From NCBI GenBank assembly GCA_963793265.1, contig CAWBZI010000006.1, forward strand, positions 416,001 to 480,000: a stretch of DNA of 64,000 bases, written 5' to 3'. Each line of letters begins with the position of its first letter. Within the stretch, counting starts at the first letter, position 1. The notes under the pieces were generated by a model. That model had not been told where the DNA came from. It ran no database searches and saw only the letters and a program-made list of their open reading frames with translations. Made by a program: the position numbers and the translations under genes. Origin of the DNA: an uncultured cyanobacterium (GTDB lineage Bacteria > Cyanobacteriota > Cyanobacteriia > Phormidesmidales > Phormidesmidaceae). Of this stretch, positions 1 to 64,000 are shown one piece after another.

Positions 1-741
1 CATCAGTCCAGATTCACCACGCACACTTTGGGCCAAGCCATAAAGCCCCCAGATGCCCGCTAATACAACTAAATTCCTCAGCTCCTCTGAGAGAAAATCA
101 GCTTTTCGGAGAAAGAAGGCCATCAGCGCGCCGCCAACGCCACCGATTAAAATACCAATGCTCAATCTGGCTAACAGTCCGCCCAGCACGAACGCCGGAT
201 CGGTATCGCCATTGAGAATAATATCGAGTACGACTACGGCCAAAATTGCCCCGACCGGATCGATCAAAACGCCTTCGCCCTCTAGCAGCGTAGACACCTT
301 GCGTTCTACACCGACCTGCTTGAGCAAAGGGGTGACGACAGTAGGCCCGGTGACCACAACCAGCGAGGCATACAAAAACGCAATCGACCAAGGGAACTCG
401 CCCAGCCAGTGCGCGGCAACGCCACCCCCTGCAAGCGTGATAAACGTGCCAATCGTGATCAGATTCCGAAGGCTACCGGATACTTTGCCAATTTCTTTAA
501 GCTCTAGGCTAAGTCCGCCTTCAAATAAAATTAGGGCAACGCATAGAGAGACAATCACCTCTAAGCCAACGCCTAGCTCCTGCGGAGAGAGCCAGCCTAG
601 CCCGTCTGAGCCCAGAGCGATCCCAAAAATTAGCAGCAAAATAATGCTGGGTAGTTTCAGGTAGGCCGCGACCACCTGAGCAGTAATACCTGCTAGGACG
701 GTGAGAACAATTTGCAGCGTAATCTCAAAAGGCGCTTCCAT
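1..741 (-). CDS. Cation:proton (Na+/H+) antiporter, CPA1 family; 5' part only, runs off the window
   Basis: Not in the ORF track because its stop lies outside the window. Read by hand from ATG at 741: MEAPFEITLQIVLTVLAGITAQVVAAYLKLPSIILLLIFGIALG..., hydrophobic, with ILFEGGL, TGPTVVTP and EGVLIDPVGA motifs typical of CPA1. Confidence 0.85.
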   Translation of the reverse strand, partial: MEAPFEITLQIVLTVLAGITAQVVAAYLKLPSIILLLIFGIALGSDGLGWLSPQELGVGLEVIVSLCVALILFEGGLSLELKEIGKVSGSLRNLITIGTFITLAGGGVAAHWLGEFPWSIAFLYASLVVVTGPTVVTPLLKQVGVERKVSTLLEGEGVLIDPVGAILAVVVLDIILNGDTDPAFVLGGLLARLSIGILIGGVGGALMAFFLRKADFLSEELRNLVVLAGIWGLYGLAQSVRGESGLM

Positions 742-841
742 AGGCTACGTGAGCGGCAGGTTATTCGGATCATCAAGCATAGCGCTTTGGGCGATCGCAC
801 CGTACAACAGGGTCACACAACAGCACTGTAACTAACTTCGA

Positions 842-1669
842 CTATAGCGGAACTTCTTCTACGCTATCAGCCGTAAGCTGCCTAGCCGCGCGTAGCATTT
901 GATAGGGATCGGTCGGTCGGTTATCAGATGGAATAGCGCGATCGCATCTCACGTTAAACAAACAGCGATCGCACAGCCCTTTCTCAATCGCCACTTTAGG
1001 AAAAGCCTGCTCATAGTCGGCCTGCTCACTCATTTGCGTCAGGCTATCGGTAAGCTGCTGCAAATCGCGCTGGGTTTGCTGGTGCTGTTTGGCGCTGTAG
1101 CCAAACTGGTAAAAGCTGGGATCGGTGTCAGGCGATCCCCTCACAAACCAGTACTTCATCGAAAGCTGTTCGGGCCTTAACTCTGTGGTTTCACACAGCA
1201 CATATAGGTATAAACGAGTTTGCCAATCAGCCTGCACCCGTGCCTTCGGCGGCGGACTTTGGTGCGTTTTCCAATCAAATATTTGCCCCCTGCTAGCGTC
1301 GGTCACCAGTAGATCGTAAATGACCGTCAGTAAATAGCCGTTAAACGCCAACGTACGGCGATGCTCACTCTGGCTAAAGGCCGCGTCAGTCCCATCAGTA
1401 GATGCAATAGGCAAATGCTCAAAGACTTCTGGGGCAGCGTTAGATAGCGCCGATAGGCTATCAGACATCTCAGCGTTAGCGCCCGCCATTACCTCTACCG
1501 GCAAATCCAAAGCTCGCTGCTGCATCAGCAGGTGAAACTGTGAGCCCCACTGAGTTGTCGCCTGCTGATCGTAGGTAGCAGGGCCAGAGAGCCCATCAAA
1601 AAAGACGTACCTGAACTTACGCGCGCAGGTGTCGAGCAAAGTGAGATGGCCTTGAGAAAGAGGGCGCAT
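842..1669 (-). CDS. PD-(D/E)XK nuclease family protein (RecB/Cas4-like, solo)
   Basis: YDLL...IFDWKT...Q..LY nuclease motifs; Cys pattern C(ARKF)...CDRC-x5-C suggests an Fe-S staple. Confidence 0.8.
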   Translation of the reverse strand: MRPLSQGHLTLLDTCARKFRYVFFDGLSGPATYDQQATTQWGSQFHLLMQQRALDLPVEVMAGANAEMSDSLSALSNAAPEVFEHLPIASTDGTDAAFSQSEHRRTLAFNGYLLTVIYDLLVTDASRGQIFDWKTHQSPPPKARVQADWQTRLYLYVLCETTELRPEQLSMKYWFVRGSPDTDPSFYQFGYSAKQHQQTQRDLQQLTDSLTQMSEQADYEQAFPKVAIEKGLCDRCLFNVRCDRAIPSDNRPTDPYQMLRAARQLTADSVEEVPL

Positions 1670-1688
1670 GGTGAATCTGGTGAGTGGC

Positions 1689-2303
1689 TTACTTTGTCAG
1701 CACGAAGAGGCTTCCCTGGTTGCCCCGGCCAATCCGCAGGTCTTTATCGAGGTAGGTAATTTCCAGCCAGCCCTGCTGACGATCTGAATTAATTTCAAAG
1801 TCAATGCCTTGCAAGAGGTTCATTTTCTCGGTTGTCTCTAGCTTGTCGATGTATTGGGACGGCGACTGATAGCCCAGCGCACGTTGCAAGCCGATGACAG
1901 CCCGGTTAAATTTTACGTCTACGCGGCGGCTAGATGGCGTAGTGGAATCGGGCTCAAAAGCCGGTTTAAAGCCAGCCGCTACGGAAACAATGGCCTCGCA
2001 GAAAGGCAGGCTGCTAATTTCAGCGATGTTGTAGATCAGCGACTTTTCGGGCCGAACGCATTGATAGATGTCACCTAGCTGTGCAAGCGGCACTTTATCG
2101 ATCCCCAGTAATTCTTGACTGGTGGTGTAGAGCAATCGCCAGTCGCCTGCGAGGAGTTCGGGAGCTGAAAGGGGATTTGGAGTTGGGTTGAGGTCTTCTA
2201 CGCGGGCAATGAGGCTAGCGATCGCCTGTCGGTCAGTATCACTGGCTGCAATGCCTCGGTTTTTGGATGCGATCGCCGCTCTCAAGTCAATTTTGCTCAC
2301 CAT
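1689..2303 (-). CDS. PAP/fibrillin family protein
   Basis: NPTPNP, GDWRLLYTT and WLEITYLDKDLRIGRGNQGSLFVL are fibrillin motifs. Confidence 0.9.
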   Translation of the reverse strand: MVSKIDLRAAIASKNRGIAASDTDRQAIASLIARVEDLNPTPNPLSAPELLAGDWRLLYTTSQELLGIDKVPLAQLGDIYQCVRPEKSLIYNIAEISSLPFCEAIVSVAAGFKPAFEPDSTTPSSRRVDVKFNRAVIGLQRALGYQSPSQYIDKLETTEKMNLLQGIDFEINSDRQQGWLEITYLDKDLRIGRGNQGSLFVLTK

Positions 2304-2642
2304 TTGTTCACCCTAAGGCAGAAGAAATATATTTTAGAGATTGACATCATTTACTATTCAAGGTAATTAATGCGATGGTAGTGTTAAATTACTGACTTTT
2401 GCGCTGACCTTAATTATTCGATGTCACTCAATCGTTAGAGCAAAGGTGATTAAAAAGTCTTCCTTGCTGTATATTTTCTAGCACTGCTTCTGAAGATATA
2501 CGGATAAACGTCTACAACCTATGTAGGTATTTAGATAATCCATCAGAATTAGCTCAAGAAGATGCCTTGTAGGCACCTGAAGAGCATGTGCTTTAAGTTT
2601 TGCTTCTAAGTTCTCCATTCATTCAGCGTCTATTCAGCCTAT

Positions 2643-2888
2643 ATGAGCAACATTTACAACCCCTCCGTTCGTCAGATTCCTCGGGAAAACCCGGCTGATG
2701 TGATTCCGCTTCAGCAGGACTCTTCTATCCTCAACTGGCTAGAAGGCACCGGCAGAATGATTCCTCGCGAGCCTATCGACAGCGTTGGCGATGAGCCTGA
2801 GCCCGAAGAGCTGGCTGACTTGATGGCAAACGACGATAAAGATGACGATACGGAAGATGATGAAATGTCGCTGGAAGATGACGACTAG
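2643..2888 (+). CDS. DUF3134 family protein
   Basis: NPS..PR..PA.VIP...SIL.WLE.TGR motif with acidic tail; usual position upstream of mraY in cyanobacteria. Confidence 0.75.
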   Translation: MSNIYNPSVRQIPRENPADVIPLQQDSSILNWLEGTGRMIPREPIDSVGDEPEPEELADLMANDDKDDDTEDDEMSLEDDD

Positions 2889-3469
2889 GCTAGCGGCTAA
2901 GTCATAGCAGCTAAGCCATAGCGGCAAAAGTCTGCTGAGCATTTTCCATAGCTTTCTGAAGCTTGTAGCGCTAGTTCTTTAGCGCTCACTCTCTGTAATA
3001 CCTGTTTTTGCTACCCGTCAGGTGTCAAGCTTACCGGCTAGTTCAAGGCATCTAATGTTTTACGTCGAGAGTCGAAGCGCTTGGGTTAATAAAAGTATTT
3101 GTCAGCCGCTTGCTATAGGTGCAACAGGCTGGTATTTATTAGGCGACGTTGCAATTCTCAAAAGCATTTTGGGTCATTTCCTACAAGAGAGATGGCTTTT
3201 GCTTATGAAACAGTAAGGTTTGCTTAAATGTTTCTAGGCTGTGGTGGAATATTGTTACGAAATCTGTTCAAATGAGGTAGTTAGGTATATGTACTGACTT
3301 CTTCGTTAAGGGCAAAAATCGCTTCTATTGGGGTTCCCACTTTAATAAAAGAGTCGATAAAAGCGTTGGAAACACTGGCTTCAAGCCCTATATAAAAAGA
3401 ACTTGTTCTTTTGATGTAAAGCTTCAGTGAAATATGGGAAAGGTGTGTGGTAAGTGAAGGGATAACGTT

Positions 3470-4576
3470 GTGGATGCCAGGTTTTCGTCAAAGTCAGTAG
3501 GTCTTTCAGGGGTAAAGCTTTCAGTAATATTAGCCGCTTGCTTACTAGCGTCGGCTATCGGTCTAGATGTTGCGGCTGAGCGTTCGTTTGAATGGGGTGT
3601 AGCAAACATTACGGAGCCTTTGCTGGCTGGAGCGGGGCTCTCTGCGATCGCAGGCTATATTGCACTTCCTATATTAAGGCAGCTAAAGGCCGCTCAGTTT
3701 ATTCGTGAAGATGGCCCCCGTGCTCATCTCAAAAAGGCAGGAACGCCCACTATGGGCGGTATCTTCTTTATTCCCGCTGCGCTAACAGTGGCGCTTTTTT
3801 GGACGGGCTTTTCAGTGCCAGTCATTGCCGTAAGCCTTTTGACAGCAGCCTATGCAAGCATTGGCTGGCTTGATGACTGGCAGGTCATGCGCCGTCGGTC
3901 TAATAAAGGTATTTCTCCTAAGCTAAAGCTGATTTTGCAGATTGGATTTGCGTTTGCTTTTTGCCTGTGGGCTACCACATCAGCGACAGGCCAAGCCGCA
4001 GACATCACTTCAGTTGCACTGCCTTTAGGGCTAACGCTTCCACTAGGAATGCTGTTTTGGCCTTTGGCGGGGTTTGTACTGGTCGCTGAAAGCAACGCAA
4101 CGAACTTGACGGATGGTGTTGACGGACTCATGGGCGGCGCTGGTGCGATCGCCCTCTTCGGTCTAGGCGTTCTCATTGCGCCTAACCACCCCGACCTGAT
4201 GGTTTTTTGCGCGGCACTCAGCGGTAGCTGCCTTGGCTTTTTGGTTCACAACCGCAATCCTGCAAAAATATTCATGGGCGACACTGGCTCTCTTGCCTTA
4301 GGCGGAGCGCTCGCAGCCGTTGGGATCCTTAGCGGCAACCTGTTTGGCCTGCTCATTGTCACCCTGCTTTTCTTTGCCGAAACCCTATCAGTCATCCTTC
4401 AGGTGGGCTACTACAAAGCCACCAAAGGCCCCGATGGCAAAGGCAAGCGCCTCTTCAAAATGGCCCCTTTGCACCACCACTTTGAGCTGTCTGGCTGGTC
4501 GGAGCTACAGGTCGTGAGCGTGTTTTACATCATCAGCGCTCTGCTGATAACAACCGCTATTAGCACCCTGAGCTAG
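3470..4576 (+). CDS. mraY: Phospho-N-acetylmuramoyl-pentapeptide transferase
   Basis: KAGTPTMGG, GWLDD, NATNLTDGVDGL, FMGDTGSLALG, MAPLHHHFEL. Confidence 0.97.
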   Translation: MDARFSSKSVGLSGVKLSVILAACLLASAIGLDVAAERSFEWGVANITEPLLAGAGLSAIAGYIALPILRQLKAAQFIREDGPRAHLKKAGTPTMGGIFFIPAALTVALFWTGFSVPVIAVSLLTAAYASIGWLDDWQVMRRRSNKGISPKLKLILQIGFAFAFCLWATTSATGQAADITSVALPLGLTLPLGMLFWPLAGFVLVAESNATNLTDGVDGLMGGAGAIALFGLGVLIAPNHPDLMVFCAALSGSCLGFLVHNRNPAKIFMGDTGSLALGGALAAVGILSGNLFGLLIVTLLFFAETLSVILQVGYYKATKGPDGKGKRLFKMAPLHHHFELSGWSELQVVSVFYIISALLITTAISTLS

Positions 4577-4620
4577 AGCCTTCGGCCTACGAGATGCAGC
4601 CTAAAACCTAATTTCCACTT

Positions 4621-4652
4621 AAAAAGGAAGGCACTAATGCCTTCCTTTTTTT
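4621..4652. terminator. Bidirectional intrinsic terminator between mraY and tmRNA
   Basis: AAAAAGGAAGGCA-CTAA-TGCCTTCCTTTTTTT hairpin with A and T tails. Confidence 0.75.
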
Positions 4653-4714
4653 GATCAAAGCCCTGCAAATAAAAAGGCCCGGCGAGTAGCCGAGCCTAGA
4701 GGTTGAGTTTCGTA

Positions 4715-5107
4715 TGGAGCTGACGGGAGTCGAACCCGTGTCCGCTTCAAGTAATCACGTATCGCTCATTCACAGGTATAGCCTTTCTAACCCTCAAGGC
4801 GGGAGTTTTCCATTATCCCGGAAACAGGATGCTTCGATGAAAGTCTTAGCTGACACGCCCATCGAAGGAAGTTTGCCAGCGCATCCGTTGGGGGTTTAGT
4901 CCGAGCTGATTAACGGAGTCACAGCTACAGACGCTCGAACCTATAAGAGGTTTTTAGGCGGCAGCTACAAGAGCGCGCTTACGAGCAAAAGGTACGATGT
5001 CGTTTGCATGTATCTTTAAGTTTGAGCCTTTATTTACAAGAGTGGGCTCACTCTTGACCTGAATCACAATACGACTTTCGTTAAAACGTCGAAACCGTTT
5101 CAGCCCC
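4715..5107 (-). ncRNA. ssrA: tmRNA (transfer-messenger RNA)
   Basis: Minus strand begins GGGGCTGAAACGGTTTCGAC and ends GGACACGGGTTCGACTCCCGTCAGCTCCA; internal tag frame reads ANDIVPFARKRALVAAA-stop. Confidence 0.97.
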
Positions 5108-5448
5108 GAGAGTTAATCAAAAAGTAGACGCATTAGTCTGCGCTTTCGATACATTAATTATAGCGTCTGCATTGTGTGCTTGCACACATCAGCAGCTTTT
5201 TTTATTAGCTTTATTAGCTTTCGTAAACTGAATCAGACAGGTTTTCACCTATAATATTTTCTTAAGCTTAGCGAATTTCGATTGAACTTTTAGCAAATTA
5301 GCCTGTGCTATTGAGCTAATAGTAGTAAGTCGAGGTTTTGCTGTGCAGCCATATATACGCCAGTTAATAGTCCGCCCGCAAATAGACGTTCTGCCATTTG
5401 AGACGTTGTGTGAGGCCGGGTTCCGCCAATAGAAAAAAGGTCAACGCC

Positions 5449-5895
5449 ATGAGCACCAGCAACGACAACGGTAACGACAAAAGCACGCCTAGCTCTCGCA
5501 ATCGGAAGAAAGCGACCAGTGCTGTGACTACCACTGAGAAGAAGGCAGAGTCTGATAGCGCTTCTGAAAATAAGGGTGGCTTAGTCAAAGCGCCCCAGCA
5601 CGACATTATCGAGCTGCCTGACCACACCCGTGCGTATGAGTCAGATTCACTGCCCAACCATCGCCCGATCTCGCTCAGTGAAGTAGATGTAGTCGATTCG
5701 CTTTCTTCTGCGGGTGTGCGTCCAGTGATGTCTAACTCATTTGAGATTGCGACGACTGACTCACTGCCTGGCCACCGTCCGGTGGCTGTAAGCACGCTCG
5801 TAGTTTCTGACCTAGACGTTTTGCCTGGTCATCGCCCCATTGCGAGCAACGAGATTGACGAGAGCCCGGCTATTTTGATGGGCTACTTAGACTAA
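5449..5895 (+). CDS. Cyanobacterial hypothetical protein with repeated D-x-LP-x-HRP(I/V) motif
   Basis: ATG at 5449 preferred over the ORF-track start at 5398; four ~19-aa repeats; ends LMGYLD; followed by a terminator. Confidence 0.7.
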   Translation: MSTSNDNGNDKSTPSSRNRKKATSAVTTTEKKAESDSASENKGGLVKAPQHDIIELPDHTRAYESDSLPNHRPISLSEVDVVDSLSSAGVRPVMSNSFEIATTDSLPGHRPVAVSTLVVSDLDVLPGHRPIASNEIDESPAILMGYLD

Positions 5896-5973
5896 GCTTT
5901 TAGGCTCAGCGCGGGAATAGCTTTTGAAGTAGCTCGTACACGCTGAGTTTGTACGGTTTGAATATGCATTTTG

Positions 5974-6002
5974 AAAAGGGAGGCGATCGCCTCCCTTTTT
6001 TT
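5974..6002 (+). terminator. Intrinsic terminator centred on a HIP1 palindrome
   Basis: AAAAGGGAG-GCGATCGC-CTCCCTTTTTTT. Confidence 0.75.
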
Positions 6003-6131
6003 GTTTTAGGCTGAAAGTGGGTGCTATACATCAACACTAGGCAGCATCGCAGAGGGTGATTATATAAGCCGCGATAGCGTTTTGGGCAAGTTTAAGGAGA
6101 CTTACTTCAGCCGGTAGGCGTCTTTATTTTC

Positions 6132-6335
6132 ATGAATACAGCTCATAGTACGGACGACGACCGGCTGCTGCTCAGCGAAATATTTGTCTCTGTCGGCATC
6201 ACGTCTACACTCACTAAAGTGCAGCGTGAAGGTCTTAAGCAGCTATTGCTCGAAAACTGCCTGAGCGCAGAGGAATCTGCTTCTGTTGACCGTATTTTGC
6301 GCGCAATTCAGCGCGGCAAGATCAAAGTCGTTTAG
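6132..6335 (+). CDS. Small conserved cyanobacterial hypothetical protein
   Basis: L.EIF..V..T..LT...R.GL...LL...LS.EE...VDRILRA..RGKIKVV pattern; ATG start. Confidence 0.65.
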   Translation: MNTAHSTDDDRLLLSEIFVSVGITSTLTKVQREGLKQLLLENCLSAEESASVDRILRAIQRGKIKVV

Positions 6336-6358
6336 TTCACTCATCTTCCAAACCAGCC

Positions 6359-7129
6359 ATGTATTCTATGTTTTTTAGCTCCTTTGGCTTCTTCGGATTG
6401 CTGGGTGGCGCGTTTTGGCTGTGGATGCTTTACGAGTGCCTGAAGGCCGGGCAGAGCAGTCGGCAGTGGATATGGCTGCTGATTTTTTTGAACGTGGTTG
6501 GGGCGCTGATGTATTTTGCGATTGAGTGGCTGCCAAAGCATCCTAATTTTTTAGGGCAGATTGGCGGATTAAATAGCCGGAAGATGCGCGATCGCCTCTG
6601 GCAGGCCGAAGCTGACGCTAGAAACATTGGTAAAGCCGATCAGTACACCACGCTAGGTAATCTGCTTTTTGATATAAATCAACCTGCAAAAGCGGCTGGG
6701 GCTTATCAGCAGGCGCTTGAGCAGGAGCCTGAGAACGCGAAAGCGCTATGGGGCGCAGCGCAGGTGGCGAGCAATCAAAGAGACTACATAGCGGCTAAAG
6801 ACTACTTGGCCCGGCTACTAGAGGTAAAGCCCGATTTTTCTTACGGTGCGGCCTCGCTGGCTTACGGTGAAATGCTCTATCGAGTCGAAGAGAAGGACGC
6901 GGCGGCTCAGCATTTACAGCAGCACTTGAAAGAATGGAGTAATCCAGAAGGCTACTTGATTTTGGCAAGTATCTACTCAGAACAGCAGGACTATGCGTCA
7001 GCTCGCGAAACGCTTGAGACGCTGGTGATTAAAGTGAAGGGATACGTGCCTTTTCAGTATCGCAAAAACGAGCATTTTGTGCGTCAGGCTGAACGCAAGC
7101 TTAGAGCCCTGCCGAAGCCGAAACCATAG
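6359..7129 (+). CDS. Membrane-anchored tetratricopeptide repeat protein
   Basis: Two N-terminal TM helices followed by several TPR-like helical repeats. Confidence 0.8.
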   Translation: MYSMFFSSFGFFGLLGGAFWLWMLYECLKAGQSSRQWIWLLIFLNVVGALMYFAIEWLPKHPNFLGQIGGLNSRKMRDRLWQAEADARNIGKADQYTTLGNLLFDINQPAKAAGAYQQALEQEPENAKALWGAAQVASNQRDYIAAKDYLARLLEVKPDFSYGAASLAYGEMLYRVEEKDAAAQHLQQHLKEWSNPEGYLILASIYSEQQDYASARETLETLVIKVKGYVPFQYRKNEHFVRQAERKLRALPKPKP

Positions 7130-8762
7130 GCTTTGGTTCTAGGGCCGACTCAGCCGCTACGCGAGAAAGGCCATATTCTATACCTGCGGCGACCGCCTGG
7201 TAAGAAGCTTCTAAGATATTGACCGATACGCCAATGGTTGACCATCGGCTGTCGCCATTCCCCGACTCGACCAGTACTCGAATATTAGCCGCCGTCCCAG
7301 CTTCACTATTGAGTATCCGCACCTTGTAGTCGGTCAGATAAAAGCTTTCAATCACCGGATAAAACTGCACCAGCGCCTTTCTTAACGCCTTATCGAGCGC
7401 TGAAACAGGCCCCATACACTCAGCAACTTCTAAAACGTCCTGCCCTTTCACCGCAACCTTCACTGTTGCCCTCGCGCCAATATTGCACTGCACGTCTGAC
7501 TGCAAAACGTCGTAGCTCACCTCAAATCCTCGGAGCTGAAAAGCGGGGTTGTGCTTTCCTAACGCCTTTAGCATCAGCAGCTCAAAGCTAGCCTCAGCCG
7601 CTTCAAACTGATAGCCTTTGCTCTCAAGCGCTTTTACCTCGTTGATAATTTGGCGCATGACCGGATCGTCTTTTTTCAGATCGAGGCCATAGCGTTTTGC
7701 TTTAGAAAGTACGGTACTCGCGCCTGAAGAACTTGAGACAATGATATGGCGGCTATTGCCGATAGCATCGGGCGGTACGTGCTCGTAGGTTTTGGGGTTG
7801 CGTTCTACGGCGCTGATGTGGATGCCGCCTTTGTGAGCAAAAGCTGATCGGCCTACGTAAGGGGCGTGGTCGTCAGGGGCGAGGTTGACGATTTCGCTGA
7901 TGAATCGGCTGGTTTGGGTGAGCGATCGCAACCCATCCGAGCCCAAGCACTCATAGCCCATCTTGAGCTGTAGATCAGGAATAACCGAGCACAAGTCGGC
8001 ATTGCCACAGCGTTCACCATAGCCGTTAATAGTGCCGTGTACCATAGCCGCTCCGGCATCTACGGCGGCAAGTGAGCTGGCAACGGCTGTGCCACTGTCG
8101 TTGTGGGTGTGGATGCCGATCTGAGGAGTTGGGGTTTGGAGGGTTTGGAGATGGGTGCGGACTTTTTGTGCGATCACTTCAACTTCCTTCGGCAGCGTCC
8201 CACCATTCGTATCACACAGTACCAGCCACTCGGCCCCGCCTTTCACGGCTGCATTCAGTGTCTCTAGTGCATAGTCAGGATTAGCCTTGTAGCCGTCAAA
8301 CCAGTGCTCTGCATCGTAAATAATCCGGCGGTCGTGCGACTTTAAGAACGCGACAGACTCCTGAATCATCGCCAAATTTTCATCCAAGCTCACCTTCAGT
8401 GCATCCGTCACGTGCAAGTCCCACGACTTTCCAAAAATCGTCAGCCATAGCGTATTCGCCGCTAGCAGCGCCGCCAGCATCTTATTCTCCGAAGCCTGCT
8501 GATGAGGTCTTCGAGTAGAGCCAAACGCCACTAGCTGCGAGTTGATTAACGGCTCCTTTTGAAAATACTCAAACAGTAGAGTATCAACCGTATTCGCCCC
8601 CGGCCATCCACCTTCAATAAACGGCATTCCAATTTGATCTAGCCTCTGCGCAATCTTGATTTTGTCCTCAAGCGTGCAGGCAATGCCGTGGCGTTGAATA
8701 CCATCTCTGAGCGTAGTGTCATAAATCAGAACGCTGCCCAGGACTCTATTAGGAGGTGTCAT
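7101..8762 (-). CDS. cimA: Citramalate synthase
   Basis: YDTTLRDG, IEGGWPGAN, DAEHWFDG, HTHND, GERCGNADL, AHKGGIH, GYQFEAAEASFEL. Confidence 0.92.
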   Translation of the reverse strand: MTPPNRVLGSVLIYDTTLRDGIQRHGIACTLEDKIKIAQRLDQIGMPFIEGGWPGANTVDTLLFEYFQKEPLINSQLVAFGSTRRPHQQASENKMLAALLAANTLWLTIFGKSWDLHVTDALKVSLDENLAMIQESVAFLKSHDRRIIYDAEHWFDGYKANPDYALETLNAAVKGGAEWLVLCDTNGGTLPKEVEVIAQKVRTHLQTLQTPTPQIGIHTHNDSGTAVASSLAAVDAGAAMVHGTINGYGERCGNADLCSVIPDLQLKMGYECLGSDGLRSLTQTSRFISEIVNLAPDDHAPYVGRSAFAHKGGIHISAVERNPKTYEHVPPDAIGNSRHIIVSSSSGASTVLSKAKRYGLDLKKDDPVMRQIINEVKALESKGYQFEAAEASFELLMLKALGKHNPAFQLRGFEVSYDVLQSDVQCNIGARATVKVAVKGQDVLEVAECMGPVSALDKALRKALVQFYPVIESFYLTDYKVRILNSEAGTAANIRVLVESGNGDSRWSTIGVSVNILEASYQAVAAGIEYGLSRVAAESALEPKPMVSASAGL

Positions 8763-8879
8763 CTAAAACGTCTGTCGCACTAGAGGATTTTTGGCCAAGA
8801 GCTGTAGGATAAGGGCTGATGTGGCAAATTGTGTAGAGTTTTCACAAGAGTTAAAAGCGGCGCTGATTGATTTCAAGCA

Positions 8880-10202
8880 CTATGCTTCTGTCGCTAGCCT
8901 TTGGTAGGCGATCGCTAAAGCATCAGCGCCGCCCACATTCCCCGGAAACAGCACAACCGGCAAATCAGCAAACTGTGGATGGTCTGAAGCCGTTGTCACA
9001 ACCGAAACGCCAGCAATCACCTGACCCAAAAGCCTCGCTGAAGTCAGTGAAAGGCCCTTGCTCAGCGTGTCGTTAGAAGTAATGCCGCCTTTGCTAATCA
9101 GAAAACCGATATCGTCAGGAAGCCCTTTCACAATATCCATCAGCAGTGTAGAAACGGCTTCTCCAAAGGCCAGCCGAGTTTGTTTATCAGAGAACGTCAG
9201 CTCTTCGCGACTGGTATAGATAGCGGGCGTCTGGCCGTTTGCATGAATCTGTTGCAGTTGCGCTAAAGCTTCTTTAAGCAGTTCATCGTGGCTAGTGTCA
9301 GGATTGTTCTTTATTCGAGCAACGTCTATTTCTATGCCAACAATGCCAGGCGTTTTTAACAACTGTTCTAGCTGCTGAGTTGTTTTTTTGACGTGAGAGC
9401 CTACCACAATCGCGCCCGAAGAAGATCGGGTAGTGCGGTTCATCTCTGTAGGCGGCGTTGGCTGTGGCGGAAGCTTGGCAAGGGCTGTCAGCAGGCTAGC
9501 GGCACTGCGGAATAGGAACTTTTTGCCTTGGGCAGCAGCAGCTAGAAGATCGCCAGCGAACTGATCGAGATCGCTTTGTTGTTCGCCATCAACAGCAACA
9601 CAAACATTGTTTTTCAGCGACATCAGGCGATCAAAACAGCCCTTACGAACATCAGCAAGCAAAAAGCGCTCTACCTGATCAGCAGAAATTTTACCTTTTG
9701 TTTTTTCTTCTACGTACTCAGGCAAATAGCTGGTGCTGTAGCCAAAGACGGAATCTTTCGCGAATTCGGTGTCATGGGTGGGTGTGCGTGTGCCGTCAGA
9801 TTCGATGTAGTGGGTGCTCTCTACAGTGACGCGACCGGCTTCAAAAAATTGGGGGGTGAGGAAGTGAGCGTCGAAGGGGCCGAGGTGTTGTGCGATCGCA
9901 TCCGTCTCTACCGGGTAATGCCCCCGCAGCGTAGAATCCGATCGGCTCACGAGCAAGAAGTTCTGCGTATTCGTGTTCTCTAGCGCAATCTTTAGATTTT
10001 CACAGGCTTCAGTGGTGACAGCAGCGGCAGCTTCAGGGATAAGCGATCGCGTATTGGTCAGCACAAAGAAGATGGGCGAGTCGTCTAGCAATCCCAACGT
10101 CAGCGTCTCCACATCCCACTTCAGCAGTAGCAGGCAGCTATGCACCGTTTGCGAACCCGTTGGATCGTCATCTAGCACAATAATTTTGGGCGCGGTGGTC
10201 AT
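8880..10202 (-). CDS. Four-carbon acid sugar kinase family protein (DUF1537)
   Basis: DDDPTGSQTVH, SRSDSTLRGH, SKGGITS, FPGNVG. Confidence 0.9.
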   Translation of the reverse strand: MTTAPKIIVLDDDPTGSQTVHSCLLLLKWDVETLTLGLLDDSPIFFVLTNTRSLIPEAAAAVTTEACENLKIALENTNTQNFLLVSRSDSTLRGHYPVETDAIAQHLGPFDAHFLTPQFFEAGRVTVESTHYIESDGTRTPTHDTEFAKDSVFGYSTSYLPEYVEEKTKGKISADQVERFLLADVRKGCFDRLMSLKNNVCVAVDGEQQSDLDQFAGDLLAAAAQGKKFLFRSAASLLTALAKLPPQPTPPTEMNRTTRSSSGAIVVGSHVKKTTQQLEQLLKTPGIVGIEIDVARIKNNPDTSHDELLKEALAQLQQIHANGQTPAIYTSREELTFSDKQTRLAFGEAVSTLLMDIVKGLPDDIGFLISKGGITSNDTLSKGLSLTSARLLGQVIAGVSVVTTASDHPQFADLPVVLFPGNVGGADALAIAYQRLATEA

Positions 10203-10229
10203 GGCGATATGCCTGAATGAAGGGAATGC

Positions 10230-11063
10230 CTAGTCGGTTGGAAGCTTAAAAAGCGCAAAGGTGACAAGGTAGCTGATTAAACTACAGATTAGCGTAGAGG
10301 TCACATTGTAAAACGTCGCTAAATGTTTCCGCAGCTTAGGGTTGTACTCTAGCGAATCACCGACAATTTCCAAAGTAGGGCGATAGGCTGTTCCCTCCGT
10401 TTGCTCGGCATCGGTGTAAAGCTGCTGCGTATGCATTGAAATGTCTTTTAATAGGCTTCGCATCCAAAACGTTAGCGCCAGCAGGCCGATGAGCGTAATC
10501 GTGGCAATCATCAACGGATCGATCAGCGCATTAATGATGGCAACGGTTTCATCTGAAAGCTCATGGCGCAAAAGCCGCAGCACAGCCCACACCAGCCCAG
10601 ATATGCCGATTTTGTACAGCAGCGACAGATAGGTTTTGCGGTCTTCTTCTAAAAAGCGCTCTGCTACCGCCGCTTCTGCCGCCTCTGCTTCTGCCTCTAC
10701 TTCCGCAGCTTTGGCTTTTTTGCTCTTGCGTTTTGTAGTTTTATTAGCTGCCTTATTAGCTGCCTTAGCAGTCGTTTTGTCAGCAGTCGCAGTGGATTTA
10801 TTAGACCGCGACTTGCGAGGGCTTCCAGAACTATCAGATGTCGAACTATCCGGCTTGGCGATTGGAATAGAGGGAAACTTACTAGCTAAGCCAGGGGAGG
10901 ATTCTAGCCCCTTATCCAGACCGTCGTCGGAGAGTGACTTTGCAGATGGGGTTGTCGTCGGCAGCTTGCTTTGAGCCGCTGGCATATCGTCAGCGCTTTT
11001 AGGATCTGCTTTTTTTGAGCCGCCAAACGGGCTTTGACCGTAGGTTTTAGAATCGTATGCCAT
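10230..11063 (-). CDS. Hypothetical membrane protein with disordered Lys/Ser/Ala-rich N-terminus
   Basis: Long ORF with a low-complexity N-half and about three TM segments. Confidence 0.6.
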   Translation of the reverse strand: MAYDSKTYGQSPFGGSKKADPKSADDMPAAQSKLPTTTPSAKSLSDDGLDKGLESSPGLASKFPSIPIAKPDSSTSDSSGSPRKSRSNKSTATADKTTAKAANKAANKTTKRKSKKAKAAEVEAEAEAAEAAVAERFLEEDRKTYLSLLYKIGISGLVWAVLRLLRHELSDETVAIINALIDPLMIATITLIGLLALTFWMRSLLKDISMHTQQLYTDAEQTEGTAYRPTLEIVGDSLEYNPKLRKHLATFYNVTSTLICSLISYLVTFALFKLPTD

Positions 11064-11148
11064 GGATTTTCCATCGGGCTTTCAGATACGCTCAACCCTA
11101 TCAACAAAAGCGCAGATTTACGCACCAATGTTAGTCACACCCTTATAA

Positions 11149-11943
11149 CTACTCGATTGTTTCACCAGCTTTTAGCCGGGTTGTGGCTTCTTCAAAAAAA
11201 GATAGGGGCGCGTTTCCTGGAATGAGCAGATCGTTCATGACAAAGGTAGGCGTACCGCGTATTCCAAAAGCTTCGGCTAGGGCAATGTCTTGGTCGATGG
11301 CGGCTTGCGCTTCGGGGCTATTGTGATCGCGCTCAAATTGCTCCATATCTAACCCAATTTGCTCGGCTAGCTCTGTGAAATAGTTCTCATTGGTTTTAAT
11401 TTTGTCCTGGTAGGCGAATAGACCATCGTGATACAGCCAAAACTGATCTTGCTGCCCGGCCGCCCAGGAAGCTTTGGCCGCTTCCATGGCCTTATCGTGA
11501 ATACTCACCAGCGGAAACTGCTTGTACACGTAAAGCACATCGTCTTCATGCTCAGCGGTGAATGTCTTCATTTCAGCCGCAGCCGTCGCGCAGTAAGGAC
11601 ACTGAAAGTCAGAAAACTTCATCAGCACGACCTCAGCATCCAACGGGCCTTTGGTCGAAGACTCACCAATTAGCTCTTCGCGACTTTTAGAGCTGAGTAC
11701 GCTCTGAATCTGCTTTCGCTGCGCTTCCCACTCGGCGCGAGCCTGGGCTTGCGCTTCGGCCAGCTCGACTTCTGTGGGCTGTTCTACGTTTTCATTCGGC
11801 TCGCTAGTAGGTGCTGTGTCAGTAGCCGTGCTCTCTGCTATGGGAGTGCCGCAGCTAATTAGGGCTAGTGATAGGGCGATCGCAAGCCAGGAGGGCGATC
11901 GCTTAGCCCATCGAAATCTGCTTCTTTGAAATAAGGTCATCAA
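11149..11943 (-). CDS. DsbA-family thioredoxin-fold lipoprotein
   Basis: Lipobox LISC, FSDFQCPYC, GIRGTPTF. Confidence 0.9.
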   Translation of the reverse strand: MMTLFQRSRFRWAKRSPSWLAIALSLALISCGTPIAESTATDTAPTSEPNENVEQPTEVELAEAQAQARAEWEAQRKQIQSVLSSKSREELIGESSTKGPLDAEVVLMKFSDFQCPYCATAAAEMKTFTAEHEDDVLYVYKQFPLVSIHDKAMEAAKASWAAGQQDQFWLYHDGLFAYQDKIKTNENYFTELAEQIGLDMEQFERDHNSPEAQAAIDQDIALAEAFGIRGTPTFVMNDLLIPGNAPLSFFEEATTRLKAGETIE

Positions 11944-11998
11944 ACTTCTCCTAACACCGTCATCGCGATCCTAGACGATTGAAGCCAATATCAGGGCT

Positions 11999-12745
11999 TT
12001 AGTCCACCCAGCCGATATCGTCATCACTCATCATGCTGTTGCTTTGACCGCTAGCAGGCGTACCGCGCTGGATAGCGTATTCAGGAATGGACTTATAGCT
12101 AGAATACGGCGGTCTGCGGAGGCTTAGTGACGGCTTAGGCTCCTCTTTTTTGGACGCTGGCTCAGCAGTCTTTTCGGCTTTCTCAGCAGCGATCGCCTTC
12201 GTCGCGGCTAGCTTCTCGCTAGCTTCCTGAGCTTTCGTCAGCGTTACAACTGCCTCCTTAGCTGTATTGAGTTCGCCCGTGAGCTGCTTGATCTGAGCTT
12301 CTTTCTCATCGCGCTCACTCTGCGCGGTTTTCAAGCTATCTTTCAGCTCGAAGATGCGCTCTTGATGTGTCTCTACATCCTCTTGCAACGCGCTCACTTG
12401 CTCAGCAGATTTCTTTAGCGCGGCTTCTAAAGACGCTATTTTCTTATCAGCTTCCGCCGCTGTCGCTTTAGCAGCCGCAGCGTCACTGTCAGCTTTGGCC
12501 GCTGTCGTTTTAGCAGAGGTTGCTTTGGCAGTGGAGGCTTTTGTGGAGGCTTTTGCTGCTGATGTCTCGGCCGCTGCCTCAGAAGAAGGCCGCTTTCGAG
12601 TGCGAGATTTGGCTGAGCTGTTTGCTTTTGTCGCTGATGCGGTTTTCTGAGCTGTTTTTTGAGTCGCTGTGCTACCCGCCGAGCTGTCTTCAGATGGTTT
12701 TTCTACCTCTTCTTTAAGTAGGTCGGCAATCCGCTTTTTAGTCAT
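11999..12745 (-). CDS. mcdB: Carboxysome-positioning adaptor McdB (type 2), putative
   Basis: ATG 12745 overlaps the stop of the upstream ParA (ATGA); charged N-terminus MTKKRIADLL, disordered linker, coiled coil and Trp among the last residues (DDIGWVD), all described McdB hallmarks. Confidence 0.7.
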   Translation of the reverse strand: MTKKRIADLLKEEVEKPSEDSSAGSTATQKTAQKTASATKANSSAKSRTRKRPSSEAAAETSAAKASTKASTAKATSAKTTAAKADSDAAAAKATAAEADKKIASLEAALKKSAEQVSALQEDVETHQERIFELKDSLKTAQSERDEKEAQIKQLTGELNTAKEAVVTLTKAQEASEKLAATKAIAAEKAEKTAEPASKKEEPKPSLSLRRPPYSSYKSIPEYAIQRGTPASGQSNSMMSDDDIGWVD

Positions 12746-13380
12746 GAATCTTTCCAATCTGTTTGAATTTCGTCGGCAACTCTGATGTAGTCAGCTCTAG
12801 CTTCAATCGCGTTTCGGCCTTTCCACTGGGTAATCGGAACCCCTTCTAAGGCTGCGCGCTCGTGGGCTTTATAGGTTTTTACAAAGGCGTAGCAGGCGGG
12901 AATTTCTAGCTCCATGAGCATGTTCTGAGCTTCTAAAGCTTCGCCTAAGCTGCGCGAATCGACTTTGGTGAGTAGCACTCGATGCGGAATGCCTGACGGT
13001 GCAATCGTGTGTTTTACGGTGTGCACTAGGGCGGCAATGTCCATTGGCGCGGGGGGGGTGGGTAGTAGCAGGTAGTCGGCAATTGGCACGACGGCTTTGA
13101 GGGCTTCTGAGCTGAGGGCGGGGGGGGTGTCTACGACGATGAGATCGTAGGTTTCTAGCTTTTTTAGTTTACCAAGTAATGCGGGATCGGTTTCTTTGCT
13201 AACGTCAAAGCCGGGGCTGCTATTCCCTCTGTCGGCCCACCAGCTTGCGGAGCCTTGGGTATCTGCATCGACTAGCAACACGCGTTGGGTTTCGCTGAAG
13301 ATGGCGGCTAGGTTGACGGCGGTTGTGGTTTTGCCGACACCGCCTTTGCCGTTGAAGATTAAGAGGATTTTGGGGCTCAT
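12742..13380 (-). CDS. mcdA: ParA-family ATPase, probable McdA (type 2)
   Basis: Deviant Walker A KGGVGKTT, double-Trp motif GSASWW, Walker B IVVDTPP. Confidence 0.75.
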   Translation of the reverse strand: MSPKILLIFNGKGGVGKTTTAVNLAAIFSETQRVLLVDADTQGSASWWADRGNSSPGFDVSKETDPALLGKLKKLETYDLIVVDTPPALSSEALKAVVPIADYLLLPTPPAPMDIAALVHTVKHTIAPSGIPHRVLLTKVDSRSLGEALEAQNMLMELEIPACYAFVKTYKAHERAALEGVPITQWKGRNAIEARADYIRVADEIQTDWKDS

Positions 13381-13478
13381 GGAGGTTAAGCGGCTGGGGG
13401 CTTAAACGGGTGCCGATGAGTTTAAGAATAAGGGCTATTGGTCGCGAGCATTCTTTTTGTGTCGTTCCTGTTACGACA

Positions 13479-14898
13479 TTAGAAGTCCAGGTTGTCCGGG
13501 GTGCGTGGGAAGGGGATTACGTCTCGGATGTTGGTCATGCCGGTGATGAACTGGACTAGGCGCTCGAAGCCGAGGCCGAAGCCTGCGTGGGGGACTGTGC
13601 CGTAGCGGCGCAGGTCTAGGTACCACCAGTAGTCTTCTTTGGGTAGACCGGCTTCTTCGATTCGGCGCTCTAGTATGTCTAGGCGCTCTTCGCGCTGTGC
13701 GCCGCCAATGATCTCACCGATGCCAGGGGCTAGTACGTCCATGGCTGCGACTGTTTTGTTGTCGTCGTTGAGGCGCATGTAAAAGGCTTTGATGCTTGCG
13801 GGGTAGTCGGTTACGATGACGGGCTTTTTGAAGTGCTCTTCGGCTAGGTAGCGCTCGTGCTCTGACTGCATGTCAATGCCCCAGGAGACTTCGTATTCAA
13901 AGGTCTTGCCGTCTTTGATGGCGGCTTCTAGTAGGGCGATCGCATCTGTATAGGTCACCCGCGCAAACTCGCTTTCAATAATGTTGCGCGATCGCTCTAG
14001 CACTGTGTCATCAATCCGCTGATTGAAAAATTCCATATCCTCAGCGCAATGCTTGAGCACATACGAAAAAATGTGTTTGAGGAAGGCTTCTGCTAAGTCC
14101 GCATTACCAGCCAAATCGCAAAAGGCCATCTCGGGCTCAACCATCCAAAATTCGGCTAGGTGGCGCGAGGTGTTGGAATTTTCGGCGCGAAAGGTGGGGC
14201 CGAAGGTGTATACGTTGCTGAACGCTAGGGCCATCGCCTCGGCTTCGAGCTGGCCGCTGACGGTGAGATAGGCGGGCCTGCCGAAAGAAGTCTTGGGAAT
14301 AGTCGGCTTTACCGCTTTTGTCGGTAGGAATGCTGTCGAGATTGAAGCGGGTTACGGTGAACATTTCGCCCGCGCCCTCACAGTCGCTCGCCGTCAGAAT
14401 TGGCGTGTGCATCCATAAAAAGTCTTGCGACTGAAAGAACTCATGGATGGCAGTGGCGCAGGCGTTGCGGACTCTAAAAACGGCCCCGAGCGTATTTGTG
14501 CGGCTGCGCAGATGACCAATTTCTCTTAAGAACTCAAAGGAGTGACGCTTTTTCTGTAGCGGATACGTCTCGCCGTCTGATTCCCCAAAAACTTCGACTT
14601 CGCTGGCCTGAATTTCTACGCGCTGACCCTTTCCAGGCGACTCGGCCAGTGTCCCTTTAATCTGCACAGATGCGCCTGTACTGATGCGCTCCATGCTCGC
14701 CGCATAGTCTGGAATGTCCTCGCCTGCCACCACCTGAATGCCCTTCATCGCAGAGCCGTCATTGACTTCGATAAAGGTAAACTTTTTAGCCGCGCGTTTG
14801 GTTCTGACCCAGCCTTGAATAGTCAGCGTTTCGCCGGGCTGACCCGATGCGAGAATATGCTTTATACGCTGAGAGGAGGCGCTTTGAGAGTCAGTCAT
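13479..14898 (-). CDS. asnS: Asparagine--tRNA ligase, split by a +1 frameshift at ~14285
   Basis: ORF 14137..14898 gives the N-half ([24 protein letters not shown]); ORF 13479..14234 gives the C-half ([25 protein letters not shown]). Removing one T from TTC-TTT-CGG restores [21 protein letters not shown]. Confidence 0.92.
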
Positions 14899-14938
14899 GA
14901 GAGATCAGGCAGCTAAACGTGTCTATCTATACTAATGG

Positions 14939-15292
14939 CTAGCCCAGCCACCAGTGCAAAAGCCAGCCAGCGACTAGCCCAAGCCCACCAAAGCGGACAA
15001 TCTGCCAAAAGGGTTCCTGAATCTCCCGCCAGGAAAGCAGATGACTCTCCAAGGTGACTTTCAGCGCTTCAATGCGATCCTGCATTTGGGCCAGCTCTTC
15101 GGCGGGTAAATGGCTGAGGTCGGCGCTGGTGGCCTGTTCGTATTTGGCTTTGGCCCGGCGGATGGCAAAGAAGCGATCGCGCAGCAGCAAGAACTCATCG
15201 GCCGTTTCTTTGAGCGCCCCTTCAAACGTCGCTAGCTCATCATCACTGGGCAAGTGGGGCTGGCGCTGACGCGACCGGCGGAGCAGTTTCAT
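14939..15292 (-). CDS. Conserved cyanobacterial coiled-coil protein with C-terminal membrane helix
   Basis: LES.L.SW...EPFWQIVRFGGLG C-terminus. Confidence 0.7.
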   Translation of the reverse strand: MKLLRRSRQRQPHLPSDDELATFEGALKETADEFLLLRDRFFAIRRAKAKYEQATSADLSHLPAEELAQMQDRIEALKVTLESHLLSWREIQEPFWQIVRFGGLGLVAGWLLHWWLG

Positions 15293-15356
15293 ATGGCGTT
15301 ACAGTATAGATATCACATCGTTTGAATAGCCATTACTGTAAAGGGAGATCGCAACC

Positions 15357-15674
15357 TTGGGAACCCCTAACCCCGCCTCTAGGTCACAGCCACCAAATTC
15401 ACACACCGGTCTAGATCCAGCACTGCTCAAATCCTTTAGCCCCGAAGCGCTCGCTCAGGCCCTAGCTGAACAGCTTGCCATTACACCAAATGACTGGCAC
15501 AGACTAAGTTCTAACCGGGCTGTTCGGGCTCGCGAACAGGCAGCAGCAGCTTTGGTATACATGCTTAAAGATAAGCCCGAGGAAGCGATCCCGAGACTCA
15601 ATCAGGCGATCGGCTGGCTAGACAAAACACTCAAAGCACCGCCATGTCCTAGCCATGGCAGTAAAAAGGGCTAA
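15357..15674 (+). CDS. Conserved cyanobacterial protein (DUF6439-like)
   Basis: LAQALAE.LAI.P.DWHRL...KAPPCPSHG; usually adjacent to pmgA. Confidence 0.7.
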   Translation: MGTPNPASRSQPPNSHTGLDPALLKSFSPEALAQALAEQLAITPNDWHRLSSNRAVRAREQAAAALVYMLKDKPEEAIPRLNQAIGWLDKTLKAPPCPSHGSKKG

Positions 15675-15707
15675 TTATTCCAAGTTGCAAGTCTCAGGTG
15701 CTGCGTT

Positions 15708-16295
15708 TTAGGTGCTGTGAGCAGACATCGGCGACCATCTGCGCCACCACGATTCAATCGTCGCAAACACAGCAGCCGGGCTCATAAAGCCTACCGCCAC
15801 AGGCCGAAGCTGCTTAGCCAAATGGACTTCTTTACCGTTTTCGCTCCAGCACACCTGATCGAAAACTTGGTGCAAAATAAATAGGCCGCGCCCGCCCTCA
15901 CTGACCAGCGGGTTATCAGGCTGGCTGTCGGGGAAAGGACACATTGGGCAGGTGTCTGGTCGTTCAAAACCTTCACCCTGGTCGCTCACAATCCACCAGT
16001 AGTAACCTTTGGCCCTGGCGTAGCGTACCGACACCAGCTTTTTAGGATCTAGCTGATTTCCGTGCTTAGCAGCATTGACCAAAGCCTCTTGCAAGCCTAA
16101 ACGCAGCTCATCATGAAGGGGATCAGGCGTTGGCTCTAAGAGCGCGTCTAGAATAGGGCGAAGATAGAGCGTAGAGGTAAAGCTCAGGCTCTCCCATCTT
16201 TTAACTGAAGGCGATTTTAGAGCAGAAGATTTCAGGATAGACGATTTCACAGCAGGCATCACGTTCGACGATTTTCCAGGCGGAGCATAAGTCAC
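15708..16295 (-). CDS. pmgA: Anti-sigma-factor-like GHKL protein PmgA
   Basis: SF.STLYL.PILD.LL, ELRLGLQEALVNAAKHGN.LDP.K, SDQGEGF, GRGLFIL. Start uncertain. Confidence 0.8.
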   Translation of the reverse strand: MTYAPPGKSSNVMPAVKSSILKSSALKSPSVKRWESLSFTSTLYLRPILDALLEPTPDPLHDELRLGLQEALVNAAKHGNQLDPKKLVSVRYARAKGYYWWIVSDQGEGFERPDTCPMCPFPDSQPDNPLVSEGGRGLFILHQVFDQVCWSENGKEVHLAKQLRPVAVGFMSPAAVFATIESWWRRWSPMSAHST

Positions 16296-16956
16296 GCAGG
16301 CTACTCTCCCAGCACGCTAACTTTTTCAACGCTAATAAAGGCACGCTTTAACAGTCGATTTATATAAATAATAATCGAGCAATAGCTGTATTAATAGCTA
16401 CAAGAACAGAAGGCTTTTAAACTAAACAAATTTGATATATCTATAGTCTATCAGAACATATAAGGAGATGGCTGAGGTGTAAAAAATATTGACTCTCAGT
16501 GATGTCCGTAGCAGCATTCAAGACTGTAGTTAAAAAACGTTTAAAGCACACTAAGGACGCGATCGCTAAATCTGCACCACAGACCCAGTAACCAACCTAT
16601 ACAATGCAGTCATTGGGCTTATTAAAAACAACTTTTTGCAACCGCCAAAACGACCTTGCAGAGACGGCTTCAGTCAAAAACAAGCACGAGAAAAGCAGGC
16701 AAAGAGAGTGTTTTAATAGAGCGCTATGGCTTTTGAAAACATTAGATTTTATCCCAAAAATAACTTCCTAACGATCTAAAAGTTCTGTTTTCAATTGAGC
16801 GATAAAGAGCAATCCAGCGGCTTTGTGATTTGCTGTTATTACGGACATCAAAAAAATATTGATCCTGCAGAAAATACGGATATTGCCAACAGCTTCCCTT
16901 ACGAGATTCTACGTAATTACCACAAATTTTTCAGACTTTGTTTGCAAAATCAGGAC

Positions 16957-16992
16957 AAAACAACTGTAGTTACGTACAACTACAGTTGTTTT
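16957..16992. other. Perfect 15-bp inverted repeat (terminator or operator)
   Basis: AAAACAACTGTAGTT-ACGTAC-AACTACAGTTGTTTT, about 100 bp downstream of the HEAT-repeat gene. Confidence 0.6.
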
Positions 16993-17092
16993 ATTTACGG
17001 CCATACTGGTCAGGTTTAGTGAGGCAGCAGTACCACAACAGTCATTAAGAATTGTTGCAAGCAGCTTTAGAAGCTGACCTTCAAAACAAGCG

Positions 17093-17803
17093 CTAGGAAG
17101 TAGTGGCCTGCTGCTGTGCGGTTTCAGCAACGATAGCAGAATCGTCTTGAGCGAGTTTGGCGAGTACTTCTTCGACCTGTGGCTGCGTGGCAAAGTGCCC
17201 GAGGGCCTGAGCCACTCGATGCCGAACTTGCCAATCATCGTTTTTGGCGTAGGGAAGGAGGAGGGCGATCGCCCTGTCGTCTTCAAGCTCACCGAGCGCT
17301 CCAATCGCCGACACTGACACTAAAGAGTTGTCATCGTTTAGCGCTTTATTCAACAGATCAAACGCCCGCGCGTCACCCATTTCTCCCAAGCAGGCCACCA
17401 CGCTCATTTTCACCAGCCATTCTGCCGTGGTGTCGTAAAGCTCTGTGAGATCGTCTAATGCATCTGTAAGCTTAAGGGCACCTAAGGCATCGGCGGCGGC
17501 GGCTTGAACATCGGGCTCGGGATCGCCAAGAGACGCGCTAAGTACCTTGTAGGCCGTCGGTTTGTCTTGCTCGCCGAGGGTGGCAATTTGGCTAACGGCA
17601 GCGTAGCGAACGCGGGTGTTTGGGTCGTCGCACAGCGGTGTGATCAGCTTGAAGGCCGTCGCCGGATCGATGTTGCGAAGCTGGTTGATGGCTTTGATGC
17701 GATCGCCAAACCCCTCGGCCTTCAGCATTTCACTGATCTGCTCAGGGCTCATTTGTTCGGGCGCTTGGTCGGGCGTTTGGTCGGAAGAAGGATTAGAAGA
17801 CAT
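17093..17803 (-). CDS. nblB: HEAT-repeat (PBS lyase-like) protein, NblB-like
   Basis: D.N.RVRYAAVSQ, DPEPDVQAAAADALGAL, EWLV..S.VA.LGEMGD, DWQVRHRVAQAL. ATG 17803 preferred over the ORF-track start at 17839. Confidence 0.7.
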   Translation of the reverse strand: MSSNPSSDQTPDQAPEQMSPEQISEMLKAEGFGDRIKAINQLRNIDPATAFKLITPLCDDPNTRVRYAAVSQIATLGEQDKPTAYKVLSASLGDPEPDVQAAAADALGALKLTDALDDLTELYDTTAEWLVKMSVVACLGEMGDARAFDLLNKALNDDNSLVSVSAIGALGELEDDRAIALLLPYAKNDDWQVRHRVAQALGHFATQPQVEEVLAKLAQDDSAIVAETAQQQATTS

Positions 17804-17981
17804 GGTTATCAGGACTAGGCTAAGTAGTCCAAACTTCAATATTGCTGTCTTACCACTCTATTGCATCTGTCAGGTTAGCTAAAACATCACCGCTGGCAAG
17901 ATCCTGCATATTGCAACCGCTAACACAACCCGCAAAATGCGAATGCATCCGCACTTTGCTGCACTCACTTCCACAAAACCT

Positions 17982-18887
17982 ATGCGCGTATTAATATCAG
18001 CTATTTTTCCTATCGCGCTCGTTGCCCTCGCAGGCGTATGGGTAGGCCGCACCTTTGAGCTAGATCTCAAAACCCTAGCCCGGCTAAACATTTACGTTTT
18101 ACTTCCCGCCTTAGTACTCACGGGCGTATACGGCAGCACCCTTGCCCTTAGCAGCACCCTCGGCATCGTCGTCGGCTTTTTGCTCAACTGCGCTGTTCTC
18201 TACGGTCTTGCCAACGCACTCGGCAAAGCGTTTAAGCTTCCTACCGATAGCCGCAAAAGCCTGGTCGCCACTACGCTACTCGCAAACTCAGGCAATATTG
18301 GCCTGCCCTTCATGCTATTTGCACTGGGCCAAGGCGGTCTAGATCGCGGCATCGTCTACCTGATTGCTTCAGCTATTTTTATTGCCAGCGTCGGGCCAGT
18401 CGTGTTGAAGGGTGAAGGTATGAGCGCGGGCATAAAAGTCACGCTGAGCCTGCCAGTGTTTTGGGCCACGCTTCTCGGCATTGCGCTACAGGGCATTGCC
18501 TGGCAAGGACTAGACTGGCAGGTGCCTGCTGAAATTGACCGCGCCTTAGAACTCCTCAGCGGCGCGGCCATTCCCATTGCCCTACTCACTTTAGGCATTC
18601 AGCTTTCGCAAACGCGCCTGAACTTTGGCCTGTACGAACTATTTGCCGCTGCGCTACGGCTGTTTGTGTCACCGCTAACGGCCTACATCATCGGGCGACT
18701 CTTAGGGCTGCAAGGACTTGATTTATCAGTACTTGTCATGCAGTCAGCAATGCCGGTCGCCGTCAACACCCTCATCTGGGTAACTGAGCTAGGCGGCGAC
18801 ACCGTACGAGTAGCCAAAACGATTGTGCTCTCTACGCTCATGAGCTTATTTAGCCTGCCATTGGTGCTATGGCTCATTACCCGCTAG
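17982..18887 (+). CDS. AEC (auxin efflux carrier) family transporter
   Basis: About 10 TM; NSGNIGLP, AAIP.ALL.LG, QSAMP.AVN. ATG 17982 preferred over the ORF-track start at 17937. Confidence 0.88.
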   Translation: MRVLISAIFPIALVALAGVWVGRTFELDLKTLARLNIYVLLPALVLTGVYGSTLALSSTLGIVVGFLLNCAVLYGLANALGKAFKLPTDSRKSLVATTLLANSGNIGLPFMLFALGQGGLDRGIVYLIASAIFIASVGPVVLKGEGMSAGIKVTLSLPVFWATLLGIALQGIAWQGLDWQVPAEIDRALELLSGAAIPIALLTLGIQLSQTRLNFGLYELFAAALRLFVSPLTAYIIGRLLGLQGLDLSVLVMQSAMPVAVNTLIWVTELGGDTVRVAKTIVLSTLMSLFSLPLVLWLITR

Positions 18888-18926
18888 CCGTCTTAGCTAG
18901 TGTATTTTGGCCCTTGGCTAGCCTCT

Positions 18927-19616
18927 TTAGTTGGCCCCAACTGAACCAGGCGTAGCCACAGGCTGACAAGGCGCAGCGACTACCTGCTCGCCTGTTTGAT
19001 ACACATACAAGCCCACATTGCCGTCGTAGTTAGCAACTGCATATTCATAAAACTCACCATCGCTCTCCTGCTGAAAGCTATAGCGCAATCCATCCAGCGG
19101 GTCTTTAATCACCAGCGGCTGGTTTAAATTAGGATCGATATCGTCATAAACTACATCGCTAGAGAGCACGAGTCCATCGGCAACGTATTCTAGTTTGCCT
19201 TCGCTGGGTCGGCGCAAGGTCACTTCAAACAGGTCTTCGCCGCACTGATACTGAGCGCTCCAGCCCACGTTAGGAATCAGGCTGTAAAAGTTTTCTTTGG
19301 TGAGCGTAAAGTCTTGCTGAAAGGGAGGCTCAGGAATTTCTTCTCGCCCGGTCACACACTCATCAGGAACACCATCCCCATCAAAGTCAATGCGTGAATC
19401 GTTGTCAAAGCCGTCACCGTCGCAGTCAATAGCGGGGCCAACAAAATCACCCTGCACCGCTTCTGTTTTGGATCGGTTGAAAGAAGCAACGTCAGGAACT
19501 TTAGGTGAAACCGTTGCCCGAACGCTCTGACCAGGAAGTACTGGCTTACAGGCAGCTAGCAACAGGGCCAAACCAGTGAAGCGAGCGCAAAAGCTTAGTT
19601 TATGGGCTAAATGCAT
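18927..19616 (-). CDS. Hypothetical lipoprotein with DxDxDG Ca-binding-like motifs
   Basis: Lipobox LAAC; DCDGDGFD and DFDGDGVPDEC. Confidence 0.65.
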   Translation of the reverse strand: MHLAHKLSFCARFTGLALLLAACKPVLPGQSVRATVSPKVPDVASFNRSKTEAVQGDFVGPAIDCDGDGFDNDSRIDFDGDGVPDECVTGREEIPEPPFQQDFTLTKENFYSLIPNVGWSAQYQCGEDLFEVTLRRPSEGKLEYVADGLVLSSDVVYDDIDPNLNQPLVIKDPLDGLRYSFQQESDGEFYEYAVANYDGNVGLYVYQTGEQVVAAPCQPVATPGSVGAN

Positions 19617-19780
19617 GGGGTTAAAGGGGGAGGAGGCTAGGTGAAAATTCTAGCATCGACTTTTTCTGATGCCTTTGGAGGTGGCCACCTCTACTAACTG
19701 TACACGCGAGCCGTTTTGTTGTGGTTGAACAAAAGCAACAACTTATCAAAAGCGTTGAGAAGTTGGACGACATACTCCTT

Positions 19781-20182
19781 TTACCATCCCAAAAAGCCAG
19801 ATATTTGACTGGCTAGCGTCGTTGGATCAAAGGGCTTATGAATGACGCCTTGAGCACCTAGCTCGTATAGCCTCTTACGGTCGGCTGCTTTAGATTTTGC
19901 GGTCAGAAAAACAATTGGAATAGACTGAGTGGTCGTATCGGCCTTAAGCGCAGCTAGCGTCGCCACACCGTCCATATCCGGCATCATCACATCTAGCAAA
20001 ATAGCGTCTGGCTGATAGGCTTGGGCCTGCCTTAGTCCCTCTTGACCAAGGTCAGCAGTGAGTACCTGCCAGCCATTCAAAACGGTAAGGCCAATGCGGG
20101 CGACCGTTTGGATATCGGCTTCGTCATCAATAATTAAAATCTGTTTTGCTTGCGTTTGTTCTAGAACTGGGGTGAAAGTCAT
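19781..20182 (-). CDS. Single-domain response regulator (CheY-like)
   Basis: IIDDE, LLDVMMPDMDG, FLTAK, KPF. Confidence 0.92.
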   Translation of the reverse strand: MTFTPVLEQTQAKQILIIDDEADIQTVARIGLTVLNGWQVLTADLGQEGLRQAQAYQPDAILLDVMMPDMDGVATLAALKADTTTQSIPIVFLTAKSKAADRKRLYELGAQGVIHKPFDPTTLASQISGFLGW

Positions 20183-20230
20183 TTTGTCACCTTCCTTTTG
20201 AAGAAACCTACTACAAATTATTCAAGAGAT

Positions 20231-21922
20231 CTAACGATAGGACATCGCTTTCTCAGCGTTAGCGCAAGTTTGTGACGGTGGCTCTATCGGTGGCTTCGGC
20301 AAAGTGAAGTAGAAGGTACTGCCCTGTCCGTGGAGGCTTTTGACCCATATTCGTCCCTGGTGCTGCTGAACGATCTCGCGACAGATAGCAAGGCCCAGCC
20401 CAGTGCCGCCACGCTCACGCGCATCAGAGCTATCAACCTGTTGAAATCGCTCAAAGATAGTTTCTAACTTGTTGCTAGGGATGCCGCGACCATAGTCTTT
20501 TACTAAGAACTCTACTTGGTTGTTGTACCGTGATGTCTGTTTTCTAGTGACCTGTTCTCTGGCTCTAACAAACACGCTTGCGCCCCGCGGAGAGAACTTG
20601 ATAGCATTACTCAACAAATTAGTCAGCGCCTGCATAATGTGATCGGCATCAGCCCAAACTTCTATTGGCCCAGACGTCAGGGAATGAGCGCTAGCTACTA
20701 ACGTTACGCCATGCTCAGTAGCCATCGGCTGCATGGCCTTAGTTGCGCTTTCTACTAGCTCTGAAGCTAGACAAATCGTAGGTGCCATACTGACCTGACC
20801 TGAACCCATGCGCTCAAGATCGAGCATGTCGTTGGTTAGTCGGGTCAGGCGTTCGGTGTTATTTAGTGCGATGTTGAGCAGTTCTTCGCCCTGGCTGCTG
20901 AGCTGGCCGAGTCGGCCTGTGGCCAGTAGCCGCAGCGACCCGTGAATAGAGGTGAGCGGGGTGCGCAATTCGTGGCTAACAACAGAAACAAATTCATCTT
21001 TGAGGCGTTCGGTAGCTTTGCGATCGCTAATATCGCTTATCAAGCTAAACACCCCTTTCACCCGATCGTCTTGCACATCAGGAATATAGCTAATACTCAC
21101 CCACAGCCGCTGGCCGTTACTCTGCACCATCTCAGCTTCGTAAGTGACCTTTTTACCGCCTAGTGCCTCTTCTAAATAAGGCAGCATTTGTCGGTAAACC
21201 GCCAGCGAAACCACATCTCCCACCTGGCGGCCCTGCAACTGCTGATAGGGAATGCCGTACCACGTTTCGTAGGCATAGTTATTAAAGCGATAGCGATGCT
21301 GAAGATCGATGTAGGCAACTAAGGCCGGGAGCGCATTAGTGACCAGTCGAAGCTGCTTAACGTCACGGGCAAGTTCGGTCAGCACCTGGCTATAAGGGTG
21401 CGCATCTTCTGAGGGCTGTTCTGATGAGATATTAGGAGAGTTAGAGGTTTCGGTAGCAGTTTCGATAGCAGTTTCGATGGCAGTCTCAATGCCAGAGGCG
21501 ATTGCAAACTCCACATCACCATCTGTTCCCGTCAATACCGTATTCGACCAGACAATCGTGTGCCTTTCTCCCCCTTTCCCTATCCAGGTACTACGAGAGT
21601 AGGTATTGGCCTGCCCGCTCGCTAGCCGTTCAAAAAAGCTTTGCGCTGCTAACCGATCTTCAGGAACCAGCAAAAAGTCCCAGAGCGCATGACCTTTAAT
21701 CTCAGCCTCGCTGTAGCCGGTCACCGTTTCGCAGCAGCGGTTAAAGCGCTGAATCTCGCCCTGTGGGTTGAACACCACAATTAGCGTACCAGTCGCATCG
21801 AAAATAGTATCCGTATCAATAATTTCTGCCGCTGCCTGCCGCCGCTTATTCGCAACTCGGCTCAGCAGCTCGGCCTCTGTTTTACCTTTAGTTTGGTTCT
21901 CAATCGGCGGTAAAAAACTCAT
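20231..21922 (-). CDS. PAS-PAS sensor histidine kinase
   Basis: Two PAS/PAC domains; SHELRTPLT, NLLSNAIKF, DYGRGI, GGTGLGL. Confidence 0.93.
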   Translation of the reverse strand: MSFLPPIENQTKGKTEAELLSRVANKRRQAAAEIIDTDTIFDATGTLIVVFNPQGEIQRFNRCCETVTGYSEAEIKGHALWDFLLVPEDRLAAQSFFERLASGQANTYSRSTWIGKGGERHTIVWSNTVLTGTDGDVEFAIASGIETAIETAIETATETSNSPNISSEQPSEDAHPYSQVLTELARDVKQLRLVTNALPALVAYIDLQHRYRFNNYAYETWYGIPYQQLQGRQVGDVVSLAVYRQMLPYLEEALGGKKVTYEAEMVQSNGQRLWVSISYIPDVQDDRVKGVFSLISDISDRKATERLKDEFVSVVSHELRTPLTSIHGSLRLLATGRLGQLSSQGEELLNIALNNTERLTRLTNDMLDLERMGSGQVSMAPTICLASELVESATKAMQPMATEHGVTLVASAHSLTSGPIEVWADADHIMQALTNLLSNAIKFSPRGASVFVRAREQVTRKQTSRYNNQVEFLVKDYGRGIPSNKLETIFERFQQVDSSDARERGGTGLGLAICREIVQQHQGRIWVKSLHGQGSTFYFTLPKPPIEPPSQTCANAEKAMSYR

Positions 21923-22203
21923 ACTCTCAACAGTAACGCAGCACTGCTAGCCTGGGCATTAAGAGATTTTCAAACAAAAAGAAATAGTTCGTTACAAATA
22001 GAACAAACCCTCATATTCCTCCTGCGCTATCTTATCTTTGCAGGTCAAGGTCGGGCCACAGGTGGGCCTAATGCTATACCAGCGCGGCAAAAGATGGTTC
22101 TATCGGAATAGGTTCCTAGTACATAATCAGAGAAAATACCGGTTTCTTCATAATTTACTCAGATTTGGTTGTTACTGTGAAGGTTGTAACGACGGACAAA
22201 ACT

Positions 22204-22593
22204 ATGAAATATCTCTATTACTTTGCTAATACGAGTTTAGTTGTGCGTCTTCTGACTTATTTATCTAAGCAGGTGGACGTTCAGCTAGCGTCAGTCACTG
22301 TCATCTATTTAGTTGATAGATGGGTTGTGCGAGTTCAGCTTGAGTCGGCTTTGCCAGCTAATCGAAAGCGAGACTTTCAATCGTTTCTAAACGAAAACGG
22401 CTACGCATATGAGCCCTCTTCAGCAGTCACTAGAGCCCTATGCGGCCTAGAAGCAGGCATGGACATTACAGAGGTGATGAATCGGTATCATGTAGTCGTC
22501 GTGTCTCATGGGGCGCTTCAACCGGCTGGTGTTGAAGATTTTCGGGCTACTTTTGTAAGCGGCTTAGGCTACTGCCCGCCCAGTCTTGTTTAA
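22204..22593 (+). CDS. Conserved cyanobacterial hypothetical protein
   Basis: M.YLYY.AN.SL..R...VVVSHG...F...LGYCP.SL; ATG 22204 preferred over 22165. Confidence 0.7.
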   Translation: MKYLYYFANTSLVVRLLTYLSKQVDVQLASVTVIYLVDRWVVRVQLESALPANRKRDFQSFLNENGYAYEPSSAVTRALCGLEAGMDITEVMNRYHVVVVSHGALQPAGVEDFRATFVSGLGYCPPSLV

Positions 22594-24442
22594 TTTGATT
22601 GCGCAGGCGAGTCGCGAGTTCAAAGGAAGCCACTGCTTTATGAATCACGTCATCTGCACCCGTTTCAAAAGCTTGGATTCGCGAGCTATCGTCTTGATGA
22701 GCCGTTAGAAATATTATGGGCAGCGCTTGAAAGCGAATGTCGGCCCGCAGCACTTTGCATAGCTCAATCCCACTGATCTCAGGCATAGTGATGTCTAAGA
22801 CCAACAGATCAGGAGGGGCTTCCGTTTGACCTGGCGCTGTCAGCCACGCCCACAGCGCCGAGGCCGTTTCAAAGAGATGCATAGTGAAGCCCCAAGGTTC
22901 AAGGTTTTTTTGAAGCTGAGAAAGTATCTGTGGATCGTCGTCGGTGATCGCAACGCTAATCTGACGGGTTTCGGTCTTAAGTAGTGCGATCGCCTCATCC
23001 AAAACTTGACCGGGTAAAGCTGCGCGAGTAAGCACTTTCTCTATACCCTGCTGAATCCATCTCAGTCGCCTGCTAAGCGTCAGATCATCAGATAACGCCA
23101 TAATCGGTAGCGACTCGTTTCGCTTCATACGATCCACCAGAGAATCAGCGTTGGGATTGCCATCAAGATCGAGTAGTAGCAAAGTAGAGGCAGGCGATCG
23201 CCCACCCTCTTCGTCTTGCAAACTGCTGAACACAGAACTTTCAGCTTGCTGATAAGAAACGACATGAGCTTGACAGCATTTAGATCCTGCTGCCTCAACC
23301 AATAGCTGAGTGAATTTAGCATCGTCGCTGACTATCACCAAAAGCGGCATCGCTGATGAGCAAACTAATGACGGTGCGTCAGCAGAGATAACGTCAGCAG
23401 AGTTCTGAGCTGCCGCAGCGGCTAACGTTTTACGCAATTGTTGTACCCGTTGCAAAAGCCTTTGAGGAGAGAGTAGCGCGATCGCCCCGTCCTCACCGTC
23501 TTTGTCGAACACAGATCTAGCCCGCAGTTGAACCTCTATCTCGCTGGCAATTTCAGAGCCCGCCACCAGGCCAAAGCTCCCCATCGATCCAGCTAACTTA
23601 TGAGCATTCATCTGTCCCAACTGCTGCTGCTCCAATCGCAGATCGCCCTCACTCAGAGCCCTTACGACCTGCTCCAATCCTGCCGCCTGTTGGTCAGCCG
23701 TCGATAAATAGACCTTAAAAGCCTGTGCCAGCTCAGCTTGCCCTAGCCCTTCTTCACCGACGCGATCGCCCGACTCATTCAGCCGGTATCCCTGCCCATA
23801 CACCGTTTGAATCAAATCTTTCGGCGCACCTGCTGCCTTTAGCTTCCGCCGCAGACCCTTAACATGCGTTCGTACCGTGTCCTCTCCTGGCGGGTCTTCA
23901 AAAGACCACAAATCCTCAATGATTTTGCCCAAGCTATAAATCTGATGAGGATGCCGCAAAAACAGCTCCATGATTGAAAATTCTTTTGGCGTAAGATGAA
24001 TCGCGTGCTGAGCGTAGCTGGTTTCACAAGTACTCGGATCTAACGTCAGCGGCCCCCACTTTAAAACAGCGGGCAAGCCCTGGTGTTCACGGCGCAGCAG
24101 CGCTCGAATACGCGCACAAAGCTCGTCAAAATCAAACGGCTTCATCACATAGTCATCAGCTCCCGCGTCCAGCGCTTTTACCTTCTCAATTGTGCTCTCC
24201 TTCGCAGTCAAAATCATCACAGGATTAGCATATCCATCACGACGAAATTGACGGCAAAATTCAATGCCGTTGCCGTCGGGTAAAGCCAAATCCAGCACGA
24301 TCAAATCGTAATTAAACAGATCAACGCAGGTTTTCGCACTGTCGCCATCAATCGCAATATCTACCGCATAGCGCTGATGGATCAATCGATCGGCCAACGA
24401 ATCCATCAGGGCTTCGTCATCGTCCACTAAAAGTATCCGCAT
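22547..24442 (-). CDS. Multi-domain response regulator (REC-OmpR wHTH-Hpt-degenerate REC-REC)
   Basis: N-terminal REC, LTPKEF/VRTHVKGLRRKL/TVYGQGYRL, Hpt AHKLAGSMG, C-terminal REC LDITMP. Confidence 0.9.
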   Translation of the reverse strand: MRILLVDDDEALMDSLADRLIHQRYAVDIAIDGDSAKTCVDLFNYDLIVLDLALPDGNGIEFCRQFRRDGYANPVMILTAKESTIEKVKALDAGADDYVMKPFDFDELCARIRALLRREHQGLPAVLKWGPLTLDPSTCETSYAQHAIHLTPKEFSIMELFLRHPHQIYSLGKIIEDLWSFEDPPGEDTVRTHVKGLRRKLKAAGAPKDLIQTVYGQGYRLNESGDRVGEEGLGQAELAQAFKVYLSTADQQAAGLEQVVRALSEGDLRLEQQQLGQMNAHKLAGSMGSFGLVAGSEIASEIEVQLRARSVFDKDGEDGAIALLSPQRLLQRVQQLRKTLAAAAAQNSADVISADAPSLVCSSAMPLLVIVSDDAKFTQLLVEAAGSKCCQAHVVSYQQAESSVFSSLQDEEGGRSPASTLLLLDLDGNPNADSLVDRMKRNESLPIMALSDDLTLSRRLRWIQQGIEKVLTRAALPGQVLDEAIALLKTETRQISVAITDDDPQILSQLQKNLEPWGFTMHLFETASALWAWLTAPGQTEAPPDLLVLDITMPEISGIELCKVLRADIRFQALPIIFLTAHQDDSSRIQAFETGADDVIHKAVASFELATRLRNQIKQDWAGSSLSRLQK

Positions 24443-24478
24443 TGCGATCGCCTCCCTGTTCTCCCTCAGCTGCTAACG

Positions 24479-25304
24479 CTAAATGGGCTGGCAGTGCGGA
24501 CAGTAGTAAATCCGCCGACTGCTGACCATTTCTTTAACAATAGGCACACCGCACACATAGCACGGCTTATCAACTCGCCCAAAAACCCAGTAGCGGTAGT
24601 CTCGGTAGCGACTTCCCTGCTGCTTTTAGTTTATTCGCCAAATCCAAATCATTCGTCACGCCCTTGTATTTGTACGACTGATAGGTCACCTCAATCGAAG
24701 TTTTGGCCAGGGTAAGAAGCTGATCGTCAGTGCAATCTATCGGTCGCAGCGTCGGGTGGAGCCGAGCAACGAAAAGAATTTCGCTGCGAAGATAGTTACC
24801 GATCCCCGCTAGAAAGTGCTGATCTAAATAGAGCGTAGAGAGACGGCGACGATGGTGTTTTTTACTTTTGAGAAGGTCTTGCAGCTTCTTGGGCTTAAGA
24901 CTGGCGCTAAGCACATCAGGCCCAAGCTTACTCAAAAAAGGATGGCTTTCAATCTCTGACGGGCTGCTGAGTATTTGAATATCTGAGGCGCTGTAGAGGA
25001 GCGCTGACTTTTTAGCATTGTGAATAGCAAACCGGAGCTGACGGTTAGTATCAGGAAAATCCTGCGCCTTACGCACCATCCATTTGCCGTAAAGCTGATT
25101 GTGGCTGTATACGCTCAGGCCGTTATCAAAATGGGTGAGCATCGCTTTGCCCCGCGTTTCGACCTGCGTTACTTTGCAGCCGGTCAGGTCGGCCTCGAAA
25201 TGTTTGAGGTGATCGAAGGCGAAAAAGACTGCGGTGGTGGGGCGATCGCGCACCGCCTTTTCAATTTTGTCAGCAGCGATCCGAATTTCAGGGCCTTCAG
25301 GCAT
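24479..25304 (-). CDS. nei: Endonuclease VIII (Nei), with a +1 frameshift at ~24611 before the zinc finger
   Basis: MPEGPE, RGKAML, HNQLYG, LDQHFLAGIGNYLRSE. The shifted frame continues RYRDYRYWVFGRVDKPCYVCG...RRIYYCPHCQPI to a stop at 24479. Confidence 0.88.
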
Positions 25305-25405
25305 AGATTCAAAAGATTACAAAAAAACGCTATCAAAAAGCCATTGCGTTATTGTGATCGTAAGTCAATTTTGGCTCTGTAGCCTCCCGAAGTCGCTTTA
25401 AGTTT

Positions 25406-26635
25406 ATGACAGCAGCCTCTCCCTCGGCCCCAAAAGCAGATAGATCCACCAGACCTCACGCCAAAGCTCGACCCCTCAAGCCCGGTGCAGCCAAGCCCGC
25501 CAAAGAACGGTGCAGTGAATGCGGCCTCTGCGACACCTCATACATTCACTACGTCAAAGACGCCTGCGCCTTTCTCAATCAGCAAATCACCCCGTTAGAA
25601 GCTGCCAACCATGGCCGTAGCCGCGATCTTGAGAACGAGGACGAGCTGTACTTTGGCGTACAGCAAAAGATGGTCGCCGCTCGCAAGCTAGCCCCTATTG
25701 AAGGCGCGCAGTGGACAGGCATTGTCAGCACCCTGGCGATTGAAATGCTCAATAAAGGTCTTGTAGAAGGCGTGGTGTGCGTCCAAAACACCGAAGACGA
25801 TCGGTTTCAACCCATGCCAGTAATCGCCCGCACGCCCGAAGATATTCTGGCCGCGCGTGTCAACAAGCCTACGCTCTCACCCAACCTCTCAGTGCTCGAT
25901 CAAATTGAGCAGTCGGGCATGAAGCGGGTATTAGTCATTGGCGTCGGCTGTCAAATCCAGGCCCTCCGCGCCGTACAAGATCAGCTCGGCCTCGAAAAGC
26001 TGTACGTGCTCGGAATGCCCTGCGTCGATAACGTCTCACGCGCTGGGCTACAAAAGTTTTTGGACACTACCAGCCGTTCTCCCGAGACGGTCGTGGCCTA
26101 CGAATTTATGCAAGACTTCCAGGTGCACTTTAAGCACGAAGACGGTTCAGAGGAGAAAGTGCCGTTCTTTGGGCTTAAAACCAACAAGCTCAAAGATGTG
26201 TTTGCCCCGTCGTGTATGAGCTGCTTTGACTACACCAATTCTCTTGCAGATATTGTGGTGGGCTATATGGGTGCGCCGTTTGGCTGGCAGTGGATTGTTG
26301 TTCGTAACGACACGGGCGCAGAGATGTTTGATTTGTTAGAAGGGATTATTGAGACGCAGCCAGTGATGAGTTCGGGCGATCGCACCCAAGCCGTACAAAA
26401 CAGCATCCCTGCCTATGATAAAGGGGTCACTCTACCCATGTGGGCTGCAAAGCTCATGGGTGTCGTCATTGAGAAAATCGGCCCTAAAGGTCTTGAATAC
26501 GCTCGCTTCTCTATTGACTCTCACTTCACCCGAAACTATCTATATACAAAGCGCAACCATCCTGAAAAGCTAGCAGCGCATGTGCCGGAGTTTGCTAAGC
26601 GAATTGTGGGGCAGTACAAACTACCAGATAAGTAG
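25406..26635 (+). CDS. bciB: Ferredoxin-dependent 8-vinyl reductase (FrhB-like, BciB/Slr1923-type)
   Basis: CSECGLCDT, GAQWTGIVS, GVGCQ, PCVDN, CMSCFDY. Confidence 0.85.
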   Translation: MTAASPSAPKADRSTRPHAKARPLKPGAAKPAKERCSECGLCDTSYIHYVKDACAFLNQQITPLEAANHGRSRDLENEDELYFGVQQKMVAARKLAPIEGAQWTGIVSTLAIEMLNKGLVEGVVCVQNTEDDRFQPMPVIARTPEDILAARVNKPTLSPNLSVLDQIEQSGMKRVLVIGVGCQIQALRAVQDQLGLEKLYVLGMPCVDNVSRAGLQKFLDTTSRSPETVVAYEFMQDFQVHFKHEDGSEEKVPFFGLKTNKLKDVFAPSCMSCFDYTNSLADIVVGYMGAPFGWQWIVVRNDTGAEMFDLLEGIIETQPVMSSGDRTQAVQNSIPAYDKGVTLPMWAAKLMGVVIEKIGPKGLEYARFSIDSHFTRNYLYTKRNHPEKLAAHVPEFAKRIVGQYKLPDK

Positions 26636-26651
26636 AGCCTGTAAAAACCTG

Positions 26652-27497
26652 TTAGCTCATTAACGGCTCGGCAAGCTGCCTCATCAGCACAACTGCATCG
26701 TCTACTGAGATAGTTTTATGTTTGAGTGGTAAAAATTCCAGCACGCTGAAGCCTACAACATTAAAACTATCTCTTAGTCTCAACAAAAGCGCAGACAAGT
26801 TTTCTACTCGAATTCCGTTTGGCGTGGGACAGGCGACATGTGGAAATTCTGTAGGGTCGAGAACGTCTAGGTCGAGATGAATGTAGATGTTAGTGAATCC
26901 GGCTTGGGCGATCGCTGCAATCAGCCGATCATATTTCCCATCATTCACAGATTTTGCAGAAACAACAGACAGACCATGCTGACGAACAAAATCTCGCTCA
27001 GGCAGATCAAATTCTCTAGTGCCAACCAAAAATATCTGCTCTGGCTTCAGCTTAGAAAAAGCCTGATCCAAAATCTCAGTATCGCCTTCACCTAGCAGCG
27101 TACGCAACGGCATTCCGTGAAAGTGAGCGCTTGGTGAAGACGCTGGCGTATTGAGGTCGCCGTGAGCATCTAGCCAGATGAGGGCTAGGGACTGATCGTA
27201 TTTTTTATTGAGGAAAGAGACAGGCGCAATCTCGACGCTACAGTCTCCGCCGAGGGTGAATATTTTGTGAGGATTGCGAGCCTGAATCAGGTTACGAGCA
27301 GTCGTGAGCTGAGAAAGGATTTGGGCGCGTCCTAAGATATTTTCTTCAACTGTAAGAGAGTAGGCAAGCGAAGTTTTCACAGTCTCAAACGACAGGCTTT
27401 CAGACAAAGCATCATAAAGACATTCAGCCCCTTTTGCTAAGCCGATAATGCCTGAGCCCTGCCACTGAGGGAAAAAGAGATTTAGCGGCTCAGACAC
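26652..27497 (-). CDS. Arginase/ureohydrolase family protein
   Basis: PQWQG, GGDCS, DAHGD, HFHGMP, HLDLDVLDP; GTG at 27497 overlaps the trhO stop and is preferred over the ORF-track start. Confidence 0.85.
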   Translation of the reverse strand: MSEPLNLFFPQWQGSGIIGLAKGAECLYDALSESLSFETVKTSLAYSLTVEENILGRAQILSQLTTARNLIQARNPHKIFTLGGDCSVEIAPVSFLNKKYDQSLALIWLDAHGDLNTPASSPSAHFHGMPLRTLLGEGDTEILDQAFSKLKPEQIFLVGTREFDLPERDFVRQHGLSVVSAKSVNDGKYDRLIAAIAQAGFTNIYIHLDLDVLDPTEFPHVACPTPNGIRVENLSALLLRLRDSFNVVGFSVLEFLPLKHKTISVDDAVVLMRQLAEPLMS

Positions 27498-28393
27498 TAA
27501 CGTTCCTCTGTATTGGGTTTGTTCATATGGCGCTGGCGTTTTCTTTCGCGGAGGCGATCGCACCTCTCCTCAGTCAGCTCACCAATACAGTGCGGGCAAC
27601 TCACCTCACTCTCATACTCATCACTCGCCATCTCCACCGCAGAGACAGGATGGCCGCAGGCATAGCACATTCCATAAGACCCCTTTTCTAGGCCGTGCTT
27701 AATCGCTACCCGCTCGTCAAAAACAAAACATTCTCCTTCCCAAAGGCTTTTCTCTTCAGGAACCTCTTCTAGATACTTGAGAATGCCACCTTTGAGATGG
27801 TAGACCTCTTCAAACCCTTGAGAAAGCAGATAAGAAGACGCTTTTTCGCAGCGAATGCCGCCTGTGCAGAACATAGCAACTTTCTTGTTCTTATCAGGAT
27901 CTAAGTTCTCTTTTACATAGTCTGGAAACTCATTAAAAGTCTCAGTTTTAGGATTTTGCGCCCGCACAAAGGAGCCCATACCGACTTCGTAATCATTGCG
28001 GGTGTCAATGACAGTGACCTCTGGATCTGAGATAATCTGATTCCACTCGGTAGCAGGCACATAGGTGCCGACTTGCTGCGTAGGGCTCACTTCTGGCAGG
28101 CCAATAGTAACAATCTCTTTTTTTAAACGAACCTTTAGCTTCTCAAAAGGCGGCTCGCTTGCCAAAGATTCTTTAACGTCAATATCACGCAAACGACTAT
28201 CTGACTTTATATAAGAGAGAATAGCGTCTATGCTCGAACGTGCTCCGGCAACCGTGCCATTAATGCCTTCTTCAGCGAGCAAGATAGTGCCTTTTATGCC
28301 TTCAGCTTTGCAGGCTGCTTTAATAGGATGCTGCAAGACGGCGTAGTCAGGTAGTGCTACAAATTTGTAGAAGGTTGCAACAGTTGAGGACAT
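27497..28393 (-). CDS. trhO: Rhodanese-domain tRNA uridine(34) hydroxylase
   Basis: [38 protein letters not shown]. Confidence 0.9.
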
Positions 28394-28435
28394 GGGCGCA
28401 CGGCAGAAGTTGAGAGCAGTTCCTATTTTGCCATC

Positions 28436-29368
28436 TTATTTTACGTGTGAGCTGTTGAATTCGGTGAGTACGGCCTTAGCGGCTCGGTGCAATAGCGAAT
28501 GGCGATAGATGAGGGCGTTCATGTCTTCGCCGTAGCCGCCGCCGATAACACAGGCCACAGGAATACCTGCGGTGATGCAGGCGTGGAGTACGGTGCGATC
28601 GCGCTCATAAATCCCCACGTCCGTCAGCGCCAGCTTGCCTAGCCGATCGTCTTTGTGCACGTCTACGCCCGCATCGTACATAACTAAATCGGGCTGGAGT
28701 CGGGTGAGTAGGGGAGAAAGGTGCGATCGCAATACCGCCAAATACTCATCATCCCCGGTATTTTCAGCCAAGGGCACATCCAAATCGCTCCGCTGCTTAC
28801 GACCTGGAAAGTTAATGCCACAGTGCATTGAAAACGTAAACACACTTTTGTCGCCTTTGAAAATGAAAGCGCTGCCGTCACCCTGATGCACGTCAAGATC
28901 GACAATGAGGGCGGTGCGGATTAGGCGCTGGTGCTGAAGGACTTTGATCGCGATCGCCAAATCATTGAAGATACAAAACCCCGAGCCATACCCAGGAAAG
29001 GCATGGTGCGTGCCACCCGCAGTATTGCAAGCAAGCCCAGATTGCAGCGCCAGTTTGGCCGTGAGAATAGTACCGCCAACCGCCGTACAGGTTCGTCTCA
29101 CTAGGCCCTCGCTCCAAGGTAAGCCAATGCGGCGCTGGGCTTTAGCGTCTAAGGTGCCGGTGCAATAAGCCTGGACGTAATCGGGGGTGTGGACAAGCTG
29201 TAGCCATTCGGTAGGGGGTGCGCCGGGTGGATAGAGCTGGGTGGATTGGATGATGCGATCGCGTATCAGCAAGTCTTTTAAAAGCTGAAACTTAGGCATC
29301 GGAAAACGATGACCTTCAGGGAGCGGCGTTACGTAGTCTGAATGATAAACAACTGGAAAGTTAGTCAA
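28436..29368 (-). CDS. Histone deacetylase family protein
   Basis: GHRFPM.KF, GGTHHA, GFCIFND, DLDVHQGDG, GGGY. Confidence 0.92.
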   Translation of the reverse strand: MTNFPVVYHSDYVTPLPEGHRFPMPKFQLLKDLLIRDRIIQSTQLYPPGAPPTEWLQLVHTPDYVQAYCTGTLDAKAQRRIGLPWSEGLVRRTCTAVGGTILTAKLALQSGLACNTAGGTHHAFPGYGSGFCIFNDLAIAIKVLQHQRLIRTALIVDLDVHQGDGSAFIFKGDKSVFTFSMHCGINFPGRKQRSDLDVPLAENTGDDEYLAVLRSHLSPLLTRLQPDLVMYDAGVDVHKDDRLGKLALTDVGIYERDRTVLHACITAGIPVACVIGGGYGEDMNALIYRHSLLHRAAKAVLTEFNSSHVK

Positions 29369-29412
29369 AAGGCTTCATGGCGATCGTCTTTATTTATTAT
29401 GACAACCGCTGG

Positions 29413-30249
29413 CTACTCAGCCGCCTCACCTAGCGTTTCACTCGCTATCTCTGGTACTGGATAAAAAATGGCCTTAGCCTCAGCGCTGCCAACATAGCGC
29501 CAGTGCCAGGGCTCGTATGAAATGCCCTGCGCATTATCTTGAGGAAATGAAAGCTCAAAGCCAAACTGAGCGGCGTTCTCTATCAGCCACGCATAGGCAG
29601 GGGTATCCGCAAAGGCGGCGGAGATGTCGTACGCCTGGTCTAGATTGCCGTCTGCCAAATCGACCGCATAGCCTGTGTGGTGCTCACTATGTCCGGGTGG
29701 CGCGCTCACCACAGCGGCCGCTTCAGGTGTGCCTTTGTTCGCAATTTGCGCTGTAAATAGCGTGCGCTGCTGGGCCAGTGTCCGAAAGCCAGAAGCGGGA
29801 ACGAGCCAAACCCCTTGAGCCCGAGCGGCTGATATCATCTCGAACAACGCTGCTGCTGCGTCTGGATGCAGCGTTTCGTAGCGTTTATCTTCGCCGTGAG
29901 CGTAGCTGGCAATAAGCTGCATATCAGCAGGGCTCGCCGCGACATAGGGCAGATGGCCATATCTAGGCTCAAGCTTCGGCGGCTCAAGCTTCGGCGGTTC
30001 TAGATTTGGGATTTCGCGCGCTGAAGCCACAGCTTCTACAGACTCGCTCTCAGAGAGCAGATCTGGCGAGATTACAGCGATAGGTTTCGCATCAGCTTTG
30101 TTCAGGGTGGCTTCAGATGAAAATCGAAGCGATGGAAAGGACTGTAGAATTTCGGCAAACGCTACTGCATTGATAGCCATGCATCCTGAAACTAAGGCAA
30201 TTGGCCCGGTAATGCGCAGCCAGCGGGGAAGACGGTTAAATTGCTTCAT
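29413..30249 (-). CDS. D-alanyl-D-alanine carboxypeptidase (M15B/VanY family)
   Basis: SGFR, SAPPGHSEHHTGYAVD, YEPWHWRY. Confidence 0.9.
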   Translation of the reverse strand: MKQFNRLPRWLRITGPIALVSGCMAINAVAFAEILQSFPSLRFSSEATLNKADAKPIAVISPDLLSESESVEAVASAREIPNLEPPKLEPPKLEPRYGHLPYVAASPADMQLIASYAHGEDKRYETLHPDAAAALFEMISAARAQGVWLVPASGFRTLAQQRTLFTAQIANKGTPEAAAVVSAPPGHSEHHTGYAVDLADGNLDQAYDISAAFADTPAYAWLIENAAQFGFELSFPQDNAQGISYEPWHWRYVGSAEAKAIFYPVPEIASETLGEAAE

Positions 30250-30304
30250 GGTAAAACGACTGAGGCTTCCTGATGTGCACTTGAGTATAAAATATCCTGG
30301 CTTT

Positions 30305-30480
30305 TTCCGTAGAATCCTATCTTTTTGACTACTCCCCGGACTGAAGGCGCGGGGATTCCCTGGTCAGTGACATAACTTTCAGATCCAACGTTACCGTCAA
30401 ACCTAAAGAGGTCGTATCTCACAGGGCGTTCTCCTTGTCTAGCAAGGTCGTTCCTGTGTGCCCCACAGTACGAAGTGCTT
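30305..30480 (-). ncRNA. Putative omegaRNA (reRNA) of TnpB with flank-derived guide
   Basis: Inferred from known TnpB biology: the scaffold spans the tnpB 3' end to the right-end TCAA, and the guide is the adjacent flank AAAGATAGGATTCTACGGAA. The 5' boundary is approximate. Confidence 0.6.
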
Positions 30481-31699
30481 TATTCAAAATATTGATAGCT
30501 GCATTCTCATCTCTATCTAGCTTGCACCCACACTTGCAGGCATGAGTCCTGGTAGAGAGGGACTTTTTCACTATCGTTCCGCAGCTAGAACATTCTTGTG
30601 ATGTATAGGCCGGGTCAACGGCAACCGTCACCCGACCAAATATATCGCCGTAGCGTTCTAGCCACGTTCTGAACTGATACCAACCCGCATCAGCAATCGA
30701 CTTAGCCAAGTTGTGATTCTTGACCATATTTCGGATTCTCAAGTCTTCGTACGCTACGAGGTCGTTAGATCTCATCACGGACAACGCTAATTTAACAGCG
30801 TGGTCTTTTCGCTTGCGTGAAGTTGTGAGGTCGAATCGTGCTAGTCGATTAATCGCTTTCTTGCGGTTGGCAGATCCTTTCTTCTTTCTAGAAACGCGCC
30901 TAGCCAGCTTTTTACGCTTAGCCTCACGCTTTCTATAGAATCTGGGGTTGTCTTCTTTATCACCATTGGAATCAGTGTAGAAGTCAGCTAGGCCAACGTC
31001 TAAACCGATTGTGTTACCAGATGGCTCTAGCGTCTCTTTTCTATCCACAGCAACGCAGAACTGGCAGTAGTAGCCGTCTGCGCGACGAATCAGTCTCACT
31101 CGCTTAATCAGCTTTTCAGCATAGTTTGCTAAGTCATGAGTGCCCACCAACTTCAAAAGGCCAATGCCTTTCTTGTCGGTGAAGGTAATTCGCTTAGGCG
31201 CTGTCAGCTTCCAGCCAGAAGTCTTGTACTCGACTGAGCGAGCAAACTTTTTGAACTTTGGATAACCAACTGGCTTAATGCCCTGCTTGCAGTTTTCGTA
31301 GAACCGACTAATTGCAGACCAAGCCCGCTCAGCGTGAGCCTGCCTAGCCATGCTGTTGAGTTCATTCGCAAAAGGAAACTCCTTAGCCAACTGCTTACAC
31401 AGCTTGCTCAAGTCGTATTTAGACGTACCTTTAACATCCATCCACAAACGCAAAGCTTTGTTCTGAACAAACTGCCCAGTCCTGATAGCTTCGTCTATTG
31501 CGGCAAACTGTTGAGGCTTTGCCTTGACCTTGTACTCTAGAATCAACATGTTCTTACGCTAATACAATGAGCGTAAAGTTAGGGCTAAGCACCTATGAAT
31601 ACTGGATGTTCGCTACACTCACCTGGGAGACTCGCGAGCTACATCCCCGTGCTGAAGCACCGGGCTTTGCCTGCGTTCTCCCAAACCCTCTTAGATTCG
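30325..31699 (-). mobile_element. IS200/IS605-family element carrying tnpB only (IS1341-like)
   Basis: Minus strand: TTAC target (31703-31700), left hairpin AAAG-CCCGGTGCTTCAGCACGGGG, tnpB, right hairpin GAAT-CCCCGCGCCTTCAGTCCGGGG, ending in TCAA at 30325. Confidence 0.85.
30419..31549 (-). CDS. tnpB: RNA-guided endonuclease TnpB
   Basis: RuvC IGLDVG / AYEDL / DRDENAA; Zn finger TSQECSSCG...CKCG. Confidence 0.95.
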   Translation of the reverse strand: MLILEYKVKAKPQQFAAIDEAIRTGQFVQNKALRLWMDVKGTSKYDLSKLCKQLAKEFPFANELNSMARQAHAERAWSAISRFYENCKQGIKPVGYPKFKKFARSVEYKTSGWKLTAPKRITFTDKKGIGLLKLVGTHDLANYAEKLIKRVRLIRRADGYYCQFCVAVDRKETLEPSGNTIGLDVGLADFYTDSNGDKEDNPRFYRKREAKRKKLARRVSRKKKGSANRKKAINRLARFDLTTSRKRKDHAVKLALSVMRSNDLVAYEDLRIRNMVKNHNLAKSIADAGWYQFRTWLERYGDIFGRVTVAVDPAYTSQECSSCGTIVKKSLSTRTHACKCGCKLDRDENAAINILNKALRTVGHTGTTLLDKENAL

Positions 31700-32004
31700 G
31701 TAAGGGCGATCGCACAAGCGCTCATTGATTCATCCCAATAAATACGGTTCATGCCAACAAATGCGGTAAGCCATTTCGGGATTACTAACACTACTAACCG
31801 CGTGCTCTCGTCTAAGTAAGTCTGTATAAAAACTTCTTTCTTATATGAAGAAGAAGATAGAAAAACAGACTGCCTGTAAAAACTGAAAGAAGTTGATATT
31901 TCTTTCATTATGTACGTAATTCGCTCCGTATATATGAAGTGAATAAGCGCGGTAACTATAGAGCAGCCAACTGCGCGCTGCAAGGTCTATTGGGTATATA
32001 GCGA

Positions 32005-32910
32005 ATGGCTTGGATACATATTATCTATCCGATCATGACTCACTTTCGGCGGCGGCGATTAGCCGGGCTGCTCAAGGCGTTTCCTGATTTAGAAAATTAT
32101 TCAGTGTTAGATGTCGGCGGCAGACCCTTCATTTGGGATTTACTGAAGCTGCACTATGGCGTTAAACCCAAGCAGCTCGTCCTGCTCAACACGCCTTCAG
32201 AAAATCAGCTTCCGCCATCGCCGGACTACACGGTCAAAATTGCAGACGGTCGCTATTTGCCCTACGCCGACAAAAGCTTTGATCTCGTATTTTCTAACTC
32301 GGTGATTGAGCACGTGGGTAACGAGGCGCACATGGCCCAGTTTGCTGAAGAGTGCACGCGCGTAGGCCGCGAACTCTATATCCAAACGCCTAACCGTTGG
32401 TTTCCACTAGAAGCTCACTTCGGCGCGGCCTTTGTCCACTGGCTACCCAGAAAGTGGTACTACCGATTCTCTTTCCTCTCCATGCGCTACTTCTTCGCGC
32501 GCAACAACCCTATCGAAAAAAAATACTTTCAACAGGAGTTTGACACCACTCTGTTGCTTTCTAAAAGGCAGATGCGCAGGCTCTTTCCCAACCAGACTAT
32601 CTCAGGAGAGAAGTTCTTAGGACTCACAAAGTCTTTTATTGTAACCAGCAAGTCTAAGCGATCGCCCGCAACCGCTTCTTACCGAGCGCGCGTAAAGCAG
32701 CCTGCTGTGGTGCCCAGCTTCAGCGTTCCAACCTTAGGCATTCAGGCCATGGAAGCGCAGGCGCTAGACATTCAGGCTCAAGAAATTCAGCCGATAGAAA
32801 TTCAGGCCCTAGAAGCTCACATCCCAGACATTCAATCTACCGAAAACCAACCGCCTGCAAGACCCTTGCGCCTGAGCGACCCCTCTGAAGTGAGGCTACG
32901 CGCGAGCTAA
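32005..32910 (+). CDS. Class I SAM-dependent methyltransferase with low-complexity C-terminal tail
   Basis: VLDVGG, ADGRYLPYADKSFDLVFSNSVIEHVG, QTPNRWFPLE.H. Confidence 0.85.
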   Translation: MAWIHIIYPIMTHFRRRRLAGLLKAFPDLENYSVLDVGGRPFIWDLLKLHYGVKPKQLVLLNTPSENQLPPSPDYTVKIADGRYLPYADKSFDLVFSNSVIEHVGNEAHMAQFAEECTRVGRELYIQTPNRWFPLEAHFGAAFVHWLPRKWYYRFSFLSMRYFFARNNPIEKKYFQQEFDTTLLLSKRQMRRLFPNQTISGEKFLGLTKSFIVTSKSKRSPATASYRARVKQPAVVPSFSVPTLGIQAMEAQALDIQAQEIQPIEIQALEAHIPDIQSTENQPPARPLRLSDPSEVRLRAS

Positions 32911-34004
32911 CGAACGCGCGCGCCTCGGTAGCGCATCTGGCTTCTGGCCGCAGAACGCTGCGCAAAGTTCGGCATATCGCCCTGATGGCCCATAATCATA
33001 ATGGCGTCGTTCACCTGGAGCACTTCTTCATGGCTCGGGTGAATTAGCACAGTGCCATCGGCTCGCTTAAGCGCGACAATAATAAAGGTGCCTTTGCTGT
33101 TGTTTTCAACCTCACCAATCGCGCGCCTGAGCAGCGGCGACTCAGGCGAAACGAGCAGCTCATTTACCTGAATGTCAATTTCAGCGAGCAGCGCGTTCAA
33201 ATTTGCCCGACCGTCATCTTGCGCAATAAAGTTCACCGCGTTTGGATGAGAGATCAGGTGCGCCATCCGCAGCGCCCCAATTGTCGCCGGTAGCACGACC
33301 TGATCGGCCCCCGCAAGCCGCAGCTTTTTCTCAGACGATGGCAGCGTGCCTCTGGCGATCACCATCAGCTTAGGATTTAGCTCACGAGCCGTAAGGCTAA
33401 TAAAAACGTTAGCCGCATCGTTGGGCAAAACAGTGGCCAGTGCCCGAGCGCGATCGATACCGACGGCCTGTAGCTGATTTTCGTCGGTAGCATCGCCCAC
33501 ATAGGTAAGATGACCCTGCTCTTCAGCAACGCTCATCAGCTCAGGGTCGTAATCTAAAATAATGAAGCTTTGACCGTCTTCTTTGAGCTTTTGCGTCAGC
33601 ATTTGGCCCATCCGGCCATAGCCACACACAATTACATGATTATTGAGGTTCTGAATTTCTTGGGTCATTTGCCTAGTGTGAAGGGCCCGGCGAATTTCGC
33701 CTTCGGTCACCATTTGCACAAAGCCTGCAACGGTATAGGCCACCGACAGCGCCCCGGCAATAATCACCAATATAGTAAATATTCGCAGGCTAGCGGTATC
33801 GAGGGGTCGCACTTCGCCGTAGCCGACGCCAAAGATGGTGATGACCACCATGTAAATGGCTTCGAGTAAATGCCAGCCAGCGAGCATGTATCCAATCACA
33901 GCCACCACGATGGTGATTGCAAAGAAGAGGATACCGGCTGAGACACGCTGAAATGAGTTTTGAATAGGCGATCGCAATCGGTTAGCTACTTGAAACGACT
34001 GCAC
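32907..34004 (-). CDS. Potassium channel with TrkA-N/TrkA-C (RCK) domains
   Basis: Pore filter GVGYGE; GYGRMG NAD-binding motif. Confidence 0.92.
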   Translation of the reverse strand: MQSFQVANRLRSPIQNSFQRVSAGILFFAITIVVAVIGYMLAGWHLLEAIYMVVITIFGVGYGEVRPLDTASLRIFTILVIIAGALSVAYTVAGFVQMVTEGEIRRALHTRQMTQEIQNLNNHVIVCGYGRMGQMLTQKLKEDGQSFIILDYDPELMSVAEEQGHLTYVGDATDENQLQAVGIDRARALATVLPNDAANVFISLTARELNPKLMVIARGTLPSSEKKLRLAGADQVVLPATIGALRMAHLISHPNAVNFIAQDDGRANLNALLAEIDIQVNELLVSPESPLLRRAIGEVENNSKGTFIIVALKRADGTVLIHPSHEEVLQVNDAIMIMGHQGDMPNFAQRSAARSQMRYRGARVR

Positions 34005-34130
34005 AACATCTTACTAGGCAAGCTGGTTACCGGCAGTAGTAGGCGTAACACTAGAGATTTACTGATACCCCGGCTCTCTGTCAATTCTGAGTCGCTACAG
34101 TAAAATCCATGGAGCTACTGTAATTGCCCT

Positions 34131-35456
34131 ATGCCGCTCGACTTACCCCGCTTTTATCGCGCTGCCAATCCTAGTCGTCCTTTAAAGGTAGCGCAGCCTG
34201 AAGACCGGCGGTATTACATTGATTTTTCTTCGGTAAGAGGGGGCGATATTGTCAGCGAGCTGGGGCGGACGGTTGTGCGGCTTTCGCCGGATGAGCCGAC
34301 AACGCAGCTATTTACCGGGCATATTGGCTGTGGTAAATCGACGGAGCTGTTTCGGCTAAAGGGCGGCCTAGAACAACAGAATTTTCATGTGGTTTATTTT
34401 GAGTCAGATCGGGACTTGGAAATGGCCGATGTGGATATTAGCGATATTTTGCTGATGATTGCCCATCAGGTGACAGAAAGTATGGAGGCGGTGGGCGTTC
34501 GGCTACGGCCTACGTACTTAGAGGCGCTGTTTAAGAATTTGTTGGAAGCGCTGCGATCGCCCCTAGAAATCAGTGACGTTAGCTTCTCAGTCGGCATTGC
34601 TGCGATTACCGCCCGCGCTAAAGAAAGCCCCGAAATGCGTAGTCAGCTCAGACAGTATCTAGAACCGCGCACTAAGGGCATTATTGACGCTATTAATGAA
34701 GAAATTTTGGAAGCGGCCAACGCTCAGCTCAAAGAGCAGGGCAAAAATGGCCTGGTGGTGATCGTCGATAATTTGGATCGCATTGATCCAATTAGCCGGG
34801 CGAACGGGCGCAGTCAGTCGGAATATTTATTTATCGATCGAGGCGAGCAGCTAAAGCGGCTGAACGCGCATGTGGTGTATACGATTCCGCTGGCGCTAAT
34901 TTTTTCGGACGAGCTGCCGCGTTTGGCCAATCGGTTTGGCACGTCACCAAAGCTGCTGGCGATGGTGCCAGTAAGTACGCGGACGGGAGAACCACTGCCG
35001 AGGGGGCGATCGCTCCTGCAAAAAATGGTGATGGCTCGCGCTTTTCCGACGCTCAAAGAAAGCGATCGCTGGCAGCAAATTAATCAGGTGTTCGACACGC
35101 CCGACACGCTGATGCGCCTGGTTGCAATTAGCGGCGGGCACATGCGAAACCTGATGCGCCTACTGTACGGCTGTTTGCAAAAAGGCGATCCGCCGATTCG
35201 TAAAGAAACGCTAGAAGCCGTCATTCGTGATGAACGCGACGCGCTAATGAGCCTGATTGACGCAACTGATTGGGCGCTGCTATTTGAGGCGATTAGTATG
35301 GGTGACGAACAGGGCAACGCCGGTTACAATCCGCTCTTGCGCAGCTTGTTTTTGTATGAATATCGAGATGCAGAAGGGCGCTGGTTTGGGCTAAATCCGG
35401 TGCTGGCAGAGACGAATCGCTACCGGCAGTGGCAGGCCAATCGAGGCGAGCGTTAG
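34131..35456 (+). CDS. AAA+/P-loop ATPase partnered with the downstream STAND-WD40 gene
   Basis: Walker A GHIGCGKST, Walker B VIVDNLDR, SGGH.R sensor, W...NP C-terminus. Confidence 0.88.
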   Translation: MPLDLPRFYRAANPSRPLKVAQPEDRRYYIDFSSVRGGDIVSELGRTVVRLSPDEPTTQLFTGHIGCGKSTELFRLKGGLEQQNFHVVYFESDRDLEMADVDISDILLMIAHQVTESMEAVGVRLRPTYLEALFKNLLEALRSPLEISDVSFSVGIAAITARAKESPEMRSQLRQYLEPRTKGIIDAINEEILEAANAQLKEQGKNGLVVIVDNLDRIDPISRANGRSQSEYLFIDRGEQLKRLNAHVVYTIPLALIFSDELPRLANRFGTSPKLLAMVPVSTRTGEPLPRGRSLLQKMVMARAFPTLKESDRWQQINQVFDTPDTLMRLVAISGGHMRNLMRLLYGCLQKGDPPIRKETLEAVIRDERDALMSLIDATDWALLFEAISMGDEQGNAGYNPLLRSLFLYEYRDAEGRWFGLNPVLAETNRYRQWQANRGER

Positions 35457-35532
35457 ATAGGGTGATAGCCGGAGCGATAGAATACAGACGCGCCCCGCCC
35501 ACCGCTCCTAGATATACATGGGCTAGAGAGAT

Positions 35533-38500
35533 ATGGTCACTGAGCAGCATCTAGATATTGTCACCTACAACAAAAACGCACTCAACAACCTCCGACGGGC
35601 TGTGGTCTTAGGTCAGGGGCAGTTTTCGCTGGTGCTCGCGCGGGTGAACTATCAGCAGCTTCGAGAGATTCTGATTGAGGAACTAAGCGAGCAGTTGCAG
35701 CTCAGCATCGTGCCTTTACCCCCAACGACGACGCGGCTAAGAGCAGCGATCGCAACCGCCCTCGAAACGGATCTCCCCGCCGCCGTCCGTTCTATCGGTC
35801 AAAACCCGCCAGCCCAGGCGATCATGGTCACTGGTCTAGAAGACATTCACCCCGTTCAGCTCGAAGACTTGTTGAAAGCTGCGAACTTAGGCCGAGATGA
35901 TTTGCCTAAAACCTTCGAGACGCCCGTGGTGCTATGGGTGAACGACACCCTTTTGCAACAGCTCAACCGCTTCGCCCCTGATCTCAAAAGCTTCGCCGCT
36001 ACGCCGATTCGATTTGAATATCCGGTGGGCTCACTAATTGATGTTTTGGCAGAGCAGGCCGCTGAAACCTTTGCAAGGGTTTTGAATGGTACCCATGAGC
36101 TGGGCAACCGATTCAACACGTATGTGCCCGCACCGCTTTCTAGCGAGGAGCTGTCTTTTGCTTTAGCGCAGGTTGAAAGCCAAGAACAGTTAGTTAGTGA
36201 CGATTTGCTCGCTGATTTGTTGTTTTTGCAGGGGCGAAATCTACATCAGCAGAGCGAGCCTATTGTTAATTTAGAGCGGGCGCGCAGCTACTACGAAAGC
36301 AGCCTGGCCTATTGGAAGCAGCAGAGATCGCGAGATAAACAGGCCGTTTTGCACTTTCATTTGGGCATGTGGTGGCGTAGCTATGCGCTGAAAACGACGC
36401 GGCCTGAGGAAGCAGACTACACTGCATTTTGTGAGCGATCGCGAGATTATTTTGAGGCCATGCTGACTATTTTTCGTCAGCAGAACCAGCGCGTTCGCCT
36501 GGCCCACTTCATTTTAGTCCTAGCAGAAATCTTGCAGCGGCTCAAAAGCTGGCCTGCACTCTCAGCGATCGCACAAGAAGCCGTAAACCTGCATCAGTCT
36601 CCAGCCGATGCAATCTACCTGGCTCGCGACTATGGCTACCTGGCCGAAGTCGCCCTGGCCCACTACGAAGCCGACCCCCATCCTGACTACTTGAGTGAAG
36701 CCGCAGGGTACGCGCAGCAGGCGATTGACATCGCTGATGCGCTGTTAGAACAATCGCTTGTAGAGAAAAGCAGCGATCGCAGAACAGCAGGCACAAACCT
36801 GCTGACGCTCTCTCACGCACATACCCAACAAAGCGAGGATAAAAGCAACAGTTGGCACGAACAAAACGTACTCCGATATCACCGAGCCTGCTACCTATAC
36901 TTGCTTGCTACCGCGCAACAGCAGCAGCACCAAATAACCCCTGCGCTTGAAAACTTAGAGAAAGCGCGTCAGGCCACAAACGCCCGCACCGATCTCACGC
37001 TCTATCGCCAAATCTTAGACCGTTTATGGCACCTTTACTATGAGCATAAGCACTACGCTCAAGCCTTTGAAGTCAAGCTGGCCCAGCGGCGTATAGAAAG
37101 TCTTTTTGGGCTGAGGGCATTTATTGGGGCGGGTCAGCTTCGGCCAGCCAGAGCCAGCGATCCTATTTTGACCGCTGAGATTAAAGCCTCAGGAAGAGAA
37201 CAAGATATTGAGGCGGTAGCGAATCGACTTTCGCAGCCACGCTACCCGGTCGTCGTGATTCACGGTCAGTCAGGTGTAGGCAAAAGTTCTACGATTTGCG
37301 CGGGGCTAATTCCTCGCCTCAGAAAGCTAATCAGTGAAGGTCGCACAACCTGTCCTGCGTTGGTTAAGAGCTATAGCCGCTGGCCGGAGCAACTAGAGCT
37401 TGCACTCACGCCAGGGAATCGGGCGAGTGATAGTTTGGCGGCTGATGATACTGACGTAGATCGGCCTTCATCGCAATATCTGATAGAGAAAATCGAAGCG
37501 CTGACGCGTCAGAAGTATCAACAGATTGTCTTGATTTTCGATCAGTTTGAAGACTTTTTTTATGAGTATCCTGTGATTGAGCAGCGGCGAGACTTTTATG
37601 CCTTTTTGCGCGACTGTCTCAATCTACCTTATGTGAAAGTTGTGCTCTCACTCAGAGAAGACTTTTTGCACTACTTATTAGAGTGGGATCGCAATGCAGA
37701 TCTGAGCATTATTGACAATGACATTTTGAGCAAAGAGATTCGCTATTACATTGGCAACTTTATGCCTAAGGCGGCTGAAATGGTGATTCGGCAGCTTACT
37801 CAGGCGGCAGGCTTTTACTTAGAAGATGGACTGGTTACAGCGCTGGTAGACGATTTAGCGGCTGATACGGGAGAGGTGCGTCCGATTGAGTTGCAGGTGG
37901 TGGGCGCGCAGCTACAAAGAGAGAAGATTACGAGCTTGGAGGCGTACCGGCAGTTGGGGCGATCGCCTAAAAGTCAGCTTCTCAAAAACTTTCTAGATAA
38001 CGTCATCCACGACTGCGGCCCTGAAAATAGCGTTGTGGCCCAGTCCGTACTTTATCTGCTGAGTGAAGGCGAAGGTCGCCCGCTCAAAAGCCATTCAGAG
38101 ATAGAAGAGGCGCTGACCTTTGCAGATATTGCCAGCGAACCGCAACAGCTTCAGCTCGTGTTGGATATTCTGATTGGCTCGGGTCTTATTTTTGAGGTGC
38201 CTGAAGTGTCGGGTGTGCGCTATCAGCTTGTGCATGAATATTTGGCGAGCCTGGTACAGCAGCAGCCACCTTCAGGGCTTAACGGGCTGATGGAAGCGTT
38301 GCAAACTGAGCGCAGTCGTAGAGAACAGAGTGAAACGCAGCTTGAAGCCGTTTTGGCGAATCAGTCGGCGGTGACATCGGCGTCTTTGCAGCAAACGGCG
38401 CTGGCCAAGGAGAAAGCTCAGATCGCAGAGATTAGAGGGCTGGTGTCGGTGGCACGCTCAATGCGGCTGTCAGGGAATGGGCTCGGGGCGATCGCGAAAG

Positions 38501-40500
38501 CCCTTCGCGCAGCGCAGCAGGTGCTAGACCATCAAAGCGACCATGCGCTGCTGAAAATGCAGGTGGCCCTGTGCCTTCACGCCTGCCTAAAAGAAATTAG
38601 AGAGAAAAACGAACTTTGCGATCATAACAACTGGGTGCTGGCGGTGGATTGCGGTTTGAGTGCGATCGCCTCAGCGAGCGATGACGGTACGATTAAACTA
38701 TGGAGCCTCAATGGAGAACTTCAGCGCACCCTGACAGAGCATCAGGCAGGCGTGTTAGACGTTCGCTTTAGCCCAGACGGACAATATCTCGCCAGCGCTA
38801 GCCTGGATCACACCATTCGCCTATGGCACACTAACGGCGACTTTTTGTGCACCCTAGAAACGCCCTCAGCCAGCGTCACGAGCATTGCCTTTAGCCCGAC
38901 AGAACCTTTGATAGCCGCCGCTTACAGCGATTCTCATATCCGCCTATGGAACTATCTAGACGGTGAGTTAGTACGCACGCTAAAAGGACATGAAGACTGG
39001 GCGAGAACGGTGGCCTTTAGCCCGGATGGAGAGCGGCTCGCTACGGGCAGCGAAGATCAGACAGTGAGAATATGGCACGTAGATGGTGAGCTGTTGCACG
39101 TGTTGCGAGGGCATCAGGGGTGGGTGAGAACGGTGGCCTTTAGCCCGGATGGAAAGCTGTTGCTTTCGGCGGGAGACACAAATACGCTGCGGCTGTGGAG
39201 TGCGGAAGGCCGTAAGCTAAAAACGCTTTATGGGCATGAGGACTGGGTGCGCAGTGTGGCCTTTAGCCCGGATGGTCAAAGCATTGCCTCGGGCAGTGAC
39301 GATCAAACAATCAGGGTTTGGGGGATTGAGGGTACGGTACAACAAACCTTTCATCAAAGGAGTAGTGTGCACAGTATTGCCTGGAGCGCTGATGGCGGCT
39401 CGATTGTATCGGGGGGTGATGACGATCGGGTGCATATTTGGCAGCTAGCCGGGCCACCGGAGACGATTTGTCGGGCGCATTCGGGGATTGTGTGGAGCGG
39501 TCGCTGGCAAAGTGCGATCGCTGATGAGCCCCGGAAAGTATTGTCGGCGGGTGGTGACGGCACCATCAAAATTTGGAGCGCACAAGCAGAGTTGTTGAAA
39601 TCCATCGACGGCCATCGGCGCGGGGTGCACAGCGTTGCTTGGAGCCCGAAAGGAGACTTTTTTGCCTCGGCCAGTGCTGATTTGACGGTGAGGGTTTGGA
39701 CTGAGGATGGGGGGTTTGTGCGATCGCTGACCGGGCATGAGGCGTCTGTGTGGCAGGTGGGCTATAGCCCTGATGGCAGTCGGATAGCGTCGGTAAGTAG
39801 CGATCGCACCCTGCGCCTGTGGCACCCCAAAGGCAAACTCATCAAAACCTACGAGGGCCACACCGATACCATTTGGCACGTCAGCTTTAGCCCCAATTCT
39901 GAGCATCTCATTACTGCTAGCGAAGACAATACTTTGCGCCTGTGGCATCGCAAGAAGGGATTGGTGCAAACGCTTACCGGCCACGATGGCGGCGTTTGGT
40001 GCGCTATCTTTAGTCCGAACGGTCAGTTTTTGGCCTCTGGTGGCGCTGATGGTGTAATTCGCCTGTGGACGGTGAGCTGGCTGGGTCAGCAGCAGATTCG
40101 GATAGAGCCGAATCCTTTGCAGCTTAAGGGGCATCGCGACTGGGTGCGCAGCCTTAGATTTAGTCCGAATGGTGAGTTTTTGGCGTCTGCGAGTGACGAT
40201 GGGACTGTGCGGCTGTGGTCGCTATTGCCAAAGACCGTGGCGGCTCCTGGATTTGCGGCGCTGAGCGCTGATGATATTACTGAGAATAGTCAGCTTTTGC
40301 CACCGTTGATAGGGCATGAGGGCGTGATTTGGGAGGTAGATTTTGATGCGGCTGGTGAGCGGCTGGTGACGGCGAGTGCGGATGGTACGGTGAGGATTTG
40401 GGATCTGCGGCTGGGGGCGCTGATAGGGAAGGGATGTGAGTGGTTGGAGGATTGGCTGGTGGCGCGGCCTGAGGTGAGGGAGCAGCTTTGTGGGAAGTGA
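35533..40500 (+). CDS. NLR-like protein: degenerate NTPase-like N-domain, TPR, STAND NTPase, ~14 WD40 repeats
   Basis: PVVLWV...FAPD N-domain, TPR helices, GQSGVGKSS, IFDQFED, SLREDF, YQLVHEYL, many GH..WV..VAFSPDG...D.T.RLW repeats. Confidence 0.9.
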   Translation: MVTEQHLDIVTYNKNALNNLRRAVVLGQGQFSLVLARVNYQQLREILIEELSEQLQLSIVPLPPTTTRLRAAIATALETDLPAAVRSIGQNPPAQAIMVTGLEDIHPVQLEDLLKAANLGRDDLPKTFETPVVLWVNDTLLQQLNRFAPDLKSFAATPIRFEYPVGSLIDVLAEQAAETFARVLNGTHELGNRFNTYVPAPLSSEELSFALAQVESQEQLVSDDLLADLLFLQGRNLHQQSEPIVNLERARSYYESSLAYWKQQRSRDKQAVLHFHLGMWWRSYALKTTRPEEADYTAFCERSRDYFEAMLTIFRQQNQRVRLAHFILVLAEILQRLKSWPALSAIAQEAVNLHQSPADAIYLARDYGYLAEVALAHYEADPHPDYLSEAAGYAQQAIDIADALLEQSLVEKSSDRRTAGTNLLTLSHAHTQQSEDKSNSWHEQNVLRYHRACYLYLLATAQQQQHQITPALENLEKARQATNARTDLTLYRQILDRLWHLYYEHKHYAQAFEVKLAQRRIESLFGLRAFIGAGQLRPARASDPILTAEIKASGREQDIEAVANRLSQPRYPVVVIHGQSGVGKSSTICAGLIPRLRKLISEGRTTCPALVKSYSRWPEQLELALTPGNRASDSLAADDTDVDRPSSQYLIEKIEALTRQKYQQIVLIFDQFEDFFYEYPVIEQRRDFYAFLRDCLNLPYVKVVLSLREDFLHYLLEWDRNADLSIIDNDILSKEIRYYIGNFMPKAAEMVIRQLTQAAGFYLEDGLVTALVDDLAADTGEVRPIELQVVGAQLQREKITSLEAYRQLGRSPKSQLLKNFLDNVIHDCGPENSVVAQSVLYLLSEGEGRPLKSHSEIEEALTFADIASEPQQLQLVLDILIGSGLIFEVPEVSGVRYQLVHEYLASLVQQQPPSGLNGLMEALQTERSRREQSETQLEAVLANQSAVTSASLQQTALAKEKAQIAEIRGLVSVARSMRLSGNGLGAIAKALRAAQQVLDHQSDHALLKMQVALCLHACLKEIREKNELCDHNNWVLAVDCGLSAIASASDDGTIKLWSLNGELQRTLTEHQAGVLDVRFSPDGQYLASASLDHTIRLWHTNGDFLCTLETPSASVTSIAFSPTEPLIAAAYSDSHIRLWNYLDGELVRTLKGHEDWARTVAFSPDGERLATGSEDQTVRIWHVDGELLHVLRGHQGWVRTVAFSPDGKLLLSAGDTNTLRLWSAEGRKLKTLYGHEDWVRSVAFSPDGQSIASGSDDQTIRVWGIEGTVQQTFHQRSSVHSIAWSADGGSIVSGGDDDRVHIWQLAGPPETICRAHSGIVWSGRWQSAIADEPRKVLSAGGDGTIKIWSAQAELLKSIDGHRRGVHSVAWSPKGDFFASASADLTVRVWTEDGGFVRSLTGHEASVWQVGYSPDGSRIASVSSDRTLRLWHPKGKLIKTYEGHTDTIWHVSFSPNSEHLITASEDNTLRLWHRKKGLVQTLTGHDGGVWCAIFSPNGQFLASGGADGVIRLWTVSWLGQQQIRIEPNPLQLKGHRDWVRSLRFSPNGEFLASASDDGTVRLWSLLPKTVAAPGFAALSADDITENSQLLPPLIGHEGVIWEVDFDAAGERLVTASADGTVRIWDLRLGALIGKGCEWLEDWLVARPEVREQLCGK

Positions 40501-40713
40501 ATTGCTTGCGGGCGGGGGCGTTTTTTGGCAAAGTGAAGCGAGTGCGAATTTCCTGGGAGGTTTGCCAAAACGTCAGAACCTTGACAATTCAATAGTTTTG
40601 AGGTTTTCTGTGCAGGGGCAAGGTGTTATTAGGCCGTCGTTTTTTATGAAAATTACGACCTTTGCCAAAACCTGTGTTGAAGGCCAGCGATATCAGCTAC
40701 TCTAGAGGGCGGC
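40501..40713 (+). promoter_or_regulatory. CRISPR leader
   Basis: Non-coding, directly before repeat 1. TTTGCCAAAA at 40561 and 40661, plus the inverted copy TTTTGGCAAA at 40523. Confidence 0.8.
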
Positions 40714-41486
40714 GACGCCAAACCCAAATCCCGACTTTCGGGACTGAAACCACTCATTCTTTTAGGTCTGCTGCTATTTACGAACAGACGCCAAACCCAA
40801 ATCCCGACTTTCGGGACTGAAACCAACCGGCTAGCTGAGTCAACCAATGCTGCTGCGCCTGCTGGGACGCCAAACCCAAATCCCGACTTTCGGGACTGAA
40901 ACGCAGCGTCTGTGCCGTGGATAAACTCAAACGAACAGGACGCCAAACCCAAATCCCGACTTTCGGGACTGAAACTCGTCGGGGTCTATGCAGGCTTTCG
41001 CCGCTATCGCCGACGCCAAACCCAAATCCCGACTTTCGGGACTGAAACTTGTCAAAAGCATTTAGAGAATAGATAACCCAGTCTTCAGGACGCCAAACCC
41101 AAATCCCGACTTTCGGGACTGAAACCGGCAGCAGGGCGATCACCTCTCTCAGGCCATCTAGACGCCAAACCCAAATCCCGACTTTCGGGACTGAAACCCT
41201 GACACTGCATCAGCGAGTGGCCCCAAGTCGACGCCAAACCCAAATCCCGACTTTCGGGACTGAAACAAATCTTCGTAGGCCACCTTAACAGCGGCCTGCA
41301 TTAGGACGCCAAACCCAAATCCCGACTTTCGGGACTGAAACGAGAGCATTTATTACCTATGACGGCAGATTTGATAGACGCCAAACCCAAATCCCGACTT
41401 TCGGGACTGAAACTACCCCTGGGTCATTCCCTGACGGATATAAGCCGGGGACGCCAAACCCAAATCCCGACTTTCGGGACTGAAAC
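40714..41486 (+). CRISPR. CRISPR array, 11 identical 37-bp repeats and 10 spacers (32-42 bp), type I-D-like, no cas operon in the window
   Basis: Repeat GACGCCAAACCCAAATCCCGACTTTCGGGACTGAAAC at 40714, 40787, 40866, 40939, 41012, 41089, 41161, 41230, 41305, 41377, 41450. The TCCCG..CGGGA hairpin and CTGAAAC 3' end resemble the Synechocystis I-D repeat. Confidence 0.98.
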
Positions 41487-41582
41487 ACTCAGGAGATCTC
41501 AGGACACAAAAGCTTGCAGGAGCTACAGCACTACTTAGAAGTGTTGCCTGAGCAGGTTGAGGATGAGATCGCACCATTATGA
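41487..41582 (+). pseudogene. C-terminal remnant of a tyrosine recombinase/integrase
   Basis: Reads TQEISGHKSLQELQHYLEVLPEQVEDEIAPL-stop, matching the GH...Y catalytic box of cyanobacterial integrases. No start codon or 5' part. Confidence 0.75.
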
Positions 41583-41677
41583 ATCTTATTTCAGGCTTGA
41601 CTTTACATAAGGTAGGCCAAGCAGCCTAGTCCACGCCACAAAATGTATTAGGATATCAGACACATCAAACACATAAG

Positions 41678-42607
41678 ATGAATCAACTATCGCACGTAGA
41701 GCCCAGAGCCGAAATCAAAGAGGTTAAAGGGGCACAAGGATCGGGAGGGGCTCAGCTCTACTTCAACCATCGCAACGGAAAGCTGTTCCAAGGCGATTCA
41801 GTTAGTTGGTTGTCATCCCTTGAATCTGAATCCGTAAACCTGATTTTTGCTGATCCTCCCTATAACCTTAAGAAAGCTGAGTGGGACAGTTTTGAAAGCC
41901 AAGAAGAATATATTGCTTGGTCAATGAGATGGATAGAGCAGGCCGCAAGGGTTCTTAAAGCTGATGGCACACTCTATATATGTGGCTTCTCTGAAATTCT
42001 GGCAGATATTAAGCATCCTGCAATGAAACTATTTAAGTCTTGTCGGTGGATAGTTTGGCACTACAAAAATAAAGCTAACCTCGGCAGCGATTGGGGGCGA
42101 TCGCACGAAAGCCTACTGCATCTTAGAAAACAGAAGAAAGTCAAGTTGAATATAGACGACGTTCGTATTCCTTACGGTGCACATACTCTGAAATATCCAT
42201 CGCACCCTCAGGCTGAGACAAGTCAGTATAGTAAAGGAAAAAAGCGTAAGAGCGAGTGGATTCCCCATCCAAAAGGTGCGAAGCCTAAAGATGTGATTGA
42301 TGTTCCTACTACCTGTAATGGAATGTATGAATCGACACCCCATCCTACTCAAAAACCCGAGGAGCTAGTAAGAAAGTTTGTACTCGCCTCGTCAAATAAG
42401 GGGGATGTTGTTCTAGATCCATTCTCCGGATCTGGAACGACCCTAGTGGTAGCAGAACAGCTAGGCCGCAAATGGTTAGGCTGTGATCTTGAGGAAGAAT
42501 ACAATGCATGGGCTGTAGGTCGGCTCAAAGAAGTCCGAAAGATGAGTGTTGACGAATGGATTGCTCATGATCGTAAGACATCTGAGCGACGGGAGAAAAT
42601 TCGTTGA
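41678..42607 (+). CDS. Site-specific DNA amino-methyltransferase (m4C/m6A, beta class)
   Basis: Motif IV FADPPYN, HPTQKPE, motif I VLDPFSGSGTT. Confidence 0.93.
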   Translation: MNQLSHVEPRAEIKEVKGAQGSGGAQLYFNHRNGKLFQGDSVSWLSSLESESVNLIFADPPYNLKKAEWDSFESQEEYIAWSMRWIEQAARVLKADGTLYICGFSEILADIKHPAMKLFKSCRWIVWHYKNKANLGSDWGRSHESLLHLRKQKKVKLNIDDVRIPYGAHTLKYPSHPQAETSQYSKGKKRKSEWIPHPKGAKPKDVIDVPTTCNGMYESTPHPTQKPEELVRKFVLASSNKGDVVLDPFSGSGTTLVVAEQLGRKWLGCDLEEEYNAWAVGRLKEVRKMSVDEWIAHDRKTSERREKIR

Positions 42608-43506
42608 ATATAGAGGAACTAGCCGTTATCGCTGTCGATAAAGAAAACTTTTTATCCATCGAAAACTTTATTGAGTTTAGCAAGCAGTACCTAGAGTTCT
42701 CAGCAGAAGGTCTACAGGCTGTGATCGTCTCTCAGAACGAAAACCACTACAGGTTTTATCAATACAAGCAAGGAGGTTATTTCAACATTACACGTCCTCT
42801 TAATTCACGTCTGATGTATGACATTAGCGAACAGGAAAAGCTTGATGAGTTCCTACATATCTTGGGCGAGGTTAGGGATATACCTAAAGACGATTCTGAA
42901 AAAAGAGACACTATAGTCCGTGTAATTTACACCTTGCAGCAGTGTATTGGAGCAGCGCTTGACGCCCTTCCTTCAGGTGCATCTAATAGAGCGCGGAAAG
43001 TCAACGGCGATTTGTTTGAGCGCCTTATTCAACTACTAATAAGGCGAGTTGGCATTACGTGTAAGACAGGAACTATAAAAATCCCCGTCGAGGTCGATGG
43101 TGAGATTCAATTTCACATGAACTATCAACACGATCTTTTAATTCACAATAACGAGGAACTGAAGGTCATTGGATCAGTCAAAACATCCAGCAAAGACCGC
43201 ATTGACAAGATATTCTTGGATAAATTTCTATACTCAAAAATAACGGAAACATCTCTACCCCATATTGCTATATTCCTCAACGATGTTCAGAGAAAAAAGA
43301 CGGCTAAGCAAGATAGATACGGCGTAAGTGCCACCTTCTTACCAGGGCACTTCAAAGGATTCACTGTCAAACTTAATCCTCTAGATGGAGTGTATTACTG
43401 TGATATCAGACCGAATATGCGCACAGAGCCGATATTAAAAGATCATATTCGGACAATCGACCACTTCTTTTGTTCTGATTTGTGGGATCTAATTCAAAAC
43501 ACTTAG
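42604..43506 (+). CDS. Putative type II restriction endonuclease (PD-(D/E)xK fold)
   Basis: Overlaps the MTase stop; AT-rich; R..NGDLFE, QHD, SVKTSSKDR motifs. Confidence 0.7.
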   Translation: MNIEELAVIAVDKENFLSIENFIEFSKQYLEFSAEGLQAVIVSQNENHYRFYQYKQGGYFNITRPLNSRLMYDISEQEKLDEFLHILGEVRDIPKDDSEKRDTIVRVIYTLQQCIGAALDALPSGASNRARKVNGDLFERLIQLLIRRVGITCKTGTIKIPVEVDGEIQFHMNYQHDLLIHNNEELKVIGSVKTSSKDRIDKIFLDKFLYSKITETSLPHIAIFLNDVQRKKTAKQDRYGVSATFLPGHFKGFTVKLNPLDGVYYCDIRPNMRTEPILKDHIRTIDHFFCSDLWDLIQNT

Positions 43507-43525
43507 CCCTTAAAAACCAGACTAT

Positions 43526-43756
43526 CTACTGAAGCTTCTTCACCCTCCATGCTGTCTCAGCCCCGTTCCTGCCAGCCTTAACGAAATTAAACCCAAGGTT
43601 TTCTTCCTCGCTACTACCCCCCAGTGCCTTTGGAATAATATGCTCAATTTCCAGCGTCCCCCAAACATACCGCTGAAGACTCAAGCAATAGCCACAGCGG
43701 TCACCGGCTTGTTGTCGAATACGAGCTTTGAGTTCGGCAGCAATATAATCGCTCAC
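43526..43756 (-). pseudogene. HNH endonuclease, truncated
   Basis: RCGYC...LEIEHIIP...GGS..EENL, then unrelated sequence; the expected C..CN half is missing. Confidence 0.75.
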
Positions 43757-44145
43757 GAATTCAACGGCTCCATCAGTCCCCTTTTCACCGCCTCGACGAT
43801 GGCTGCAGTTTTGCGTAGCCAGCCCTCGTTATAAATCTGCATCAAGGCTTCTAACGCTTGCCTTTCATCTCCAACCAACGCACACTCACGTTGTTTCTCC
43901 AACAATTCAGAGAGTTGTTGATCCTACGTTTCTGGCAGGGCGGAATTAGCCAAATCAAGAACAGCGTAATCAGACATTTCTGATACAGATGGAAGGGCAT
44001 CAATTTCTTCGCTCAGTGGCGGCAACGAGGAAACAACCGTCTCTGATAAGACGCTCGATAAGTCACGGTTGATAAGACGTGCAAACCGCTCCGCCCTCTG
44101 ATACGTTTCTTCCGGCAGGTCAATTGTGACTTGAATCGTGCTCAT
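43753..44145 (-). pseudogene. Antitoxin-like partner of the HNH gene, interrupted by an in-frame TAG at 43926-43924
   Basis: The frame continues past TAG as DQQLSELLEKQRECALVGDERQALEALMQIYNEGWLRKTAAIVEAVKRGLMEPLNS to a TGA overlapping the HNH GTG. Confidence 0.75.
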
Positions 44146-44214
44146 AGCAAGCCGCTCATTTATCGAGTGTCCAGTTTGTTTTCAGTTTACCGCAGTGCAC
44201 AGGATCTACTCTAT

Positions 44215-44520
44215 CTACTCTATTCGCTGAGCCACCGTCAAGATCGCCATCACTTCACCCAGCCTACCCGTACTCAGCAGCCGACTCCAATCATTCGGCT
44301 CAGCGTAGCCCAACTGATGCAGCCGCAAAATCGCCGCCTTCACACCCTTAGGCGAGCCAAACACCATATGGCGCACCTGCTCGCGATCGCCACCACCACC
44401 TCCACGCCCCGGATCCAACGGCAGCCCAGCCGATGCCGTCAGCGGTAAAGCCTGCGGTGAAGAGGGTAGAGCACCCGAAACAGTAGACGCATCAGCGCCT
44501 GATAAAGAAAGCGTAGTCAT
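44215..44520 (-). CDS. Small conserved cyanobacterial protein (GS...I..LH.LGYAE..DWS family)
   Basis: ATG at 44520 (MTTLSL) preferred; conserved-looking C-domain REQVRHMVFGSPKGV...LHQLGYAEPNDWS...GEVMAIL. Confidence 0.7.
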   Translation of the reverse strand: MTTLSLSGADASTVSGALPSSPQALPLTASAGLPLDPGRGGGGGDREQVRHMVFGSPKGVKAAILRLHQLGYAEPNDWSRLLSTGRLGEVMAILTVAQRIE

Positions 44521-44609
44521 GAGATTCTGGCTCCCGAGTATGTTTTGCTTGGAGGAAACCAGAACCCAAAAAACCAAAGCAACGCCACAAAGAGCCGCAA
44601 AGCGCGGGA

Positions 44610-44712
44610 CAAATCGGAGTCGCTAAGGTATCCTGCCCTTAGCTGTCAGACTGGTCGTTTCAGTTTGATAGCTAGCGATTCGGTAGGTGGTGAGACACCT
44701 GCCGGATCGTGC
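44610..44712. ncRNA. Putative structured RNA (leader or antisense) upstream of the small gene
   Basis: Hairpins GCTAAGG-N8-CCTTAGC and CGATTCGGTAGGTG-GTGAGA-CACCTGCCGGATCG (14 bp with two G-U pairs on the + strand). Confidence 0.45.
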
Positions 44713-44834
44713 GTCAGTCAGTTGAGTTCTGTAAGAACAGGCATGTGATAGGCATCACACAACCCTAGTAAATGACGATAAACCCTTTCTCGTGTGGCGT
44801 CAAGCAAAAAACTAGCCCTCAAGCACGTCTGAGG

Positions 44835-45251
44835 CTACCGACCGCTCGATTTGTCTGAAGCTGATCGCGTCGGCGCAGCGATATCGCGCGTGTTTTTTTG
44901 AACCGCGATCGCCCCAAACAAGCTCAGCAAAAACGCCATAATATAAAATCCCTTTTCGCTCAACAGCAAATCAGCATTCCACAGGCCCACAAAAAGCAAC
45001 AGCACGCACAAAATCACCGACGCCCAGGCCATCCCATAATAAAGGTCTGTCACCTTAATTCCTTCTTCTTTATCCCGCACGCTCTTTTGCAACGAAACTG
45101 TCGAGAACAAAGCGTACATTAATAGAACAAAATAGAATCCCTTTTCGTTTAGCTGCATTCCGGCATTCCAAAGCCCTGTAAAGAAAGCAACCATACCAGC
45201 CGACAAAGCCACGTACGACGCCCCAATAAAAGCAGGTGTGGGTTTACTCAT
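44835..45251 (-). CDS. yiaA: Inner membrane protein YiaA
   Basis: Two YiaAB repeats: GLWNA.M.LNEKGFY...QKSVRD and [13 protein letters not shown]...QKNTRD; ATG 45251. Confidence 0.9.
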
Positions 45252-45584
45252 TAAAATTCTCCTAATATACGGCAAGCTGAAGGACTTATCGACAAAACAA
45301 CATATAAACCGCTCAGCCAAATCCATCTCGCCAGCTTACCCACATTATATTCATCAACCCACACTGATATTTCAGACGCGATCGCCCCCTTCCCTTGTAA
45401 AGTTACATTGCTAAACGTCTGTAAAACAGCAGCACTTTCCGGTATCTCCCCCGTACAAACACAGTTCTTATTCAGCGCAATATTACATTGATTATTTTTG
45501 ATAATTGATGCGGGTAGGCTGTGAAAAAGTTGACGGGTAGGCCCACAGGCCGAACCACAAGCCGCTATATCTTGAGGCGCAACC

Positions 45585-46247
45585 ATGCATTACGAAATCC
45601 GCTATAAGCCAGCCTTTGCCACCCTGTTTTTGACTCTAAAGCCAGGCGAGCGCATCTACGCCGAAGCTGGAGCCATGGCCAGCATGGCCGGACATCTTGC
45701 CATGAAGACCCAGTTTTTTGGTGGCCTCGTCCCCGGCCTACTCAAAGCCTTTCTCGGCGGCGAGTCCTTATTTATCAATCTCTTTTCTAACCCTACAGGC
45801 GAACCCAAAGAGCTAGTCCTCACCCAGTCCAGCGTTGGCGACATCACCACCATTAACCTCAGCGGCAACGAACTTTGCCTGCAGCCCGGCGCTTACATCG
45901 CCCACACGCCCGGCGTAAACGTAAGCCTGCAATGGGCAGGGCTGGCAAGCTGGTTCTCAGGCGAAGGACTCTTCAAGCTCAAGCTCAGCGGCACGGGCAT
46001 GGTCTTTTTTGGCGCGTACGGCGGGCTCTCTGAAGTGATGGTAAAAGACGAATTTACAGTAGATACCGGCCATCTCGTCGCCTACGAGCCCGGCATCAAA
46101 ATGAGCGTTGCCCTATCAGGCGGACTCGTCGGCTCAGTTACCTCGGGCGAAGGCTTTATCAACAAGCTGCAAGGGCGCGGCAAAATCTACCTTCAGTCAC
46201 GCAGCGTTGATGGACTTGCTAGATTTTTACGGCCTCGGCTTCGGTAG
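45585..46247 (+). CDS. AIM24 family protein (TIGR00266)
   Basis: AEAGAM, GGESLFIN, GEGLF, VDTGHLVA. Confidence 0.9.
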   Translation: MHYEIRYKPAFATLFLTLKPGERIYAEAGAMASMAGHLAMKTQFFGGLVPGLLKAFLGGESLFINLFSNPTGEPKELVLTQSSVGDITTINLSGNELCLQPGAYIAHTPGVNVSLQWAGLASWFSGEGLFKLKLSGTGMVFFGAYGGLSEVMVKDEFTVDTGHLVAYEPGIKMSVALSGGLVGSVTSGEGFINKLQGRGKIYLQSRSVDGLARFLRPRLR

Positions 46248-46267
46248 TTAATTAAGGAGACACTAAA

Positions 46268-46945
46268 GTGAAAATTGAACTGTTACATCAGCCGGATAGT
46301 GCGATCGCTAAAATCAGCATGAAGCCTCGAGAAGAGATAGTCGCTGAGGCCGGGGCGATGATCGCCATGAGCGCCTACATGAACGTTAGCACCACGCTCA
46401 AACGCGGCAAAGGTGGCGGCGTGATGGGCGGGCTCAAGCGGATGCTGGCCGGAGAATCGCTATTTATGAGCGTGTTTCGGTCGGGCAACAGCGATGCTGA
46501 AATCTATTTGGCCCCTAAGCTTATGGGAGACATTCTTCCCTATCAGCTCACCGGCACCGAACTGGTGGTGCAGTCTACCGGCTACATGGCCAGCACTCCT
46601 GGCGTCACGATTGACTTAGGCTTTACTGGTTTCAAAAGTCTCTTTTCAGGAGAGTCTTTATTTTGGCTGAGCGTCAGCGGCGCAGGCTCGGTATTGCTCA
46701 GCTCATTCGGCAGCATTTACGAAGTGGATGTCGATGGTGAGTATGTTGTCGATACGGGTCATATTGTTGCATTTGAGCGATCGCTAGACTACAAAATCAG
46801 CAAAGGCAACAATAGCTGGGCAGGCGCGTTCTTTGGCGGTGAAGGCTTTGTGTGTAGGTTTCACGGTAAAGGCAAAGTCTTTTGCCAGACGCATAATCCG
46901 GGTGCCTTTGGGCGATTGGTGGGTGGTAAGCTGCCGCCTCGATAG
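46268..46945 (+). CDS. AIM24 family protein (TIGR00266)
   Basis: AEAGAM, AGESLF, VDTGHIVAF, GGEGFV. Confidence 0.9.
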   Translation: MKIELLHQPDSAIAKISMKPREEIVAEAGAMIAMSAYMNVSTTLKRGKGGGVMGGLKRMLAGESLFMSVFRSGNSDAEIYLAPKLMGDILPYQLTGTELVVQSTGYMASTPGVTIDLGFTGFKSLFSGESLFWLSVSGAGSVLLSSFGSIYEVDVDGEYVVDTGHIVAFERSLDYKISKGNNSWAGAFFGGEGFVCRFHGKGKVFCQTHNPGAFGRLVGGKLPPR

Positions 46946-46974
46946 TAGAGACGGGTTATTAGCCTACACACCGG

Positions 46975-47018
46975 AACCCATCCCGTCCCTGCGGGCCACC
47001 CCTCCCGAAAGGGGATTT
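46975..47018. repeat. REP-like double-hairpin element
   Basis: ACCCATCCCGTCCCTGCGGGCCACCCCTCCCGAAAGGGGATTT between AIM24 genes 2 and 3; only one copy seen in this window. Confidence 0.4.
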
Positions 47019-47077
47019 GCTTCAGGCTGGGGCGTTAGAAGAGATCCTGTTTTGAATTGAGCGGAGACAACTATTTC

Positions 47078-47773
47078 ATGAGTGCTGAAATTAGATACGA
47101 TATTGAACATAAGCCTGCTTATGCTTCGCTGAAGCTGGGGCTAAATGCGAATCAGACTGTAATGGTAGAAGCGGGCGCGATGGCCGCGATGGATAGCTGT
47201 ATTACGATGAGATCTAAGGCCAAAGGTGGCTTTAAGAAAGGGCTGGGTCGCATGTTAGGCGGCGAATCTCTCTTTGTGAGTGAGTTTACAGCCGAAGGGA
47301 AATCTGGCGATATATATGTATCTCCTGGCGTGCCTGGTGACATTCAGCACTACGTTTTAGACGGTTCTACTAACTTGATGGTGCAATCGTCAGGTTTTGT
47401 TGCATCCGGGCCGAATGTGGTGATTGATAGTAAGTTTCAGGGATTCAAAGGTTTCTTTAGCGGTGAGTCACTGTTTTTGCTTAGGGTGACAGGTACAGGA
47501 GACTTTTGGTTTAGCTCATTTGGCGCTGTACTCGAAATTCCGGTAGACGGCCATTATGTGGTGGATACTGGCTACATTGTCGCCTTTGAAGATACGCTTA
47601 ACTACGAAGTTGAAGTGATGGGCGGCCTCTCTTTCAAAAGCCTGAAAACTAGCATTTTGGGCGGTGAGGGATTGGTCACGCGCTTTAGCGGCAAAGGTAA
47701 GCTTTGGGTTCAATCTCGTAACCTGTACTCCTTTGTCAACTTCATCAATCCGTTCCGTCCTGTTAAGAGCTAG
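47078..47773 (+). CDS. AIM24 family protein (TIGR00266)
   Basis: VEAGAM, GGESLF, VDTGYIVAF, GGEGLV; ATG 47078 preferred over 47057. Confidence 0.9.
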   Translation: MSAEIRYDIEHKPAYASLKLGLNANQTVMVEAGAMAAMDSCITMRSKAKGGFKKGLGRMLGGESLFVSEFTAEGKSGDIYVSPGVPGDIQHYVLDGSTNLMVQSSGFVASGPNVVIDSKFQGFKGFFSGESLFLLRVTGTGDFWFSSFGAVLEIPVDGHYVVDTGYIVAFEDTLNYEVEVMGGLSFKSLKTSILGGEGLVTRFSGKGKLWVQSRNLYSFVNFINPFRPVKS

Positions 47774-47797
47774 CGCTTAGTTGTTGGTTAAAAAAGA

Positions 47798-48646
47798 ATG
47801 GCTATAGAACTTCCCGAAGGTACAGCGGCTTATTCTGAAGATACCCCACCGCCTAAAAACAGCCAGTTGCTCACGCTGCTGGGTTTGTTTTTGTGTGGAC
47901 TTCTTGGCGCGATCACTCTGGCCATCTGGTTCTCTAACGCCCTCGTCTGGTTCATTCCCCCAGCGGTAGAACAGCAGCTAGGGAGAGCCATCGTACCTAT
48001 ATACCAGAGGCAGGCCCAACCTTCAGCTACTCAAGATGAACTCAACCTCTTGCTCGATAGATTAGAGACTGAGCTTCCTGCTGAACAAACCGAAGGGAGA
48101 GACTATCAGGTTTTTTATGTGCCCGAAGATACGGTGAACGCGCTGGCGATTCCGGGCGATCGCATTGTCATCTACAAAGGACTATTGGCCGAAGTAGAGT
48201 CTGAAAACGAGCTAATGATGATCTTAGGTCATGAGCTGGGCCACTTTGCCAATCGCGATCATCTGCGGGGGCTAACCCGGCAGGTGCTGGTTCGGCTGGT
48301 GTTGGCTTCGATGTTAGGAGATGCTGGATCGGTGGGGGCGATCGCAACCAACAGCGCTTCGGCTCTCACCAACGCTCAATTCTCTCAAACCCAAGAAAAA
48401 CAGGCTGATGAAATTGGCCTTCAGCTCCTAAAAGCCACCTACGGCCACGCCGCCGGAGCCACCGACTTCTTCAGCCGCCTGATTACAGAAGACCTACCAG
48501 CCGGGCTATCTATCCTCGCTAGCCACCCGCCCTCAAAAGCTCGCGTAGAAAACATCAAGCGCATCATTGAGAATAAAAACTACCCTATCGAAGGGAAAAC
48601 GGATCTGCCTTCAGCACTAGAGATATCGAAGTCTGACCGTGAGTAG
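47798..48646 (+). CDS. M48 family zinc metallopeptidase
   Basis: NALAIPG, HELGH, FSQ.QE..AD, SHP; N-terminal TM. Confidence 0.9.
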   Translation: MAIELPEGTAAYSEDTPPPKNSQLLTLLGLFLCGLLGAITLAIWFSNALVWFIPPAVEQQLGRAIVPIYQRQAQPSATQDELNLLLDRLETELPAEQTEGRDYQVFYVPEDTVNALAIPGDRIVIYKGLLAEVESENELMMILGHELGHFANRDHLRGLTRQVLVRLVLASMLGDAGSVGAIATNSASALTNAQFSQTQEKQADEIGLQLLKATYGHAAGATDFFSRLITEDLPAGLSILASHPPSKARVENIKRIIENKNYPIEGKTDLPSALEISKSDRE

Positions 48647-48721
48647 GTATAGATTAGAGTCATACAGACTTCACAGGCAAGCTATATTCAAGAGCGTAGT
48701 GATTTTTGAGGTGAGTCAGTT

Positions 48722-49051
48722 ATGTATTCAGTAAACATACAGGAAATTGAGAACACAGATAATCAAAAACTCATCAGTGTCGCGAGTCTTTGGGAAATAG
48801 CTATCAAAGCTAGCATCGGCAAACTAGAGATTGGAATGTCACTGACAGACCTTGTTGAAAAGCAAGTGCTAGGCAATGCATTCGGTATGCTTGCTATTAC
48901 GCCTGAGCATCTTAATGAGCTTGCAACCCTACCTTTCCATCATAAAGATCCGTTTGACCAACTTATTATTGCGCAAAGCATGGCTGAAGATATTTCTGTT
49001 ATCTCTAAAGACAAAGCATTTAGAGACTACACAGCTCAGCTAATCTGGTAA
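48722..49051 (+). pseudogene. VapC/PIN toxin lacking its N-terminus, fused to an antitoxin-like start
   Basis: SVASLWEIAIK..IGKL and HHKDPFD.LIIAQ are VapC motifs; the first catalytic LLDTH motif is absent and replaced by MYSVNIQE. Confidence 0.7.
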
Positions 49052-49111
49052 GAGAAAAATGCTTTGAATCAGCTAAAGCGTACTACGATTTTATCTTCAG
49101 CAATAGAAATT

Positions 49112-49363
49112 CTAAAGGCTAGAAGTCAAAGCTATAGTTCCGAGAGGCTCAAGTGAAACAGACAGTGAAGGCAAAGCAACTAGGCCGAACTCAGCCGGAT
49201 TTTCGCCTTCAAGGTGTAGGCTAACAGCCTCTACAAGATTAGCTGAGACTTCATATAAGGTAAGCCCTTGAGTCGCGACAGAAATCTCTATGCATTCTGC
49301 AATATATCTACTCTCTTCACCCATACGAATAATCGCGTGTATTTTTTGTTGCAAACGAATCAT
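49112..49363 (-). CDS. HicB-family antitoxin (orphan)
   Basis: YIAEC.EI.V.TQG.TL.EV..NL.EAV.LHLEGE. Confidence 0.7.
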   Translation of the reverse strand: MIRLQQKIHAIIRMGEESRYIAECIEISVATQGLTLYEVSANLVEAVSLHLEGENPAEFGLVALPSLSVSLEPLGTIALTSSL

Positions 49364-49699
49364 CTTAAAAGGTTACTAAAAGGCTGTAATAATTGCTGTC
49401 TAACACAATTAGATTAGCACTAAGCTCAATATACAAGTAGAAATTTTATCTAATGAGTACGTTTTTAGATGATGTCGAGACTGTAGACGAGCAGTAGAAA
49501 GGCAATTTCTAGAATGTAGCTGATGAAAACGCTAGGATTTAGCAGGCCATCCCACAGGTAGCCTTGGCGTTTGGAGATGGGTTCGCGCTTAAAGGTGCGG
49601 CTCCAGCCATTGTAAATGGCGGGGCACTGAAGACCGCAGTCGTTTTGGAGGACGGATTCTATTTTGGCGACGCGGGTGCTGTAACAGAATCGCTGCAAA

Positions 49700-51588
49700 G
49701 CCGAACAGTTAACGTAATTGACTCAATAGGTCTCGTGGTTCTACCTCAGACTTATCTTCTCACACTAACAAACTCTAAATCCGCCATTCATATGCTGATT
49801 GACGTATTAGAACACGAAGATTCTTATGTGCGCGGGCAAGCAGTAGATGCGCTGGGGCAGCTCGGTAGTGAGGCTGCCATTCCTGGATTGATTGGCGCAC
49901 TAGAACACGAAGATTCTTATGTGCGTAGGCAAGCGGTGGTAGCGTTAGGGCGGCTCGGTAGTGAGGCTGCCATTCCTGGATTGATTGATGCACTAGAACA
50001 AGAAGATTTTTATGTGCGCGGGCAAGCGGCAGAAGCGTTAGGGCGGCTCGGTAGTGAGGCTGCCATTCCTGGATTGATTGGCGCACTAGAACACAAAAAT
50101 TCTGATATACGCAGTAAAGCGGTGGTAGCGCTGAGCAAGTTAGGAGACGTTCGTGTGGTCGATTTTCTGATAAAGACAATTAGATACCGAGGCGTAGATA
50201 ATCGCAGAGAATCTGCCTATTTTCTTGGAATATTGACTGAATCTGCTTCGCTATCTCTTTTAGACGAAGCTCTTATTATCAAAGCTCTCGTAGAAGCACT
50301 TGATGATAAATACTTAACCGTTCGCAGGGCCGCGATGCAGACTTTAGTGCAATGGAGCAACTCAAGGTCAATCACAATACTCCAACAATCTCTTCCTAAT
50401 TCAAGCTACACAGATGCTTTTCAGGCATTGGCCGGAATTCAAGAAAAATGTAAGTTCTACAGCTATGACCTCACGCAAACGCTAGTTCCTGCTTCTATCA
50501 AAGAAAACATTATCCAAATAGTGCCGGAAAATCCTTCCGCGCATTCACCCATGACTATAATAAACGTTCTTCATCTGTCTGATCTCCACTTTGGCACCGT
50601 CAAAGCCGCCACGCTTTGGGCCAATCAGCTCGCCACGGATCTTAGCAACGAACTCTCACTCAACACTATTGATACGCTCATTCTCTCTGGTGACATCGCT
50701 AACTACGCCACCCCCGAAGAATATACCGTTGCTCAAAGCTTTATAGAAAGCATTCGACAAGACCTTCAGCTTTCTCCTAACCAGATCATTATTGTTCCTG
50801 GCAATCACGACCTTAGCTGGGATGCTACAGATCCAGAGAGGAACGAAGAAGCTGCCTACAAACTTAAATTCCGTAGCCGTTACACACCAGAAGAGCTGAG
50901 TAGAGAGAACTTTATTCCAGATGGAGAACGCTTTGTTTTAGTCCGCAACGACGATCAATACAAACAACGCTTCGCTAACTTCAACACCTTCTACCAAATC
51001 ATCAAAGGCGTCCCCTACCCTCTCGACTACGCTCAGCAATACACCCTAGACCACCTCCCCCAACAAAATCTCCTTATCCTCGGCCTCAACTCTGCCTGGA
51101 ACCTTGACCACCACTTCAAAGATCGCGTCAGCATCCACCCCGAAGCCCTCACCAACGCCCTCACCAAAATTCGCCGCAACGCTGACAAATACTCTAATTG
51201 CCGCAAAATCGCCGTCTGGCATCATCCCCTCGATAGCCCCTACACAGACCGCATCACCGATCAAAGTTTTCTCGAACAGCTCGCCGTCGCCGGATTTCGC
51301 CTCTTCCTCCACGGCCACATTCACAAAGCCGAAACCAATCAGTTCCGCTATGACATGAGCACAGGCGGCAGAAAACTCGACCGAATCTGCGCAGGCACCT
51401 TTGGCGCACCCACCCACGAACTCACAACCGCTACTCCCTGGCAATACAACCTGCTCCAGTTCAAAGGCAACACCCTCACCGTCCGCACCCGTAAGCGAGA
51501 AAGCGAAAATGGCGCATGGAAGCCTGATACTCGCTGGCTGCAAGGGCCAGGTAAACCAGCATTAGATTACTACACCATAGATCTGTAA
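49700..51588 (+). CDS. HEAT-repeat + calcineurin-like metallophosphoesterase protein, apparently 5'-truncated
   Basis: HEAT repeats (LEHEDSYVR..A..ALG.LGSEAAIPGLI), then LHLSDLHFG, SGD, PGNHD, WHHP, LHGHIH. True start uncertain; the ORF-track start at 49564 is doubtful. Confidence 0.8.
49808..50135 (+). repeat. 93-bp near-identical tandem repeats (about 3.5 copies) encoding HEAT units
   Basis: Units begin TAGAACA at 49808, 49901, 49994 and 50087; CTCGGTAGTGAGGCTGCCATTCCTGGATTGATTG is identical in three units. Confidence 0.9.
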
Positions 51589-51650
51589 AGGACACAGCCC
51601 CAGTTCTCGCTAAGATTTAGAATGGATACGCTGATGCCTTAAGGAGATTT

Positions 51651-51953
51651 ATGAAAAGCATAGAAAGCCGAGTACATGTCAAGACCGCTGTCCAGGCAGC
51701 CATTGACTACATTAAAGACTTATATGCAGGCAAAGCGTTACAGGACTTGCTGCTCGAAGAAGTTGAATTTTCAGAAGCAACGAACCAGTGGCTCGTCACT
51801 ATAGGCTTTTCACTAGCAGAAGAGAAAGAAAAAACTACGACCCTAATCACACCGAATAGAACAGGCCGAGAACTGTCGCGCCGATATAAGGTCGTCGAAA
51901 TTGATGCGCTAACAGGTGAAGCTATATCAATGAAAATAAGGGTTCTACAGTAG
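51651..51953 (+). CDS. Small hypothetical protein upstream of a PIN gene
   Basis: RBS AAGGAG; VK.AV..A..Y..DL...LLEEVE...WLVTIGF...YKVVEID..TGE..SMKIR. Confidence 0.7.
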   Translation: MKSIESRVHVKTAVQAAIDYIKDLYAGKALQDLLLEEVEFSEATNQWLVTIGFSLAEEKEKTTTLITPNRTGRELSRRYKVVEIDALTGEAISMKIRVLQ

Positions 51954-51965
51954 AAAGGCATCTCA

Positions 51966-52445
51966 ATGCGCTGTACAACCCTTTTACTAGATACCAATCT
52001 GTTGCTACTCCTATTTATAGGCGGCAAAGATCCGTCACTCATCCCAAAAGCAAAAACGCTCGCAGCATTCACCAGCGAAGATTACGACCTCCTTGAAGGG
52101 GTTATAAATAAAAACTCGTTCAATCGCCTCGTCACCACACCACATATCATGACCGAGGTATCCAATCTGCTTGGCAAAGAGCGCAGTAATATTCAAAGAT
52201 TGGGTAGAGAGGCTATGGCTGAGTTTCTCAGCAAGTGCACAGAGCATACTGATAGTTCTGCGCTCTTAGTATCCGACCCAGTATTTAATAGATTGGGGCT
52301 GACCGATGTGGCGATCGCTATTGCCTCAAGACTGCCTGCTTTCGTTTTAACCGCTGACGCAGCTTTATATCTACACATAAGTAGCTCTGGCCTAGAGGCT
52401 GAGAACTTCAATCACATACGGCAGGGTGCGTGGAGCTATCAGTAA
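51966..52445 (+). CDS. PIN domain protein
   Basis: LLDTNLL, TEVSN, GLTD, LTAD acidic tetrad intact. Confidence 0.8.
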   Translation: MRCTTLLLDTNLLLLLFIGGKDPSLIPKAKTLAAFTSEDYDLLEGVINKNSFNRLVTTPHIMTEVSNLLGKERSNIQRLGREAMAEFLSKCTEHTDSSALLVSDPVFNRLGLTDVAIAIASRLPAFVLTADAALYLHISSSGLEAENFNHIRQGAWSYQ

Positions 52446-52523
52446 GTCATTAACAAATTAAGCAGGGCTACTGAGAAGCTAAAGCCAAACGTCAGTTAGC
52501 GGTATGATCTGAAAAACTGAACA

Positions 52524-53057
52524 ATGCAAAACCGATACGCAATGGAACTGGCTGAAGACTATATGGGCAACGTGAGCGAAAGTGCTGATATTGCCAGGCG
52601 GGTGATGCAGTTTCAGCGAGAAGGGCGCTGCTTGGAAGTGGAAGTTGGGAGGAGCGATCGCACCAAAGGCCGCATTCTCACACAAACGCTTTCTGGAAAA
52701 TCTGTCGGTATTGTAAAAGGCCGAGACTGGCCGCTGCGAGAGGGAGACGTGTTCTCTACAGTAAAACGGAATTTGGTATTGGTAAGCCTCAAGCAGCAGC
52801 AGGTGATGGCGATTCGGATGGAGGAAGGAGCGAGCAATGGGGCGATCGCGCTACTACACTTGGGGCATGCGATGGGCAACCAGCACTGGCCAGTCACCAC
52901 ACAGGGCGAAACGCTGTATGTAGAGCTAGTCACAGAGGCCGCGCAGATGGAAAAGACACTGCGCAAGCTATCGGACGCTTTAGGCATTAGAGGACTAAAC
53001 ATTAGCTTTGAAACTCAATCTGACAACCTGAACTTCTCTACGGGTCACGCTCATTAA
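52524..53057 (+). CDS. ureE: Urease accessory protein UreE
   Basis: LREGDV, LGHAMGNQHWP, C-terminal HAH. Confidence 0.85.
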   Translation: MQNRYAMELAEDYMGNVSESADIARRVMQFQREGRCLEVEVGRSDRTKGRILTQTLSGKSVGIVKGRDWPLREGDVFSTVKRNLVLVSLKQQQVMAIRMEEGASNGAIALLHLGHAMGNQHWPVTTQGETLYVELVTEAAQMEKTLRKLSDALGIRGLNISFETQSDNLNFSTGHAH

Positions 53058-53066
53058 AGCCGCGTT

Positions 53067-53762
53067 ATGAACAACACACTCGAACAACAGTTTGTGCTGA
53101 TGCAGCTAGCAGATTCCTTTTTTCCTTCTGGCTCCTATACGCTTTCGCACGGATTAGAGAGTTTGGTGCAGGCCGGGCGAGTGGCGAATGCTGAAGATGT
53201 AAAGAGTTTTGTACGGCTGCTGTTGTGCAATAAGGTGGCGGGGACTGATTTGGTTGCGATCGCCCATACCCACACAGCCAGCAAGACTAATAACATCGCT
53301 CACATCACAGCTATAGACGCTCTGCTATTTGCCCAAACGCCGATTGAAAAAACGCGCATTGCGCAGCGTCAGAGCGGGCGAGCTTTGTTAATGGTAGCCG
53401 GTAAAACCTGGCCTCATGAGCAGTTAAAAGCAATCGGTGAGCTAACGGCGACAGGAAAGATGAACTGCCTGCACCCCGTCGTATTTGCAGCAGTCGCGCA
53501 GGTAGCCGGGCTAAACCAGCAGGCAGCGCTAGTGGCCTTTGTGCATGGCTTTACAACCGGGCTATTGGGGGCGGCAATACGCTTAGGGGCCATTGGGCAC
53601 TTGCAGGCGCAGCAGATCAGGCGAGCGGTAGCAGCGGATATGGCGGCAGTCTGTGCAGAAGCGATCGCGACACCCTTGAGTGAAATGTGGTCGTGCACGC
53701 CCCTGATTGACCTGGCTCAAATGCAACAGGGAAAGCTCTCCAGGCGTTTGTTTGCGAGCTAG
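53067..53762 (+). CDS. ureF: Urease accessory protein UreF
   Basis: QLADSFFPSGSYTLSHGLE, AAIRL..IG, RLFAS. Confidence 0.92.
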   Translation: MNNTLEQQFVLMQLADSFFPSGSYTLSHGLESLVQAGRVANAEDVKSFVRLLLCNKVAGTDLVAIAHTHTASKTNNIAHITAIDALLFAQTPIEKTRIAQRQSGRALLMVAGKTWPHEQLKAIGELTATGKMNCLHPVVFAAVAQVAGLNQQAALVAFVHGFTTGLLGAAIRLGAIGHLQAQQIRRAVAADMAAVCAEAIATPLSEMWSCTPLIDLAQMQQGKLSRRLFAS

Positions 53763-53920
53763 TGACTCAACAGCCGTGCAAGCCCCAAAAGATAGAAAAA
53801 CATCGTAATGCTGTAGTTTTATGACGATATTGCATCGTGAGCTTGCATTTAGCTTCATATGAAGCGCTTAATCTATGTAGAGTCGCTAACGTTAGCAGGT
53901 AGCCGTTATAGAAAACGGCT

Positions 53921-54583
53921 ATGCAAATATACGAACGAATATATACAGTTGAGTATCATTTCATGGGTGCAGATGAACTAGACGAAAGACTAAAACGAAT
54001 CGCTGCTGTTGCTCAGCACTATCCAAAAGGTAGCCAGGGTCGAAACAAGGCAATCTCACGCTTGTTAATGGCGGTAGAACGCTCAGAAAGGCTTTGTTAC
54101 AGTGACCAAAGCAGCTATTCTGTCGAGGTTTATCACGAAGCGATGCAGGCGCTGCGGCTATATGTTTTTAAGCATATTGATGCTTACGATCCGTCTCGAA
54201 CAAAGATATTAGCATGGCTAAATAAGAAGCTGGATATCGCCCTTAAAGAGGCGATCGCCCTTCATTTAAAACGACAGCACCATCAGGCCACCTTAGAAGA
54301 GGATGCGCTACCTAAAGCTGAATGCCCTAGCCCTTATAATCCATTGCTCTCAGTCCAGGTTCGACAGATTATTGAGGACGATCCCGACGACATTTTTAAG
54401 CAGCGGCACGTAAGAGGACGACCCGAGGTGAACTTTAGAGCGATCGCACTTAAGACCTGCTCAGGCTACAGCCGCCGCGAAATTGCAGCAGAGCTGGGCC
54501 TTCAAGAACAAACGCTGTACAGCTTCTTCACCAGATCTTGCAAGTCTCTAAAGCCCCTGTTCGATAGATATCTCAAAGAATAG
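53921..54583 (+). CDS. Sigma-70-like factor of the cyanobacterial DUF1822-associated type
   Basis: Region-2-like IDAYDP...LAWLN and C-terminal HTH SRREIAAELGL..QTLYSFF.R; alternative start ATG 53963. Confidence 0.7.
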   Translation: MQIYERIYTVEYHFMGADELDERLKRIAAVAQHYPKGSQGRNKAISRLLMAVERSERLCYSDQSSYSVEVYHEAMQALRLYVFKHIDAYDPSRTKILAWLNKKLDIALKEAIALHLKRQHHQATLEEDALPKAECPSPYNPLLSVQVRQIIEDDPDDIFKQRHVRGRPEVNFRAIALKTCSGYSRREIAAELGLQEQTLYSFFTRSCKSLKPLFDRYLKE

Positions 54584-54643
54584 AGTATTAAACATTCAGC
54601 CATTGCCTAGCTTCTTTGCTAAACCCAAACTACAAGAATGTAA

Positions 54644-55585
54644 ATGATTGACCGTCATGACCTCACGTACGGAACCCTCGCCTTGGAGGAAGCGCTGACC
54701 TTCACCGTAAACTTTCCGGGGGCCGTACTCGCACAAGCTGAGAGGGTTTGCCAGCAGTATCTGTTACAGCAAAAAGCGCAGGCGGCTTATCTAAACGCAC
54801 TGGCTCTGTATGCAGTCAGTTTCTATTGCGACTGTCTGGACGTTGAAAATCACCTGCCTAATAGCAATAGTACGAAGCTGGCGCTGCAAGTACTCACAGG
54901 CACAGCCGAGCTAATTACGGCAGATGGCACCCTGATATGCTGCTCAGTCTTACCAGGAAGCAAAGCCTGCTATATTCCGCCTAATATAGACGTTAACGCA
55001 GTAGGTTGTGTTGTTGTTGAGGTAGATACCGACCGCAATCAGGCAGTACTGATAGGGTTCACCTCTGCTGTGAATGAGGGCGAGCTGCCAATCCATCAGC
55101 TTCAGCCGTTAGAAGCCCTCATCGACCGGCTGATTGTGGAGGAGGAATTCGCTCTATCTTCAGCGCCCACTGAACTAAACCGTTGGTTTGAAGATAGCTT
55201 TGGCCGTGGATGGCAGCATCCAAAAGCCGTCTTAGCAGCTAGCCACCGAAGCAGCGACGAAGGCGGCATTATTGATGTCGGTACGGCCAGGCTTAGAGCG
55301 AAAACTTTGGCCATTGGGGTGTATCAGCTAGTGCTGGTAGTTCAAATTGATAGGATAAGTAACGGCTTAGAGATCGCAATGAGCGTTCATCCAATCCTGA
55401 ATCAAGTTCTGCCCGTGGGGTTAAAACTAGAGCTTTTGAACGATCGCGATGAGACTGATGTGAGAATGACAGTCAGTGAAAATGACAATTACCTGTCGCT
55501 GACGTTCCAAATCGATCTTAATGAAGCCTTTAGCGTACGAATAACTGTTGCAGATCAAAGTGTGAAAGAACGGTTTATAAGCTAG
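54644..55585 (+). CDS. DUF1822 family protein
   Basis: AYLNALA.YAV, GCVVVE.D...A.L.GF, L..WF...F..GWQ, LP.GLKLELL, DNYL, E.FSV.I...E.F. Confidence 0.8.
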   Translation: MIDRHDLTYGTLALEEALTFTVNFPGAVLAQAERVCQQYLLQQKAQAAYLNALALYAVSFYCDCLDVENHLPNSNSTKLALQVLTGTAELITADGTLICCSVLPGSKACYIPPNIDVNAVGCVVVEVDTDRNQAVLIGFTSAVNEGELPIHQLQPLEALIDRLIVEEEFALSSAPTELNRWFEDSFGRGWQHPKAVLAASHRSSDEGGIIDVGTARLRAKTLAIGVYQLVLVVQIDRISNGLEIAMSVHPILNQVLPVGLKLELLNDRDETDVRMTVSENDNYLSLTFQIDLNEAFSVRITVADQSVKERFIS

Positions 55586-55619
55586 GGCAACGGGTGAGGG
55601 CAACAAAGCGGCGAAAACA

Positions 55620-57860
55620 ATGTCAAGGATAGAGCTAATTTTACGAAGGTCGAGCAATACCGACGCCTACGATGCCGATTTAGTCATTTTTGACGAGCAT
55701 GGAAACCCTTCTCAGGTGGTCGATTCACTCGCCCCAATGCCCGCCGAGCTAAAGCGATCTATTGAAAAATGGCAGCAGTCTTTTTCTCAGCTTGTGGGCA
55801 CACGCAGGGGCACCATCAGACCGGGAAAGATGGTTTATGGCAACTGTTCTAACCATGCTGAAGCGGTTAGACATCAGGCGCTCTGCTGGCTGTCTTCGCA
55901 GGAAAGCTGGCAGCGATTACAGGCGTATACGCAGCAGCTTGTCTCTGAGGGCGAAGAAGTTCAGGTAAATATTCAGACGGTGGATGAAAAGCTCCGCTTG
56001 CTGCCCTGGAATGAGATGTTTTCTTCTCATCATCGCTATGTAGAAACCTCCATTAGCTTAGCCAGGGAATTTCGCCGTCAGGGCTGTCTGCGGGTGCAGC
56101 CCAAGGTAAGGATATTGGCGGTGTTGGGGAGTCCGGGTGAGCCGGATTTGATGGGTTGTGATGAAGGTAGGTTGCGATCGCCCAGTCCCATAGACATCAG
56201 ATTTGATGGGCAGCTCATAGAACAAACCCGGCTGCGAGGATCCACTATTAAAACCCTAAATCAGCCGACGGCTAAGGAGCTGAAGTCTGCACTGCGAGAG
56301 GCCCAAGGCTGGCATATTTTCTTTTTTGCCGGTCATAGCAAAAGCCAGCAGGACAAAACCCTGGGCTCAGTTGTATTGAACGGGCAGGAGGAGCCGCTGA
56401 AAATAGACGAGCTAACGCATGAGCTAAGCATTGCGATTGAAAATGGCTTGCAGATTGCAATCTTCAACTCTTGTGATGGCTTGGGGCTCGCTAAGCAGCT
56501 CTGTGATCTCAATTTGCCGCAAAGTATTGTAATGCGAGAGCCAGTGCCCGACGATGTGGCCAAAGACTTTTTACAACAGTTTTTAGCTGCGTTCTCTAAT
56601 CATCAGTCGCTGTTTGAGTCAGTGCGCCGTGCCAGAGAATATTTAAAGGCAGAGTGGGACGCGCCCGATCGCTACCCAGGCGCAAGCTGGCTGCCAACAA
56701 TCGTGCGCAATCCAGCCGCAAGCGTGCCGCTGTGGAGTGATTTTGTCTCCGAGTCACCGCTATCTAGACGACAGCTATGGCCGCTGGCCGCTGTGATGAT
56801 GATGGCAGTAGTAAGTTTGCCGCTCAGTTTGTACCTGGAGTTCAGCAGCGAGTTGGGCACTAGTCCGAATCTGCCCAAGCCTGCATACATCTACTATGCG
56901 CAGCTCTATCCACACATTGTTCTGTATCCACCGCTGTTTTTGTGGGCGGCCTACTACGCGCTATACAAGGCATGGTGCCAAATTAGAACCCGGCCCAATC
57001 TCTGGCGACAGATTGCTTTTTGCCTGGCGATTGGCAGCATTGTGCTGAGTATAGAGGCGACTTCCGATAATATGATGTTTTTGGAGCTGCGATCGCAAGC
57101 TGAATCAATAGCCGAAATTAAGCCCGAGCTTGCCGAAAAGATTTCAACGGTTCCTAAGTCAATTATTGACACGGCTCCGCTTATCAATAGCCGTAAAAAT
57201 GAAATCACAATCAGAAAAACAGATTTAGAACGGGCGCTAGAGAACTTTAAGCATCTACGGCGAAAGAACGGGGTGCTCAGCGATAGTCAAGTCTCTGCCT
57301 ACCATGAATTTATGAAGACAGGTCTGGCATATGACACCTGGAAAGGCGAGCATATGTTCTCTATGAGTAGAACAGCCTACTTGGTGTCTTCGGCTGCTAT
57401 GATTCTAGCAATACTGGCCTCTATTGTTCTTTGGCAAGAGATTGGCAAGCGGCACGTTTTCAATGCCGGACAGTACGTCCGCTACATTATTACAACAGAG
57501 GTGATACTGCTGTTTTGGTTTCCTTTGCGGCTGTATCACAACAGAGCCACAGCGGGCGATATATTCGGCAATTCAGGTGCTTTAAGGGGATTAGATGTTA
57601 TTGCTTATCCTATTTTGATGGCTGTTTTACTCACCAGTCTTTACAAATCACGCAAATTCAACGCTAATTTTATGACAGGCGTCTCCTGTCTACTAATCAT
57701 GTTTGTGTTCCTATCTTTCGGCATTGCCCAGCCTCAGCTTGTTAGCCTATTTTTTGGTACAGCTAGCTCTCCGATTACCTGGGTAGTGTGGCCGCTACTG
57801 GTGCTAGCTAGCATTTACATCGCTCACTCCGACGCTCTCACCACCAAAGCAAAACGTTGA
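55620..57860 (+). CDS. CHAT (caspase-like) domain protein with multi-pass membrane C-terminus
   Basis: LPW, FFFAGHS (catalytic His), AIFNSCDGLG (catalytic Cys), MREPVPD.VA, ASWLP; about 8 hydrophobic segments follow. Confidence 0.88.
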   Translation: MSRIELILRRSSNTDAYDADLVIFDEHGNPSQVVDSLAPMPAELKRSIEKWQQSFSQLVGTRRGTIRPGKMVYGNCSNHAEAVRHQALCWLSSQESWQRLQAYTQQLVSEGEEVQVNIQTVDEKLRLLPWNEMFSSHHRYVETSISLAREFRRQGCLRVQPKVRILAVLGSPGEPDLMGCDEGRLRSPSPIDIRFDGQLIEQTRLRGSTIKTLNQPTAKELKSALREAQGWHIFFFAGHSKSQQDKTLGSVVLNGQEEPLKIDELTHELSIAIENGLQIAIFNSCDGLGLAKQLCDLNLPQSIVMREPVPDDVAKDFLQQFLAAFSNHQSLFESVRRAREYLKAEWDAPDRYPGASWLPTIVRNPAASVPLWSDFVSESPLSRRQLWPLAAVMMMAVVSLPLSLYLEFSSELGTSPNLPKPAYIYYAQLYPHIVLYPPLFLWAAYYALYKAWCQIRTRPNLWRQIAFCLAIGSIVLSIEATSDNMMFLELRSQAESIAEIKPELAEKISTVPKSIIDTAPLINSRKNEITIRKTDLERALENFKHLRRKNGVLSDSQVSAYHEFMKTGLAYDTWKGEHMFSMSRTAYLVSSAAMILAILASIVLWQEIGKRHVFNAGQYVRYIITTEVILLFWFPLRLYHNRATAGDIFGNSGALRGLDVIAYPILMAVLLTSLYKSRKFNANFMTGVSCLLIMFVFLSFGIAQPQLVSLFFGTASSPITWVVWPLLVLASIYIAHSDALTTKAKR

Positions 57861-58447
57861 GAAAGGTACTATGGCTACTGATTCTCTTCTACATCCTTCC
57901 GCCCATCAGCATTACGCTCAGCGTGCTTTCTTTTGAGTCCAGGTTTGTTCTACTGCTGGCAATAGTGCCTACGCTTGCACTGATTCGGCCTAGCCAGGAA
58001 ACAACGCTTGCGGCTTTAGGTATCAGCAAAAAAGGCGTCACCAAATCGATTCGCGATATCTTTCCGGGAACGCTGCTAGTTCTACTCTTAATAGCTGTTC
58101 TTGATACAGTGGTAGACGATCGCACTCGAATAGACAACTCAGACTTATCCGTAATGTTCTACGCATTCTACGCGCTGATATCTTGTCCGGCACAAGAGTT
58201 TGTCTATCGCGGATATTTATTTCGTCTGATGGCGCTACTACAGCTTAGTAAATGGTCAAGAATCCTACTGGGGGCGCTACTCTACAGCGCTATTCATCTC
58301 TTTTATCTCAATGGCTGGACGCTTCTATTCACGCTAGTCGCCGGTATTTTCTGGAATATTTACTACGACAAGTCGAAAAACCTAGCAGGTGTTGTCGTCA
58401 GTCATATAGTCTTAGGTACGGCTATGATTAGGTTCGGCTTTGTGTAG
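57857..58447 (+). CDS. CPBP (CAAX/Abi) intramembrane glutamic protease
   Basis: QEFVYRG, YSAIH, V.SH; start overlaps the CHAT gene stop. Confidence 0.8.
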   Translation: MRKVLWLLILFYILPPISITLSVLSFESRFVLLLAIVPTLALIRPSQETTLAALGISKKGVTKSIRDIFPGTLLVLLLIAVLDTVVDDRTRIDNSDLSVMFYAFYALISCPAQEFVYRGYLFRLMALLQLSKWSRILLGALLYSAIHLFYLNGWTLLFTLVAGIFWNIYYDKSKNLAGVVVSHIVLGTAMIRFGFV

Positions 58448-58458
58448 CAAATAGCAGA

Positions 58459-59382
58459 TTGCATTCAATGAGGGTCTTGCAAGTGACACATTCCCCAGTC
58501 CTAGAAGGTACACCTGGCTCTGAGATTACGGTAGATAGAGATTTGGTGCGATCGCTATTAAAAGAACAGCATTGCGATCTTGCCGAGCACTCTATACAGC
58601 CAATGGGGTCAGGATGGGACAATGCAATGTTTCGGCTAGGTGAAACAATGACCGTTCGCCTGCCCCGCCGAAAGCTCGCTGCTGGTCTTATCGAACATGA
58701 GCAGACGTGGCTACCTCAGATTGCAAACCGGCTGACGCTTCCTACACCCGTGCCGCTGAGAGTAGGCAAGCCTTCAGCGAGCTATCCCTGGCATTGGAGC
58801 GTTTTGCCGTGGATAGATGGCGAGACGGCGGATGTTGCAGAACCGAATCGTGAGCAGGCAGTGAGGTTTGGAGAGTTTTTGCGATCGCTCCACACCCCAG
58901 CGCCCACCACCGCACCAAGCAATCCGTTTCGAGGCATATCTTTGCTAGCGCGATCGCCCCAAACCCAACCCGTTCTCGAAAGGTTAGAAACTCAAACCCC
59001 TTTAATTACCCCACGTATAAAACAAATCTGGCAGGAGGCGCTCTGGGCTCCAACAACTGATGAGAAGAGATGGCTGCACGGCGATCTTCACCCGCGTAAT
59101 GTTTTAGTAAAAAAGGGTATTATCAGCGGCGTTATTGACTGGGGCGATATGACATCAGGCGACGTTGCGACCGACTTAGCTGCCGTTTGGATGCTGTTCT
59201 CGGATGTGAAAACACAAAGCCTAGCGCTTTCTCAATATGGCGCTTCTAAACTAGAGACTGTTAGAGCAAAAGGGTGGGCAATTTCTTTTGCGGTATTTCT
59301 GTTGCACACAGGGTTGATTGATAATTCAAGAAACGCAGCAATTGGCGAGAGAATTCTACAGCGATTACAGGTGGCATCCTAG
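58459..59382 (+). CDS. Aminoglycoside phosphotransferase-like kinase
   Basis: GWDN, VRLPR, WLHGDLHPRN, VIDWGD; exact start uncertain. Confidence 0.88.
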   Translation: MHSMRVLQVTHSPVLEGTPGSEITVDRDLVRSLLKEQHCDLAEHSIQPMGSGWDNAMFRLGETMTVRLPRRKLAAGLIEHEQTWLPQIANRLTLPTPVPLRVGKPSASYPWHWSVLPWIDGETADVAEPNREQAVRFGEFLRSLHTPAPTTAPSNPFRGISLLARSPQTQPVLERLETQTPLITPRIKQIWQEALWAPTTDEKRWLHGDLHPRNVLVKKGIISGVIDWGDMTSGDVATDLAAVWMLFSDVKTQSLALSQYGASKLETVRAKGWAISFAVFLLHTGLIDNSRNAAIGERILQRLQVAS

Positions 59383-59638
59383 TGCAGTAGCTCTGATAGT
59401 CTCTGGTAGGCTTTAATAGTGTACTCAAAGATGTTTTTGTGCTTATAGGGCAGCTTGCGCTAAGCACGAAGTCGCCGATTGATTCATGCCGCTGTGACAC
59501 TTAATGGGATACTCGCGAGTGTTGGCATAGATCCGAAGTGATTTTGAGAATGTTCTATCCTCAATCTATTGCTGTAATGCTGAGTGTTGGCAATCGTTGA
59601 TAGGCCGTCGTTGACAGGCTGTCTGCAGTAGGTCATGT

Positions 59639-60976
59639 GTGATCATGAAACACCTAGTCCGTATCAAACCTATTCTTTTTTGGCTGAGTGGATTAGCAGC
59701 GGTGATTGTTGTAGGCGGCAGCGCGTTTGCCTACTGGCAGCAAAGGCAGAGTGCGATCGCCCTTTCTAGCCAACAAACCACCCTGGTCAAACGCCAAGAC
59801 TTAGCCTCTCAAATTCAGGCCAGCGGTCTTGTGCAAGCAGAGCGCTCCACCAATTTGAGCCCTGAGGGTGCAGGCAAAATCTCAGAGCTGTTCATCCAAG
59901 AGGGCGATACGGTGCGCCAAGGGCAGGTAATTGCGCGGATGGTGAGTCGCCGGAGTCAGGCCGAAGTCGATAGGGCAAAGGCGGCACTGGCCCAAGCTGA
60001 AGCCGACCTGGCTCAAAAGCAGTTTGGTGCTCGTGATGAAGAGATTGTGCAGGCCCGCGCCAGAGTAGACATGGCGCGGGCGGCTATCGATGTAACTGAG
60101 GCCACCTTACGTAAGGCCAACAGCGAGCTAAGCCGGTTTCAACAGCTCGCTAGCGAGGGCGCGGTGTCTGCCAATGAGTTAGAAACCTACCTGAGTACAG
60201 CGCAGCAAGCGAGCGCGAACTTAGCCGCCGATCGGCAACGGCTGAATGAGGCTGAAGCGGCACTAGCGACGTTGCAAAACGGCACCCGCCCCGAAGAAGT
60301 AGCACAGTCTGAGGCAGCAGTTAATCAGGCGGTGGCTCAACTGGCGGCGGTTCAAATAGATCTTGACGACACTGTAGTTCGAGCCCCTTTTGACGGGGTG
60401 ATTACGCAGCGCTTTGCTGAAACGGGCGACTTTGTTACGCCGACGACAGCAGCATCTACGGGCGATGGGGCAGCGTCTACTTCGATTGCTGAACTCTCTA
60501 GTGGGCTAGAGGTAGAGGCGAAGGTACCCGAGGCGAATATTGCCAAACTTCGAGTCAGGCAAACGGCTGAGATTCGGAGCACGGCCTATCCCGATGATGT
60601 ATTTGCAGGCGAGATTAGTTTAATTTCCCCGCGCGCGACGAGAGAGGACAACATTACGGTTTTTCGGGTGAAGGTGAAGCTAACAACAGGCGCAGACCGG
60701 CTGCGGGCTGGAATGACGGTGCGAATGGCTTTTGTGGGTGAGCCGGTCAAAGATGCGCTAGTGATTCCGCTAGCAGCCCTAGTGACTCAGCCGGATGGAG
60801 AAACTGGTGTGTATGTGGAGAGTGCGGCGGTGCCTGTATTTACGCCAGTGAAGGCAGGGCTGACAGCCGGGGCTCAAGTTGAGGTTGTGAGGGGACTGGC
60901 GGAGGGCGATCGCATTTTGCTAGAGCCGCCGCCCGGTGAGATTGTTGAAGGCGTTGATAGTACAGGCGGTTTTTAG
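59639..60976 (+). CDS. Efflux periplasmic adaptor subunit (MacA/DevB-like)
   Basis: N-terminal TM, lipoyl motifs EGD.V..GQ and RAPFDG, long coiled coil. Confidence 0.9.
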   Translation: MIMKHLVRIKPILFWLSGLAAVIVVGGSAFAYWQQRQSAIALSSQQTTLVKRQDLASQIQASGLVQAERSTNLSPEGAGKISELFIQEGDTVRQGQVIARMVSRRSQAEVDRAKAALAQAEADLAQKQFGARDEEIVQARARVDMARAAIDVTEATLRKANSELSRFQQLASEGAVSANELETYLSTAQQASANLAADRQRLNEAEAALATLQNGTRPEEVAQSEAAVNQAVAQLAAVQIDLDDTVVRAPFDGVITQRFAETGDFVTPTTAASTGDGAASTSIAELSSGLEVEAKVPEANIAKLRVRQTAEIRSTAYPDDVFAGEISLISPRATREDNITVFRVKVKLTTGADRLRAGMTVRMAFVGEPVKDALVIPLAALVTQPDGETGVYVESAAVPVFTPVKAGLTAGAQVEVVRGLAEGDRILLEPPPGEIVEGVDSTGGF

Positions 60977-60997
60977 ACATTTTTGGGGCTATACATC

Positions 60998-62203
60998 ATG
61001 AACCTGACCGACAATATTCAGATGGCCGTAAGAACGCTGAGCGCGCATAAGCTCAGGAGCCTGTTGACGATGCTAGGGATTATCATCGGCAATGCCTCGG
61101 TGATTTCGATTGTGGCGCTAGGGCAGGGGGCCAAGCAGTTTACGCAAGATCAGCTAGAGGCACTCGGCCCTAATCAACTGACGATTTATGCAGGCGGAAA
61201 TTTTGAAGACTTTGGCCCCTTAGACGATGAGGCTGTGCTGACGCTAGAAGACGTGGATGCGATCGCCCAACAGGCACCCGCCGTCAAAAAAATCGCACCT
61301 CAAATTAGCAGCCAGCTACAAATGGCCTATGGTAGCCGCTCTAACCAAGCACAGGTGATCGGGACAACGCCTGGAATGCTATACGTACGGAGCTTGCAGG
61401 TTGAAAAAGGCCAGTTCTTACGGTCGTCGGATGTTCTTCAAAACACGCAAACGATTGTTTTGGGCGCATCGTTAGCAACCGATTTTTTTGCGACTGGATC
61501 TGCTTTAGGAAAAATGATTCAGGTCGGCGACTTCAACTTTCAAGTGGTTGGCATTATGGCCGAGAAAGGATCTTTCTTTGGCAGTAACTACGACAATATG
61601 GCCTATGTTCCCATTACAACAATGGCGACTCAGCTTTCTACACGCGCTTCACCTAAAGGTATTCCCATCGATTTTTTAGAGATTTCGGCGCAGGACGCAG
61701 TGAGTATTCGCGCCGCTGCTTTTCAAATCAGCAACATTCTCACCAATCGTCATGGGCGCAAAGACTTCTCTATTTTTGCCAACAAGTCTTTGCAGGATTT
61801 GACTGAGCAGGTGACGACAGGATTGAGTTTGGTACTAGGTGCGATCGCCAGCATCTCTCTTTTAGTCGGCGGCATTGGCGTCATGAATATTATGCTGGTG
61901 TCGGTGAGCGAACGTACGCATGAAATCGGCCTACGTAAGGCCATTGGTGCCACCGAGCGCGTTATCCTCACTCAGTTTCTAATCGAAGCCATTTTACTCT
62001 CAGTCATTGGCGGCTTCATTGGCATTGGCGTCGGTATAAGCGGCGCTTTTGCAATCTCAGCACTAAGTCCGCTAAAGCCGTCTGTTTCAATAGGAGCCAT
62101 TGTTTTAGCGACTGGCGTTTCTGGCACAATCGGGCTGGTGTTTGGTGTGGTTCCAGCCCGGCAGGCGGCTCGGCTAGATCCCATTGTTGCTTTAAGAGGA
62201 TAG
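60998..62203 (+). CDS. ABC transporter permease (MacB/FtsX-like)
   Basis: RSLLTMLGIIIG, GGIGVMNIMLVSV.ERT.EIGLRKAIGA, LDPI.ALR; ATG 60998 preferred over 60983. Confidence 0.92.
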   Translation: MNLTDNIQMAVRTLSAHKLRSLLTMLGIIIGNASVISIVALGQGAKQFTQDQLEALGPNQLTIYAGGNFEDFGPLDDEAVLTLEDVDAIAQQAPAVKKIAPQISSQLQMAYGSRSNQAQVIGTTPGMLYVRSLQVEKGQFLRSSDVLQNTQTIVLGASLATDFFATGSALGKMIQVGDFNFQVVGIMAEKGSFFGSNYDNMAYVPITTMATQLSTRASPKGIPIDFLEISAQDAVSIRAAAFQISNILTNRHGRKDFSIFANKSLQDLTEQVTTGLSLVLGAIASISLLVGGIGVMNIMLVSVSERTHEIGLRKAIGATERVILTQFLIEAILLSVIGGFIGIGVGISGAFAISALSPLKPSVSIGAIVLATGVSGTIGLVFGVVPARQAARLDPIVALRG

Positions 62204-62211
62204 TAAGGCGA

Positions 62212-63825
62212 TTGGATATTATTTGGCTATTAGTAAAATCATCGTGGCTGCGAGTGGTGATTGCGATCGCTTCTGGTCTTATCAGCGGCGGCTGTAGCGC
62301 TCGATTAATTGCTCTTATTAATACGGTACTGTCTAACTCGACCCAAGCGGCTGTTTCGCACTCTTCAGCAGTATTCTTTGGAACGTTAGTTGTGCTAGCG
62401 CTAATTGCAAGTACAGTATCGCAGTTTTTACTCATAGATCTCTCACAAGATGCAGTGTACAAGTTACGCCTACAGCTATCTCAGCGAATTTTATCTGCGC
62501 CTTTGCAGCAGTTAGAACAGATTGGGCCAAGCCAGCTTTTAGCCGTTTTAACCAAAGACGTGCAGTCTATTTCTAATACGGTGTTTGTAATTCCGACACT
62601 GTGTATCAATATAGCTGTAGTTGCAGGCTGCTTGATCTATCTAGGCTGGCTGTCCGGCTGGGCGCTGGTGGCAGTAGCAGCATTTTTAGCGGTTGCGATC
62701 ACCCTTGTTCAGCTCTTAATCACCGCCGCCTACCGCTACATCGACCTAGCCCGCACGGAAATAGGCCGATTGTTTGAGCTGTTTCGTGGGGTCACCGAGG
62801 GCACTAAAGAGCTAAAGCTAAATTCTGCTCGGCGGCAGATGTTCTTTGAGGAAGATTTGCAGGTGAGTGCGATCGCTTCTCGAAAATACATGAAAACCGC
62901 CTCTAAAATCGGCGCACTAGCAAGCAGCAGCGGTCAGCTCCTATTCTTCGTATTAATTGGCCTACTGTTATTCGCTGCTAGCTCAGTCATTCCAAAGATT
63001 CAACCCATCCTGCCTGCATACATTCTTACGATCACCTACGTGATTGGCCCCATAGAAAGCATTATTGATCGCCTACCCAACCTAGTAGAGGCCAATGTCT
63101 CCATTCAAAAGATAAACGAGATGGGCCTGTCGTTAATTGGCTCAGCAGAAATGAATTCTGTTACGCGCAGATCGATAGCATCGGACTGGAAAACGCTCGA
63201 ACTTATCAACGTTGTGCATACTTACAAAAGCAAAAATGACGATAGCACTTTTACCGTAGGCCCAATTAATCTAATGATAAAGTCAGGAGAGCTAGTCTTT
63301 ATCGTAGGCGGTAACGGCAGTGGTAAGTCTACGCTCGCAAAGCTTATTGCTGGCCTATACACGCCAGATTCCGGGCGGCTTCAACTAGACGGAAATCCTA
63401 TTGTAGAGACGAACTTAGAATGGTACCGACAGCTATTCTCTACCGTTTTCTCAGACTTTTATCTCTTTGAGCGGTTGATAAGTACTGAAGATATTACGCT
63501 TGATTCTCAAGCGCAGATGTATTTAGAGAAATTGCAGCTCGATAAAAAAGTCTCTGTAAAAAATGGACAGCTTTCAACAACCGCACTTTCTCAAGGTCAG
63601 CGAAAACGCTTGGCCCTGCTAAGCGCCTATTTAGAAGATCGCTCAATCTATCTGTTTGACGAATGGGCTGCCGATCAAGATCCTATGTTCAGAGAGATCT
63701 TTTACACTCAGCTACTGCCTGAGCTGAAACAGCGTGGCAAAACAGTGATAGCCATTAGCCACGACGACCGCTACTTTGACCGGGGCGATCGCCTCATCAA
63801 GCTAGACTATGGACGTATTGAATAA
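62212..63825 (+). CDS. Cyclic peptide export ABC transporter (SyrD/PvdE/YojI type)
   Basis: G.KELKLN, GGNGSGKST, LSQGQRKRLAL, FDEWAADQDP, ISHDDRYF. Confidence 0.92.
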   Translation: MDIIWLLVKSSWLRVVIAIASGLISGGCSARLIALINTVLSNSTQAAVSHSSAVFFGTLVVLALIASTVSQFLLIDLSQDAVYKLRLQLSQRILSAPLQQLEQIGPSQLLAVLTKDVQSISNTVFVIPTLCINIAVVAGCLIYLGWLSGWALVAVAAFLAVAITLVQLLITAAYRYIDLARTEIGRLFELFRGVTEGTKELKLNSARRQMFFEEDLQVSAIASRKYMKTASKIGALASSSGQLLFFVLIGLLLFAASSVIPKIQPILPAYILTITYVIGPIESIIDRLPNLVEANVSIQKINEMGLSLIGSAEMNSVTRRSIASDWKTLELINVVHTYKSKNDDSTFTVGPINLMIKSGELVFIVGGNGSGKSTLAKLIAGLYTPDSGRLQLDGNPIVETNLEWYRQLFSTVFSDFYLFERLISTEDITLDSQAQMYLEKLQLDKKVSVKNGQLSTTALSQGQRKRLALLSAYLEDRSIYLFDEWAADQDPMFREIFYTQLLPELKQRGKTVIAISHDDRYFDRGDRLIKLDYGRIE

Positions 63826-64000
63826 GAAGCTGAAAGCATTGCTAAACCCACTGTGTTACTTCTCAAATTGACACGCCAACTTTAATGTCATTTGCTCACC
63901 TACGATATCCCTTATAGATATGTATATTTCGCGTTTTGCTGGTCGGAGTAGTAGCTATGGTTTGGGTGATTGTCTATACCGCTGTGCCTCTAGCCATCCT

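Follow-up and report, generated by a model that had tools for sequence, protein, structure and literature searches.

The window, by which we mean the whole stretch of DNA analyzed here, comprises 64,000 nucleotides of the genome of an uncultured cyanobacterium (GenBank assembly GCA_963793265.1, contig CAWBZI010000006.1, positions 416,001 to 480,000). At the locus under study a CRISPR array with its leader follows a long gene of the nSTAND1 NTPase/WD40 type, and the last repeat of the array is joined directly to the tail of an integrase gene, beyond which lies a predicted type II restriction-modification (R-M) pair (Table 1).

Table 1. Features at the array locus, with positions counted from the first nucleotide of the window.
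Feature	Position	Strand	Evidence and remarks
nSTAND1 NTPase/WD40-repeat gene, 1655 aa	35533..40500	+	Pfam WD40 E 1.5e-142, nSTAND1 E 5.5e-32; conserved left flank of the variable region; 3' end kept in many genomes of the genus
CRISPR leader	40501..40713	+	homologous to the leaders of both type I-D arrays on contig C1 and to the leader at the same site in congener G136
Orphan CRISPR array	40714..41486	+	11 identical 37-nt repeats, 10 spacers of 32-42 nt; reads 5' to 3' on the + strand; repeat 3' end GAAAC
Repeat 11, terminal repeat	41450..41486	+	perfect; no degenerate copy after it
Remnant of a small plasmid-type tyrosine recombinase gene	41487..41582	+	last 31 codons and stop; keeps the His of 'SGH' and the catalytic Tyr of 'HYLEV'
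Putative former spacer (left ~36 nt of the remnant)	41487..41522	+	inferred from spacer lengths of 32-42 nt and the preceding GTN codon in 105/109 relatives; right limit not visible in the sequence
Intergenic stretch	41583..41677	+	95 nt, GC 0.40
Type II DNA methyltransferase (N6/N4 class), 309 aa	41678..42607	+	Pfam N6_N4_Mtase E 4.8e-52; PADLOC MTase_II E 7.7e-68
Type II restriction endonuclease, 300 aa	42604..43506	+	PADLOC REase_II PDLC03436 E 5.3e-98; start overlaps the methylase stop; GC 0.40 vs genome 0.506
Short broken ORFs, one with an HNH-like motif	43526..44145	-	part of the variable island; homologous DNA elsewhere in four congeners
First of three AIM24-family genes	45585..46247	+	conserved right flank; in congeners G147 and G140, 160-180 bp separate it from the WD40 gene

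The copies of the 37-nt repeat, GACGCCAAACCCAAATCCCGACTTTCGGGACTGAAAC, start at positions 40714, 40787, 40866, 40939, 41012, 41089, 41161, 41230, 41305, 41377, and 41450. Regular identical repeats with a hairpin, the GAAAC 3' end, unique spacers and a conserved leader are all present, as in a type I-D array. A degenerate terminal repeat and trailer are missing, unlike in the two other arrays of this genome, both of which end in degenerate repeats; the perfect last repeat, to which the initial annotation had pointed, is indeed unusual. Between 41487 and 46000 no degenerate copy was found, the best match having 17 mismatches in 37 positions, which equals the median of 50 shuffles. The repeat is a variant of its own, with five differences to that of the main array that include paired changes in the stem. 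No promoter-like or terminator-like sites were detected in the region 40400-41800, and a search of 40000-46000 against Rfam gave no match.

The array is located more than 40 kb from any cas gene in the window. Contig C1 of the same genome encodes Cas10d (PADLOC, E = 0), Csc2, Csc1, Cas3', Cas6, Cas4, and Cas1d, and this operon has an array on either side, with repeats and leaders related to those of the window array. The window array is an orphan of this type I-D system, the cas operon of which lies on another contig. In type I-D the PAM is GTN, upstream of the protospacer; Kieper et al. (2018; PMC5896167) report that all four GTN variants license interference in Synechocystis, and that selection of GTN depends on Cas4. 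The system considered here resembles the one described in that work in having the Cas proteins listed above, in a window repeat that ends in GGGACTGAAAC and in the 5'-GTG found at the protospacers of two spacers (see below), and differs from it in that the window array lies far from the cas operon, carries a repeat variant of its own and is without a degenerate terminal repeat (Kieper et al., 2018, PMC5896167).

Environmental protospacers were identified for two of the ten window spacers, and both are preceded by GTN, the PAM that this array uses. Spacer 1 (40751-40786, 34/36 identical) and spacer 5 (41049-41088, 37/40) each match a contig of metagenome run X3 over their full length, with flanks that are not repeats and with GTG directly 5' of the match. 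For the remaining eight spacers no protospacer match was found. A match in run X8 to 40848-40883 was discarded as spurious, as it straddles a spacer end and the start of a repeat, contains five mismatches and lies in GC-rich DNA. Spacer 14 of the large array on contig C1 matches a metagenome contig with a small integrase at 23/24 positions, but the match lacks the 13 PAM-proximal nucleotides and is preceded by ATT instead of GTN, and we do not regard it as a protospacer. The C6 array had no match among plasmids; the large C1 array showed only repeat similarity to a Picosynechococcus plasmid and had no match among phages. A comparison of all 89 spacers and the pseudo-spacer against 215 fetched loci and the genome itself yielded only short chance matches.

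The base directly after repeat 11 opens the frame TQEISGHKSLQELQHYLEVLPEQVEDEIAPL-stop; toward the repeat, this frame is limited by a TGA that belongs to the repeat itself. By homology, TQEISGHKSLQELQHYLEVLPEQVEDEIAPL is the C-terminal ~30 residues of a family of tyrosine recombinases of ~180-200 amino acids found on cyanobacterial plasmids. The initial annotation had recognized a catalytic integrase tail and had proposed two kinds of search for this 31-residue peptide, which gave different answers: hmmscan against Pfam and NCBIfam yielded no integrase match at E <= 10, as the peptide is too short, while tblastn confirmed the identification. The peptide aligns with the extreme C-terminus of open frames of ~180-200 amino acids in 38 of the 172 other genomes of the order (E values per genome of 5.5e-8 to 1e-3, 29 loci), and matches 83 records of cyanobacterial plasmids that are mostly annotated as 'site-specific integrase' (best E 7e-6, against 7.3 Gb of plasmids). 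A full-length member of the family (L004, 179 amino acids) matches PF00589 with an E value of 4e-27 over profile positions 4-170 of 172. A phmmer search of the peptide against 1.84 billion representatives returned a single uninformative match to an unrelated-looking protein of 1355 amino acids (29% identity).

Homology to PF00589 members thus covers the C-terminal His...Tyr box, but the complete catalytic domain (Arg, Lys, His-x-x-Arg, His/Trp, Tyr) is absent, as the remnant has only the last His and the Tyr. The 31-codon stump is a gene remnant, not a member of PF00589, and cannot encode a recombinase. It is 60-79% identical to the last 28-30 residues of the small 'site-specific integrase' genes of cyanobacterial plasmids (PF00589; for instance on pGLO7428.02), including the SGH and Y motifs, and unlike these it keeps only about one sixth of the gene. 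Members of the family often adjoin an RHH gene or parA, as on pGLO7428.02 of Gloeocapsa sp. PCC 7428, where the neighbor is parA. That the 5' part of the gene is missing, as the initial annotation had noticed around the array, holds for the whole assembly: tblastn of the 179-residue member against all seven contigs (5.68 Mb) detected the tail only (E 4.7e-6), with all other matches at E > 3, and neither an RHH-partner gene nor an integrase N-terminus was found anywhere in the genome. One other PF00589 gene is present, on contig C7. Among metagenome contigs, the closest DNA relative of the remnant is a 424-nt contig of run X2 (39 of 45 bases identical), which continues upstream as ..CTACGCGTGAT/T, the slash marking the equivalent of the junction. 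An exact 27-mer of the tail had no match in the metagenome contig collection. Seven other C-terminal fragments of the family were retrieved; their breakpoints differ and none is located beside an array.

The repeat ends at 41486 and homology to the integrase family begins at 41487-41490, where the window reads ACT CAG GAG and its relatives ATT CAG GAG. Because the first codon is ACT and not the ATT of the family, the position of the junction is resolved only to within 3 nt. No microhomology in register was found between the end of the repeat and the gene. We compared the junction with the corresponding position in 109 intact homologous loci (29 from genomes of the order and 80 from metagenomes). 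In 105 of these the codon preceding that position encodes Val and is thus GTN (63 GTG, 25 GTA, 13 GTC, and 4 GTT), and the junction codon itself encodes Ile in 105, with ATT in 70. The run X2 contig reads ..CGC GTG AT/T CAG.. across the junction equivalent. In the source gene the GTN stands in the correct orientation for a PAM. Among random positions in six homologous genes, only 3.6-6.0% follow a GTN, and the PAM argument requires a T>C change in the first codon. Homology to the integrase extends over 96 nt, to 41582, and spacers of the array measure 32-42 nt, so that it continues for at least 54 nt past the longest spacer and the remnant is more than a mere spacer.

The junction is not an assembly artefact. 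In the Logan collection, contigs from three runs of two studies start at 41450 or 41457, cross repeat 11 and the tail and reach the methylase gene, showing 0-1 differences; one of the three runs may be the source sample. All contigs covering 41487 continue into the methylase gene. A misassembly at the repeat had been named in the initial annotation as one outcome that would undo its reading, and CRISPR repeats do often break or mis-join assemblies; however, these contigs were assembled independently, they hold a complete (from 41450) or nearly complete (from 41457) last repeat, and a mis-join would be expected to connect two arrays rather than an array and unique DNA. We regard this explanation as next to impossible.

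The methyltransferase and endonuclease are predicted to form a type II R-M system, based on the match between their adjacent families. Full-length relatives of the endonuclease, at 58-68% identity, are spread over many phyla, and in 80 of 80 loci the methylase gene lies immediately upstream of them. Only one of these 80 loci has a match to the integrase query within 6 kb of the pair, at 33% identity, and the R-M pair was found near none of the 29 integrase loci of the order and none of all 109. Judged from these loci, the pair is a separately mobile unit that has no link to the integrase family elsewhere. A comparison of the island (41583-45590) with plasmids gave nothing cyanobacterial. In congener G136 the WD40 gene, leader and array have an orthologous arrangement without integrase or R-M genes; the alignment with the window is contiguous over the gene, the leader and the first repeats, at 72% identity. 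The G136 array is followed by genes that sit on contig C2 in the genome of the window. As the same array site exists in G136 without integrase and R-M DNA, the array is older than that DNA. The idea put forward in the initial annotation, that the leader-array cassette entered, or was seeded in, the integrase gene of an element carrying the R-M genes, is not supported by this order of events or by the 1/80 and 0/109 linkage; an integrase beside the same R-M pair, for which it had suggested searching relatives, turned up only as the single weak match. The R-M pair may or may not have arrived on the same DNA as the integrase remnant.

We propose that the junction is a scar left when a CRISPR spacer underwent homologous recombination with its own protospacer, which was part of the integrase gene carried by a plasmid-like element, a reading to which we assign a probability of roughly 0.5. 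The type I-D system on contig C1 would, through its Cas4-Cas1-Cas2 module, have acquired a spacer that began directly after the Val codon of ..L-R-V/I-Q-E-I-S-G-H.. in a plasmid integrase gene. A copy of this gene would later have been present near the array in direct orientation, or have entered on a plasmid, and the ~36 bp of identity between spacer and protospacer could then have served for a crossover that fused repeat 11 to the part of the gene starting at the protospacer. Lost in such a crossover would have been the array units further downstream, the former trailer and the 5' part of the integrase gene together with its PAM. Loss of the PAM-flanked copy may have been selected, as it would have ended self-targeting by Cascade-Cas3.

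Several features of the locus agree with what a recombination scar should leave: DNA derived from the target starts at the border of repeat and spacer and extends past the length of a spacer, the cognate PAM precedes the position in the source gene in the correct orientation, and the target is of the expected kind, a plasmid-borne gene family that has no member left in the genome beyond the tail. The exactness of the junction is what flagged the locus and is therefore not independent evidence, and the independent support for recombination consists of one PAM coincidence (p ~0.05) and the orientation. In four metagenome runs and the metagenome collection, where data are sparse, we found neither a sister strain with the ancestral spacer between two repeats nor the reciprocal product. 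A donor element with a near-identical integrase gene was not found either, and none of the other 89 spacers matches integrase loci convincingly. The distance between the array and the cas genes likewise weighs against this reading.

The same geometry could result from a chance illegitimate deletion or rearrangement, if one breakpoint happened to hit the border between repeat and spacer in unit 11 and the other happened to follow a Val codon in a downstream integrase gene of this variable hotspot; neither CRISPR machinery nor spacer homology would then have been involved. The site between the WD40 and AIM24 genes is indeed a rearrangement hotspot, with the two genes brought close together in G147 and G140 and with genes known from contig C2 behind the array in G136. 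Broken copies of the integrase family are common away from CRISPR loci, as illustrated by the seven further fragments with their different breakpoints, and since none of these lies beside an array, truncation of the gene needs no CRISPR; moreover, it was the exact junction that singled out this locus within a very large scan. Against this, a random endpoint would fall on the border in only ~1-4 of the 73 positions of a repeat-spacer unit, the source position would be preceded by GTN in only the small percentage given above, and the junction lacks microhomology. We consider such an accident unlikely, though far from negligible. The second possibility offered by the initial annotation was likewise a deletion, one that ended at a repeat and took away the former end of the array along with the 5' part of the integrase gene; that description fits the locus, but the endpoint does not look random and coincides with the start of a PAM-flanked protospacer.

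Another route would be an aberrant reaction of Cas1-Cas2, possibly with Cas4, in which half-site integration attached a long, PAM-trimmed plasmid fragment to a non-leader repeat, at its border with the spacer, and the downstream array was lost during subsequent repair. This would account for the exact repeat border, for a source position that directly follows GTN and for the placement of the PAM-proximal end beside the repeat. The genome has the I-D module, including Cas4 and Cas1d, and Cas4-dependent selection of GTN has been reported (Kieper et al., 2018, PMC5896167). Normal integration, however, takes place at the leader-proximal repeat and duplicates it, whereas the junction considered here is at the distal end and has no second repeat, and the extra repair step is unspecified. 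We consider this route rather improbable. The nature of the remnant brings to mind a site-specific event driven by the integrase itself, either by integration of its element into a CRISPR repeat or through an array cassette inserted or seeded in its gene, and integration of a temperate phage into CRISPR repeats has been described (Varble et al., 10.1101/2020.10.09.333658). Yet no second full or partial repeat above chance level that could represent a duplicated att core follows the junction in 41487-46000, only a truncated integrase is left, the sequence that relatives have upstream of the junction is unlike the repeat, the differing breakpoints of the other fragments argue against a fixed att site in the gene, and the orthologous array of G136 predates the insert. 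This explanation appears very improbable.

If the junction arose by recombination between spacer and protospacer, the spacer might also have acted as a landing pad. The type I-D system would have targeted an R-M-bearing plasmid through the integrase spacer, cells that destroyed the addictive R-M plasmid would have died, and survivors would have recombined the R-M segment into the end of the array through the 36-bp identity. We offer this extension as a speculation with little chance of being correct. Were it true, arrays would be homology anchors that turn targeted mobile DNA into chromosomal defence islands, a role beyond immune memory, and a PAM that precedes the junction in the source gene would serve as its diagnostic footprint.

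Recombination between spacer and target has been documented in staphylococci (Varble et al. 2019, Nat Microbiol, and Watson et al. 2018, as cited in a review, PMC8616872). The cases described there share with the window the use of spacer-length homology as a crossover and the precise joining of array and target DNA where repeat and spacer meet, but they are laboratory events that make transducing phage particles, whereas our case is a putative fixed chromosomal scar that involves a cyanobacterial type I-D orphan array, a plasmid-type integrase target and loss of the distal array (PMC8616872). In Streptococcus pyogenes the temperate phage PhiAP1.1 integrates into CRISPR repeats, which likewise places mobile-element DNA and an integrase gene directly against a repeat; according to that report the phage splits the repeat and leaves att copies and an intact integrase, in contrast to the whole repeat, absent second copy and 31-codon stump of the window (Varble et al., bioRxiv 10.1101/2020.10.09.333658).

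As proposed above, the window reading by recombination includes selection for the loss of a PAM-flanked chromosomal target. In this respect it resembles the genome remodelling by self-targeting type I systems that Vercoe et al. reportedly described in 2013, with the difference that no self-targeting spacer is left in the window genome and that the selection step is deduced.

Spacer-target recombination has been demonstrated in the laboratory for staphylococcal phages, but natural products that became fixed in a chromosome are hardly documented, and a full-text search of the literature, which was not exhaustive, retrieved none for type I-D systems or cyanobacteria. The locus suggests a footprint that can be checked, namely foreign DNA that starts at the edge of a repeat and whose intact relatives carry the PAM of the system just before that point, and this can be scored across all sequenced arrays. 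Should the footprint be enriched, CRISPR arrays would be recombination hotspots that lose memory and gain foreign genes, the possible gain here being the R-M system directly downstream; should it not be enriched, the window case would be a coincidence at a rearrangement hotspot.

The remnant also contains GAGATCGC at 41565-41572. One of six aligned relatives has the perfect HIP1 site GCGATCGC at this position, and the genome of the window contains 6884 copies of HIP1.

The genome under study (G000; 5.68 Mb, seven contigs) contains three CRISPR arrays with three repeat variants, one in the window, which spans C6:416001-480000, and two on contig C1. A complete type I-D operon sits between both C1 arrays and encodes Cas10d (PADLOC, E = 0), Csc2/Cas7d, Csc1/Cas5d, Cas3', Cas6, Cas4, and Cas1d. 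No cas genes were found near the window array, which lies downstream of an nSTAND-WD40 gene and upstream of a methylase gene. Part of the differences between the repeats are paired changes in the hairpin stem (stem variants CCCGACTTTCGGG, CCCGATTACCGGG, and CCCGATCATCGGG); the leaders are conserved, and the one type I-D operon serves all three arrays. A degenerate terminal repeat is still kept by both C1 arrays. HIP1 is abundant in the genome (GCGATCGC; 6884 copies against approximately 87 expected).

Features of the CRISPR locus, its surroundings and the sister arrays (window positions, unless the contig is given)
Feature	Position	Description
tmRNA gene (-)	4715-5107	Tag peptide ANDIVPFARKRALVAAA
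TnpB-like gene (-)	30419-31549	OrfB_IS605 and Cas12f1-like TNB domain
ATPase and WD40 genes	34131-40500	AAA-type ATPase gene, then 1655-aa nSTAND1-WD40 gene
Leader	40501-40713	213 bases, upstream of array; aligns to upstream sequences of both C1 arrays
CRISPR array	40714-41486	11 copies of 37-nt repeat, all identical, 3' end GGGACTGAAAC; 10 spacers, each unique, 32-42 nt
Integrase tail	41487-41582	31 codons, adjoining repeat 11
Methylase gene (+)	41678-42607	PADLOC MTase_II, 7.7e-68
Endonuclease gene (+)	42604-43506	PADLOC REase_II, 5.3e-98
Short ORFs (-)	43526-44145	Series, broken gene pair in appearance; one with HNH-nuclease-like motif (..CGYC..EIEHIIP..)
Multicopy segment	44237-44805	~570 bp; covers 120-aa minus-strand ORF of no Pfam or NCBIfam family
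AIM24 block	45585-48646	Three tandem AIM24-family paralogues, then M48 peptidase gene
PIN-domain gene	48722-49051	
C1 array	C1:1145002-1146870	Sister array, same genome
C1 array	C1:1159640-1163702	Sister array, same genome

The reading frame that follows the last repeat is TQEISGHKSLQELQHYLEVLPEQVEDEIAPL-stop, and a TGA within the repeat closes the frame upstream. The initial annotation had recognized this peptide as an integrase tail; direct profile searches with the 31 residues were unsuccessful, but the assignment holds through homology to full-length members. The peptide aligns only to the extreme C-terminus of open frames of approximately 180-200 aa in 38 of the 172 other genomes of the order, and likewise in 83 plasmid records, every one from cyanobacteria and most with the annotation 'site-specific integrase'. 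A full-length relative (179 aa) covers nearly the entire PF00589 profile (E = 4e-27), and the last His and the catalytic Tyr are retained in the remnant. As the gene often adjoins parA or a divergent 70-aa RHH-like gene in relatives, the family is a plasmid-type recombinase and not a phage-type integrase with an arm-binding domain. Among the fetched loci, L004, L026, and L027 show a regular partner of the small integrase, a 70-aa gene (MK.PLVAGR.P..W...) transcribed divergently from it, and parA lies beside the integrase in L022 and in a Gloeocapsa plasmid. The 5' part is missing, as had been noted, and no further fragment of a gene of this kind was found in the whole genome, where the only other PF00589 gene is unrelated. 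A second, shorter stump of the family (..LQRYLEVLPEQVEDAISSL) is present in a congener (G121, loci L030/L142), with DNA 82% identical to window 41526-41570 and no CRISPR adjoining.

Three public runs, which belong to two studies, yielded Logan contigs that begin at 41450 or 41457, de Bruijn contigs starting at repeats, and that cross repeat 11 and the tail and reach into the methylase gene, differing from the window at 0-1 positions. The genome assembly may itself come from one of the three runs; the other study is independent. The same join in both studies contradicts a misassembly at the repeat, and the junction is real and well anchored. Alignment to six relatives places their ..CGG GTG ATT CAG GAG AT.. 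opposite ..GGGACTGAAAC|ACT CAG GAG ATC.. of the window, so that homology to the integrase starts at most 3 bases from the last base of the repeat, and this alignment contains no in-register microhomology at the junction. Because the homology reaches the stop codon, exceeding the longest spacer by 54 nt or more, the stretch is more than a spacer.

The codon preceding the junction in the source would be the Val of the conserved L-R-V-I-Q-E-I-S-G-H. In a set of 109 homologous loci, of which 29 come from genomes of the order and 80 from metagenomes, GTN occupies the codon before the equivalent position in 105; the junction codon encodes Ile in 105 loci, in the form ATT in 70, and the ACT of the window is one transition off. 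The closest DNA relative found, a 424-nt contig of metagenome run X2 (39/45 bases identical), reads ..CTA CGC GTG AT|T.. there. As reported in Kieper et al. (2018, PMC5896167), the type I-D PAM is GTN, directly upstream of the protospacer; Cas4 enriches GTN during acquisition, and interference in Synechocystis is licensed by all four GTN variants. The first base of the integrase DNA thus falls precisely where a type I-D spacer taken from this gene would begin, in spacer orientation. GTN precedes a random position in 3.6-6.0% of cases in six such genes. The window array itself obeys this PAM: spacer 1 (40751-40786; 34/36) and spacer 5 (41049-41088; 37/40) are matched over their exact length by short contigs of metagenome run X3, with non-repeat DNA on either side, and GTG precedes both. 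These matches indicate that habitats of the same kind contain live targets of the orphan array; no targets were found for the other eight spacers.

Of the two origins put forward in the initial annotation, a deletion ending at a repeat is favored, and we refine it to a testable model, recombination between a spacer and its PAM-marked protospacer. This is the simplest account of the junction, although we infer all its steps. A spacer would first have been acquired from an integrase gene that a plasmid-like element carried. A copy of this gene would later have been located close to the array and in direct orientation, or have arrived on a plasmid, and a crossover would have occurred at the spacer-length identity. 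In cis, a single crossover would delete all DNA between that spacer and the protospacer, including the distal units of the array with their degenerate terminal repeat and trailer, as well as the 5' part of the integrase gene together with the PAM; the predicted product is exactly the observed structure, and would be favored because the self-target is removed. In trans, a second event would be required. The kind of mechanism is already known, spacer-target recombination being described in staphylococci according to a review (PMC8616872, citing Varble 2019 and Watson 2018), and this example is new. No donor, ancestral spacer, or reciprocal product was found in plasmid and phage sequences, the sparse metagenome contigs and runs, the fetched loci, or the genome itself. 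A match of 23/24 bases between spacer 14 of the large C1 array and L148:2291-2314 was rejected as a protospacer (PAM-proximal 13 nt unmatched, flank ATT); it sits in a 284-aa ORF on a metagenome contig that also bears a small integrase.

A chance deletion in a rearrangement hotspot is a serious rival to spacer-protospacer recombination, as the exact border is itself the reason that the locus was flagged, the independent evidence for a CRISPR link amounts to one coincidence of about 1 in 20, and other stumps of the gene family lie away from CRISPR (0/7 beside an array). It is also possible that Cas1-Cas2 inserted a long PAM-trimmed fragment by a half-site reaction, which yields an identical left junction but at an unusual target, a distal repeat, and with an extra repair step. 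Site-specific integration into a repeat, as described for phage PhiAP1.1 (Varble et al., 10.1101/2020.10.09.333658), is contradicted by the absence of a second repeat copy in 41487-46000, by the truncation of the integrase, and by gene sequence upstream of the junction that is unlike the repeat.

The other proposed origin, an integrative element carrying the R-M pair that received the array, is unsupported by the history of the locus. In congener G136, an orthologous leader with an array of four repeats lies next to the WD40 gene on its downstream side; a single contiguous 72% alignment spans all of these, and genes located on contig C2 in the genome under study come next. The array has thus long occupied this site, and the DNA that follows it is variable. 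Congeners G147 and G140 have 160-180 bp between the WD40 and AIM24 genes. The corresponding 5.1 kb here holds the array, the integrase stump, the type II methylase-endonuclease pair, broken small ORFs, and a YiaAB gene. The R-M pair has a GC content of 0.40-0.45 (genome 0.506), and its DNA has no match in 45 congeners except one 102-nt hit (E 4e-4); relatives (58-68% identity) occur across many phyla, with the same two-gene unit in 80/80 loci. Only one of these 80 loci matches the integrase query (33% identity), and none of the 109 integrase loci has this R-M pair within 1.5-4 kb. The pair and the integrase family are not linked, which, with the age of the array, leaves the proposed element without support. 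No terminator-like site was seen between the array and the R-M genes, a weak observation.

The region with the ATPase, WD40, and PIN-domain genes, the array, and the R-M pair resembles a defence-gene hotspot, and its content varies among congeners. The short ORFs downstream of the R-M pair have intact-looking DNA relatives at other sites in four congeners, and the multicopy segment that follows has many copies, 66-83% identical to it, across most of the genus, with at least 8 matches in some genomes. The AIM24 block, M48 peptidase gene included, is conserved as a unit in several congeners.
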